Part shown: one piece after another, positions 1-35,248 of the stretch
Position numbering within the stretch: position 1 is the stretch's first letter
How the letters are laid out: each line of letters begins with the position of its first letter
Origin: a virus
Lineage: Duplodnaviria > Heunggongvirae > Uroviricota > Caudoviricetes
Reading direction: 5' to 3' (one strand)
Length of the DNA stretch: 35,248 nucleotides
Virus record (IMG/VR): IMGVR_UViG_2563366961_000002
Coordinates: 1-35,248 of that record
The notes under the pieces: generated by a model
Databases searched by the model: none
What the model was told of the DNA's origin: nothing
The model's input: the letters and a program-made list of their open reading frames with translations, nothing else
Translations under genes and position numbers: made by a program

Positions 1-91
1 GCTGTCGTTCTCAAAATCGGTGGAGCTGCATGACAAAGTCATCGGGCATTATCTGAACATAAAACACTATCAATAAGTTGGAGTCATTACC
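1..91 (+). mobile_element. IS1 3' terminal fragment (IRR end), truncated by window edge
   Basis: Exact reverse complement of 8080-8170, the IRR-proximal end of the complete IS1; ends ...GTTGGAGTCATTACC at 91. Confidence 0.9.
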
Positions 92-113
92 GACGCGCCG
101 AGCGTCTTTTTTT
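92..113 (+). terminator. putative rho-independent terminator
   Basis: GACGC-gccga-GCGTC hairpin followed by a T7 run. Confidence 0.4.
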
Positions 114-315
114 ATGTCGTAGGTCTGACTCACCCATTTTTTGGGCGTTGGTGTATAATCCAGCGCCTTTGTCAATCAATGGTGGCTCAGGCGGGGGCTT
201 CTTCGGAAGCGCCGGTATCCTTCAGAGCCGGTTACGCCAACCCTGTCTGGGCTACCACCAGCGAAATTGGCGTTTCCGGTGGTAGCGTAACCTGCTATCT
301 GAAGGAGGCTGCCAC

Positions 316-510
316 ATGCTGGCTACTACCCCTACCCAAAAACCGCAATTTATCTGGATTATCGCCGCAGTTCGCCGCGATTGCCCGACAATTACCGCCA
401 AAATTCATCATATTGCTGCCGAGTCTGAACGCGATGCTCGCCGTTCTCTGGTGCGCGATCACGTCTGCTTTTTTGCTGGTCGTATCCGCATGGAGGTGGC
501 ACATGATTAA
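316..510 (+). CDS. Icd-like (host cell division inhibitor-like) small protein of P4-type satellites
   Basis: 64-aa ORF; motif pattern QFIW..AAVRR..ERDARR..FFAGR recalled for Icd-like proteins; first gene of a coupled operon. Confidence 0.5.
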   Translation: MLATTPTQKPQFIWIIAAVRRDCPTITAKIHHIAAESERDARRSLVRDHVCFFAGRIRMEVAHD

Positions 511-721
511 AACCTACGATGTGCATATGGATCCCCTCGAACGCACAAGCCAGATCATCACACTGACAGAAGTGATTAACGACATTCTGGTGAGCAACTC
601 TCCCTCACGAGACGAAAGGCTGAAGGCGTTACTCGCGATATTGGATCTCGCCGTTCGTGACGTTCATTTCCTGCTGGAAGGTGGCGAAATGCCAGGAAAA
701 ACGGGGGCAACCAATGAATAA
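503..721 (+). CDS. hypothetical small protein (satellite early operon)
   Basis: ATG at 503 preceded by GGAGG at 492-496; overlaps stop of upstream ORF. Confidence 0.4.
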   Translation: MIKTYDVHMDPLERTSQIITLTEVINDILVSNSPSRDERLKALLAILDLAVRDVHFLLEGGEMPGKTGATNE

Positions 722-908
722 CTCAATTAATACCCCTCGCCTTACGTCCGCACTTCAATTAATCGAGCAAGCAGCGGCTGTCCTGGTTGCTGTCAGTCTT
801 TCGGCTGAAGAAATGGACGCTGCTGATGTCGTGGATGCGATTAAAGCGTGCTCATCTTTGGTTAACGATGCCCGTGCCGAGCTGGTAATTCTTGGGGGTG
901 AAAAATGA
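714..908 (+). CDS. hypothetical small protein
   Basis: Internal ATG of the 657-908 ORF (MNNSINTPRL...); start overlaps upstream stop. Confidence 0.4.
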   Translation: MNNSINTPRLTSALQLIEQAAAVLVAVSLSAEEMDAADVVDAIKACSSLVNDARAELVILGGEK

Positions 909-1168
909 ATATCAACTTAATTTATCGTCATCCGTGTGAGCTGGAAATTGAATCATTGCTGGGGCGTGAAGAGCCATATCCAGACTCATTCACTCCCGCA
1001 GATTGCGCGACTGAACGGCTTACCAGAGCGCGCACAGGTCTGGTTCATGTGATGAATGAGATTGTTCCCTCGGTGGGAGGGGAACAGGCGACAGTAATCA
1101 ATAGCTGGCTACAAAAAGTTACCTCCCTGATAGATATCGGTTTAATCGATGTGGAGAGTGCGAAATGA
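905..1168 (+). CDS. hypothetical protein
   Basis: 87-aa ORF; ATGA start/stop overlap with neighbours. Confidence 0.5.
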   Translation: MNINLIYRHPCELEIESLLGREEPYPDSFTPADCATERLTRARTGLVHVMNEIVPSVGGEQATVINSWLQKVTSLIDIGLIDVESAK

Positions 1169-1386
1169 CCAACATCCAGCTCATTGAAGCGCAATGTCGC
1201 ATCGAACAGGTTCAGACTGTTTTAGGGTTCTGGCTTGAAGGGGCCAGCCCCAGCAACAGAGACAAGTTAATGATTGGCGCGGTTATGTCACTGCTCAATG
1301 GCGTACCAGAAGCTATTCAGGAAGCGGACGAATTGTTGGGCAAATATGAGTTACAGAATCATTCAGGCGAGGCGAAACATGAATAA
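1165..1386 (+). CDS. hypothetical protein
   Basis: 73-aa ORF; ATGA overlap at both ends. Confidence 0.5.
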   Translation: MTNIQLIEAQCRIEQVQTVLGFWLEGASPSNRDKLMIGAVMSLLNGVPEAIQEADELLGKYELQNHSGEAKHE

Positions 1387-1981
1387 TTTCTTAACTTTCC
1401 ATGCAGAAGCAACGCCTGACGGCGTAAACATCATGTACCGCAGCAACGATGGCATGACAGAACGCGTTGAGGCCGTCTCATATATTGATGCCGTAAATCG
1501 TCTGGATGCCGGGGATTATGACGATAAACCAGATGAAGGTATGTCAATACATCTCGCTATTGCCGATGGCGGCAACCAGGGATATTTCGATTACACATCA
1601 CAGCATAACGTCATTATGTGGAGATGGCTGATCGCAACAGTATTCATGCTGGAAATGAGAGAGGAAAACGGCACTGTCAGCATCATTGATGATACTGGCA
1701 ATCCTTCCGAAGTGGCTGTTTATTCCAACGGCATCGTCGCCATGCCGCTGTATCCAGTAGCAGAGCGCCTCGCTATGGCAAACAACATTGAGGGCGCGAT
1801 GATAGAACGTTTTGGCATCGAGTCTGGCACAGAACGCGCCATCATTTTCTACAGAGCCATGATGGATGTGGAACAAGGAGCACTGACTCCATTTGGTCGT
1901 GAAACGCTTGCTGAACTTCACAACAGCTTTATAGCTGAACTGAATGAAAACGGCATGCCAGCGGAACCAGTGACGCACTGA
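1379..1981 (+). CDS. hypothetical protein (200 aa)
   Basis: Internal ATG at 1379 (MNNFLTFHAE...) overlapping upstream stop; upstream 35 codons of the ORF-track call look like read-through. Confidence 0.5.
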   Translation: MNNFLTFHAEATPDGVNIMYRSNDGMTERVEAVSYIDAVNRLDAGDYDDKPDEGMSIHLAIADGGNQGYFDYTSQHNVIMWRWLIATVFMLEMREENGTVSIIDDTGNPSEVAVYSNGIVAMPLYPVAERLAMANNIEGAMIERFGIESGTERAIIFYRAMMDVEQGALTPFGRETLAELHNSFIAELNENGMPAEPVTH

Positions 1982-1991
1982 GGATGGAGCC

Positions 1992-2333
1992 ATGATTACT
2001 AAAAATTTCCGACTGAATGCGCTGGCAAATAAGTATGCGTCGGCACTGTATAACCACATTACCTCCACCAGCGGCGGGGACTATTTCATGGTTGATGCGG
2101 ACGGCGAGGCCGTACGTGTGGAAATCGTCAATGGAGTAAAAGGCGTTCGCAGCCTGATCGATAGCTACACACTGGCAGCCATGAAAGTGTTCTACCCGCA
2201 GTGGGAAACCGTGGGGATCGAGCTTCTTGAGCGTTGCGTCACTAAGGACGGATTGACTGACGTCGGGCGTGAGATATGGCAAAGCATGGTTAATGACATG
2301 GGCGCAACTGTAGCGGGAGGTTCTCATGCGTGA
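1992..2333 (+). CDS. hypothetical protein (113 aa)
   Basis: ORF with GGAG upstream; part of same-strand operon. Confidence 0.5.
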   Translation: MITKNFRLNALANKYASALYNHITSTSGGDYFMVDADGEAVRVEIVNGVKGVRSLIDSYTLAAMKVFYPQWETVGIELLERCVTKDGLTDVGREIWQSMVNDMGATVAGGSHA

Positions 2334-2697
2334 AAATGCAGAAATGGCGCTTAGCTCCGCAATCGGAGAGCAGGTGGCAAAGATTGCTGGTGCTGTGTGG
2401 ATTCATAACCTTCATTCTACTGGTGAAGAGAAAATGGCAATTCAGACGCCAGAGGGACGCACCATTACTACATCTCTGAAGCCGTCAGATGTTTGTGATC
2501 TGATTTGCGCATTCATGTACCCAGCAATGAGGACTGTCCACGGCGATAAGTGGAAACTTGCGACAACCGCTGAATTTGATATGTGGCTAAACAATGATGG
2601 CATGCTGACTGATTACGGAATAACCAAGTGGCAGATGCTGGTTAGCCATATCGCAAACGCTATAGACCACGTGGGGTACGGTGATGCGAAACATTGA
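2326..2697 (+). CDS. hypothetical protein (123 aa)
   Basis: Start overlaps upstream stop; end overlaps primase start. Confidence 0.5.
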   Translation: MRENAEMALSSAIGEQVAKIAGAVWIHNLHSTGEEKMAIQTPEGRTITTSLKPSDVCDLICAFMYPAMRTVHGDKWKLATTAEFDMWLNNDGMLTDYGITKWQMLVSHIANAIDHVGYGDAKH

Positions 2698-5440
2698 TCT
2701 TATCCGTCAGGTTATCAGTGCGTCTGAAAACAACTGGCCTCATGTGCTGGGCTGCCTGAACATAAATGTCCCTGACTCTCCGCGCCGTCATGCTCCCTGC
2801 CCTGCATGTGGGGGCAAAGATCGATTCCGGTTCGATGACAACGGGCGCGGTAGCTTCATCTGTAATCAGTGCGGCGCTGGTGATGGGCTGGATTTAATTA
2901 AACGCGTAAATAACTGCGACACAACAGAGGCGGCGCTTCTTGCCGCTGATGTTCTGGGTATTGATTACCGGACAACGGAAACACCAGAAGCCACCAGCCA
3001 GAAACGGGAACAACTGGAAACCGAGCGCCAGCGACGCGAACAGGAGCGCCTGAAAAGGGCAGAGAAGGACGAACAACAAAGACGGGATACGTTTTCCCGT
3101 CAGTTTGATGACATGCGCAGAAAGGCTGTAAACGGCAAATCTGATTATCTGGTTGCGAAAGGGGTAGGTGATTTTACATTCCCCGTGTTGCCCGATGGAT
3201 CTCTGTTGCTGGCGCTGGTGGATAAATCCGGCGCAGTCACAGCAGCACAGACTATTACATCACATGGTGAAAAAAGACTCCTGACAGGTTCAGCAAAGCG
3301 GGGGGCATATCACGCCATAAACGCGCCAGAAACAACACAGAGCATCTTAATCGCAGAAGGGCTGGCAACGGCATTATCTGCCCATTTAATTCGTCCAGAG
3401 GCGCTGACAGTGGCGGCGATTGATGCCGGGAACCTGTTATATGTCGCCCAGGTACTGCGGGATAAATTTCCTTCAGCACAAATCATCATTGCTGCGGATA
3501 ACGACCACAGCGAAGGAAGACAAAACACGGGGAGAATAGCAGCAGAAAAAGCAGCTTTATCTGTTTCTGGATGGGTGGCATTACCCCCGACAGATCACAA
3601 AGCAGACTGGAATGATTACCACCAAAAACACGGCATTAAATGCGCCACAGAAGCGTTCAATAAGTCAATGTACCAACCACAGGGTAATGGCGTGAAACAT
3701 GAGCCACAGACCATTGAGGGAAGCGATTTTAAGGTTATGGATACCGACCCACTGAAACCAAGAATAGAAAGCCGCGAGGATGGTATTTATTGGGTATCTC
3801 CGAGAGCTGACAGCCAGAGTGGAGAAATCATCAATAACGAAAGCTGGTTATGTTCTCCGTTAAGCGTTATCGGTACTGGCAGAGACGATAAAGACCAGTA
3901 TCTCATTCTTCGCTGGCTGTCGTTTGGTTCTGAAACGCCGACAACCGCTGCCATTCCACTGGCTGATATTGGTGAACGTGAAGGATGGCGCACACTTAAA
4001 GCTGGTGGGGTAAATGTCACGACCAAAAGCAGCCTCAGAGCAATACTGGCAGACTGGCTACAACGCAGTGGCTCTCGTGAATTGTGGCGTGTTGCTCATG
4101 CCACTGGCTGGCAATGCGGAGCGTACATCATGCCTGATGGGGAAATCATCGGAACACCTGAAAATCCTGTGCTGTTCAGCGGGAGAAGCTCAGCCGCAGC
4201 CGGATATACCGTCTCAGGGAGCGCGAAAAGCTGGCGTGATAACGTGGCGCGTCTGGCCTTTGGTAACTATTCAATGATGACCGGGATCGGCGCAGCACTG
4301 GCAGCGCCATTGATTGGGCTGGTGGGCGCTGACGGGTTCGGCATTCATTTCTATGAGCAGTCGAGCGCAGGTAAGACCACCACGGCAAACGTGGCGAGCA
4401 GCTTATACGGCAACCCTGATTTACTGCGGCTGACGTGGTACGGAACCGCGCTGGGGCTGGCAAATGAGGCCGCCGCCCACAATGACGGACTAATGCCGCT
4501 TGATGAAGTTGGTCAGGGCGCTGATCCTGTCAGCGTTTCACAGTCTGCCTATGCGTTATTTAACGGTGTAGGGAAACTGCAAGGCGCTAAAGATGGTGGA
4601 AACCGGGATCTAAAACGCTGGCGTACAGTGGCAATCAGCACCGGAGAAATGGATTTAGAAACATTTATCGCTACTTCCGGGCGAAAAACCAAAGCCGGGC
4701 AACTGGTGCGACTGCTGAATATTCCGTTGAGTAAAGCAGTACGCTTTCACGATTACCAGAACGGAAAACAGCACGCAGACGCACTGAAAGACGCTTACCA
4801 GCATCACCACGGCGCGTCCGGGCGTGAGTGGATTAAATGGCTGGCAGACCACCAGCAACAGGCTATTAAAACCGTTCGTGACTGCGAAAGCAGATGGAGA
4901 AGCCTGATCCCATCCGATTATGGTGAGCAGGTTCACCGTGTAGCCGCGCGATTTGCCATTCTGGAGGCCGCATTGTTGTTAGGCGAGGTTGTAACAGGCT
5001 GGGATGCTCAGACATGCCGTGATGCGATACAGCACAGCTATAACGCATGGTTGCGCGAGTTCGGCACAGGTAACAAAGAGCATCAGCAGATTATTGAACA
5101 AACGGAGGCATTTCTTAATGCCTATGGGCTTAGCCGTTTTGCACCATTTCCATACAGCCCGGCAGATTTGCCCATCAAAGATTTAGCCGGATACCGTCAG
5201 CGTGGAGAACATGACGAAAGCCCAATGATTTTCTACACATTCCCGGCCACATTTGAAAAGGAGATCGCATGTGGTTTCAACGCAAAACAGTTTGCTGAAG
5301 TGTTGAAAAAAGCCGGGATGCTAACCCCACCAAACAGCGGTCGTGGATACCAAAGAAAATCACCACGTATTCAGGGACGACAAATAAACGTTTATGTACT
5401 CAATTACCAGCCAGGAGATTATAACTCATCTGAAGAATGA
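2681..5440 (+). CDS. satellite/island primase (Zn-ribbon + Toprim + C-terminal P-loop domain, P4 alpha-like)
   Basis: CPACGG..CNQCG zinc-ribbon; Toprim Glu (ILIAEG) and DxD (IIIAADNDH); P-loop-like SSAGKTT; 919 aa. Confidence 0.85.
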   Translation: MMRNIDLIRQVISASENNWPHVLGCLNINVPDSPRRHAPCPACGGKDRFRFDDNGRGSFICNQCGAGDGLDLIKRVNNCDTTEAALLAADVLGIDYRTTETPEATSQKREQLETERQRREQERLKRAEKDEQQRRDTFSRQFDDMRRKAVNGKSDYLVAKGVGDFTFPVLPDGSLLLALVDKSGAVTAAQTITSHGEKRLLTGSAKRGAYHAINAPETTQSILIAEGLATALSAHLIRPEALTVAAIDAGNLLYVAQVLRDKFPSAQIIIAADNDHSEGRQNTGRIAAEKAALSVSGWVALPPTDHKADWNDYHQKHGIKCATEAFNKSMYQPQGNGVKHEPQTIEGSDFKVMDTDPLKPRIESREDGIYWVSPRADSQSGEIINNESWLCSPLSVIGTGRDDKDQYLILRWLSFGSETPTTAAIPLADIGEREGWRTLKAGGVNVTTKSSLRAILADWLQRSGSRELWRVAHATGWQCGAYIMPDGEIIGTPENPVLFSGRSSAAAGYTVSGSAKSWRDNVARLAFGNYSMMTGIGAALAAPLIGLVGADGFGIHFYEQSSAGKTTTANVASSLYGNPDLLRLTWYGTALGLANEAAAHNDGLMPLDEVGQGADPVSVSQSAYALFNGVGKLQGAKDGGNRDLKRWRTVAISTGEMDLETFIATSGRKTKAGQLVRLLNIPLSKAVRFHDYQNGKQHADALKDAYQHHHGASGREWIKWLADHQQQAIKTVRDCESRWRSLIPSDYGEQVHRVAARFAILEAALLLGEVVTGWDAQTCRDAIQHSYNAWLREFGTGNKEHQQIIEQTEAFLNAYGLSRFAPFPYSPADLPIKDLAGYRQRGEHDESPMIFYTFPATFEKEIACGFNAKQFAEVLKKAGMLTPPNSGRGYQRKSPRIQGRQINVYVLNYQPGDYNSSEE

Positions 5441-5463
5441 GCTTCTTCATGTGCGTAGAAAAG

Positions 5464-5580
5464 GTGTTGGTTCAGTTGGTTCAGTTGGTTCAATTTGTAA
5501 AGAGTATTGTTTTATAAGGATTTTATTCTTTTTATTGAACCAACACTGAACCAACAACACGGTATTTTGAACCAACACAA
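5464..5580. repeat. iteron origin-like module A
   Basis: 3 tandem TTGGTTCAG/A at 5467-5493, about 40 bp AT-rich spacer, 3 inverted TGAACCAAC at 5536-5577; immediately 3' of primase. Confidence 0.7.
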
Positions 5581-5897
5581 TGTGACTGAATTGATGCGCA
5601 CAACACCTGGCTGGCATCAGAGAGTGTTTTACGAGACTTTCGTAAAATCCTGTGTACAAGGGCGTGACGTTTTTGAAAGTGAGCACTACGAAATTTTCGT
5701 AGTTCAGAAAACAGCCTCTGAGAAGTTGTTATGCCTGTTCAGCAAACCATCCGCATAGCTGATCGCGAATCAAATTACCAATGGAGCCAGAAGCAAGGGC
5801 AGAACTGAAAAGCGCCTGCCGTGAAGAGTAATGCGACACCATAAATATAGTTTTTAGAGTCCATAAAAAACCTGTCAAAACCTGACACACAGAACGA

Positions 5898-5929
5898 TGC
5901 CACCAGCTACTGAGCGGTGGCATTTTTTT
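5898..5929 (+). terminator. putative rho-independent terminator
   Basis: TGCCACC-loop-GGTGGCA hairpin followed by T7. Confidence 0.5.
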
Positions 5930-6024
5930 GTGCTATTTGTTTCATATTTTGCAATTACGATGATGAATATTGCGATTTGTGAAACTATAATAACTGTTGT
6001 TTTATACAGTTCTAAGGGGGCGTT

Positions 6025-6186
6025 ATGGCTATTTCAGTAAAGCCGGTATTGATAAGTGAGAAGCAAATGGAAGCGATAAAGAAAATTCAGGAAGAGCAGC
6101 GTAAAAAATCAGGAATTGGAGTAGCGCCAACTCTGCATGAAATTGCACGAGGGTTAATAGATAAGGCGCTGGCAGGCTGTATGTGA
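6025..6186 (+). CDS. small ribbon-helix-helix-like DNA-binding protein (53 aa), absent from ORF track
   Basis: ATG 12 nt after AAGGGGG; MAISVKPVLISEKQMEAIKK... beta-strand then two helices. Confidence 0.45.
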   Translation: MAISVKPVLISEKQMEAIKKIQEEQRKKSGIGVAPTLHEIARGLIDKALAGCM

Positions 6187-6202
6187 AAATGGATGGCATC
6201 GC

Positions 6203-6664
6203 ATGGAACTAAAATTTATTGATAACCCTGTGCGATTACAGGCCTTTCTTAACGAGCCAGGCAATACCGAAAATATTGTTGAGCCGGGGCACACGTACTA
6301 CATCAAGCCTGATGCGGTATATCTCGGCATCTACGAAGGATTAGTGCTGGCTGGCGTTCATGAAGTGCGTAACTTCTGGCATAGCGTTGTTGAATGCCAT
6401 GCGGTGTACGACCCCGGATTCCGTGGTGAATATGCACTGCAAGGACATCGATTATTCTGCAAATGGCTTCTCGAAAACTCACCATTCCTTAACAGCATTA
6501 CCATGGTTCCTGACACCACGAAATACGGACGGGCAATTATCCGTTTGCTTGGCGCTACCCGTGTTGGTCATCTTGATGATGCTTATATCAGATGTGGTAA
6601 ACCCGTCGGCGTAACGCTTTATCAGTTAACTCGGCAACAATATAAGGAATTCAGCGAATGTTAA
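6203..6664 (+). CDS. hypothetical protein (153 aa)
   Basis: ORF whose stop overlaps next start (ATGTTAA). Confidence 0.5.
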   Translation: MELKFIDNPVRLQAFLNEPGNTENIVEPGHTYYIKPDAVYLGIYEGLVLAGVHEVRNFWHSVVECHAVYDPGFRGEYALQGHRLFCKWLLENSPFLNSITMVPDTTKYGRAIIRLLGATRVGHLDDAYIRCGKPVGVTLYQLTRQQYKEFSEC

Positions 6665-7335
6665 TTACCCATATAGCTTATAAACATCTCAATCGTGCCG
6701 TATACGAAAAAGGCGGTGATGGTGGTGCCTCTAAAGCTCAGGCGAAGGCCCAGCAGCAGGCAATTGATTTGCAGCGCGAGCAGTGGAATACGGTGATGAA
6801 TAATCTCAAGCCGTATGCAGAAGTCGGATTGCCTGCTTTACAACAACTACAAGGACTGATGACTCTGGAAGGGCAGAATAAAGCCGCGAATGATTTCTTT
6901 GGTTCTGGTTTATATAAAACACAGGCAGATCAGGCCCGTTATCAGAACCTTGTCTCAGCAGAAGCTACCGGGGGGCTTGGCTCAACAGCTACCAGTAACC
7001 AGTTATCTTCCATTGCGCCCATGCTTTATAACAATTGGCTCAGTGGGCAAATGCAAAATTATGGAAACCTGCTAAATGTCGGGATGAATGCGGCATCAGG
7101 GCAGGCAACAGCAGGGCAAAACTACGCCAATAATACCGGACAACTCTTGCAGGGGCTTGGCGCTATTCGTGCAGGTCAGGCGCAGCAGCCATCCAGTCTT
7201 GCGCGTGGTATTGGTGGGGCGGCATCAGGCGCTTTAGCGGGTGCGCAACTTGGTTCCGTTGTTCCGGGTATAGGTAATGTCGCCGGGGCTATTGGTGGTG
7301 GGCTTATTGGTCTTGTTGGGGGGCTTGGATTCTAA
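6658..7335 (+). CDS. Gly/Gln-rich protein with hydrophobic Gly-zipper C-terminus
   Basis: AAGGA upstream; C-terminus GIGGAASGALAGAQLGSVVPGIGNVAGAIGGGLIGLVGGLGF; stop overlaps next start (TAATG). Confidence 0.55.
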   Translation: MLITHIAYKHLNRAVYEKGGDGGASKAQAKAQQQAIDLQREQWNTVMNNLKPYAEVGLPALQQLQGLMTLEGQNKAANDFFGSGLYKTQADQARYQNLVSAEATGGLGSTATSNQLSSIAPMLYNNWLSGQMQNYGNLLNVGMNAASGQATAGQNYANNTGQLLQGLGAIRAGQAQQPSSLARGIGGAASGALAGAQLGSVVPGIGNVAGAIGGGLIGLVGGLGF

Positions 7336-8079
7336 TGGCGACATGGCAACTTGGCGGGCTGCCTAGCATGGCACCGCAAAATGATAATGCTCCTCGTTCT
7401 TCCGTTCCTCAGCCTGTGCAGTATCAGCAGCAGCCAAACGTAGGTTTAATGGCGCTACAGGGGCTAAGAGGCGTTGCTGAGATTAATCAGCAGGCACGTC
7501 AACAACAGCGTAAAGCAGAGTTTCAGAAAGCATATGCCGGGGCTTTTGAGTCTGGAGACAGAAACAAAATGCGCAGTCTTATTTCTGAGTATCCAGAAGA
7601 ATTTGAAAGCGTTCAGAAAGGGATGGGCTTTATTGATGACGACCAGAGAAATTCTATTGGTCATCTTGCGACTAGTGCTCAAATCGCATCTTCGCTCGGA
7701 ACTGGGGCATTTGGAAAATTCATAGCAGATAACGAAGATGAAATGCGTCGTTTGGGAATTTCTCCTGAGTCTGTTGCCGAAATGCATGTTAATGATCCAC
7801 AGGGATTCCAGCGGCTTGCTGGTAGTATGGCACTGTTTTCTCTCGGTCATGAGAAGTACTTCGATATCAAAGATCGAATGGAAGGTCGGGATATTGAGCG
7901 TGGCAAGTTGGCAGAGACGATCCGCAGCAATCAAGCCGGAGAAGCACTTCAGGCGAGAGGGCAGGATATTAGCCGAGCAAATGCGTTAACGTCAGCATAT
8001 GCACCAACAGCCGCAATGCAGAATTACAATCAATACGCGCAAATGTTAAAGGCGGATCCAGAGGGGGCTGCGGCATTTG
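7335..8079 (+). CDS. hypothetical protein, 3' end interrupted by IS1
   Basis: Frame runs into IS1; stop codon TAA 8082-8084 is supplied by IS1 terminal bases. Confidence 0.5.
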
Positions 8080-8094
8080 GGTAATGACTCCAAC

Positions 8095-8598
8095 TTATTG
8101 ATAGTGTTTTATGTTCAGATAATGCCCGATGACTTTGTCATGCAGCTCCACCGATTTTGAGAACGACAGCGACTTCCGTCCCAGCCGTGCCAGGTGCTGC
8201 CTCAGATTCAGGTTATGCCGCTCAATTCGCTGCGTATATCGCTTGCTGATTACGTGCAGCTTTCCCTTCAGGCGGGATTCATACAGCGGCCAGCCATCCG
8301 TCATCCATATCACCACGTCAAAGGGTGACAGCAGGCTCATAAGACGCCCCAGCGTCGCCATAGTGCGTTCACCGAATACGTGCGCAACAACCGTCTTCCG
8401 GAGCCTGTCATACGCGTAAAACAGCCAGCGCTGGCGCGATTTAGCCCCGACATAGCCCCACTGTTCGTCCATTTCCGCGCAGACGATGACGTCACTGCCC
8501 GGCTGTATGCGCGAGGTTACCGACTGCGGCCTGAGTTTTTTAAGTGACGTAAAATCGTGTTGAGGCCAACGCCCATAATGCGGGCAGTTGCCCGGCAT
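8095..8598 (-). CDS. insB: IS1 InsB (expressed as InsAB' by frameshift)
   Basis: 167-aa ORF overlapping insA 3' end in the -1 frame. Confidence 0.9.
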
Positions 8599-8792
8599 CC
8601 AACGCCATTCATGGCCATATCAATGATTTTCTGGTGCGTACCGGGTTGAGAAGCGGTGTAAGTGAACTGCAGTTGCCATGTTTTACGGCAGTGAGAGCAG
8701 AGATAGCGCTGATGTCCGGCGGTGCTTTTGCCGTTACGCACCACCCCGTCAGTAGCTGAACAGGAGGGACAGCTGATAGAAACAGAAGCCAC
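8517..8792 (-). CDS. insA: IS1 InsA
   Basis: 91-aa ORF with the InsA zinc-finger N-terminus [16 protein letters not shown]. Confidence 0.9.
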
Positions 8793-8856
8793 TGGAGCAC
8801 CTCAAAAACACCATCATACACTAAATCAGTAAGTTGGCAGCATCACCGGGTGATTA

Positions 8857-16029: not shown

Positions 16030-18440
16030 AACACGGAAAACCTTAAAATTAATTATTGGGGTATTTAAGGGTATTTTCAGGTGATTTAAGGGTATTAAAC
16101 TTGATTTAATTGATTAAAATATAAACAGATAGTTGTGTATCTTATTGATTTATAAGGTTATTTTTAAATAAAGGTAAATAAAAAATAAATAGCCATAAAT
16201 AGCTATAAATACATCTAAATACCTATATCCCTTCCCTTATGGCTAGATTGCGAGAGGTGCTTAACGCGATTTTCAGCGCCCCCCGATCTGGAAAATCCAG
16301 AATCCCCAAATATCAGCAAGGAATTTTCTTGCGTAATCAACATCGTTTTTACCTATTAAATCATTACACAGAAAGCCTTTCTGTAATGTCTCTCACTAAA
16401 CTTTCACTAAACACGAGAATGATCGGTTTTATGTCGGATCAGATGCTAGAAACAGCACCACGTCTCACAAGGACTGTAAGCGATGAAACCAGTGTTTATG
16501 CGGGTGCAGGTCAAAATATAGGCCAAAATCAATTTAACATAATAAACGTAATATGCACTAAGGAATACATAGAACGCCTTGAGTTGATGTATCAGGGGGG
16601 AAAAATGATGGATTTTTTACGTAGGAGCACGAGAGGGCTTCTGTTGACTTTTGTATGCTATGAAACATAATTAAAGGTTTTTTTGTTTTTATTGTGTGAT
16701 GTAGTGGATTACACAGGGGAATAGATTAAATGGTGTTCTGTTTATACAGGTTTATTTGTTAGATCAACAATTTGGCATTTCTAAACAGATGTTTGAACGT
16801 TGCCAAATGTCTTGACAACACAAGAAAAGGGCTTGCTATGCCACGCATTACACGAAATAAGGCTGTAAAAACAAAATAAATTTTAAAATTTGCACAAACG
16901 AGAAAACTCGTTAAGAAACAAGCAGAACAATTTTTAGCCAACAATTTCTGATGGTGCTCTGTAGGCCGCACTACACAAGGATTTGCGAAAGTGATGTAAA
17001 AGTGAAGAAAGTAAGAATTGCACTTTTAAGCTACTTTTCATTGAATTTTTAGTATGGAATTACACAGGAATAAGTTAGGGATATTCTATGATTTACACAG
17101 GGAATATAGGGGATTATGGCACACACATAGAAAGGCATTACACAGAGTGAGTGCTATGTGATGATTGGTAGTAACGGTAGGTCATAGTGAGCTAGGGGGT
17201 AGGTCACTGTGAACTACAATAAGACTATTAATAAAACTATATTAGATTATTAATTAGATCATAATAATAATATTCTTTATATCTATATATATGATCTTTT
17301 GCCTTCCGGCGTTAGCTTCACTCTCTGGCAAGCAGCCTTACTCCGCTACCTTTCGGGCTTCGTGGCTGGCCCGTTCCGCTCACACCGAAAGCAAAGCGTT
17401 ACTTTCTTCGTGTAACTTCGTTGGCGGTAACGCCCACGAAGAAATCTATTGCGCTGTGCGCAGTAAGAGTAATCACCTAACCAATCATACTGATTGCTTA
17501 TGTGTTAACTCTCTCTAACTCTTAATTACCCTCCTACATTTAATAACTCTGTTATTCTCTGTAGTTGTGTAATTACTCGAAGAGAGAGCGGCTAAAGCTC
17601 AATTACACTCTGCTTTCCTCGTGTAATTTCACTAAGCCTCAATACAATTTCACTTCCTACATTCTGTAGTCGTGTAATTGTTTTCGGTGGAAAAGCCAGA
17701 GGCGACACCGAAAGAGAATTCTGATCTTATTAATCTTATCTATCTTAGTTAATCTTCTTACTTATCTTACTTACTTTATCTACTTTATTATTAATAATAG
17801 CTTTATAAGCTCTCTGTGTAGCTCTCTGACGCAAGAAACAGCATTCAGGAAGGGAATCACCTTAGAAAAGGTGTTCTTTGCGTCATAATGTGTTTTATGA
17901 AGGATTCAGAGGTGTTTCATAACAGGAATGTATAGAGAATACTTTAGGTAATTAAAAATAAGGGGTCTAAATGCTTCTCTAACAGCATTAAGCAGGGTAG
18001 GGAATGGAAACGCATTGCCTACATATAATAAACTCACTACAGGGCTTTACAGGGCGTTTTATAAAGTGACTCTCTGTTTTATATCTACAATCACCTTTTC
18101 ATATACCTAACAAATACAAAATAAGCCCCTTAAATAAGCCTCTGGCGAGCTAAACAGACATTACATAAGAGAATGTATTGCTTTTATCAAAACTTCGTTA
18201 GAACGCGTTTTAGAGCGTTTTAGCGGATAATGAAGAATAGCACTACACAGAAGAGCACGAATTGCCAAGACAAATTATAACATGCTGAAAAAGATCGATT
18301 TTTTCGAAAAGGGTATTGACAAATGTTTCTTTATATGTAATAATAGGTATTAGAGGGACAGAAAAACATTCTTCTCTAAATAATCAAAATCAATGCACTT
18401 TGAAGCCGTCAGGCTTGCAAGGTGTTTTATTTCTTTTAAC
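16030..18440. promoter_or_regulatory. AT-rich non-coding origin/control-like region with iterated motifs
   Basis: No convincing ORF; repeated TTTAAGGGTATT, ATAAATAG, YATTACACAG (both orientations), GGTAGGTCA and TTATCTT runs. Confidence 0.4.
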
Positions 18441-18457
18441 TGAATAAGGAGTTTTTT

Positions 18458-18646
18458 ATGAAATGGTTTACACCGGAGCACGTCGTAAAGGCATTTAAAA
18501 AAGGTGAGCTTACACGCCACCAAATAGTAATGAATCGTAATATGGCAAGGAGTCGAGGTTATCCAGAGCGAGCAGCTTGCTTCAATGAAGCACTCAAGAT
18601 TATTGATGAACTAAGAAAAAATGAAAAAGAATCTGAAACAGAGTAA
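18458..18646 (+). CDS. hypothetical small protein (62 aa)
   Basis: ATG 8 nt after AAGGAG; first gene after the non-coding region. Confidence 0.5.
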   Translation: MKWFTPEHVVKAFKKGELTRHQIVMNRNMARSRGYPERAACFNEALKIIDELRKNEKESETE

Positions 18647-18665
18647 AGAAGAGAAGGAGAAAACT

Positions 18666-18836
18666 ATGAGCGAAGCTACAGAAAAGAAAAGACAACCACG
18701 CACTTGCTTTCATATTCCTGATGAAGTATTTCAGGTGTTGTTTAAAGAAGCCAGAAGTAAACGTATCACTGTTACAGATTACATTCTTGATATGTTGAAA
18801 AGAGAGGCTGAAACACTCTCAAATAAAAGCAAGTGA
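18666..18836 (+). CDS. RHH (CopG/Arc-like) DNA-binding protein
   Basis: Internal ATG after GAAGGAG; RTCFHIPDEVFQVLFKEARSKRITVTDYILDML. Confidence 0.5.
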   Translation: MSEATEKKRQPRTCFHIPDEVFQVLFKEARSKRITVTDYILDMLKREAETLSNKSK

Positions 18837-18889
18837 TTTTTATCACCATAGTAGCGCCATAGAGCGTGATTACATCAAGGAGATTTTTA

Positions 18890-19582
18890 ATGATTAACCA
18901 ACTAACTTTTACAAAACACTATGACACGTTTGATAATATATCAAAGATTTATTCTGATAAATTCCCTCAAGGAAAAGATTTAGATCTATTACATATTGTG
19001 CTTTATTTTCGATTCCTTAGTTATCAGGAAAACAACCTTAATTGTTATGAAAGTCACGAAACATTAGCTAAGATTTTTAAGTCTTCACCATCAACAATTA
19101 AACGTAAGATAAACGATCTTAAAGAGATGGGATTATTAGAAACATCCCCACATCCTGATCCGTATATTTCATCTTTGATTTACAATGCTCTCCCTCTCAC
19201 AGATGCACATATTACTCCCCCAGGAGAATCATCACTCTCTGATCTTTCTGAGGCAGAAGAAGCACAGGAACAACCTAAAGGCCATAAACAGCCTTCTTTT
19301 GATGTTCTTGATGATGATTGGGATACGCCTTTACCCTGGGAGACGGAAGAAACACCTGTTTCATCAAGTGAAAAGGTAGCTAATGATAATGAGGAGGATG
19401 TGTTAGAGAATTTTGCCTCTCTTATCATCCAGGAGAAACACAAAAGAACAGGAGGGGCATCATTTATAGAATTTGCAAATTCACTAGCTTGTAGATACGG
19501 GCTAAAACGACCAAATGGTATTGAGGCATATTTTTCTAAGCATTACCCAAATGTATACGAAGACTTTGATATTCCCTTTTAA
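18890..19582 (+). CDS. winged-helix protein, candidate replication initiator
   Basis: ATG after AAGGAG; wHTH-like LAKIFKSSPSTIKRKINDLKEMGLL; acidic C-terminal half. Confidence 0.5.
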   Translation: MINQLTFTKHYDTFDNISKIYSDKFPQGKDLDLLHIVLYFRFLSYQENNLNCYESHETLAKIFKSSPSTIKRKINDLKEMGLLETSPHPDPYISSLIYNALPLTDAHITPPGESSLSDLSEAEEAQEQPKGHKQPSFDVLDDDWDTPLPWETEETPVSSSEKVANDNEEDVLENFASLIIQEKHKRTGGASFIEFANSLACRYGLKRPNGIEAYFSKHYPNVYEDFDIPF

Positions 19583-19598
19583 AAAGTAAGGAGGACTA

Positions 19599-19877
19599 TT
19601 GATACAGTATTTAATAAAAAGCAAAGTAGACAGAATTCAGTGTAACGACACAGGAAAACGCATCTACGAAACGCTTGCTTACCTCTATAAAGGAAAGCCA
19701 ACACCGCTAAAATATAGCGATGTGTTACATCGAGCAGGTTGCTCTGAGTCAGGTTTAAAATTCTGGCTGAAACAGCTATCAAATTTCGGTGTTATTGAAA
19801 TGAAAGAGCTGTCTTTCTCTACATTTAATCTCAAAAGACTAGATAAAGAAATAGAATTCATCTATTCCACTCTCTAA
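19599..19877 (+). CDS. hypothetical wHTH-like protein
   Basis: TTG start 5 nt after AAGGAGG. Confidence 0.45.
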   Translation: MIQYLIKSKVDRIQCNDTGKRIYETLAYLYKGKPTPLKYSDVLHRAGCSESGLKFWLKQLSNFGVIEMKELSFSTFNLKRLDKEIEFIYSTL

Positions 19878-20009
19878 AATCTCTCTATGTAATTAAAATA
19901 TAAAAGGAAAACATTATTATGATAGTAGCTATGTATTGGTTATTGTTCTTTCTCACGTTAGAAGCATATTTCGGGGTGTTTTCCTTTAAAAGAAAAGGAA
20001 AAGTAAATT

Positions 20010-20420
20010 ATGGCAAAAAGAAAAAACAACGTTGTTAAGAAAATCGGTGATTCAGCTTCTCTTCTAAGTAAACCTAAATCTATTCTAAAACGTAAAGACT
20101 TTAAAGAGCTAGTTACGCTCACCAAGCATAATAGCGCCCCTGGCGAATGGAAAACAGAGATCATAGAACATTCTCCCTCTGTGCCTTGTGGAGATGAATA
20201 TATCGCCTTACAAGAAATCTTATCTTCAACACCTGGCGTGTTCTGGAAACCTAAAAAAAGAAAAGAGTATATCGTTGATAGCTCTGATTTACGCAAATAC
20301 CAGATTTTAGGATTTGAAGATTATAATCACTACGTTGGTTATCTCGCCACAAATGGCCTAAATAATTTAGTTCCTGAATTCCAGATTTTAGATAATGCAG
20401 ATCACTATGGAGACTTTTAA
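20010..20420 (+). CDS. hypothetical protein (136 aa)
   Basis: ORF with AAAGGAAAAG upstream. Confidence 0.5.
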   Translation: MAKRKNNVVKKIGDSASLLSKPKSILKRKDFKELVTLTKHNSAPGEWKTEIIEHSPSVPCGDEYIALQEILSSTPGVFWKPKKRKEYIVDSSDLRKYQILGFEDYNHYVGYLATNGLNNLVPEFQILDNADHYGDF

Positions 20421-20421
20421 T

Positions 20422-20760
20422 ATGAACAAAAACACGTATGACACAATTTACTCACTAATTAATTATTATGAGGATGATTACCTCCTGCCTTTAAACCGCG
20501 CTGAACTTGAAGCATACAAAGAAAACACGCCAGCGGCACTAAATGAGGCGTTTAAACACTGGGATTTAGCTGTGAATGCCTTTGAGCACCTCTCTAAGCG
20601 TGTAGAGATGCTCTGTAAGCGCGAAAACGCATACCTGACAGCCGATCAGGTATGGGAATTATCAAACTGGATAGAAGATATTGAATCTGATGTTCGCTAT
20701 GTGGGAGATGGACTTGTTGAACTAGCGCAACGCTTAGGCGCTACTATCACAGAAGAATAA
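20422..20760 (+). CDS. hypothetical protein (112 aa)
   Basis: ATG 8 nt after GGAG, immediately after upstream stop. Confidence 0.5.
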   Translation: MNKNTYDTIYSLINYYEDDYLLPLNRAELEAYKENTPAALNEAFKHWDLAVNAFEHLSKRVEMLCKRENAYLTADQVWELSNWIEDIESDVRYVGDGLVELAQRLGATITEE

Positions 20761-20789
20761 AAAAAGCAACAAAAAAGTTGTAAAATATC

Positions 20790-20818
20790 TTGACATTCCA
20801 TCTATTGTATGTTAATAT
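20790..20818 (+). promoter_or_regulatory. sigma70-type promoter
   Basis: TTGACA, 17-bp spacer, TAATAT. Confidence 0.5.
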
Positions 20819-21010
20819 AATTATATAGGGGTGATTATTTTTCCTTTATTGGTTCGATATTAAAAATTCTTCCTGTCATTAAAGGGGAGTAAAATCTCCG
20901 CTCCCCGCTTCTTCTCCTCCTTAAGTAAATACTGTGCCATTATACCTCTTTGTTATGCATACATCTTGGAGTATGCATAACATAGGGTAATTACATAGGT
21001 ATGAGTTAAT

Positions 21011-21042
21011 AAAAGGCGGCTTTAAATGCTGCCTTTTATTTT
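21011..21042 (+). terminator. putative rho-independent terminator
   Basis: AAAAGGCGGC-loop-GCTGCCTTTT hairpin then ATTTT. Confidence 0.45.
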
Positions 21043-21104
21043 GCCCGTTATACAACTTAAAAGTTGTATTTCTTACTTTAAACAAGGTAACAAGGTTTAT
21101 ATAA

Positions 21105-21317
21105 ATGTTGCTCTTAAATGATAAAGAGCAAATCATCAAGTATAAAGATGAAATGCTGAAAATTAATCCACAAATTACCGAAATGGTAGCTAAATACGCT
21201 GGGTGTTCTGTCGAGGAAGTAGAAAGATGTGTTGAAAAATATTTTTCTCCTTCTTCTCCGTCTACACCTTCCCTTAATGAATTAATCAAATTAAAAGCTA
21301 AGGAGATTACTAAATGA
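21105..21317 (+). CDS. hypothetical small protein
   Basis: 70-aa ORF; stop overlaps next start. Confidence 0.45.
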   Translation: MLLLNDKEQIIKYKDEMLKINPQITEMVAKYAGCSVEEVERCVEKYFSPSSPSTPSLNELIKLKAKEITK

Positions 21318-21676
21318 TTATTGATTTAGACACTCTGTTTCCAGTTCGAAAGACTTTCACGGATATTGTAAGTTATTGTACTGATCCGTTTGCCTCTGTA
21401 GAAAGCAAGGTTTTTGCTTCTCTTCCTGCTGATGTTGAGTGCGGCGACTTGATCACCAGCACTGGCGCTAAATATGAATCAGGAGATGATATTTATGTTG
21501 TTATGAGTGAATTTGTAACGGCTGGAGAAAACAAGCCTGTAGATGTGCTACGTAGCAATGCTGGGCTTGTATGCATCAAAGCTGATGCGCTGAATGCTGT
21601 AAGTGAAGCAGCAAAAACAGCATTAATTAAAAAAGGCTTTCAGCTTGAAGGGTTCCATTCTGTTTTCACTTCTTAA
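21314..21676 (+). CDS. hypothetical protein, possibly head-associated
   Basis: 120-aa ORF immediately upstream of the capsid-like gene. Confidence 0.45.
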   Translation: MIIDLDTLFPVRKTFTDIVSYCTDPFASVESKVFASLPADVECGDLITSTGAKYESGDDIYVVMSEFVTAGENKPVDVLRSNAGLVCIKADALNAVSEAAKTALIKKGFQLEGFHSVFTS

Positions 21677-21694
21677 TAAAAGGAATAATAATAA

Positions 21695-22723
21695 ATGATT
21701 CTAGGTAATGATTACGTTGATTTAGCTCCTCTGTTCTCTGCGCATAGCACTAGAAATTATCTACTTTCTACTCTCGACTTCACTGATCCGGTGGGCGTTA
21801 GTTCTCATAAAGTAGCTGTTTCCCAGCTTGTCGAAAGCAACGAATCTCTCTTTAACAAAGAGACAAGCCGTTTTAGTTCTGAACACAATGTTACTAAGCG
21901 AGAACAAGGTAAAGAATGGCTGATCGAAATCCCTTACTTCCTGCGTGAAGATGTGATCCGTCCTTCTGATGTTCAAGGCAAGCGTAAGCCTGGCACTGAT
22001 TTTCAGGAAACACTCACTGATATTTATGCTGACTATGTTGCTAAACACCACGTAGCGTATCAGCGTACAAAAGAGAGCGTGCTGGCTGCATCTCTGTTTA
22101 GCGGTAAAACTTACACGCCTAAAACTGATGATGTTCTTATCGAGTGGAGCAAGCTGTTTAACGTATCAGCTATGAAAGCCACTGTGAACGCTTCCAGCAC
22201 TGACACCACGAAGATTTTTAAAGAATTTGATCAGATTGCTACTGACATTATCGAAAAAGCACAGAGTCAGGCGGCGGCTGTAGAGCGAATTGTTGTTTTC
22301 TGTAAGCCGGAAGCCTTCTCTGCAATTCGATTCTCTGCTGGTATGGCAAACGCATTCCAGTATGTAAGCCCACTGGAAGAGGGGAACGTTGTGTATCAGC
22401 GTCGTGACCTGCTGCCAGGGGTGACAGCGTTCACTATTCCAGGAACTAACATTGATGTTGTTAAACTGGTAGATCCGCTACACCTGGCACATATGACCGC
22501 AGACGCTGTAGCTGTGCCTAAATTCTCTAAGGGTAGCGGAATTTATACCAACATCTACGGGGCTGCTTCCAGCACCTTTGAACTGATTAATGCCGCTCCT
22601 GCTGAGGTGTATAGCTATAGCTATGAATCTTCTCGTGGTGATGCTGTTAACGTTGTTACAGAGAATAGCCAGATGGTGGTAAACCACGGTGTAGGCTTCT
22701 CCGTTCAAATCACTGTTAAATAA
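21695..22723 (+). CDS. putative major capsid-like protein (342 aa)
   Basis: Strong terminator directly downstream; size and weak local resemblance to lambda gpE-type capsid proteins (from memory). Confidence 0.45.
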   Translation: MILGNDYVDLAPLFSAHSTRNYLLSTLDFTDPVGVSSHKVAVSQLVESNESLFNKETSRFSSEHNVTKREQGKEWLIEIPYFLREDVIRPSDVQGKRKPGTDFQETLTDIYADYVAKHHVAYQRTKESVLAASLFSGKTYTPKTDDVLIEWSKLFNVSAMKATVNASSTDTTKIFKEFDQIATDIIEKAQSQAAAVERIVVFCKPEAFSAIRFSAGMANAFQYVSPLEEGNVVYQRRDLLPGVTAFTIPGTNIDVVKLVDPLHLAHMTADAVAVPKFSKGSGIYTNIYGAASSTFELINAAPAEVYSYSYESSRGDAVNVVTENSQMVVNHGVGFSVQITVK

Positions 22724-22741
22724 TATTTTAACGTGTAATAG

Positions 22742-22777
22742 AGGCGTGGCGTGAATAACACGCTTCGCCTTTTTTTA
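22742..22777 (+). terminator. rho-independent terminator
   Basis: AGGCGTGGCGTG-aataa-CACGCTTCGCCT followed by T7. Confidence 0.6.
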
Positions 22778-22809
22778 TTTATTTTTAAATTTTGAGAGGT
22801 GATTAAAAT

Positions 22810-23013
22810 ATGGAAGTGATTTTGAAATCAAAAAATGGTGTACACGTACATTTAGATGCTAATGATTCTAGAGGATTGTTAAATCTGAAATATCTCTGTT
22901 CTCTTTTAGATGTTCCCTATGAAGGAGTAAAAGCCCGTATGTTCAGATTAAACGAGAGTATTGATCAGGCTCTACACCATTTCTTAAGCAAAGAAGGTGG
23001 TAAAAATGATTAA
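22810..23013 (+). CDS. hypothetical small protein (67 aa)
   Basis: ORF with GAGAGGTGA upstream. Confidence 0.45.
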   Translation: MEVILKSKNGVHVHLDANDSRGLLNLKYLCSLLDVPYEGVKARMFRLNESIDQALHHFLSKEGGKND

Positions 23014-23027
23014 TAAGGGGATTTTAA

Positions 23028-23921
23028 ATGTTAGAAATTAACACTTCTAAAATTAAGAACACAGTAACATTTAGTGTAGATAAAGACAGCTTGAAAAAAG
23101 CGAAAGACTCTATTACAGGCTTAAAGGAATTTGCAGAGAATATCAAGCCAGCTAAGTTAAGGTTTGATAATGTCACTAAAGGCTATAAGAAAGCACAAAG
23201 TGAAGTAGACAAGATTGCTCAACAGAAAGCTAAAGCCGAAAAACAGAATCAAAGAGTACAAGCTGCCGCAGCAAGAGCACAGGCAAGGCAACAGCAACAA
23301 ATAGCAGCACGTAAAGAGAAAGCAGAATTAAAACTCCTCGATGTGTCAAGCTCTATCAGTGCAATGCACCGTCTCTCTGTAGCTGAACAATACAAAGCTA
23401 TTGCACAGGCTAGAGAAATTGCCCTCCAATATGAAAGAGGCGCTATTAGTCTGGCACGTATGAATAGCCAGATGAAACGCTTACAACAGCAACAACGTAA
23501 GATTAATGGCAACAGAAAAGCACAATTAGCCCCCGTTAAGGGAGGATCAGGGAATTCCGCCACTATGGGCGCTCTGTTATTTGGAGGCGCTACGGCTGCT
23601 GCTGGCGTGATGGCTGTTAGTAAAGCGTCGGAGTTTGTTAGTAGCAGTTTCGCTAACGCAGAGACCCAAGGGGAGCTAATCCAACGTGCAAGGCTTGGCG
23701 GTGTAGACGTTAACCAGATGTATAATATTACAGAATGGGCGTATAGAAACGGCGTTGACTCTATGATGGGTGATCAAGGGGCTAGGAAATACCTGGATCA
23801 GATGAAAGATGTTAGGGAACGTGCCGCAAAATCCTACAGTGAAGCTGAATTGGTGAAAGACAAGAAAACCGGAAAATCTGAATGGAAAGGCGGTGATAAT
23901 GCTATTAATGAACTTCTAAAC
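23028..23921 (+). pseudogene. N-terminal fragment (298 codons) of a 609-aa coiled-coil protein disrupted by IS2
   Basis: Reading frame continues in phase across the IS2 target duplication to 25258-26193. Confidence 0.7.
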
Positions 23922-23932
23922 TGGATTTGCCC

Positions 23933-24838
23933 CTATATTTCCAGACATCTGTTATCACTTAACCCATTACAAGCCCGCTGCCGCAGATATTCCCGTGGCG
24001 AGCGATAACCCAGCGCACTATGCGGATGCCATTCGTTATAATGCTCGAACGCCTCTGCAAGGTTCTTTGCTGCCGTTAACCCGTCTGGTTTGGGCATGAT
24101 ACTGATGTAGTCACGCTTTATCGTTTTCACGAAGCTCTCTGCTATTCCGTTACTCTCCGGACTCCGCACCGCCGTGTTCTTCGGTTCAAGTCCCAACATC
24201 CGGGCGAACTGGCGTGTTTCATTAGCCCGGTAGCATGAACCATTATCCGTCAGCCACTCCACTGGAGACGACGGAAGATCGTTGCCGAAGCGGCGTTCCA
24301 CCGCTCCCAGCATGACGTCCTGTACTGTTTCACTGTTGAAGCCGCCGGTAGTGACCGCCCAGTGCAGTGCCTCACGATCACTGCAGTCCAGCGCGAACGT
24401 GACACGCAGTCTCTCTCCGTTATCACAGCAGAACTCGAACCCGTCAGAGCACCATCGCTGATTGCTTTCTTTCACGGCCACTCTGCCTGTATGTGCCCGT
24501 TTCGATGGCGGTACAGCAGGTTTTCGCTCAAGCAACAGCGCATTCTGGCGCATGATCCGGTAAACACGTTTGGCATTGATCGCAGGCATACCATCAAGTT
24601 CTGCCTGTCTGCGAAGCAGCGCCCATACCCGACGATAACCATACGTGGGCAGCTCTCCGATAACATGGTGTATACGGAGAAGCACATCCGTATCATCAGT
24701 GTGACGACTGCGGCGGCCATCCATCCAGTCATCGGTTCGTCTGAGAATGACGTGCAACTGCGCACGCGACACCCGGAGACAACGGCTGACTAAGCTTACT
24801 CCCCATCCCCGGGCAATAAGGGCGCGTGCGCTATCCAC
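23933..24838 (-). CDS. insD: IS2 OrfB (InsD) DDE transposase
   Basis: 301-aa ORF overlapping orfA end; retroviral-integrase-like catalytic domain. Confidence 0.85.
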
Positions 24839-25161
24839 TTTTTTGCCCGTCCATATTCAACGGCTTCTTTGAGGAGTTCATTTTCCATCGTTTTCTTGCC
24901 GAGCAGGCGCTGGAGTTCTTTAATCTGCTTCATGGCGGCAGCAAGTTCAGAGGCAGGAACAACCTGTTCTCCGGCGGCGACAGCAGTAAGACTTCCTTCC
25001 TGGTATTGCTTACGCCAGAGAAATAACTGGCTGGCTGCTACACCATGTTGCCGGGCAACGAGGGAGACCGTCATCCCCGGTTCAAAGCTCTGCTGAACAA
25101 TTGCGATCTTTTCCTGTGTGGTACGCCGTCTGCGTTTCTCCGGTCCTAAGACATCAATCAT
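24796..25161 (-). CDS. insC: IS2 OrfA (InsC)
   Basis: [25 protein letters not shown]... HTH protein, 121 aa. Confidence 0.85.
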
Positions 25162-25252
25162 CTGCTCTCCAATGACTAGTCTAAAAACTAGTATTAAGAC
25201 TATCACTTAAATAAGTGATACTGGTTGTCTGGAGATTCAGGGGGCCAGTCTA

Positions 25253-26193
25253 TAAACATCGGTGTTATTAACAAAAGCGACCTTAAAAAATTTGCTGATA
25301 ATCCGGCTGGATTAATTTCTAAGGCTGTTAATGGAATGATGAAAAAAGGGTTTTCAGACTCCCAAATTGGACAACGTTTAGAAGACCTGGGCGATGATTT
25401 GATGCTTACGTCAAAATATTGGCAACGTTCCGTTAAAGATGTACAAGAAAGTATTAATCAGCAAAAAGCCTCTGGAAAATGGCTAACAGAAACACAGCAA
25501 GACTCTATTGTTAAATTCAGAGAACTAAACAGACAGCTTTCACAGCTTTCTGATGCAAGACAAGTAGCATTCGTAGACGGCTTTATGAAATCTCTCGATC
25601 CAAAAGTAACGGAAGAGTTTATGAAAAACCTTTCTAATCTCACTCCGTATTTTACGAAGCTGGGAGAAGCTACAGGAAGTCTCTTTGAAGCTATTATGAA
25701 GATTGTAAACTGGTTTAATCGTAATGATGATAAGACAGATGCTATTCAGAAAAATATGGGTGATGCACCGCCATTAAGCAATGAAGGGATGAAACAGAAT
25801 CTTTCTAATCTCGTTCCTAATCAATATAAAGGCGCTGGCACTGCAACAACTACACCTGATAATAGTCATTCTCTCTTTAACACAATTAAGGGATTGCTTT
25901 TCGATGATAATTCTTCTGTGTCAGATGTAAAAATGTCAGTCAATGAAGCACCGATAACCAATCTCAAACAGGGTGCTTTAAATAATCTTGCAATGACAAC
26001 TCCAGCTTATAATTTATCTCCTGTGTTTAATCTGAATCCTACATTTGAAGTGGTAACAGAAGTGCCGCTAACTATCGAATCAGACACCGGACGATTGAGC
26101 GATTATGTGGATTTTACAGCGAGAGCAAGTCGGGATAGCTTCTTGAAATCATTAACATTAACCAGCTTATCAGGACAATCCAACGGCGGGTAA
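25253..26193 (+). pseudogene. C-terminal fragment of the IS2-disrupted 609-aa protein
   Basis: In phase with 23028-23921 through the duplicated TAAAC. Confidence 0.7.
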
Positions 26194-26227
26194 TTCCCGC
26201 CATAACATTACAAGGAAAATTATTATT

Positions 26228-26941
26228 ATGGCGACCGCCGGGATTTTAACCATACGTGCAGCAAATACTCCAGAACAACACGTTCAGGCTGTTTACAAAG
26301 CAGAACAAGATATAAATTCTACAAAAAACGAAAATAGCAAAGCTAATAAAACAAAAGGAGAGAACGGATTTGCTATTGTTACCAGTGGCTTGGCATCTTC
26401 TGGTAATGACGTTTATGAAAATTATATGGCACTGGCCTTTGATAGTGTTGACGATGTGAACGTGAGACGTTCGGCAGATGTCACAAGCTACCCCGTAGAA
26501 AATGGTGCTACTGTGTCTGATCACGTTCAAATTAAAAACAATAAGTTCTCTCTTAAAGGGCGTATCACTGAAACACCGATTAAAAGCGATCCTGGCTTGT
26601 TAAAGAGTGCAGGGGTGAACGGGAACAGAAGATCATTAGCTATAGACTACTTGAATCAGATTATGGACAGTAGACAGCCTTTTCTTCTTGTTACAGAAAA
26701 TAAAACTTTTGAGAACGTTGTTTTAACAGGCATCGAATACACAGAAGAGGCAAGCGAATCCCTGGTATTTGATCTTAGCTTTGAACAAATAAGATTAGTT
26801 TCTTATGGTACTGTAAACACTGTAGCTATCAAAACACAGCCATCTAAGAACATCGGGGCGAATATGAAAAAACGTGTTAACACTGAAAAATCAAGTAGTG
26901 AAGGTGAAGACACTATTACTCCTGCCTTTAAACAGGAATAG
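26228..26941 (+). CDS. hypothetical protein (237 aa), possibly structural
   Basis: ORF following the coiled-coil gene on the same strand. Confidence 0.5.
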   Translation: MATAGILTIRAANTPEQHVQAVYKAEQDINSTKNENSKANKTKGENGFAIVTSGLASSGNDVYENYMALAFDSVDDVNVRRSADVTSYPVENGATVSDHVQIKNNKFSLKGRITETPIKSDPGLLKSAGVNGNRRSLAIDYLNQIMDSRQPFLLVTENKTFENVVLTGIEYTEEASESLVFDLSFEQIRLVSYGTVNTVAIKTQPSKNIGANMKKRVNTEKSSSEGEDTITPAFKQE

Positions 26942-27022
26942 CCGTAAATGCCTCTAAAACGCTCTGTAACGATGTAATTATAAAAGAGGCTACCAATCTA
27001 TGTTGAAGCCTCTTTATTGCGT

Positions 27023-28357
27023 CTATGGCGTTGTTTTGCGCATTAAATTTGATTTTTTATTGATTGATAAGCCTTTCTCTATTTCAGGGTAGCGTAGAAG
27101 CTCAATATAGTTTTTAAGCTCTACTGGAGAAGCTGCATTCTTGCTATATGTGCGGAATGTCTCTGTATTGCCGCGTGTATGGCCCAGGAGAAGGGCGATC
27201 CTGTCTTCTGGAATTTGATTTCGATCAAGAAGCTGTGCTACTCCGTGTCTCAGAGAATGAAACACCTTCCTTTCTGTTCCCTTTTCCCCTAAAGCCTTTC
27301 GTTTAGCTCTTGTAAATCTCTGCGTGTGCCACGTGGAACGTTTACCATCAGCACGCTCTGTAATGCTGGCGTGATAGAACAAAAAGCCATTATGAGGCTT
27401 TTCACGCAGCGACAACACCAACGGAGTGATAAGGCTATGCACAGGCACAAGACGTGCCGCAGCTTTCGTTTTTCCCTGTGTGATTTCAAAACACAGCACA
27501 CCTTCGATCTCTTTCACATCGTCTATTGTGAGACTTGCTATCTCATTGATCCGCATACCTGTATAAGCACCGATAAGACACAAAGCCATCATTTCTTTGT
27601 TTTCTGCTGAATCACCGGAAAATACTTGCAACACCTGCAATAGCTCTTTGTTAGAAAATGCCTCGTAGCTCTCTCTACTTTGTGCCACATCAAGCCTATG
27701 CCCTCGCCAGGGGGAGAGCGCCCTTTCTGGCGCATCGTGGTAACGTGATGAAGCTAACTCCCATAGCTGGGCCATTGGGCTGATATAATTTGCAATTGAT
27801 TGTTGTGAAAGGGTTTTTTGCATGTGTTCTATCCAGCCTGTAACAGTGGTGCGGCTTACATCTTGCAATGCAATATCAGGCTTTTTACGGTAGGAGAGAA
27901 ACATCTCTACCGCTTTTCTTGCCTTAGCTAAAGTGGCTGGCTTCTTCTTCGTGCTGTTAATTGTCAGGTAGATTTCAAGAATTTTAAGCAATGACGGACA
28001 CGAAGACGCTGTATCTTGCATTCTGGTAGCTGTTTTGGCGTATTTAGCCTTACTGCGTAACAGTTCCAGCGTGTTCTCTATTGTGCTGTTTACAGGGGCG
28101 ACACTCTCCCGTAGACAATGGTATTCATCTGCAATCTGATCACGCTTTCTACGTGCAACACGAAGACTACTTGTGTGCAGACTTCTGACAAACGTCCTTT
28201 TTCCTTCAAAAAAGGGCTGCATATACACAGGCAACGTGATCCTCAAATAGTAGTTACCGTAAGAATCACAGATTATGTATTGATTGGGCTTGTATCTCAT
28301 AAACTCCCCGGCTAAAGTGTCGGAGCGTTTGTAATGTGAAAATTGATTGTAACGCAT
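27023..28357 (-). CDS. tyrosine recombinase / phage-type integrase
   Basis: R (RINEIASL), HxxR (HSLRHG) and H...Y (GHTRGN...RTYSK) catalytic pattern; a second ATG at 28300 has the better RBS (GGGGAG). Confidence 0.85.
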   Translation of the reverse strand: MRYNQFSHYKRSDTLAGEFMRYKPNQYIICDSYGNYYLRITLPVYMQPFFEGKRTFVRSLHTSSLRVARRKRDQIADEYHCLRESVAPVNSTIENTLELLRSKAKYAKTATRMQDTASSCPSLLKILEIYLTINSTKKKPATLAKARKAVEMFLSYRKKPDIALQDVSRTTVTGWIEHMQKTLSQQSIANYISPMAQLWELASSRYHDAPERALSPWRGHRLDVAQSRESYEAFSNKELLQVLQVFSGDSAENKEMMALCLIGAYTGMRINEIASLTIDDVKEIEGVLCFEITQGKTKAAARLVPVHSLITPLVLSLREKPHNGFLFYHASITERADGKRSTWHTQRFTRAKRKALGEKGTERKVFHSLRHGVAQLLDRNQIPEDRIALLLGHTRGNTETFRTYSKNAASPVELKNYIELLRYPEIEKGLSINKKSNLMRKTTP

Positions 28358-29054
28358 AGAAAATGATAATTTTTTCTATAAGATTCAATCAATTAGTAAT
28401 GGTCGTAGGTGATGGCATTAACACGAGATTAATCGAGTGTTTTACTCCTCTTATCGGCACCATTTAAATCAATAAGTTATCTCACATTTAAGTAAACTAC
28501 GTTCTCCTCTTGTGCCTTTGATTTTGCTCGCGTGCGCGGTGAAATGCCTGACTGAAAGGTGAGCATATCGACGAACCATTTCGAGAGTTTCCCATCCGCT
28601 CATTTTTAAGTGCAAGCAGGGAAACACCGGACTAAACCAATCAGCTGTTCGAAAATGGCAAGCGGATTAATATGCCATGGCGGCTTTGAGCCGCACATAT
28701 GGGGTGTGGCAAGCCTGATGGATGTTGCTGTGCTTGTGGTGGCGTCTTTGCTGGTCTGGTTGTTGGTTAATCGCGAAAATCATTATGCCAGAGGAATACC
28801 ACAGGACGTTCAGGTTTTGCATAAAAAAGCCCACCATTAAGGTGTGCAAAAGGAATGATTTATATTCTCTGAGAGAAACATTACATTTCTCCTTGTCACT
28901 TCTAACATAAAAATATGGAGAAATAATGGAGCTTATATTAATTGGCGATTAGGTAACCATGTGGTTATACAAAACAATACAGTTCTTTACATTTGCCTTG
29001 TTTTATGAATACTCCTGAAGAGGTGTACAACATAATTAAACAAACAGGGTAAAT

Positions 29055-29669
29055 ATGAATATATTTGAACAAACTCCACCGAACCGCAGACGTTATGGTC
29101 TTGCTGCATTCATTGGGCTGATTGCTGGCGTTGTTTCCGCATTTGTGAAGTGGGGGGCTGAAGTTCCATTGCCGCCACGTAGCCCGGTGGATATGTTTAA
29201 TGCAGCGTGTGGTCCGGAATCATTAATCAGGGCTGCTGGGCAAATTGATTGCTCCCGTAATTTTCTCAATCCTCCGTATATTTTTCTTCGAGACTGGCTG
29301 GGGCTGACAGATCCCAATGCGGCTGTTTATACCTTTGCCGGGCATGTCTTTAACTGGGTTGGTGTTACGCACATTATCTTTTCGATAGTGTTTGCTGTCG
29401 GTTATTGTGTGGTCGCTGAAGTATTTCCAAAAATTAAACTCTGGCAGGGCTTACTGGCAGGTGCTTTAGCCCAACTTTTTGTTCATATGATTTCATTCCC
29501 TCTCATGGGACTGACGCCACCTCTGTTTGATCTCCCGTGGTATGAGAATGTTTCTGAAATTTTTGGACATTTAGTCTGGTTCTGGTCCATTGAAATTATT
29601 CGCAGAGATTTACGAAACAGAATTACTCATGAGCCAGACCCTGAGATCCCTTTAGGCTCAAACAGATAA
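29055..29669 (+). CDS. yagU: inner membrane protein YagU
   Basis: 204-aa multi-TM protein recognised as YagU; conserved position next to ykgJ and ecp. Confidence 0.8.
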
Positions 29670-29917
29670 TGCATTGAATGATAAAAATGGCGCAAATACA
29701 GCGCCATTTTTATAGGTTAAAAACATTGTTTTTAACTTTCTGATGCAGATAGCCAGTGAGTACATCGCGCTACTTCAGGATGCTGTAGATCCGGAGAACA
29801 CTATAGAGGAAGAGGCATTGTTGCTGGCAGATGGAAGAAGTTTCGGGGTTTGTTATCCCTGAAAAACGAGGCCCCGCGATTATAGCTGGCGGGGCAGTGC
29901 AATTAATTATTGCATAT

Positions 29918-30247
29918 TTATAACGGTGTCAGCCCGTATTTAGCTCTTGCACGATTGCAAGCCTCATTGACGACTCCGTTCTCACCAGACATGGCGAATT
30001 CTCTGCACGTGGACGATCGATTTTTATATATCGTGCAACAGGCATTTTTGCCCGGTGTTCCTGCAAGGGCAATACATCGGGGGTTTTTCTGATTGGTACC
30101 GCTCATGCATCGGTGAAAAGGGGATATTTGTTCAGTAAGCCTGGCGGGAATGGTACCGCCAGCATCGTCGGCTTCGGCCCAGTAAAAAGAGACGCGGAAA
30201 AATGCACAACAGGCACCACACGTCATGCATGGATTCAGATTGCTCAT
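29918..30247 (-). CDS. ykgJ: YkgJ, Cys-rich ferredoxin-like protein
   Basis: 109-aa ORF with CMTCGACC and further Cys clusters; expected neighbour. Confidence 0.8.
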
Positions 30248-30559
30248 AATTCACCAGTACAGCTATAAATCGTAAAGAGAACTGCGGTACGTCGTATGCA
30301 GGGACGTATCGCGGTTGGCTGGTGTACTTTCGATAGTGTGAGTATTGAATGATTTCCAGCCGTTACCGATTTTACGTCCTAATTCGTGAAGAAACCACTC
30401 GTTAGCAGGCCGCCTGGTACCTTTCCGTGTCTCCTGAACACTGTGGTGTGCATATGAGAAAGCTCATCGTTACAGGTGACATTGACGATCGCTTCCACAT
30501 CATTTAAACGATTTTTGAGTCTCTGAGGTAGAATTCTTCCCTCGTCTGATGGATAAGTC

Positions 30560-31269
30560 TTAGTCCGCCGAAGGGGGCTTAGCCGGACAGGAATCGCTAA
30601 TCTTAATGAATTTGTCGTTATAGACCAGATAGTGATTCCCCGGCTGACGTAACTCAGGCTGATGAACCACGTCTCCCGGACGTAGATACCAGGCATCGCC
30701 TTCCTCTTCGGTCGAATCACATCCTGGTTTAATCAGTAGCTTAAACCACGTGTTGCCGGTGTTACTTACCGCTCCGGTCACCTGATCGAAGGACCATTTA
30801 AACTGAACCTGACGTGGTCGTACTACCAGAATGGTATCCATCACCACCACCGGCTCTGTGCTGACCTCGCCGCCGGTTGGGCTACGTCTTGTCTGGTTGC
30901 GAGTGGGGACCTCGCGAATGAGACCCGGTAGTAGCGCTCGCGGTTATCCTGTGGACCATGATAGTAAAATTTAAAATACTCGCTCTCACCAGCCTGCAAC
31001 GCCAGCTGGCGGGGGGCGAAAAGCAGTTCACCATCCACCGGTCGAGTGCGCAATTCACTGCTGCCCGGGCTATCGATAGCACTGATGGCAATACGGTATA
31101 TCCGCGCGCTTTTGTTGTTATTCACTACACGTTTGCTGACAAAGTCAGTCTCGGACGGCAGCGAAAATGTCAGATTACCGACCGAAATCGCCTGTGTCAA
31201 AGGTGCCGCCAGCATACAGACCACTGTCAGCAGGGCCTTAGTTAATGTTACGCCACGTCGCCTGAACAT
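30560..31269 (-). pseudogene. ecpE: ecpE (fimbrial chaperone) split by an apparent 1-nt frameshift near 30916
   Basis: N-terminal part in frame of 30841-31314 ORF, C-terminal part in frame of 30560-30850 ORF; together span a full-length chaperone. Confidence 0.7.
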
Positions 31270-32881
31270 GAATCTCTCCTGAAGCGCTGACTTCGCCAAA
31301 CCAGCCGTTATCATCTACCGTACGCAGAGAAATGGCGTTATACATTGGAATCGAAAATTTGACTGTGGTCTTATCCATCTGCCCCACTTCGCCAGAGATA
31401 TCAGTCCACGGTGTGGTCAACCACAGCGCATCGGTCATATCCCGCCAGCTATCATCGCACCCGGCATCGTAGGTTTTTGTAGCTCCGTTGCGGGTAATAA
31501 AGGAAAGTGTCGCCGGGAACGGTACTTTCGCCTTACCGTCATCGGAGCTGAAGACACAATAGGAGCGCCCGCCAATCACCTGCGCGGGTCCGGTCACCTT
31601 GATCAGCACTTCGTCGGCAGCTGTTTTACCGCTGGTGGTTACGATATAGCCGAAATCGAGTGCCGACTCGCCGCTGCCAACATATCCCTCCCGCGACGGT
31701 GTCTGAGTATATTCATCGGAGATAATACTGATGCTGAAATCACGGGGTTTGATAATCAGCGTGTTGGAGGTAGAAAATTCATACCAGCCAGACTCCGGTG
31801 ATGTGGTGTTCTGAAAGCGAAAGTTGAACAGATCTTTGGTGTTGATATCGCTGATCCCCAGGTTCACCATCTGCTTAAAGAAGTTGCTCGAGAAGAAAAC
31901 ATAGATCGAGTCTGCGCTCTTCATCTCGTTGAAGGTGTAGTAATAGGCGGTATTGCTCACCGGTTTCCATGAACTGCCATTCAGACTGAACTGCATATCG
32001 TACGCCCCGACGGCCGAGGCTAACGACGAGTTGGCGATCGCCGGGAAGATATGGATTGAGGTGTTGCTGAGCCCGTTTGTTTGCAGGGTATAGTTAACCA
32101 TCTTACAACTTAATCCTGAACGGCTGCCGATGGTTTGCGTCCGGCAGTCGGCGTTCCCTTCGCCCAGAGTCGGTACTCCGTCGCTGTTGATAAATACTTC
32201 CGCCAGCGAGTGGGTATTTATCAACCGCAGATTTGCTGCTTTCGTATGGGTGACGTTGCGAACATACCAGTTGCCGGAGGCCTGATCCTTACAGCGTGCG
32301 CCGCTGCTGGCATCATAGTTCACAGAGGTCTGGCAGGCATTGATGGTCATTGTAAAGCTGCTGCCGACGGGCATTTGTTGCAGATACTGGTAAAACGCGT
32401 CTGACAACATGCCGTGCATCCACTTCGCGCCGCCGCTGGTCACCGTCGCGCCATAAAATCCACTGGCGTCGGTGGTTTGCGGCAGGATAAGACTGGTGGT
32501 CATATTACACCCAGCGTACCAGTTGATGCAGCGCAAGCCAGTTAAAGGAGATGAAACTGGTGAATTTTCCAGCCACATATCAAACTTCCAGTTGGTATAA
32601 AGGCCGGTGTTGTAACCGTTATCAATGTAGCCGAGGCTTTGCTGATAGATGGTTCCTGAACCATTGTATTTTAAACCGGTCCAGCGGTTGGCACCGGTCA
32701 GGCGCGGATCCAGCGCCCCGCCAGGCGTGACGAAAAAGTTGTCGTCTGAGTTGTTTTCGACAAACACAAACTCGCGTGCCGGAGCATCCGCCCAGGTTGT
32801 TTTGCTCACTGCCGCTCTGAGCGCGGTTGCAGGCCAGATTAGCGCAAAGATTATCATCGCTATCAGTAAGTTAACTCTCAT
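31238..32881 (-). CDS. ecpD: EcpD, E. coli common pilus tip adhesin
   Basis: 547-aa ORF with signal peptide [23 protein letters not shown]; operon position. Confidence 0.85.
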
Positions 32882-35154
32882 TCTCTTCTCCTGTCTGCGT
32901 CACCGCCGCCCACGATGAGAGGCCGCTGCAGACCACATCACCGACCCAGACGGCACCGCGCGCCTGGTTGAGTTCCAGTGCCACTTCGCAGGTTTTATTG
33001 CCACTGTAGCGAAAATCGATAGTGGGGTATTTCTTATCCACGTCCATGACAAACTCGCCGTTTTCATCGGTTCGGGTTCGGCCGATATGGTTGTTAATCC
33101 GTGCGTTAGCCAGCAGTGTGCCGTCTTCCGCACGGATACGACCGGAGACGGTAACCATCTGCTTCACCTCTGGCTCAATGACAGCGACATTGCCTGGATA
33201 GAGAGTCAGATGACTTTTGCGACCGCTGACGATATCGTAACTGTCGAGTGAGTTTTTGCTGTTCTGTAACTCCACCTCATATCTTCCATAGGGAGAGAGC
33301 GGGAGATAGTTACGCTTGCCGTTAAGCGGGAAAATCCGCCCGTTGATTTTGGCGCTGATCTGACCATCGTTCTCCAGGCCAGTGTCGAATATCACCCCAG
33401 CGTTGCCATCGGTCCGCCCGCTGGCAGCGATGTTTTTACCCTGCCAGCCGACGCTGCCGTTGGCGGTCAAATTAGTATTGATGTAGCCGTCCGCCGCGCT
33501 ATTGACGTTCAGCGTTCCGCTGGCGTAACGAGCGTCGAACTGTGCATACGCCCCACCACTGAGAGTTTTGTCATCACCGGTATCGCCGGAGATGGCTCGT
33601 GACAGATTGGCACCAACAGTGCGAATGGTCCCTTCATCAAACTGTTTGCGTGCTGACAGGTTTGCCATGGTGTAGCCGTTTTGATGGGTCATCCCTGCGC
33701 TAAACCAGTTGCCCAGTGGTAGCGAGAGATCGAGAGCGATATATTTTCCTGTATTGGCGCTGCTGTCGCCGTTGTTATAGCGCTGAATACCGGCCCGCAG
33801 GCCAAGCGTACCAAAGGTACCGCTGTAGACACTTTGATAGTAATCTGCCGTGTAATAATGGCTGTTGTAACGGCGGTCATCATTGTAGCTGATGCTGAAT
33901 GTGCCCAGCTTCGACCACAGTGAGTTCAGGTTGAGTGTGCCGCCGATTGCACGGTTGTCGGCATCGCTACGTCGCAATTGATTGCCAATGCGGGTTTTTT
34001 CCTGGTTAACCCACAGCGAACTAAAGCCTCCCGGTAGAGTGGCGCTGATGCTGGCGATGTTGCTCCATGAGCTGTCACTGGCCAGCATATTTTGCAGGTT
34101 AACGTTGATCGCTCCCCCAAGCGGCAGCGTCAGACGGGTTTCACCCACCGCCTGATTATCGTATCCATATCCCGTTGCCGCCCAGCTAAGCGTACTCAGT
34201 GAGCCGGAGGTCGAGGCACCTGCCAGCCAACTATCTTTAGCTGGTCGCGTCTTTTTCCCGTTTTCCGACCAGCGATCCATATGAAAGCTACCGCCCCATA
34301 TCTGCCACGCCAGTGGTGCACCGACGCCGCGCCCCCGGCTAAACAGCTTATTGACCCGTTGAGTGCGTTTGCTAATCACGCGACCGTTAACGATGACCTC
34401 AACTTCCACATCGTAAATACCGTACGGTAGACCCCGGGTATCCACTTCATGATTGCCCATGGTGAAGTTCTGAACGCTTAGTAACCGCCCATCACGGGTG
34501 AGATGTACTTCGCCCGCCGCCGGTAAAAAGGCGATCACTGGCGTGGCTGACTGGCTGCTGTCGAAGATGGTGGAGCTGGCCTGGTTTCCCCAGGAAAGGC
34601 CGTAAATCTTCCCTGCTGAAATGGCGGTCATCGGCCCTAAGGACTGCAAGTTCCAGGTGTCGAGCATTCCACCGGCAAATCGGTGACCGGCAAAATCGCG
34701 TTCATACATCGCTTTATATAATTCACTGTCCTGTTGACCGCTACCGATCCCGTACAGCGAGCCGTCGAGCACCACATGATGTTCGCGCAGTGCAGTAACG
34801 TTATTCAGCGACAGATAGCTGGATGTGTTGCTCCCGCCGTTACGCAACTGGTTGTTATAGACGCCGAAGTTATAGCTCAGATTACTGCTGAGGGTGTTAA
34901 CACTGGACTGCCCGATGTCTTCGCTACGTGAGCGTAGTACGGTGCCCAGCGCTTCGCGCTTGACCACCAGCTGCAGCAGCAGTTGGCGCAAGCTGAGATC
35001 CAGCTGCGCGTTGTCAGTCAGGGGGATGGTAAGGGCCTCATTGAACGGGGCGTTGGCCAGAGTCATCAGTTGCTGTCGAGTTTGTTCGCTGACACTGGCG
35101 TTATCTTCACTCTCTTCCAGCTGTATTTTCCGGATGCGTAGCTGTCCATCATCC
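32871..35154 (-). pseudogene. ecpC: ecpC (usher), 5' end truncated by IS1
   Basis: Usher-like ORF runs directly into the IS1 end at 35155; N-terminal signal region missing. Confidence 0.85.
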
Positions 35155-35248
35155 GGTGATGCTGCCAACTTACTGATTTAGTGTATGATGGTGTTTTTGA
35201 GGTGCTCCAGTGGCTTCTGTTTCTATCAGCTGTCCCTCCTGTTCAGCT
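35155..35248 (+). mobile_element. IS1 5' terminal fragment (IRL end), truncated by window edge
   Basis: GGTGATGCTGCCAACTTACTGATTTAGTG... equals reverse complement of 8754-8847. Confidence 0.9.

Follow-up and report, generated by a model that had tools for sequence, protein, structure and literature searches.

Loss of DNA beside a resident IS1 is a long-known phenomenon and textbook behaviour of insertion sequences. Adjacent deletions of IS1 were reportedly described in the gal region by Reif and Saedler in 1975, and intramolecular, deletion-type transposition of IS1 is said to be the subject of a paper by Turlan and Chandler in EMBO J in 1995. Deletions produced by recombination between directly repeated IS copies are also a feature of IS-rich Shigella and Yersinia genomes. 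The same type of deletion has been recorded in the genomes of the long-term evolution experiment, and missing target-site duplications commonly result from either adjacent deletion or IS-IS recombination (PMC11708052). Adjacent deletions at IS1 and Tn9 have one end precisely at the IS terminus, while the distance to the other end varies (reviewed in PMC9330008).

The locus considered here is a degraded mobile island within a stretch of 35,248 nucleotides, referred to below as the window (the whole stretch of DNA that was analysed). An internal IS1 in the window lacks a flanking target-site duplication. Comparison with related genomes indicates that this state very probably arose through an IS1-associated deletion that followed an ancestral simple insertion. 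The duplication would be missing because a later loss took about 0.67 kb from the upstream gene together with the copy on the IRR side.

The internal IS1 and the ejection-protein genes around it

The internal IS1 lies between two genes of a phage-type ejection cassette. The element and its neighbours have the following window coordinates.

8080-8847, minus strand: complete IS1 (IS1A-type), 768 bp, recognised from the sequence, the terminal repeats and Pfam
8080-8102: IRR of the internal IS1, sequence GGTAATGACTCCAACTTATTGAT
8825-8847: IRL of the internal IS1, GGTGATGCTGCCAACTTACTGAT; the reverse complement ends at 8847
8517-8792, minus strand: insA, zinc ribbon and HTH (Pfam Zn_ribbon_InsA and HTH_Tnp_IS1)
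8095-8598, minus strand: insB' DDE frame (Pfam DDE_Tnp_IS1)
6203-6664, plus strand: DUF2824 gene (PF11039, PHROG 651)
6658-7335, plus strand: P22 gp7-type ejection protein gene (PF25688 P22_gp7, E = 1.9e-72)
7335-8084, plus strand: truncated P22 gp20-type DNA-ejection gene (PF16928 Inj_translocase, E = 3.6e-59)
8857-10962, plus strand: intact P22 gp16-type DNA transfer (ejection) protein, 701 aa (PHROG 770, E = 3.6e-159)

The length of about 768 bp and the imperfect inverted repeats of about 23 bp that characterise the IS1 family are both found exactly, and the element matches PF03811, PF12759 and PF03400. The A6C motif for the -1 frameshift that joins insA to insB' is present as TTAAAAAAC on the minus strand at approximately 8531-8545. 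Orthologous copies in the complete genomes AF3, SCU-172 and MSB1_4I bear the RefSeq name 'IS1A family transposase, programmed frameshift'. The 9-bp (sometimes 8-bp) target duplication typical of the family is absent from the window and present in the ancestral allele described below; since its loss is secondary, it is no argument against the identification as IS1. The nine bases to the left of the element are CGGCATTTG and those to the right are GGGTGATTA, with no common repeat longer than 1 nt, so that the original prediction was correct in describing an internal IS1 devoid of a target-site duplication and in the flanks that it gave.

It was also right that the upstream open reading frame is ended by IS1 bases. 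The native part of the truncated gp20-type gene comprises 248 codons and ends at 8079; the final Gly codon (G + GG) and the TAA stop at 8082-8084 are completed by IS1 bases 8080-8084. Against PHROG 917 (E = 5.4e-88) the truncated product aligns to positions 1-263 of 509, whereas the intact protein of ECONIH1, whose locus is free of IS1, aligns to positions 1-504. The window copy thus falls short of the full length of about 470 aa, with ~225 of 473 residues missing from its C-terminal end, and is a pseudogene. The cassette as a whole is a set of P22-type ejection-protein genes in which gp20 has been halved. The DUF2824 gene is presumably the counterpart of gene 14, whose position it holds in the P22 gene order.

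The downstream gene does begin 10 bp after IS1, at 8857, as had been claimed, but its different phase is native and not a result of the rearrangement: in intact loci the gp20 stop and the gp16 start overlap as TAATG. The description of the two interrupted frames as Gly-rich holds only weakly, with 9.2% and 7.7% Gly in the named frames, and the truly Gly-rich frame by composition is the gp7-like one (16.4% Gly). In AF3 the downstream gene carries the RefSeq name 'P22-gp16 family phage DNA ejection protein'. A promoter scan of the region gave the IRL promoter, which points into insA, as the sole promoter-like site, and none reading outward from IS1 to gp16. The gp16 gene retains its reading frame and nine native upstream bases and has probably been cut off from upstream transcription by IS1. 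Searches of the phage collection returned matches to at most 18% of the query, located at the gp20/gp16 boundary in Sf6- and P22-like phages, and no close relative of the gp20 interior was found in that collection.

The ejection cassette closes an island (window 92-10962, compared with L005 4785-17626 from SCU-172 and with L008) that runs in the order thrW, integrase, small HTH protein, antirepressor, DUF4222, ash, a 919-aa TOPRIM/DUF927 primase, a gap of about 0.6 kb, and DUF2824-7-20-16, with no adjoining capsid, portal or tail genes. Among complete E. coli genomes, 234 contain at least 80% of the 8-kb left segment at a single location. The island may be a prophage remnant that has become fixed or, alternatively, a satellite-like element. 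The further proposition, that it is a conserved satellite-like element with its own ejection proteins and more than the remnant of a P22-like prophage, is unlikely, and a literature search on satellites with ejection proteins yielded nothing specific.

A second phage-like block occupies approximately 18800-28400 of the window, between the ejection cassette and yagU. It is described here from the AF3 RefSeq annotation only and could represent a further remnant or a satellite that encodes a capsid. Besides an HTH protein and a gene interrupted by IS2, its annotated features include the following.

21695-22723: 342-aa major capsid protein (AF3 RefSeq annotation)
26228-26941: 'baseplate' protein (AF3 RefSeq annotation)
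27023-28357, minus strand: second tyrosine integrase (AF3 RefSeq annotation)

Alleles of the locus in related genomes

For comparison with IS1-free homologues, 500 bp from each side of IS1 were joined into a 1,000-bp query and searched in 5,426 complete E. coli genomes. The joined query was covered to at least 80% in 300 genomes, and in all 30 matches listed it spans 1,667 bp and so exceeds its own length by 667 bp. In ECONIH1 (L001) window position 8079 corresponds to 3500 and window position 8848 to 4168, with 667 bp between them and breakpoints exact to the base. These 667 bp, absent from the window, code for the last ~225 of the 473 residues of the gp20-type protein. At window position 8079 the intact DNA continues with CGGCAGCGG, whereas the window continues with GGTAATGAC. 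Both window flanks align to ECONIH1 L001 in order and on the plus strand, i.e., they are collinear and in the same orientation. The alignment of the flanks to IS1-free loci, which had been suggested as a check, therefore places 8079 and 8848 not next to each other but 667 bp apart, and the uninterrupted arrangement that would speak against the original prediction was absent. Of its two proposed causes, IS1-mediated deletion or inversion in place of simple insertion, deletion is borne out, while inversion is not needed for flanks that are collinear.

Two positions beside the internal IS1 are central to the comparison of alleles.

8079-8080, no strand: novel deletion junction, gp20 interior directly on the terminal IRR base (from sequence comparison)
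8848-8856, plus strand: surviving copy of the ancestral 9-bp duplication GGGTGATTA, which holds the native gp20 stop and adjoins IRL (from relatives)

The left junction (8079/8080) is covered in 0 of the 5,426 complete E. coli genomes and has no exact match in genome_contigs or metagenome_contigs. The right junction (IRL/gp16) likewise gave no match in an exact-pattern scan of genome_contigs, a collection that is weak for strain-level alleles because it holds one genome per species. In the complete genomes AF3, SCU-172 and MSB1_4I, however, the same IRL/gp16 junction, IRL followed directly by GGGTGATTAATG, is found exactly as in the window, and it is the IRR side that differs. The DNA flanking this junction is 99.8-100% identical among the window and these relatives; together with the base-identical junction, this indicates common descent.

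The allele of SCU-172 and MSB1_4I retains what the window has lost. In both genomes gp20 reaches its native 3' end, in the arrangement ...CACTATG GGGTGATTA / IRR-IS1-IRL / GAATAAACG. A second, inverted IS1 reads, as its reverse complement, GAATAAACG / IRR-IS1-IRL / GGGTGATTA ATG(gp16). The two duplications have been exchanged, so that one copy carries GGGTGATTA/GAATAAACG and the other GAATAAACG/GGGTGATTA. Between these inverted IS1 copies a 23.4-kb segment (gp16 ... ecpC' ... ykgO/M/R) is itself inverted (SCU-172 L005 17627-42576; MSB1_4I L007 and L004), the product of a later recombination with an IS1 of opposite orientation that lies near a LysR gene. In the IS1-free ECONIH1 locus GGGTGATTA is single-copy (L001 4168-4176). 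Its presence on both split IS1 alleles and as a single copy in IS1-free loci establishes an ancestral simple insertion with a normal 9-bp duplication.

What is missing from the window is the copy of GGGTGATTA on the IRR side together with the adjoining 660-667 bp of gp20; the junction of IRL with GGGTGATTA is retained. Measured against the SCU-172 allele the loss amounts to 669 bp, and against the ECONIH1/1517k allele to 676 bp, with CAGCCAG accounting for the difference. A deletion of these 7 bp in SCU-172 and MSB1_4I shifts the frame of the last ~15 codons of gp20, while ECONIH1 and 1517k are free of it. Given this frameshift in the sister genomes, gp20 may already have decayed to a pseudogene when the IS1-adjacent deletion occurred. 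In AF3 the order is uninverted and both IS1 copies are present, and 10,683 bp are missing from the same IRR terminal base, a loss independent of that in the window. Losses on the IRR side are nested and all start at the terminal IS1 base: 0 in SCU-172 and MSB1_4I, 669-676 bp in the window and 10,683 bp in AF3. The old junction is shared, the loss proceeds from the other terminus of an intact IS, and the flanks are collinear. A fixed IRL junction combined with nested losses at the last IRR base is the classic hallmark of adjacent deletion by IS1.

Other IS copies in the window and its relatives provide further points of comparison.

1-91, plus strand: 3' end (IRR) of another IS1, in opposite orientation and identical to the internal copy
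35155-35248, plus strand: 5' end (IRL) of another IS1, in opposite orientation and identical to the internal copy; truncates ecpC
23922-25252, minus strand: complete IS2, 1,331 bp, splitting a hypothetical phage gene

The IS1 ends of opposite orientation that the original prediction placed at both window edges are thus present, at 1-91 and 35155-35248. The IRR of the left-edge copy abuts GACGCGCCG within an ash-family gene (window 92-721), with window position 92 corresponding to SCU-172 L005 8979; no IS1 occurs at this site in SCU-172, MSB1_4I or 1517k. Judging from this insertion at its left edge and from the frameshifted gp20 of the sister genomes, the island was probably already decaying. 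The right-edge junction is that of an IS1 copy, designated 'B', in AF3 and SCU-172 (AF3 L006 17512-18279), and truncates the usher gene ecpC (ORF 32871-35168, minus strand). In AF3 copy 'B' is flanked by CCATCATCC and TAAGTTTTA, with no duplication, and it replaces 2,346 bp relative to K-12, comprising the 5' part of ecpC, ecpB, ecpA and matA/ecpR. The common-pilus operon has therefore been inactivated by another IS1-associated deletion.

The AF3 copy beside the LysR gene, IS1_y (L006 20984-21751), shows a very small adjacent deletion: 31 bp of SCU-172 (L005 18395-18425) are absent from its IRL side, among them one copy of the GAATAAACG duplication. A variant at IS1 position 34, near the IRR, was considered as a mark of recombination in SCU-172 and dropped: since AF3 IS1_y is without it, the variant is private to SCU-172 and MSB1_4I.

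The IS2 serves as a positive control. It is bounded by a perfect 5-bp duplication, TAAAC, at 23917-23921 and 25253-25257, and the same insertion is found in AF3, SCU-172 and MSB1_4I. The intact duplication means that simple insertions in the window do show their duplications.

Proposed mechanism and alternative explanations

The proposed history has two steps. In the first, which the comparison of alleles establishes, IS1 entered the TAATG overlap of gp20 and gp16, in the prophage-like island at thrW, by ordinary transposition with a 9-bp duplication of GGGTGATTA. In the second, whose outcome is visible in the alleles and whose mechanism is inferred, the IRR end of the same IS1 would have attacked a gp20 site 0.67 kb upstream in an intramolecular, deletion-type transposition. 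The loss of 669-676 bp consists of 660-667 bp of gp20 and the IRR-side duplication copy. IS1 and the IRL/gp16 junction stayed in place, leaving an intact IS1 with non-matching flanks, a gp20 that ends in Gly and a stop, and an untouched gp16. Transpositional adjacent deletion is somewhat favoured as the route over recombination with a second IS1, since from the demonstrated ancestor it takes a single event instead of two. Because the products of the two routes are identical, sequence alone cannot separate them.

Recombination with a second copy is possible, though not probable. On this account another IS1 of the same orientation stood in gp20 at 8079/8080 with its own duplication, and RecA-dependent recombination between the two copies deleted one IS1 together with 0.67 kb. 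The end product would be the one observed. IS1 is very abundant, with at least 40 match pieces in each of the three closest genomes, IS1-IS1 recombination has demonstrably occurred at this locus in the SCU-172/MSB1_4I inversion, and IS-IS recombination is a frequent cause of missing duplications (PMC11708052). A single base also bears on this question. The internal IS1 differs from the orthologous copy of the three relatives only at 8586, a synonymous position in a Thr codon of insA, which is A in the window and T in every one of the six IS1 copies examined from AF3, SCU-172 and MSB1_4I. Among E. coli IS1 copies an A at this site is common (3,905 records with the best copy in the band of at least 99% identity over the 61 bases around the site), which makes a chimeric or converted IS1 plausible and fits the product of recombination between two copies. 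The same difference could, however, equally stem from gene conversion or recombination with another copy, from mutation, or from polishing noise such as a mixed-copy consensus of collapsed repeat reads. Moreover, this account needs two events where one is enough, and no IS1 was found at the 8079 site in the 5,426 complete genomes or in exact scans of genome_contigs and metagenome_contigs. AF3 would require yet another independent insertion and recombination ending at the same IS1.

The remaining explanations dispense with a deletion by either route. An assembly artefact, in which two IS1 copies (at 8079 and at gp20/gp16) or some other arrangement really exist and the assembly path through a collapsed repeat skipped a segment, is quite improbable. 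The window begins and ends within IS1, like contigs broken at repeats, its left junction is unique to it, and the one-base IS1 difference could be a mixed-copy consensus. However, the contig crosses the full IS1 and the full 1,331-bp IS2 with its correct duplication, which suggests long-range information, and three complete genomes confirm the right junction. The collinear arrangement also makes biological sense, and the complete genome AF3 has an analogous deletion; even in the case of an artefact, the junction of 8079 with IRR would be a real new IS1 junction. Loss of the duplication through an inversion, whether by recombination or by inversion-type intramolecular transposition involving an IS1 at the window edge, is highly improbable, although both edge copies are opposite in orientation to the internal IS1 and such an event is present in SCU-172 and MSB1_4I. 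If the swap is undone by reasoning, the left-edge copy gives the flanks CGGCGCGTC / GGGTGATTA and the right-edge copy gives CGGCATTTG / GGATGATGG, neither of them a duplication. Inversion-type transposition from the gp20/gp16 copy would set IRL, not IRR, against gp20. Furthermore, gp7, the truncated gp20 and gp16 are collinear with the intact loci. Practically no weight can be given to a simple insertion whose duplication decayed or was never made, for which the absence of a repeat is the only point. It is refuted by the 667 bp that separate the flanks in intact genomes (all 30 matches listed of 300), and the flanks, 98-100% identical to those of relatives, give no sign of local decay.

Significance and comparison with described systems

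For annotation, the internal IS1 should not be entered as a simple insertion, and the gp20-type gene should be treated as a pseudogene. More broadly, IS1 actively reshapes the thrW-ykg region, with at least three deletions and one inversion across close relatives, including the loss of ecpR-ecpA-ecpB. The IRR terminus at this locus may act as a recurrent deletion generator, in which case SCU-172/MSB1_4I, the window and AF3 would mark a progressive erosion of the island. The locus also shows cleanly, in natural isolates, why the duplications of IS copies can be missing, and it is a caution for assemblers and for programs that call IS boundaries from duplications.

Compared with the P22 genes 7, 20 and 16 and the DUF2824 gene upstream of them, the cassette in the window is alike in gene order, protein families and the TAATG overlap. 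Unlike in P22, these genes stand in a prophage-like island without adjoining capsid or tail genes, and gp20 is reduced to 248 of 473 residues.

The IS1-IS1 inversion of SCU-172 and MSB1_4I involves the same ancestral gp20/gp16 IS1, and the split halves of its duplications mimic an absent duplication. There, however, a segment was inverted and both duplication copies survive, whereas in the window a segment was lost and nothing was inverted. Recombination between directly repeated IS copies resembles the window in leaving a single hybrid IS with mismatched flanks and in losing the intervening DNA. It differs in needing a second IS1 at 8079, of which the genomes and contig collections searched contained no trace. 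The closest likeness is to the known IS1 adjacent deletion, in which the IS also stays intact and in place, the loss begins exactly at one terminus, one old junction is kept, the distal end varies by lineage, and no duplication remains. The window departs from that system in one respect, namely that the event is seen as an end product in natural isolates only.

Follow-up and report, generated by a model that had tools for sequence, protein, structure and literature searches.

A maintained hairpin array beside a putative iteron-type origin in a satellite-like element of Escherichia coli

The element and its distribution

We have analyzed a stretch of 35,248 nucleotides (IMG/VR record IMGVR_UViG_2563366961_000002, hereafter the window) in which a GC-rich islet stands out from an AT-rich region. 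The islet is carried on an integrative, satellite-like E. coli element of ~13 kb, which we take to be of the thrW/CP4-6/Sp1 type; the Sakai prophage Sp1 is presumably the same element. Its genes include gpE-like capsid, tape-measure-like and Dit-like genes, and domain and family searches recognised no terminase, portal or primase gene in it. In one relative from a Shiga-toxin-type strain (L059) a tRNA-Thr gene and an IntF-like integrase border the element, and in most relatives a gene for a small recombinase of the tyrosine or serine type lies 1-2 kb upstream. The loci of the relatives were gathered from contigs encoding homologs; a scan with a single capsid protein gave one locus. The rep operon and its early promoter lie to the right of the islet, and to its left lie an AT-rich stretch containing GATC sites and, farther out, the iterons, as listed here with the neighboring repeats.

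16363-17146, + strand: cluster of ATTACAC(A/G) direct repeats, left of the putative origin and specific to the islet subtype of the window
17176-17216, + strand: two iterons GGTAGGTCAnnGTGAnCTA (direct-repeat family D9), presumed Rep-binding sites
17217-17295: presumed DNA unwinding element, GC 0.127, with GATC at 17257-17260 and 17293-17296
17296-17716: the islet, GC 0.451
17717-17815: second AT-rich block, GC 0.212, with CTTATCT/CTTACTT repeats (families D4 and D5)
18316-18344, + strand: early-operon promoter, TTGACA-17-AATAAT with an upstream TG
18866-19582, + strand: Rep gene, an O-like initiator with HTH_36, presumed iteron-binding protein

Of 5426 complete E. coli genomes, 411-507 (~8-9%) carry the islet block, with up to six copies per genome, and at least five further enterobacterial genera have it. 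The islet is not indispensable for this type of element, since its relatives in Serratia, Sodalis and one Enterobacter strain have the usual gene order and no islet. A search of 50,697 phage and 72,556 plasmid records (megablast, and blastn at E <= 0.01) gave no similarity to the islet, and 18- and 20-mers from its core are confined to the element family among 2.9 million viral contigs and in metagenome collections; going by the phage and plasmid searches, the islet family is chromosomal only. About 2.5 kb around the islet is unannotated in RefSeq, and no mention of the block was found in the literature on O157 prophages, EHEC sRNAs, satellites and integrative mobilisable elements.

Structure and conservation of the islet

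The sharp contrast in composition noted in the preliminary description of this DNA is evident, with 45% GC in the islet (0.543 in its richest part, 17296-17470) against 13% and 21% in the left and right flanks. When 17290-17720 was folded with RNA parameters, z was -6.46 for the + strand and -7.97 for the - strand, a result equaled by none of 100 shuffles; with DNA parameters the values were -7.12 and -9.38. The GC-richest 176 nt folded alone gave a weak signal (z = -1.8 and -2.0). The islet is a genuine, evolutionarily maintained array of about ten hairpins over ~420 nt, whose parts are as follows.

17296-17382: left end and core, the core differing by only a few substitutions and 1-nt indels among 22 aligned E. 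coli-type copies
17301-17310: small hairpin GCC-ttcc-GGC at the left end
17333-17337 with 17364-17368: core helix CAGCC/GGCTG, enclosing CCG (17343-17345) and CGG (17354-17356)
17403-17445: three-way junction, closing stem 17403-17412 with 17436-17445
17413-17423: junction hairpin 1, TAAC-ttc-GTTG
17424-17433: junction hairpin 2, GCG-gtaa-CGC
17450-17462: near-invariant hairpin TGCGC-tgt-GCGCA, kept in most types
17474-17504: hairpin H4, CACcTAAcCAATCA-tac-TGATTGcTTAtGTG, with conserved pyrimidine-pyrimidine mismatches
17509-17588: long hairpin H5, with closing stem CTCTCTCT/AGAGAGAG, AATT/AATT, CTACA/TGTAG and an apical GTTAT hairpin
17590-17593 with 17635-17638: GGCT/AGCC, enclosing AATTACAC-n12-GTGTAATT at 17600-17627 (helices 1-3 of alignment A11)
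17644-17681: hairpin H8, a partial duplicate of H5 (repeat family D12)
17683-17713: TTTCGGTG/CACCGAAA, enclosing the conserved GCC-aga-GGC at 17695-17703 (together with H8, helices 4-6 of A11)

All motifs quoted in the preliminary description were recovered: CTTCGTGG (17358-17365) and CCACGAAG (17434-17441), GCGTTAC (17396-17402) and GTAACGC (17427-17433), TGCGC-tgt-GCGCA in the hairpin of that name, CGGTG (17685-17689) and CACCG (17706-17710), and CACCGAAAG twice, at 17383-17391 and 17706-17714. The four pairings drawn from them fared less evenly, as two find no support among homologs. The closing stem that homologs do support joins TTTCTTCGTG (17403-17412) to CACGAAGAAA (17436-17445), instead of the distal CTTCGTGG to CCACGAAG; and homolog comparison places GTAACGC within junction hairpin 2, not opposite GCGTTAC.

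Relatives in Citrobacter, Klebsiella, Cronobacter, Dryocola and Enterobacter have the same hairpins in different sequences. Because plain MAFFT aligned the sequences too poorly for RNAalifold, three covariance models were used instead; in their alignments together, both sides have changed in 60 of 99 base pairs. The share falls out as 23 of 36 pairs in A7 (17319-17462; 94.6% of cells paired), 25 of 33 in A10 (17451-17598; 93.4%) and 12 of 30 in A11 (17590-17710; 92.8%), the percentages paired being inflated by the fitting of all three alignments to the model structure. With the 3' partners slid as a control, 21-44% of cells pair, and the covariation score of each alignment was matched by none of 500 shuffles. 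Change on both sides reaches 12 of 14 pairs in the junction (A7 helices 4-6), 10 of 12 in H4 (A10 helices 2-4) and 14 of 17 in H5 (A10 helices 5-8), and the core helix covaries among genera as CAGCC/GGCTG, TGACC/GGTCA and TGTCC/GGACA. The outer GGCT/AGCC helix is invariant, and covariation therefore gives no test of it. Folding and comparison across homologs, the check proposed in the preliminary description, thus yielded a conserved structure with abundant compensatory change, and show that the hairpins as modeled here are maintained by such change across six genera.

Each hairpin has a sequence of its own: complementarity is conserved and no motif is repeated. Hairpins are swapped between copies in mosaic fashion, and mismatches are conserved. 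The three-way junction is found in every type, in differing sequences; the + strand loop of its second hairpin is GTAA, GAAA, GTGA, GAGA or GAA on a varying stem, and in one type (L068) this hairpin seems to be inverted, with the loop TTTC against GAAA in L029. The TGCGC-tgt-GCGCA hairpin is missing from variant L035 and has a counterpart with a longer loop, GCGCCGTGTGCGC, in Citrobacter and Cronobacter, while L005, L025, L027 and L039 have a single copy of the duplicated H5/H8 hairpin. Conserved unpaired stretches are GGCTAArGC, TTCACyAAGCC and GCCAGAGG, the last kept in nearly all types. Only the window-type islet has the AT-rich block at 17717-17815, an insertion missing in L002- and L003-type loci and in the other genera.

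Several candidate structures and readings were discarded. A long-range closing helix between CTGGC (~17328) and GCCAG (~17697), proposed by RNAalifold, was rejected because Citrobacter lacks the 5' partner yet has GCCAGAGG, and Cronobacter has an uncompensated GCCAT. In Klebsiella, Dryocola and Enterobacter the core GGTTCGACC was considered as tRNA-like, and ARAGORN called no tRNA or tmRNA-like gene in the window or the relatives. The ORF at 17291-17518, earlier judged unconvincing as a protein, is indeed so: it has 75 aa and no Pfam match, near-identical copies differ by 1-nt indels that break its frame (GGCTTCG-TGG against GGCTACGTTGG; GGCC-CG against GGCCTCG and GGCCCCG), and the conservation pattern of the islet is unlike that of a protein.

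A putative origin and the role of the islet

The origin context is the main clue to the function of the islet. Relatives carry 4-6 copies of the iterons (4-5 in L009, L011, L012 and L014), and all have an AT-rich, GATC-containing stretch at the same position. In every E. coli type, and in the Citrobacter, Klebsiella, Cronobacter, Dryocola and Enterobacter relatives, the islet starts only a few bases from the last GATC of this region; in the window this site (17293-17296) reads GATCTTTTGCCTT and resembles an oriC 13-mer. The rep gene lies 1.65 kb downstream of the iterons, and its product matches Pfam PF13730 (E = 1.1e-5) and PHROG 270, 'replication initiation protein' (E = 1.1e-9). Over 41 loci, 11 Rep clusters correspond approximately one-to-one with about eight unrelated iteron families, L018 being one exception, and with every Rep and iteron type comes the same islet, its core near-invariant. 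No DnaA box (TTATNCACA, up to one mismatch allowed) was found in 15976-18558; such boxes are not universal among iteron origins. With direct repeats near rep, repeats specific to the cognate Rep and an AT-rich element, the locus has the marks of a putative iteron-type (theta) origin.

Our tentative preference is to see the islet as a cis-acting module of this origin, a single strand of which would fold into priming or primosome-loading hairpins, as ssiA and ssiB do in IncQ plasmids. Rep bound to the iterons would melt the AT-rich stretch, and unwinding to the right would leave one islet strand single-stranded, free to snap into hairpins. These may resist coating by SSB and act as single-strand initiation or primosome-assembly signals for a priming or helicase-loading machinery that is not Rep-specific, whether host DnaG or PriA or a helper-phage factor; DNA synthesis would then start beside an origin in which no DnaA box is recognisable.

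Several lines of evidence suggest priming hairpins. In all cases the islet lies directly against the unwinding region of an iteron origin; Rep is O-like and the iteron families follow the Rep clusters, and a common islet nevertheless goes with all of them; and covariation in A7, A10 and A11 places the hairpin structure under selection. Watson-Crick pairs make up 1384 of 1485 paired cells (93%) and wobble pairs 1-2%. An attempt to assign the strand from wobble found G-T (30 cells, 14 events) and A-C mismatches (16 cells, 13 events) about equal, with no strand bias; since wobble is neither tolerated nor strand-biased in the helices, the signature is DNA-like. The apparent inversion of junction hairpin 2 in L068 and the lack of a conserved promoter covering the islet point the same way, as does the highly significant fold of the single-stranded DNA, in which the DNA-parameter minimum-energy structure recovers the covariation-supported junction.

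Other observations argue against priming hairpins. At ~420 nt the islet is, to our knowledge, several times bigger than any ssi or primosome-assembly site (40-150 nt). It has the stable, origin-adjacent hairpins of such sites and no sequence kinship to known ssi, as the blastn search found nothing similar among the phage and plasmid records, including any G4-type phages or ssi plasmids there. The islet-less elements of Serratia, Sodalis and Enterobacter also count against it, as does the disagreement between the lower z-score on the - strand (9 of 10 types) and the GNRA-like loops on the + strand. Finally, Sp1 was reported to show no circularisation, replication or packaging (PMC2669165).

The islet could instead encode a new structured ncRNA of ~400-450 nt, expressed from a weak or helper-dependent promoter or by read-through; this we consider possible though somewhat unlikely. 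Such an RNA may act in cis or in trans, as a replication primer or R-loop RNA like ColE1 RNA II, in copy control or in sensing a helper phage. About ten covarying helices with a three-way junction make up an architecture like that of a large RNA; the stem of one hairpin varies beneath a retained GNRA-type tetraloop (GTAA, GAAA, GTGA, GAGA), conserved unpaired stretches are present, the E. coli core is near-invariant, and z-scores with RNA parameters reach -8 to -10. The G-rich - strand folds beyond the expectation from composition in 9 of 10 types, which fits a leftward, origin-directed transcript, and L002 and L035 have weak promoter-like sites that point leftward, ~160 nt to the right of the islet.

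The signals for transcription were less favorable. The scan for sigma-70-like promoters, other types being outside its coverage, found no site at a conserved position over the islet on either strand (15 representatives tried, 12 scannable); the early-operon promoter, found in 13 of the 15, is the only one positionally conserved across types and genera. No terminator-like site was found at the islet edges, and the literature on the locus yielded no expression data. The Rfam scan suggested in the preliminary description matched no family at the gathering threshold (Rfam 15) in the window or in eight relatives; at E <= 10, the only matches in 16600-18500 were two chance miRNA matches (E = 0.9-9), both outside the islet. 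Wobble pairs no more frequent than A-C mismatches would be unusual in a diverged RNA family, the strand indicators conflict, and one hairpin seems to occur in inverted form. The candidate ncRNA of the preliminary description therefore stands as a conserved structure with compensatory change; its identity as an ncRNA is not established.

We think it improbable that the inverted repeats are protein-binding sites in duplex DNA, or cruciforms, serving as cos or pac for a helper terminase, in partition or multimer resolution, or as operators. The small recombinase encoded 1-2 kb upstream in most relatives may act at a partition or multimer-resolution site, and the ATTACAC motif may be an operator: the window has 13 copies, 9 of them within 16363-17678, against 4.3 expected by chance in the whole window, with direct copies on the left and inverted ones inside islet hairpins (17567-17573, 17621-17627 and 17672-17678). 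The helices are symmetric and Watson-Crick only, and an element that lacks a terminase while having capsid-, tape-measure- and Dit-like genes needs some packaging signal. However, the hairpins differ in sequence and conserve complementarity, not a shared motif; ATTACAC is found in one subtype only, L003-type relatives having hairpins without it; and no helper-like phage contig among the 2.9 million viral contigs has the core 18- and 20-mers, nor is anything similar found in the 50,697 phage genomes. A resemblance to lambda cosB (TTCTTCGT..TAACTT) proved to be at chance level (alignment score 20; null 19.1 +/- 2.2). Stem mismatches on the + strand are asymmetric, with 31 pyrimidine-pyrimidine against 11 purine-purine events, which is unexpected for duplex binding sites.

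A decayed gene fragment or a functionless patch that is GC-rich by chance, as the 75-aa ORF and the unannotated surroundings might suggest, is a scarcely credible account of the islet, and covariation and distribution contradict it: no family matches the ORF, which carries 1-nt indels among near-identical copies, and the islet is conserved with compensatory changes in six genera and recurs in hundreds (411-507) of the E. coli genomes.

Whichever reading holds, DNA or RNA, the covariation data supply a structure model for a widespread block so far unannotated in RefSeq and absent from Rfam, and the islet marks the putative replication origin of a compact element family hitherto treated as cryptic prophage debris. 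A platform for priming or helicase loading would be an unusually elaborate, Rep-independent origin accessory, and these satellites would combine exchangeable initiator modules with one shared module facing the host. An RNA would be a new large structured RNA of enterobacterial satellite-like islands, located at their origin and priming or gating replication or reporting a helper phage, among the few large bacterial or phage ncRNAs without known biochemistry.

Comparison with known systems

The oriV of IncQ plasmids consists of initiator iterons, an AT-rich melting region and hairpin-forming inverted repeats. This layout is shared with the islet locus and makes the IncQ oriV (RSF1010/R1162) its closest working precedent. 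Priming at the RSF1010 oriV starts on two 40-nt hairpins, ssiA and ssiB, once they have become single-stranded (PMC8567376). Mini-hairpin loops of the GNA/GNNA kind occur in the G4 origin, ssiA and N4 promoters, and the GAA-type loop of ssiA resembles junction hairpin 2 of the islet (PMC13037366). The two IncQ hairpins are read by a plasmid primase, RepB', whereas the islet has about ten hairpins on an element with no recognisable primase gene.

The G-sites of G4 and downstream of R1 oriR, and the phiX174-type n' sites near the ColE1 ori, are strand-specific, origin-adjacent hairpin clusters that recruit host DnaG or PriA on SSB-coated strands, and their structure is conserved more than their sequence. 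The islet resembles them as a hairpin cluster beside an origin; they measure 55-140 nt and the islet ~420 nt.

RK2 oriV, P1 oriR, the SaPI/PICI ori and PIME oriV have iterons and an AT-rich element in common with the islet locus, and RK2 has a GC-rich segment past its AT-rich region; we know of none among them described with a 400-nt covarying hairpin array. Origins of iteron plasmids and satellites have Rep-specific repeats beside an AT-rich element with 13-mer-like or GATC motifs (PMC4980987; bioRxiv 10.64898/2026.01.12.698999). The islet origin differs from these in having no DnaA box.

For ColE1 RNA II and the ori transcript of lactococcal phage c2, a folded non-coding region of several hundred nucleotides adjoins the start of synthesis. 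Both have a defined origin-directed promoter, and ColE1 has neither Rep nor iterons, in contrast to the islet locus, which has both and no conserved promoter covering the islet.

Integron attC sites and the single-strand origins of rolling-circle replicons conserve the structure of a folded strand and little of its sequence, retain extrahelical or mismatched bases, and move as cassettes among replicons with different Rep genes. They serve integron integrases or replicons with HUH-type Rep proteins, whereas the islet element has an O-like Rep and theta-type iterons; the islet is like them in the mosaic swapping of its hairpins and in its conserved mismatches.

Folding and covariation of the islet

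The GC-rich islet differs sharply in composition from its flanks, as the preliminary description had claimed, and the motifs listed there were all found where they had been placed. GC content is 0.127 in the left flank (17217-17295), 0.543 in the left part of the islet (17296-17470), 0.451 over the whole islet (17296-17716) and 0.212 in the right flank (17717-17815). Both strands of a 431-nt region are far better folded than dinucleotide shuffles, with z-scores of -6.46 (+) and -7.97 (-) under RNA parameters and of -7.12 and -9.38 under DNA parameters. The GC-richest 176 nt alone fold only marginally better (z = -1.8 and -2.0), so that much of the folding signal comes from hairpins in 17470-17716. 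Earlier doubt about the 75-aa ORF in the islet was justified: it has no family match and single-base indels within it separate near-identical copies, and on these grounds we class it as non-coding.

When the segments between anchors are folded separately, the hairpin architecture is the same in all E. coli subtypes while the stem sequences differ. The E. coli core, GGCAAGCAGCCTTACTCCGCTACCTTTCGGGCTwCGtTGGCTGGCC, is nearly invariant among 22 aligned E. coli-type copies, with few point substitutions and 1-nt indels. In other genera the core sequence is replaced but the helix is kept, CAGCC/GGCTG becoming TGACC/GGTCA in Cronobacter and TGTCC/GGACA in Citrobacter. Three covariance models were built from hand-drawn structures and used to realign 16-21 diverse copies.

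Covariation by segment (double-changed pairs; cells paired, a percentage flattered by the fitting of the alignments to the model; the same with the partner slid)
17319-17462: 23/36; 94.6%; 23-39%
17451-17598: 25/33; 93.4%; 26-44%
17590-17710: 12/30; 92.8%; 21-43%

Folding and covariation across homologs, the check suggested with the original ncRNA proposal, reveal conserved hairpins, the observed covariation score being reached by 0 of 500 shuffles in each of the three alignments. The double changes are too numerous to come from model fitting; the islet is a conserved folded structure. Its best-supported features are as follows (window positions).

17333-17337 with 17364-17368, core helix
17403-17445, three-way junction
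17450-17462, hairpin TGCGC-tgt-GCGCA
17474-17504, hairpin H4
17509-17588, long hairpin H5
17644-17681, hairpin H8

The window subtype has an internal duplication of ~105 nt (H5 and H8), which some copies lack, and an AT-rich insertion (17717-17815) absent from other subtypes.

The adjoining predicted replication origin

In all retrieved core-bearing loci an AT-rich stretch of ~70-80 nt containing GATC sites comes before the islet, and 4-6 direct repeats come before that stretch. The repeats fall into at least eight unrelated families, including GGTAGGTCAnnGTGAnCTA (two copies in the window, 17176-17216) and, as further examples, CCTAGGAAATGAnTTCC, GATACCCCTATCAA, CCCCCACAGAATTCTGTTA, GATATACGGGAAAAACCCGTATG, AGGCACTATACCTGAGGGGG and CTGTGACGnnnCGTCACA. 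Downstream Rep proteins (O-like initiators; window 18866-19582, +) were clustered at 85% identity and the repeats tabulated against the clusters. The two correspond almost one-to-one over 41 loci, which identifies the repeats as iterons and the AT-rich stretch as the likely unwinding element. No DnaA box was found anywhere in the non-coding region. The islet is unchanged whichever Rep/iteron module accompanies it. We describe the locus as a predicted iteron origin whose hairpin module covaries and is unusually large.

Two iterons are present in the window versus four or five in close relatives (L009, L011, L012, L014), and with only these two its origin may be weakened. In L012 and L014 a single islet follows two different iteron and AT-rich modules arranged in tandem; recombination evidently rebuilds the origins of this element family. 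Four occurrences of the motif TTACAGnnCGTTTTA surround the early promoter, in the interval from the islet to the first gene of the operon (18047-18429), and the motif is also present in L002, L003, L063 and L065; a copy is retained even in the Serratia relative without the islet. Its probable role is that of an operator for the small RHH or 62-aa proteins. Found in the window subtype only, ATTACAC(A/G) has five or six direct copies left of the origin (16363-17146) and inverted copies inside three islet hairpins (17567-17678), and may represent a DNA-binding site peculiar to this subtype and overlaid on the hairpins.

Nature and possible role of the islet

Iterons, AT-rich region and hairpins are laid out as in the IncQ oriV, where melting by the initiator exposes the hairpins ssiA and ssiB, at which priming starts (PMC8567376). 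Sites of this sort repeatedly carry GNA and GNNA mini-hairpin loops, among them the G4 origin, ssiA and N4 promoters (PMC13037366). The islet block itself is described nowhere in the databases or literature searched, and because sequence-based membership tests were negative it is placed in no RNA family or family of single-strand initiation signals (ssi). Our tentative preference is to see in the islet that half of the origin which is independent of Rep and faces the machinery, acting as a folded single strand for priming or helicase loading. The AT-rich region would be opened first; from this melting onward we infer that one islet strand would fold, escaping SSB coating, and would recruit factors for priming or for loading of the helicase (DnaG, PriA or a protein of the helper phage), the genus-specific cores perhaps reflecting the partner factor. 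Such a role would explain why the islet abuts the unwinding element, lacks a promoter, is strictly Watson-Crick in its complementarity and persists through exchanges of Rep and iterons. Points against it are that the array is so large, that it resembles no known ssi and that some relatives lack the islet.

That the islet is a new structured RNA, in line with the ncRNA first proposed, is somewhat less likely. The overall architecture does resemble a large RNA, and hairpin 2 of the junction (17424-17433) keeps GNRA-type loops (GTAA, GAAA, GTGA, GAGA) or a GAA triloop on the + strand while its stem changes. The Rfam scan proposed for the candidate returned no family match, no terminator lies at the islet edges, and in 15 representatives scanned uniformly for promoters the only one with a conserved position was that of the early operon (window 18316-18344, +). 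It lies to the right of the islet, at a distance of ~160-290 nt in most other types and of ~660 nt in the window.

The composition of the paired cells is the most telling result on this question. Watson-Crick pairs fill 1384 of 1485 cells, G-T occurs in 30 (14 independent events) and A-C in 16 (13 events), so that wobble is uncommon and favours neither strand. By contrast, diverged RNA families normally show G-U at several per cent, and only on the strand that is transcribed. Transversion swaps (AU to UA, CG to GC) account for many of the double changes, and one hairpin has its loop reverse-complemented (TTTC in L068), as if entire palindromes had been replaced or inverted at the level of DNA.

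Single stem mismatches are mostly pyrimidine-pyrimidine on the + strand (22/36 in one tally; in a second, 31 events versus 11 purine-purine), and the fold z-score is more negative on the - strand in 9 of 10 types. This asymmetry argues for a single-stranded form over duplex protein sites, although the indicators conflict as to the strand. A duplex protein-binding or packaging function is improbable, and sequence shared with any phage was sought and not found.

The host element and its relatives

The window is E. coli chromosome, with 99.9-100% identity over 1.7 kb around the islet to NZ_OZ547117, where the region lies inside an island adjoining the tRNA-Thr gene thrW. The left part of the window holds a P4-like satellite fragment, then P22-type ejection genes; the islet belongs to a separate unit, seen cleanly in strain 02E060 as thrW, a 52-aa ORF, ~3 kb unannotated, a 12-gene operon and a leftward integrase. 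The operon codes for a 62-aa protein, an Arc/RHH-like protein, an O-like HTH_36 replication initiator, a gpE-type major capsid protein, a Dit-like protein and a tape-measure-like 613-aa protein. The element has no recognisable terminase, portal or primase gene. It is presumably prophage Sp1 of O157 Sakai. Sp1 has been classed as a degraded prophage, its excision, replication and packaging not being detected (PMC2669165).

Of 5426 complete E. coli genomes, 507 contain a match to the 700 nt surrounding the islet (411 with at least 80% of the query covered), always on the chromosome and at up to six places per genome. Phage and plasmid collections held nothing similar, even in sensitive mode. Exact searches with 18- and 20-nt core sequences retrieved 8 viral and 42 metagenomic loci, and relatives in other genera were reached by finding capsid homologs and fetching their contigs. 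Synteny extends to Citrobacter, Klebsiella, Cronobacter, Dryocola, Enterobacter, Serratia and Sodalis. By profile search the islet is present in six of nine relatives and was not found in Serratia, Sodalis and one Enterobacter locus. Such conservation of gene order over seven genera, with neither terminase nor portal, points to an undescribed satellite family that is functional, and not to prophage decay.

In these loci (L061-L072, seven genera) the order is a leftward tyrosine recombinase of 183-205 aa, ~2 kb non-coding, the rep operon, a 120-aa protein, the gpE-like capsid protein and a ~620-aa tape-measure-like protein. Most have the Dit-like protein (absent from Klebsiella, Serratia and Enterobacter loci), and all except the Serratia and Sodalis loci an integrase with DUF6538. 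In NZ_OZ547117 an IS2 insertion interrupts the gene for the tape-measure-like protein, which has 613 aa when complete (phrog_16051, E = 1e-54); both resulting ORFs recur in the window (23028-24008, 25225-26193), whose copy of the element is therefore defective.

The P4-like fragment (ORFs up to 5440), a second, unrelated satellite of the same island, starts with a C4/CI-type antisense RNA (175-262, +; RF01695, 79.9 bits) and includes a 919-aa ORF (2681-5440) where matching genomes annotate a TOPRIM/DUF927 protein. Just beyond the integrase end of the island, between yagU and ykgJ homologs, lies a full-length IS009 RNA (29675-29875, +; RF02111, 193 bits). Left of the origin, in the unannotated stretch, a 143-aa ORF (16239-16670, +) has no Pfam or PHROG match; its 3' end is overlapped by a promoter-like site, TTGACT-16-CATAAT, and a terminator-like hairpin. 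In the Klebsiella loci L063 and L064 a Dam-family methylase gene (2394-3083) stands directly upstream of the GATC-rich origin region, and the neighbouring P4-like island of the L072 genome has an int-alpA RNA motif (13652-13719; RF02996, 45.3 bits). Immediately to the left of the iterons many loci retain the 3' end of an HTH frame (...VSRATIYRWVK; L002 5700-5760, L003 5620-5760, L029, L036); annotated only in L003, as a 20-aa ORF, it looks like the remnant of a resolvase- or AlpA-like gene.

Follow-up and report, generated by a model that had tools for sequence, protein, structure and literature searches.

Gene content of the locus

The window analyzed in this study is a stretch of 35,248 nucleotides from an IMG/VR virus record (IMGVR_UViG_2563366961_000002), and at 15113–28462 it contains a mobile island of E. 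coli of roughly 13 kb, whose features are collected in Table 1. All of the open reading frames listed by a first-pass annotation, made from the sequence alone, were present at the coordinates given for them. That annotation had seen no terminase, portal, tail tube, lysis or P-loop ATPase gene in the module at 18458–28357, and our profile scans agree: 13 module proteins and three small flanking ORFs gave zero matches to terminase, portal, protease, tube, sheath, lysis and P-loop families in Pfam and PHROGs, and NCBIfam or PADLOC, used for a subset of them, added no match. Scaffold, connector and baseplate genes were likewise not found in the element, nor was a packaging specificity determinant (TerS, pac or cos) identified in it, and no terminase or portal was present in any element of its family that was examined.

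Table 1. Features of the island, in window coordinates
Feature	Position	Strand	Evidence or remark
Degenerate attL-like junction (TTCCTATTATCG-CACAATCAAG) with upstream tandem element	15113–15134	.	Homology start
Putative replication origin, eight ATTACAC(R)(R) iterons (five +, three -)	16363–17678	.	Pattern count
Strong sigma-70-like promoter of early operon, TTGACA-17-AATAAT with TG	18316–18344	+	11/12 consensus positions; consensus match only
62-aa early protein	18458–18646	+	ORF
Small protein, possibly RHH/Arc-like	18621–18836	+	Annotated CDS; RefSeq start 18666
Replication initiator, RepA_N/HTH_36-type winged helix	18866–19582	+	HTH_36 E=1.1e-5; RefSeq start 18890
92-aa protein	19599–19877	+	ORF; homologs in some elements
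136-aa family-core protein	20010–20420	+	29–56% identity in 8 other elements
112–121-aa family-core protein	20395–20760	+	Kept in 5 other elements; RefSeq start 20422
Promoter, structured leader and intrinsic terminator, directly upstream of structural operon	20790–21043	+	Promoter search, folding
Leader-block promoter, TTGACA-17-TGTTAATAT	20790–20818	+	Consensus match
Intrinsic terminator ahead of structural operon	21012–21043	+	
70-aa protein, first gene in structural operon	21105–21317	+	45–50% identity in 6 other elements
120-aa protein at head decoration (cement) position	21314–21676	+	Gene position
Major capsid protein (MCP), HK97 fold, Phage_cap_E family, 342 aa	21695–22723	+	Pfam
Intrinsic terminator after capsid gene	22742–22777	+	GC-rich hairpin then T7
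67-aa protein	22810–23013	+	Family conservation
Tape measure protein (TMP) gene, 5' part, codons 1–298	23028–23921	+	phrog_16051
IS2 insertion, 1331 bp	23922–25252	-	RefSeq: IS3-like element IS2
TMP gene, 3' part, codons 299–609	25258–26193	+	Reconstruction
Tail-tube initiator (Dit_like), 237 aa	26228–26941	+	Pfam Dit_like E=3.4e-29
Tyrosine integrase	27023–28357	-	Phage_integrase E=6e-17, DUF6538, Phage_int_SAM_5; RefSeq CDS 27023–28300
attR (ACTCCTcTTATCGGCACCA), copy of thrW 3' end, one mismatch	28444–28462	.	Match to att_WT, Table S6 of PMC10448857

Extent and integration site

The content of the integrase-bounded module of about 10 kb that had been described at first is real, whereas its boundaries are not those of the element. 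Homology to the thrW-integrated copy L002 begins at window position 15115 (L002 3974), inside the 20-bp att core, and this start together with attR gives an element of about 13.35 kb including IS2. The true extent is thus about 15113–28462, larger than the module, outside of which lies a 3.3-kb ORF-poor left arm. The copy in L002 is intact and flanked by an exact 20-bp direct repeat; no exact att repeat was found on the left side of the window. Its tyrosine integrase directs the island into the 3' end of a tRNA gene, which in this case is thrW. The integrase gene adjoins attR and, as had been noted, is convergent to the other genes of the module. With its TMP gene split by IS2 and a degenerate attL, the window copy is probably defective and no longer transfer-competent.

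The surroundings of the island are crowded. Its upstream neighbor is another element, in tandem, and a P4-alpha-like primase at 2681–5440 belongs to a separate neighboring element. Other prophage remnants are piled up at the thrW site, with P22-like ejection genes and IS1 copies among them.

Replication and early genes

The iteron pattern had nine matches in the window against 1.05 expected by chance, eight of them within the array listed in Table 1, where they flank an AT-rich stretch (about 17230–17290). The array is also present in L002, and elements with different initiators have different arrays at the same position, such that arrays co-vary with initiator type. We consider the array a putative replication origin on this basis, and the island has its own replicon, comprised of a RepA_N-type initiator and the iterons. 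The initiator, earlier described as a winged-helix initiator-like protein, indeed matches HTH_36 and PHROG replication-initiator families (phrog_270, replication initiation, E=1.1e-9). Its sole phage match among 50,697 records was inny_184 of Justusliebigvirus inny, which carries two HTH_36 stretches and T5orf172/MUG113 and has ALPLTDAHITPP in common with it.

The other early proteins are less readily assigned. The best support for the supposed RHH protein was a weak match to the phrog_582 Arc-like repressor (E=0.0039). The 62-aa protein had no family match in Pfam or PHROG and is conserved in elements of E. coli, Klebsiella, Buttiauxella, Kluyvera and Citrobacter. No family match was obtained for the 92-aa protein or the 112–121-aa family-core protein (dN/dS 0.15), and the 136-aa family-core protein (dN/dS 0.13) had none in Pfam, PHROG, PADLOC or PDB.

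Structural operon

Directly upstream of the structural genes, a leader of about 215 nt folds with z=-6.2. The promoter block of this leader could be aligned across ten sequences, with the -35 and extended -10 near consensus in most; a strict pattern search found the promoter in five of nine elements, and a terminator-like hairpin stands 5' of the first structural gene in all nine. The promoter-leader-terminator arrangement is conserved, and we infer a regulatory role for it.

The first gene of the operon encodes the 70-aa protein (dN/dS 0.14). The 120-aa protein gene that follows is immediately upstream of the MCP gene, the same as in phi92/alia, and its product has zero amino-acid changes relative to L002. 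It may be a decoration-like protein, as suggested by the label Dec that it received by HHsearch in the published data of PMC10448857 and by weak signals in our analysis, namely a weak phrog_2680 "head decoration" match of its Serratia homolog (E=0.18) and a shared C-terminal VFTS; its AF2 model had a pLDDT of 40.

The protein previously called capsid-like proved to be an HK97-type capsid protein. It matches Phage_cap_E (E=2.5e-14, 53.5 bits versus a cutoff of 22.9) over profile positions 14–329 of 329, and the top PDB match of its family profile was the phi92 MCP, Phi92_gp124 (E=3.6e-19, full length). Its identity to the alia MCP is 20% over the full length, and its dN/dS is 0.043. The strong terminator predicted after the capsid gene is a real intrinsic terminator. 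Beyond it, the 67-aa protein (zero amino-acid changes relative to L002) is probably a small helix-turn-helix DNA-binding protein, based on HTH matches in several family members that are all sub-threshold (Sigma70_r4_2 in three; HTH_psq; DUF2089-HTH); it has no similarity to phi92 gp133.

What had been annotated as a 609-aa coiled-coil protein exists as a reconstructed frame and can now be identified as the TMP. IS2 is bounded by a TAAAC target-site duplication (23917–23921 and 25253–25257), and its excision in silico restores an open 609-aa frame that is 97% identical to the IS-free L002 copy. The intact TMP matches phrog_16051 (E=3.3e-53) and, in PDB, Phi92_gp134 (E=1.1e-38), the structure-database search that had been proposed for the capsid protein and this protein leading to phi92 in both cases. 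The N-terminus MLEINTSKIKNTVTF is common to the island and phi92/alia, and the C-terminus ...SLTLTSLSGQSNGG agrees with that of the phi92 TMP, the segment that is resolved within the baseplate of phi92 (PMC13450770). Both termini are conserved between island and phage, whereas the middle diverges.

The 237-aa protein is likewise present and is a Dit_like tail-tube initiator. It matches Phi92_gp135 (E=2.1e-78), the hexameric tube initiator of phi92 (PMC13450770), as well as "tube initiator" proteins in 9cuy and of Pam3, and is 58–61% identical to the gene directly following that of the TMP in Justusliebigvirus/Phapecoctavirus. The Buttiauxella tube initiator has 77% identity to the same-position phage gene.

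Relation to phi92-like phages

The best solved-structure matches of the MCP (by profile search), TMP and tube initiator were all from one virion, as phi92 gp124, gp134 and gp135, respectively. The TMP of each of the E. coli, Klebsiella and Serratia elements matched one and the same set of about 134 phage records and no others; most of these are Escherichia and Klebsiella phages of the Stephanstirmvirinae type. The tail genes of the islands are nearer to phage genes than to one another, whereas their MCPs are about 20% identical to the phage MCP and 36–95% identical to one another, a pattern consistent with tail genes having been exchanged with helpers more than once. The tail genes look as if they were repeatedly exchanged with phi92-like phages, while the capsid gene is ancient; the closest phage MCPs have at most 25% identity to that of the island and are from virulent phages.

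The structural module of the phi92-like phages (Stephanstirmvirinae; virion solved, PMC13450770) has the same order of decoration protein, MCP ... TMP and tube initiator, and the likeness extends to the three PDB matches and the conserved TMP termini. However, that module is >30 kb, and the island retains just four of its genes, with an MCP only about 20% identical. The phage module adds terminase, portal, protease, scaffold, connectors, sheath, tube, hub, spike, wedges and fibers.

An island family in Enterobacterales

Our search of other genomes, a check suggested by the first-pass annotation, found intact att-flanked copies. The same compact gene order occurs in E. coli, Klebsiella, Buttiauxella, Kluyvera, Citrobacter, Serratia and Sodalis and is shared by at least nine divergent elements, with MCP identity as low as 37%. 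Elements with both ends located are 13.1–13.9 kb long and lie between 20–44-bp tRNA-derived direct repeats at three tRNA genes: thrW, tRNA-Gly(CCC) and tRNA-Leu(CAA). The dN/dS was 0.0–0.25 for every gene compared, indicating that all compared genes are under purifying selection. By these comparisons the island is one copy of a family of 12–14-kb integrative islands of Enterobacterales. Matches in IMG/VR were provirus calls of 19–76 kb, mostly from isolate genomes, judging by their contig identifiers, while metagenome contigs with an element include chromosomal flanks; a packaged or circular form of roughly 13 kb was not found in IMG/VR or metagenome contigs.

The element is not new, but the same as putative E. 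coli satellites proposed in 2023 (Barth, Dunham & Seed, NAR Genom Bioinform 5:lqad076, PMC10448857, Fig. 8, Table S6) and considered there, from sequence alone, to be parasites of large lytic phi92-like phages. The left end and attR of the island agree with the entries and att_WT column of Table S6, and its gene content agrees with the description: about 13 kb, att-flanked and next to a tRNA gene, with a tyrosine integrase beside att, a RepA_N-type initiator, and decoration, MCP, TMP and baseplate genes, and without terminase, protease, alpA, adaptors or Pri-Rep. Nothing essential differs from the published elements as described there; the window copy has IS2 in TMP, a degenerate attL and a tandem position with other elements. 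Those authors reached the family via a phage Odn-like nuclease, with a BLASTn search over E. coli and close relatives, and reported that some phi92-like phages carry such a nuclease whose DNA-binding domain copies the island initiator. The sections of PMC10448857 available to us contain no mention of structural-gene homology to phi92-like phages, of spread to Klebsiella, Serratia, Sodalis and others, or of the leader-terminator upstream of the structural operon. The present analysis adds the phi92 structural matches, the apparent tail-gene exchange, a wider host range at three tRNA sites and the promoter-leader-terminator.

Comparison with known satellites

The remark that the organization does not match P4 or classical PICIs was confirmed, as marker genes of both are absent. 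Like the island, P4-like satellites are 11–13 kb, integrate into tRNA genes by a tyrosine integrase and have a contractile-tailed helper, and small-capsid production is the expected logic in both; however, P4 has no capsid gene, redirects the P2 coat protein via Sid and Psu, and replicates by its alpha primase-helicase, and family scans found none of psu, sid, delta, alpha and epsilon in the island. The cf-PICIs are also small integrative islands (about 10–15 kb) with their own HK97-fold capsid protein and the rest from the helper, a dependence that in our island is read from its genes. Unlike the island, they also encode portal, prohead protease, head-tail connectors, small terminase, alpA and Pri-Rep and obtain nothing but tails from the helper, whereas the island has the tail-core genes TMP and tube initiator that they lack. 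Their helpers are temperate; the presumed helpers of the island are virulent, at about 150 kb.

PLE of Vibrio cholerae is parasitic on a virulent myophage, ICP1, as is presumed for the island. The initiator of both is of the RepA_N type and has a modular DNA-binding domain, and in both a phage origin-directed nuclease (Odn) copies the initiator domain (PMC10448857, as described there). PLE, in contrast, lacks a capsid gene, a TMP and a tube initiator; it remodels the coat protein of ICP1 through TcaP, and its recombinase is a large serine enzyme. Beyond the RepA_N type the two have no sequence-level family in common.

Alternative explanations

Most likely, and in our view with good probability, the island is a satellite of large virulent myophages of the Stephanstirmvirinae (phi92, phAPEC8, alia and inny types), judging from its genes. 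The satellite-like reading of the first-pass annotation is supported by the recurrent compact order, the tRNA repeats, dN/dS and the published family. Its other suggestion, a decayed prophage, taken here as an ordinary temperate prophage with packaging, tail and lysis genes deleted, suits the window copy, which is damaged (IS2, degenerate attL) and sits among remnants at thrW, yet is wrong for the family. The island is not a decayed prophage, because other Enterobacterales have the compact architecture too, at three tRNA sites and with all compared genes under purifying selection. The identical order in many genera at 37–95% MCP identity, with intact att repeats at 13–14 kb, refutes that reading, and none of the 53 MCP homologs with examined context was in a full-size prophage, while the nearest phage MCPs are distant and from virulent phages; we regard it as very improbable. 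It is scarcely credible, in turn, that this is an autonomous, phage-independent minimal element using capsid-like and TMP-like proteins for a non-virion compartment or secretion-related structure. In its favor, the structural genes do not make up a full virion, and for several conserved core proteins no function could be detected, but the three structural proteins are all closest to one virion, their gene order mirrors that of the phage, tail genes seem to have been exchanged recently with phi92-like phages, and the initiator has its counterpart in a phage nuclease.

An anti-phage defense island that does not transfer itself, with divergent capsid, TMP and tube initiator as dominant-negative decoys poisoning phi92-like head and tail assembly, is unlikely, though it would account for tail proteins with helper-compatible termini and divergent cores, for tail genes that track phages, and for the packaging determinant not found by family scans. 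A phage nuclease apparently aimed at the island origin, as described in PMC10448857, would also be expected if the island harms phages. Against this, the integrase, att sites at several tRNA genes and replicon are all retained; spread over genera at different sites requires horizontal transfer; the complete MCP and decoration-like pair, under strong purifying selection (dN/dS 0.04 and 0), exceeds what decoys need; and there was no PADLOC family match. Interference and satellite transfer are, moreover, not mutually exclusive, as in PLE.

Implications for the island and its presumed helpers

The literature searched holds no experimental report of induction, packaging or transfer by any helper. 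If the island is a satellite, infection by a phi92-like phage would lead to its excision and replication from the iteron origin, and to transcription through the terminator that precedes the structural genes. Its capsid and decoration proteins would then assemble, probably into a shell smaller than the T=13 head of the helper and suited to about 13 kb, relying on the helper portal, protease, scaffold and terminase; co-assembly with portal and scaffold is assumed, since the MCPs of island and helper are only distantly similar. The island TMP and tube initiator would dock in helper baseplates via the helper-like N- and C-termini and nucleate tails. Potentially, the Odn-like nuclease of some phages, with its domain copied from the island initiator (PMC10448857, as reported there), is a counter-measure. 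Chimeric particles formed in this way would carry the island onward, probably lowering the yield of the helper.

Extent, Setting and Gene Content of the Island

The window is a piece of E. coli chromosome with a pile-up of islands between thrW and yagU, and it matches isolate AF3 (NZ_OZ547117.1) at 100% over positions 18000–29000 and at 99.97% over 8078–35248. A tRNA scan of the window returned no tRNA gene, thrW itself being outside it. Strain STEFF_1 (NZ_CP048609.1; locus L002) has an intact thrW-integrated copy of the island, in which the same 20 bp of the thrW 3' end are repeated exactly, and directly, at both ends of a 13.1-kb span that includes an IS1. The first-pass annotation had proposed a compact integrase-bounded module at 18458–28357. 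Its ORF positions were all borne out and it stands as a gene module, but not as the full element, as a 3.3-kb left arm that is ORF-poor and low in GC was left out.

Database searches upheld the calls of an initiator-like winged-helix protein, a capsid-like 342-aa protein, a strong terminator behind the capsid gene and a convergent tyrosine integrase, with weak support for a ribbon-helix-helix protein (18621–18836). The interrupted gene whose reconstructed form had been put forward for a tape-measure check does encode a tape measure protein (TMP). Excision of IS2 in silico regained a 609-aa ORF with 97% identity to an IS-free copy. The assignments of the major capsid protein (MCP), the TMP and the Dit-like protein, hereafter the tube initiator, are firm. 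With its TMP gene interrupted by IS2 and only a degenerate attL, the copy in the window is probably defective.

A decoration role for the 120-aa protein is weakly supported, with an hhalign probability of 2.4% against the alia decoration protein and no match by BLASTP or in PDB profile searches; its AlphaFold2 model, from a 26-sequence alignment, had a mean pLDDT of 40 and was set aside for fold search. The 67-aa protein had no similarity to phi92 gp133, whose small gene precedes that of the phage TMP, or to the alia tail chaperone, and the 136-aa core protein had no relative in Pfam, PHROGs, PADLOC, NCBIfam or PDB. A search of Rfam over 14500–29000 gave a chance-level match only. The lack of packaging, tail-tube and lysis genes noticed at first reading was confirmed among the proteins scanned from the module and flanking ORFs, none of which matched terminase, portal, protease, tube, sheath, lysis or P-loop ATPase families.

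Several other elements surround the island. At 179–5440 is a separate P4-like replication module, not common to isolate AF3, which may represent a second satellite-like element within the same thrW pile-up. A P22-like prophage remnant (6203–10962) follows, and the annotation between it and the island lists a transcriptional regulator of the PerC family and a protein of the "plasmid pRiA4b ORF-3 family" (13134–13415 and 14019–14561). Features at 28477–28840 look like leftovers of an earlier thrW island. On its right-hand side the module is followed by yagU, ykgJ and ecpE/D/C; the matching RefSeq record marks ecpE (~30560–31269) as frameshifted.

Features of the window and of related loci (positions are those of the window unless a locus is named; L004 is the Klebsiella element and L006, L007, L008 and L010 are other family loci)
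Feature	Position	Strand	Remarks
IS1 copies	1–91, 8074–8847, 35155–35248		both window ends and one internal; right-hand copy truncates ecpC
Ash-family protein	179–721		Phage_ASH, E=2e-20
919-aa primase-helicase (P4-alpha-like)	2681–5440		Zn_Ribbon_Prim, Toprim_3, DUF927
gp14-like DUF2824	6203–6664		P22-like remnant
P22_gp7	6658–7335		P22-like remnant
Injectosome translocase, gp20-like	7335–8084		interrupted by IS1 at 8074–8847
P22-gp16 family ejection protein	8857–10962		P22-like remnant
Degenerate att, joins upstream element	~15113–15134		L002 homology begins at 15115
HTH_36 winged helix (initiator)	18866–19582		replication-initiator PHROGs
Capsid protein (MCP)	21695–22723		Phage_cap_E, E=2.5e-14, full length
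Strong intrinsic terminator	22742–22777		
TMP, interrupted gene	23028–26193		phrog_16051, E=3.3e-53
IS2	23922–25252		TAAAC target duplication
Dit_like protein (tube initiator)	26228–26941		E=3.4e-29
Tyrosine integrase	27023–28357	minus	
attR	28444–28462		one mismatch to thrW 3' end copy
Integrase pseudogene fragment	~28477–28631	minus	just beyond attR
61–76-aa ORF	28610–28840		just beyond attR; phrog_34165, E=4e-14
Short recombinase	L004 2968–3585, L006 3138–3689, L007 3576–4133	minus	
Short recombinase	L008 264–845, L010 3816–4394	minus	

A Conserved and Previously Proposed Family

The element is already known as a member of a computationally proposed satellite family. Barth, Dunham & Seed 2023 (NAR Genom Bioinform; PMC10448857, preprint PMC10055350) describe 224 "putative E. 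coli phage satellites" of ~13 kb, att-flanked and adjoining tRNAs, with decoration, MCP, TMP, baseplate, integrase and RepA_N genes and without terminase, prohead protease, alpA, head-tail adaptors or Pri-Rep; their Table S6 places the island in O104:H4 strains. The satellite sequences in that table start AGAAAATCAATAACTTAGCTTAACTTCTC..., which is the window from 15134, and the att_WT of that paper, CGAGTGTTTTACTCCTATTATCGGCACCATT..., is the window from 28434 with one mismatch in the stretch quoted. A size of ~12–14 kb, att boundaries and adjacency to a tRNA were also found (attR in the window, the 20-bp repeats and 13.1-kb span in the intact copy), as was the combination of decoration, MCP, TMP and baseplate genes without the excluded ones, the decoration assignment being weak. 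No experimental follow-up of the putative family was found in the literature searchable here, and queries by protein accession or by "satellite" with phi92, Stephanstirmvirinae or Phapecoctavirus returned nothing relevant.

Homologs of the MCP are confined to Enterobacterales, with identities as low as 37%, and occur in E. coli, Citrobacter, Klebsiella, Enterobacter, Cronobacter, Kluyvera, Buttiauxella, Scandinavium, Dryocola, Serratia and Sodalis; for the 120-aa protein, homologs were also found in Leclercia and Escherichia albertii. The island, with 80% or more of an 11-kb query covered, is present in 176 of 5426 complete E. coli genomes. The gene order is the same in every context examined: the small early genes come first, then an initiator whose type varies, two core proteins and a long intergenic region, followed by the genes for the 70-aa protein, the ~120-aa protein, the MCP, the ~65-aa protein, the TMP, with or without the tube initiator, and the convergent integrase. 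The search for intact copies and att sites elsewhere that had been advised recovered copies of 13.1–13.9 kb bounded by tRNA repeats, including a 13.9-kb Klebsiella element between direct repeats of the tRNA-Gly(CCC) 3' end and a 13.8-kb Buttiauxella element between those of the tRNA-Leu(CAA) 3' end. Terminase and portal genes are absent from every related locus examined, and the complete tail and lysis genes of an autonomous tailed prophage are absent both here and in all those loci. Between two E. coli variants, dN/dS was 0.043 for the MCP, 0 for the 120-aa and 67-aa proteins, 0.07–0.135 for the TMP, 0.084 for the tube initiator and 0.21 for the initiator. This is a conserved compact element rather than prophage debris.

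The non-E. coli members have at their tRNA-proximal end a short tyrosine recombinase of 183–205 aa that comprises just the catalytic domain, in which R...HxxR...H...Y motifs can be seen; it was sought in the E. coli thrW copies and is absent from them. It may serve as a second recombinase, a directionality factor or a regulator. The left arm of the Klebsiella element encodes a Dam-family methyltransferase (L004 4394–5083), which suggests that the ORF-poor left arm is a site for cargo.

Putative Origin and Initiator

In the left arm, an AT-rich stretch is flanked by convergent arrays that together contain eight ATTACAC(R)(R) repeats (nine matches in the entire window versus 1.05 expected), and elements with other initiator types have different repeat arrays at the same position. 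This region may be an iteron origin, with the ATTACACAG repeats as candidate binding repeats of the initiator. Compared with the window, the copy in STEFF_1 contains a further 390 bp with additional repeats (L002 6007–6397; CTACCCCC, five copies), and an IS1 is inserted inside its putative origin region (L002 6893–7660); therefore, IS2-free copies can also be damaged elsewhere.

The initiator is of the HTH_36/RepA_N type, without a primase or helicase domain. When it was searched by tblastn against a 50,697-record phage collection the only match was in inny, a Justusliebigvirus (E=7e-5), to the T5orf172 (Odn-like) nuclease inny_184, which has two HTH_36 stretches and T5orf172/MUG113. The pairwise comparison gave E=2e-12 with ALPLTDAHITPP common to both. 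The similarity of the RepA_N-type initiator to the DNA-binding domain of the nuclease of phages Inny, Muut or Mt1B1_P17, described in PMC10448857, was thus found through inny.

Structural Proteins Related to Those of phi92-like Phages

The best solved-structure matches of the three structural proteins are to phi92 gp124 for the MCP (profile E=3.6e-19), gp134 for the TMP (1.1e-38) and gp135 for the tube initiator (2.1e-78). All three point to one phage group. In the virion of phi92, the first ring of the tube is a hexamer of gp135, the TMP C-terminus is inside the baseplate interior, and the head is T=13 with gp123 as a beta-tulip cement protein (PMC13450770). The tube initiator is 58–61% identical to the protein that Justusliebigvirus and Phapecoctavirus encode directly after their TMP gene. 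For each of the elements from E. coli, Klebsiella and Serratia, the TMP matches one common set of ~134 phage records and no others; most of these are Escherichia and Klebsiella phages of the Stephanstirmvirinae type. Five unannotated "Campylobacter phage" records of ~146–151 kb (MG065639, MG065645, MG065650, MG065656 and MG065689) match the TMP and the tube initiator just as the Stephanstirmvirinae phages of E. coli do, and their host labels look doubtful.

The TMPs of the Enterobacteriaceae islands have both termini in common with phi92 and alia (N-terminal MLEINTSKI(K/N)NTVTF, C-terminal SLTL...SGQS(S/T)TGG) around a divergent middle, as would be expected of a TMP that docks into helper tails. 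Island MCPs are 36–95% identical among themselves versus ~20% to the phage MCP, whereas the tube initiators of E. coli and Buttiauxella are 62 and 77% identical, respectively, to the phage protein and 50–53% to each other, and the Klebsiella TMP is 39–42% identical to the phage TMP versus 31% to that of the E. coli island. These differing patterns suggest that the capsid gene is ancient and that the tail genes have been repeatedly exchanged with helpers. The tube initiator occurs in some lineages only (E. coli, Buttiauxella and Sodalis).

A Promoter–Leader–Terminator Ahead of the Structural Operon

The intergenic region before the structural operon opens with a near-consensus sigma-70 promoter (TTGACA-17-TGnTAnnAT, 20790–20818), followed by a structured leader (z=-6.2) and an intrinsic terminator 40–100 nt ahead of the first structural gene (21012–21043 in the window). 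The promoter block could be aligned in 10 of 10 sequences compared, and a strict pattern search found the promoter in five of nine elements and a terminator-like hairpin in all nine. The layout is similar to that of lambda PR'-tR' and suggests either control by antitermination or a leader sRNA.

Discussion

The published family, the compact conserved architecture and the phi92-type structural homologies together support the earlier satellite-like reading, and we consider it probable that these elements are helper-dependent satellites of phi92-like virulent myophages. What is new in our analyses are the phi92-type structural links, the TMP termini, the distinct histories of capsid and tail genes and the promoter–leader–terminator. 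A packaged ~13-kb form was not found in viral or metagenome contigs: metagenome contigs of 12–13 kb included chromosomal flanks and IMG/VR matches were provirus calls of 19–76 kb.

The organization had been described as unlike that of P4 or classical PICIs, and the marker genes of both are indeed absent. None of psu, sid, delta, the alpha primase-helicase or epsilon of P4-like satellites was found within 15113–28462, the P4-alpha-like primase and Ash protein of the window being in the different element at 179–5440. Classical PICIs (SaPI/EcCI) have an int-stl/alpA-pri-rep layout with TerS or packaging-redirection genes and without structural genes, whereas the island has structural genes and lacks alpA, Pri-Rep and TerS. 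The capsid module of cf-PICIs includes a portal, prohead protease and head-tail connectors, no match to which was obtained here in Pfam or PHROGs, only an MCP and a decoration-like gene being present; the small terminase, alpA and Pri-Rep of cf-PICIs likewise had no family match in the island. PLE has a Vibrio host, a large serine recombinase and TcaP/CapR/NixI without a capsid gene, in contrast to the enterobacterial host, tyrosine recombinase and MCP of the island, the two having in common only the RepA_N-type initiator logic. Among other candidates, a Microviridae-type or filamentous prophage was ruled out as the capsid family does not fit, and a tailocin as there is no sheath or tube gene.

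Signs of an arms race would also fit a decoy defence island that is not transferred, although we regard this as unlikely since an integrase, a replicon, spread across genera and a strongly constrained capsid pair do not fit it. That the island is a decayed prophage, as had been considered at first reading, is highly improbable: the compact architecture with its conserved gene order, the tRNA-repeat bounds, the purifying selection evident in the low dN/dS values and the fact that no phage MCP in the 50,697-record collection exceeds 25% identity all contradict it. Use of the capsid- and TMP-like proteins independently of phages is scarcely credible given the phi92-type homologies and the exchange of tail genes.

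A satellite of phi92-like phages would be expected to excise upon a helper-derived induction signal, with read-through into the structural operon, and to build a smaller head from its own capsid protein on helper parts, using the helper's portal, scaffold and terminase. Its TMP and tube initiator would dock into helper baseplates to give chimeric tails, and interference with the helper might result. More tentatively, satellites of virulent phages may re-programme both ends of the helper virion from an operon opened by infection-dependent antitermination. Their own small head, of an anciently diverged capsid and cement pair, would be set on the helper's portal, and tail nucleation would be taken over by their own TMP and tube initiator, with compatibility kept by repeated re-acquisition of tail genes from current helpers. 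The lambda PR'-tR'-like promoter–leader–terminator would keep the operon off until an antitermination signal upon infection. Such re-programming would be a new hijacking strategy, because we know of no characterized satellite with tail-core genes.

The phi92-type structural links make concrete experiments feasible. If confirmed as a satellite, the island would be an E. coli counterpart of the Vibrio PLE–ICP1 system with a large virulent myophage as helper and a tractable host, and the sole satellite type known to us to contribute tail-core proteins in addition to a capsid protein. As the candidates for phage therapy include phi92- and phAPEC8-like phages and the island is present in those 176 E. 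coli genomes and in O104:H4, it could influence both therapy outcomes and gene transfer.

Follow-up and report, generated by a model that had tools for sequence, protein, structure and literature searches.

A non-functional remnant of the E. coli common pilus operon in a phylogroup F sub-lineage, very probably left by an IS1-associated deletion and a later frameshift in ecpE

The E. coli common pilus (ECP) is an alternative chaperone-usher system, encoded by ecpR-ecpA-ecpB-ecpC-ecpD-ecpE in a single operon (PMC4461329). The window analysed here, a stretch of 35,248 nucleotides from an IMG/VR virus record (IMGVR_UViG_2563366961_000002), carries a piece of this operon near its right end that had been described, from the sequence alone, as inactivated twice: by a single-base indel in ecpE and by loss of the 5' end of the usher gene ecpC to IS1. 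Are both lesions genuine, in which order did they arise, and could what is left of the operon still be of use to its host?

The genes had been named correctly, as judged from near-identical alignments to annotated ecp operons together with the NCBIfam and Pfam results. At 99.9-100% identity in these alignments, a chance match is not an issue. Instead of six genes in one operon, positions 30560-35154 hold only ecpC', ecpD and ecpE', the distal half of ecpRABCDE, on the minus strand. The gene order ykgJ-ecpE-ecpD-ecpC is that of the intact operon (DNA identity 98-99.9%), EcpD is matched over its full length, and the EcpC remnant retains the TcfC and CooC_C domains. The window differs from an intact operon in the absence of ecpR, ecpA, ecpB, the promoter and the 5' end of ecpC, and in the frameshift in ecpE. 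The closest complete genome is that of strain AF3 (NZ_OZ547117.1), which is 100% identical to the window over 30300-35248 and matches the last 16.9 kb exactly. The features of the locus are as follows.

30560..31269, minus strand: ecpE pseudogene, second ECP chaperone; 710 nt against 711 in the intact gene, 100% identical to ecpE of AF3
30560..30850, minus strand: C-terminal ecpE fragment in the original frame; a 96-aa open reading frame from a GTG, 93 aa by gene callers elsewhere
30841..31269, minus strand: N-terminal ecpE fragment, an open reading frame of 142 aa; 118 native and 24 out-of-frame residues, then a stop
30916..30918, minus strand: frameshift site; an AAA run (TTT on the coding strand) is AA at 30917-30918, at CDS nucleotide 354, codon 118 of 236
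31238..32881, minus strand: ecpD, intact tip adhesin and polymerising subunit, 547 aa; NCBIfam FimbAdhEcpD equivalog
32871..35154, minus strand: ecpC', usher remnant without its first 242 nt, which encode the start codon, the apparent signal peptide and the beginning of the N-terminal domain
35155..35248, plus strand: left end of an IS1 (IS1A type), within which the window ends; first 94 nt of the 768-bp element, with insA reading away from ecpC'; marks the deletion junction

Both lesions, the ecpE frameshift and the ecpC truncation, are real and lie where the sequence-only reading had placed them. Under the locus tags AC9VVF_RS24015 and AC9VVF_RS24025, the RefSeq/PGAP annotation of AF3 already marks both genes as pseudogenes, with ecpE labelled 'fimbrial chaperone EcpE, frameshifted'. 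The source of the window is a different relative and not AF3 itself, in which the segment corresponding to window positions 1-8079 is arranged differently. The left IS1/phage junction of the window was found in no complete RefSeq genome. A search of the literature on ecpC or ecpE with IS1, and on the related strain MSB1_4I, returned nothing relevant.

A base-by-base comparison with strain SCU-172 over 30300-35248 showed a single difference, CGCGAATGAG in the window against CGCGAAATGAG in SCU-172, which is a 1-bp deletion in a run of three A residues. The proposed indel near 30916 was thus borne out as the absence of one base of a 3-base run relative to relatives. The intact allele, encoding a 236-aa protein (WP_016234627.1), was found in SCU-172, MSB1_4I and MS 21-1; in the window, loss of the base at codon 118 reduces the product to 142 aa, and the intact EcpE of the ECP operon is missing. 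An alternative upstream ATG at 31314 would extend the N-terminal open reading frame to 157 aa, and a look-up of that product gave nothing useful. Even the intact EcpE allele matched Pfam PapD_N only weakly (21 bits, under the 23-bit cut-off), and neither fragment matched any Pfam or NCBIfam family. Rescue of ecpE by programmed frameshifting would need a -1 shift and was rejected, there being no slippery heptamer at CTCATTCGCG.

A change of one base within a short homopolymer could reflect a sequencing or assembly miscall, with ecpE truly intact. Among the 4,928 RefSeq complete genomes that hold this stretch of ecpE, the frameshift allele occurs in AF3 and is absent from the other 4,927, and the nearest complete relatives carry the intact allele. 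The view that the frameshift is confined to a single assembly, and might be erroneous, was however overturned by a look-up of the exact truncated protein. The same 142-aa EcpE is indexed in 219 blocks of public assemblies, with independent isolates and gut metagenomes among them; the carriers include separate NCBI assemblies (GCA_000407985.1 and GCA_964052565.1) and two ENA metagenome assemblies. In 22 of the 23 contigs examined, the frameshifted ecpE lies beside the truncated ecpC', and these contigs come from distinct samples and differ by private SNPs or an inversion. The run, moreover, is merely three bases long. The AF3 assembly is not indel-prone, since in comparison with SCU-172 it shows no other 1-bp indel in about 60 kb: there are none in 46 kb of upstream sequence, and that in ecpE is the only one in the 14.7 kb around the locus. 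A miscall is therefore highly improbable. Because independent assemblies carry the same allele, resequencing is unlikely to restore the ecpE frame. The frameshift is an inherited allele of a sub-lineage, one that, by comparison with the relatives discussed below, arose after the deletion.

At the other end of the remnant, ecpC is cut after 35154 and the left end of IS1 (GGTGATGCTGCC...) begins at 35155. Of the full 841-aa EcpC usher with its signal peptide, 80 codons and 2 nt (the missing 242 nt) have given way to IS1 and 760 complete codons are left; TcfC and CooC_C are shifted by 81 residues relative to the full-length protein. RefSeq calls this gene 'incomplete; missing N-terminus' in AF3, SCU-172 and MSB1_4I alike. 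An IS1 measures 768 bp, is bounded by inverted repeats (GGTGATGCTGCCAACTTA...) and encodes insA/insB by way of a programmed frameshift; the element at this junction, 94 nt of which lie in the window, matches this description. Its counterpart in AF3, which matches window positions 35155-35248, is 768 bp long with the ends GGTGATGCTGCC...GGAGTCATTACC and is annotated by RefSeq as encoding an IS1A family transposase. Of 5,426 complete genomes, exactly 3 have the junction at 35154/35155; it is also present in the related sequences L011 and L013-L015.

The cut in ecpC had thus been placed correctly, but the lesion is more than a truncated usher. In relatives with the identical junction, IS1 takes the place of 2,346 bp. 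The lost DNA runs from 148 bp upstream of ecpR, with the promoter, through the whole of ecpR, ecpA and ecpB to nucleotide 242 of ecpC. The endpoints were read off against the intact operon of MS 21-1, the flanks of which are 99.9% identical; the segment replaced by the 768-bp IS1 corresponds to positions 16857-19202 of the intact-operon sequence L005. The transcription start of the ecpR promoter is reported to lie 121 bp upstream (PMC10038029), and it is lost with the 148 bp that precede the start codon of ecpR in AF3, SCU-172, MSB1_4I and L011. Both deletion junctions were found in AF3, SCU-172, MSB1_4I and GCA_000407985.1.

Simple transposition of IS1 produces a direct repeat of 9 bp (8-11 bp) at the target. 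The 9-mers flanking the element in AF3, CCATCATCC and TAAGTTTTA, differ; there is no target-site duplication, and the event was therefore an IS1-associated deletion and not a simple insertion. IS1 is classically associated with deletion of the DNA next to it, as in the gal region of E. coli. The present locus resembles such cases in having a single 768-bp IS1 exactly at the deletion site with no 9-bp duplication, and in belonging to a lineage with near-identical IS1 copies nearby, IS1-bounded inversions and small adjacent deletions. The end product would look the same had two former IS1 copies, directly oriented, recombined with each other.

Whether ecpB, ecpA and ecpR lie beyond the IS1, as the sequence-only reading suggested checking, could be answered in the negative for every relative with the same junction and a readable far side; the far side in the source genome itself lies outside the window. 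Given that the window stops 94 nt into IS1, its genome might differ from these relatives, the IS1 being a simple insertion or the end of an inversion, with the 5' end of ecpC and ecpB, ecpA and ecpR surviving beyond it or elsewhere as part of a split operon. Inversions between IS1 copies do occur in the lineage: phage genes (gp20'/gp7) lie beyond the IS1 in L013, and SCU-172 and MSB1_4I show an inverted arrangement. In AF3 and L011 the IS1 is followed by ykgL'/ykgO/ykgM. However, none of the exact-junction relatives with a known far side (AF3, SCU-172, MSB1_4I, L011 and L013) has ecpBAR there, and L011, with 10.4 kb at 100% identity to the window, has both deletion junctions. A chimeric query that found two places in control genomes found one chromosomal place in AF3; this sister genome has a single ecpE place, no second copy of ecpBA or ecpE on the chromosome or the 82-kb plasmid, no ecp gene on plasmid 2, and no ecpBA anywhere on its chromosome. 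Indirectly, and for AF3, these results give no support to a full ecpC at another site. Moreover, an usher gene severed by IS1 would be non-functional even if its 5' part survived. A split operon in the window's own genome is consequently very improbable, and the deletion seen in the relatives is the reading that we carry forward.

The prediction that the strain cannot assemble this pilus was supported: the usher has lost its 5' end, ecpE is frameshifted, and ecpA, ecpB and ecpR are deleted together with the promoter in relatives with the same junction. We infer that the strain would be unable to assemble ECP (the Mat, or meningitis-associated, fimbria) and would also be missing the EcpR regulator.

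The two lesions can be ordered, since SCU-172 (ST379, phylogroup F) and MSB1_4I show the deletion while their ecpE is still intact: the deletion is the older event, and the frameshift struck an operon that was already dead. As a first step, the window's own genome would share the event seen in its relatives, an IS1-associated deletion of 2,346 bp that left one IS1 behind. This deletion alone would end transcription from the native promoter of the operon and remove both the pilus shaft and the usher; ecpA encodes the major pilin and ecpB a chaperone. As a second step, in one branch of the deletion clade, the loss of one base in the TTT run truncated the chaperone EcpE at residue 118, most simply read as neutral decay of a gene already without purpose.

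The reverse order would have the frameshift arise in an intact operon, followed by the IS1 deletion, with SCU-172 and MSB1_4I regaining the TTT run by reversion or recombination. Contig L012 (GCA_003604515.1), in which the frameshifted ecpE is joined to what looks like an intact ecpRABC, would at face value place the frameshift before the deletion. This contig is, however, a mosaic. Its first ~2.2 kb, from ecpR into ecpC', are K-12-like, with one difference from an MG1655 record in 2,199 nt, whereas binning of SNPs in the rest gave 142 differences from K-12 and only 4 from the AF3 type. The switch to the AF3 lineage sits 3-84 bp inside ecpC', at about position 2116-2200 of the contig, coinciding with the IS1 junction. 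L012 is record 544 of a fragmented assembly, and it has the pattern expected if two co-assembled strains had been joined by the assembler at the edge of a repeat. We therefore rejected it as an example of the frameshift in an intact operon; it is probably an assembly chimera and less likely a natural recombinant. In addition, reversion within a dead gene would be unselected. These points make the reverse order distinctly improbable, and deletion followed by frameshift is retained.

The third gene of the remnant is intact, as had been noted. EcpD (547 aa) matched the NCBIfam equivalog NF047911 with 1014.7 bits (cut-off 900) over positions 2-538 of 538; it had no match in the copy of Pfam searched. 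The AF3 ecpD, the DNA of which is identical to that of the window, encodes WP_001265647.1, and the same accession is found in SCU-172, MSB1_4I and MS 21-1. The gene is most likely still intact because little time has passed, AF3 and SCU-172 being separated by only ~13 substitutions over ~60 kb.

One could instead suppose that the remnant is still used, with ecpD alone, or together with the ecpE fragments, transcribed from IS1 or by read-through and serving a function independent of the pilus. The full integrity of ecpD is compatible with such use, and EcpD has been reported to self-polymerise (PMC4461329). We found no sigma-70-like promoter on the minus strand of 30200-35248, and transcription of the remnant from IS1 was rejected in the absence of any promoter-like site on that strand between IS1 and ecpE. 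IS1 is strongly polar in both orientations, which also counts against continued use. Both the start codon and the signal peptide of the usher are missing, the chaperone is truncated, and with 0-1 SNP in 6.7 kb among carriers an intact ecpD is expected by chance. Continued use is hence exceedingly improbable. The locus is a case of ordinary gene decay, a textbook IS1-driven deletion followed by neutral decay, and the explanation as a whole, that it is a non-functional 3' part of ecpRABCDE in an ST379-related sub-lineage of E. coli phylogroup F, marked by deletion and then frameshift, is very probably correct.

The relevance of these results is limited to strain characterisation. Sources of the carriers are a blood culture in the UK, rectal swabs in the US and Australia, and metagenomes of the gut. 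The lineage would represent a natural ECP-null and EcpR-null E. coli, yet one recovered from blood and from healthy guts, and so provides a small data point against the view that colonisation or invasion cannot do without ECP. Screens for virulence genes would miscall it if they count ecpD, or a partial ecpC or ecpE, as 'ECP present'.

It is conceivable, if unlikely, that the loss of ECP and EcpR was adaptive and not incidental in this globally dispersed sub-lineage. The gain might then lie in the removal of a surface antigen or in relief from EcpR-mediated repression of flagella, and the lineage would offer a naturally ecp-null model in which gut colonisation and the ability to invade the bloodstream are retained. 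Bearing on this adaptive reading is the wider distribution of the operon: of the 5,426 complete E. coli genomes, about 91% retain 80% or more of the stretch spanning ecpR, ecpA and ecpB and about 9% do not, and IS1 strikes in ecp also recur elsewhere, in unrelated strains.

Open reading frames at the right end of the window were mapped and were identified as ecpE, ecpD and ecpC by megablast of positions 30300-35248 against 5,426 complete E. coli genomes.

29918-30247, minus strand: ykgJ
30560-30850, minus strand: ecpE fragment of 96 aa, overlapping its neighbour in another frame
30841-31314, minus strand: ecpE fragment of 157 aa, overlapping the 96-aa frame
31238-32881, minus strand: frame of 547 aa (ecpD)
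32871-35168, minus strand: frame of 765 aa (ecpC), with a TTG start within the IS1 terminal repeat
35155 onwards, last 94 bases of the window: left end of IS1, beginning GGTGATGCTGCCAACTTACTG

The sequence-only reading had described ecpE as split, ecpC as cut at IS1 and ecpD as intact. The frame map and megablast confirmed this, and EcpD scored 1014.7 bits against an NCBIfam equivalog cut-off of 900. Three genomes gave full-length matches that included the IS1 junction, namely AF3 (NZ_OZ547117.1, UK blood culture), which was 100% identical over 30300-35248, and SCU-172 and MSB1_4I, whose matches were each one base longer than the window segment.

The extent of the lesion was seen by aligning AF3 to MS 21-1 (NZ_CP146670.1), whose flanks are 99.9% identical and whose ecpRABCDE operon is intact. 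A 768-bp IS1 stands in AF3 in place of 2,346 bp of MS 21-1 (16857-19202 of locus L005).

Segments deleted (total 2,346 nt)
ecpC 5' end: 242 nt
ecpB: 669 nt
ecpA: 588 nt
ecpR: 543 nt
intergenic spacers: 156 nt
stretch upstream of the ecpR start codon: 148 nt

The ecp promoter is lost because the transcription start, reported 121 bp upstream of ecpR (PMC10038029), lies in the deleted 148 nt. The 5' end of ecpC had been read as lost to IS1 at 35155; in AF3 the lesion extends further, through ecpB, ecpA, ecpR and the promoter. The three genes that might have lain beyond the IS1 are deleted in AF3, and SCU-172, MSB1_4I and GCA_000407985.1 share exactly the same two junctions, the left of which occurs in exactly 3 of the 5,426 complete genomes. 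A simple IS1 insertion was rejected, as the flanking 9-mers, CCATCATCC and TAAGTTTTA, are unrelated and 2,346 bp were replaced. Judged from its borders, the lesion is an IS1-associated deletion, which would have arisen as an adjacent deletion or by recombination between two former IS1 copies; the element involved is an ordinary IS1, and a deletion of this kind is classical for IS1. The truncated EcpC lacks the first 80 codons plus 2 nt, and with them the start codon, an apparent signal peptide and the first part of the N-terminal domain. No minus-strand promoter-like site was found between IS1 and ecpE.

Over 4.95 kb, the sole difference between the window and SCU-172 was AA at 30917-30918 versus AAA, which bears out the single-base indel proposed near 30916. 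The coding strand reads TT instead of TTT at nt 354 of ecpE (codon 118 of 236), yielding 118 native and 24 out-of-frame residues. Programmed -1 frameshifting was rejected as a rescue of ecpE, a slippery sequence being absent at the site. Among 4,928 complete genomes with the same 61-nt stretch, the short allele was present in AF3 only, which first gave the idea of a private mutation or an error. However, AF3 and SCU-172 differ in the 46 kb upstream by 10 substitutions and a single in-frame indel of 3 bp, without any 1-bp indel, and the ecpE indel is the only one across 14.7 kb around the locus. Moreover, an index of public assemblies lists the exact 142-aa truncated EcpE in 219 blocks. Contigs that encode it come from GCA_000407985.1 (KE136785.1), GCA_964052565.1 and two gut metagenome assemblies in ENA, among others. 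Across ~10 kb they match the window at 99.99-100% identity; private SNPs distinguish some of them from the window and an inversion one, and they therefore represent separate samples. An AF3 assembly that is not indel-prone, together with the 219 blocks, argues against sequencing error, and these comparisons indicate that the frameshifted allele is real and inherited.

SCU-172, an ST379 strain of phylogroup F (PMC11251922), and MSB1_4I carry the deletion with an intact ecpE (WP_016234627.1), implying that the deletion would have come first and the frameshift later, in a sub-branch comprising the window, AF3, GCA_000407985.1, GCA_964052565.1 and the metagenome contigs. One contig (L012; GCA_003604515.1, QZLL01000544.1, record 544 of its assembly) contradicts this order if taken as a real recombinant, since its frameshift adjoins a complete ecpRABC. 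SNP binning showed it to be a mosaic, however. Positions 1-2199 (ecpR-ecpA-ecpB-ecpC 5' end) differ by a single base from a K-12 MG1655 record, K-12 being of phylogroup A; 1-2119 show 46 differences (~2.2%) from MS 21-1. Beyond that, the contig follows the AF3 lineage, of phylogroup F (4 differences to the AF3 type versus 142 to K-12), and the switch falls 3-84 bp from the site of the lineage's IS1 junction, the pattern that results when two strains are assembled together and the assembler bridges them at the edge of a repeat. The contig is thus probably an assembly chimera from a mixed or contaminated sample, leaving a real recombinant only a slim chance, and we retain the deletion-first order.

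The window ends within IS1 and its source is absent from the complete-genome set, so the sister genome AF3 was used to look for a second operon copy. Window 1-91 is another IS1 end and 92-8079 a phage segment missing from AF3 at the corresponding position; the window's left junction was found in none of the complete genomes. A chimeric query joining a rare 2.4-kb island segment to ecpB and ecpA matched one place in AF3 versus two in control genomes holding both parts, indicating no separate ecpB-ecpA place on the AF3 chromosome. An ecpE probe found a single place, and the 82-kb plasmid had no ecp genes; the search covered this plasmid and the chromosome, with the 6.2-kb record NZ_OZ547119.1 outside its scope.

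The roles of the ecp genes are established (PMC4461329, PMC10038029). As the promoter, EcpR, EcpA, EcpB and an usher that can be translated and exported are all missing, no ECP should be made, which supports and extends the earlier claim that the strain cannot assemble this pilus. The ecpE frameshift is best read as neutral decay without added functional effect. Carriers differ by 0-1 SNP in 6.7 kb, and ecpD would still be intact because they are very recent relatives. Loss of EcpR, a reported repressor of flagellar genes (PMC10038029), could alter flagellar regulation. The window copy is a degraded member of the well-described ECP/Mat alternative chaperone-usher operon, without the six genes, intact usher, intact second chaperone and promoter that define it. 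The finding is correct but ordinary, and RefSeq PGAP already labels ecpE 'frameshifted' and ecpC 'incomplete' in AF3.

In ~9% of complete E. coli genomes, coverage of the ecpRAB segment falls below 80%, and an ecpR-ecpA-ecpB match is wholly absent from 414 of 5,426. In the unrelated strains BEN5202 (with two ecpC annotations), 10035776-3, PS2Canimalfeces12 and CEA106S (IS1A alongside ecpR, ecpA, ecpB and ecpC), the annotated features that the ecp match covers include an IS1. Thirteen plasmid-labelled records in the complete set carry ecp operon sequence, which may reflect replicon mislabelling or unusual mobilisation.

Three copies of IS1 lie in the window.

1-91: IS1
8080-8847: IS1-1, in opposite orientation and without target duplication (cggcatttg versus gggtgatta)
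35155-35248: IS1

Only 2 positions separate IS1-1 from IS1-2. IS1-IS1 rearrangements of the region were seen in relatives: carrier contig L013 joins the IS1-1 left flank to the truncated ecpC, an inversion, and phage segment 917-8079, missing here from AF3, is inverted in SCU-172 and MSB1_4I, adjoining the IS1 near an oxidoreductase remnant. A fourth IS1 lies 3.5 kb further on in AF3 (L001 20328-21095), between this remnant and a LysR gene (L001 20298-21130 and L002 20299-21160 of AF3 and SCU-172, compared with L005 21890-21975). Its 9-bp target copy CGTTTATTC is on the left in SCU-172 and on the right in AF3, which has also lost 31 bp on the left side; this looks like an original simple insertion followed by differing IS1-mediated events in the two strains. 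At least 40 IS1 places each in AF3, SCU-172 and MSB1_4I, versus 20 in MS 21-1, suggest an IS1 expansion in the lineage.

A large island or prophage, mosaic and degenerate, occupies window 92-28300 upstream of yagU; it is located between tRNA-Thr and yagU in AF3, SCU-172 and MSB1_4I and is missing from MS 21-1.

2681-5440: primase with Toprim and DUF927 domains
8857-10962: gp16-family protein
27023-28300: tyrosine integrase
Elsewhere in the island: Ash-family protein, DUF2824, PerC-family regulator, major capsid protein, baseplate protein, P22 gp7-like and truncated gp20-like ejection proteins

An IS2 at ~23922-25252 splits a phage gene, whose halves are annotated in AF3 (23028-23921 and 25252-26193). 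SCU-172 and MSB1_4I lack ~5.6 kb directly left of it (~18300-23921), suggesting an IS2-adjacent deletion. Upstream of the window region, AF3 (L006, 4679357-4729356) has a Flag-2 lateral flagellar cluster that is complete and looks intact. It lies between yafL/rayT and dinB and comprises lafA and lafU together with second sets of flh, fli and flg genes; SCU-172 and MS 21-1 have the cluster as well.
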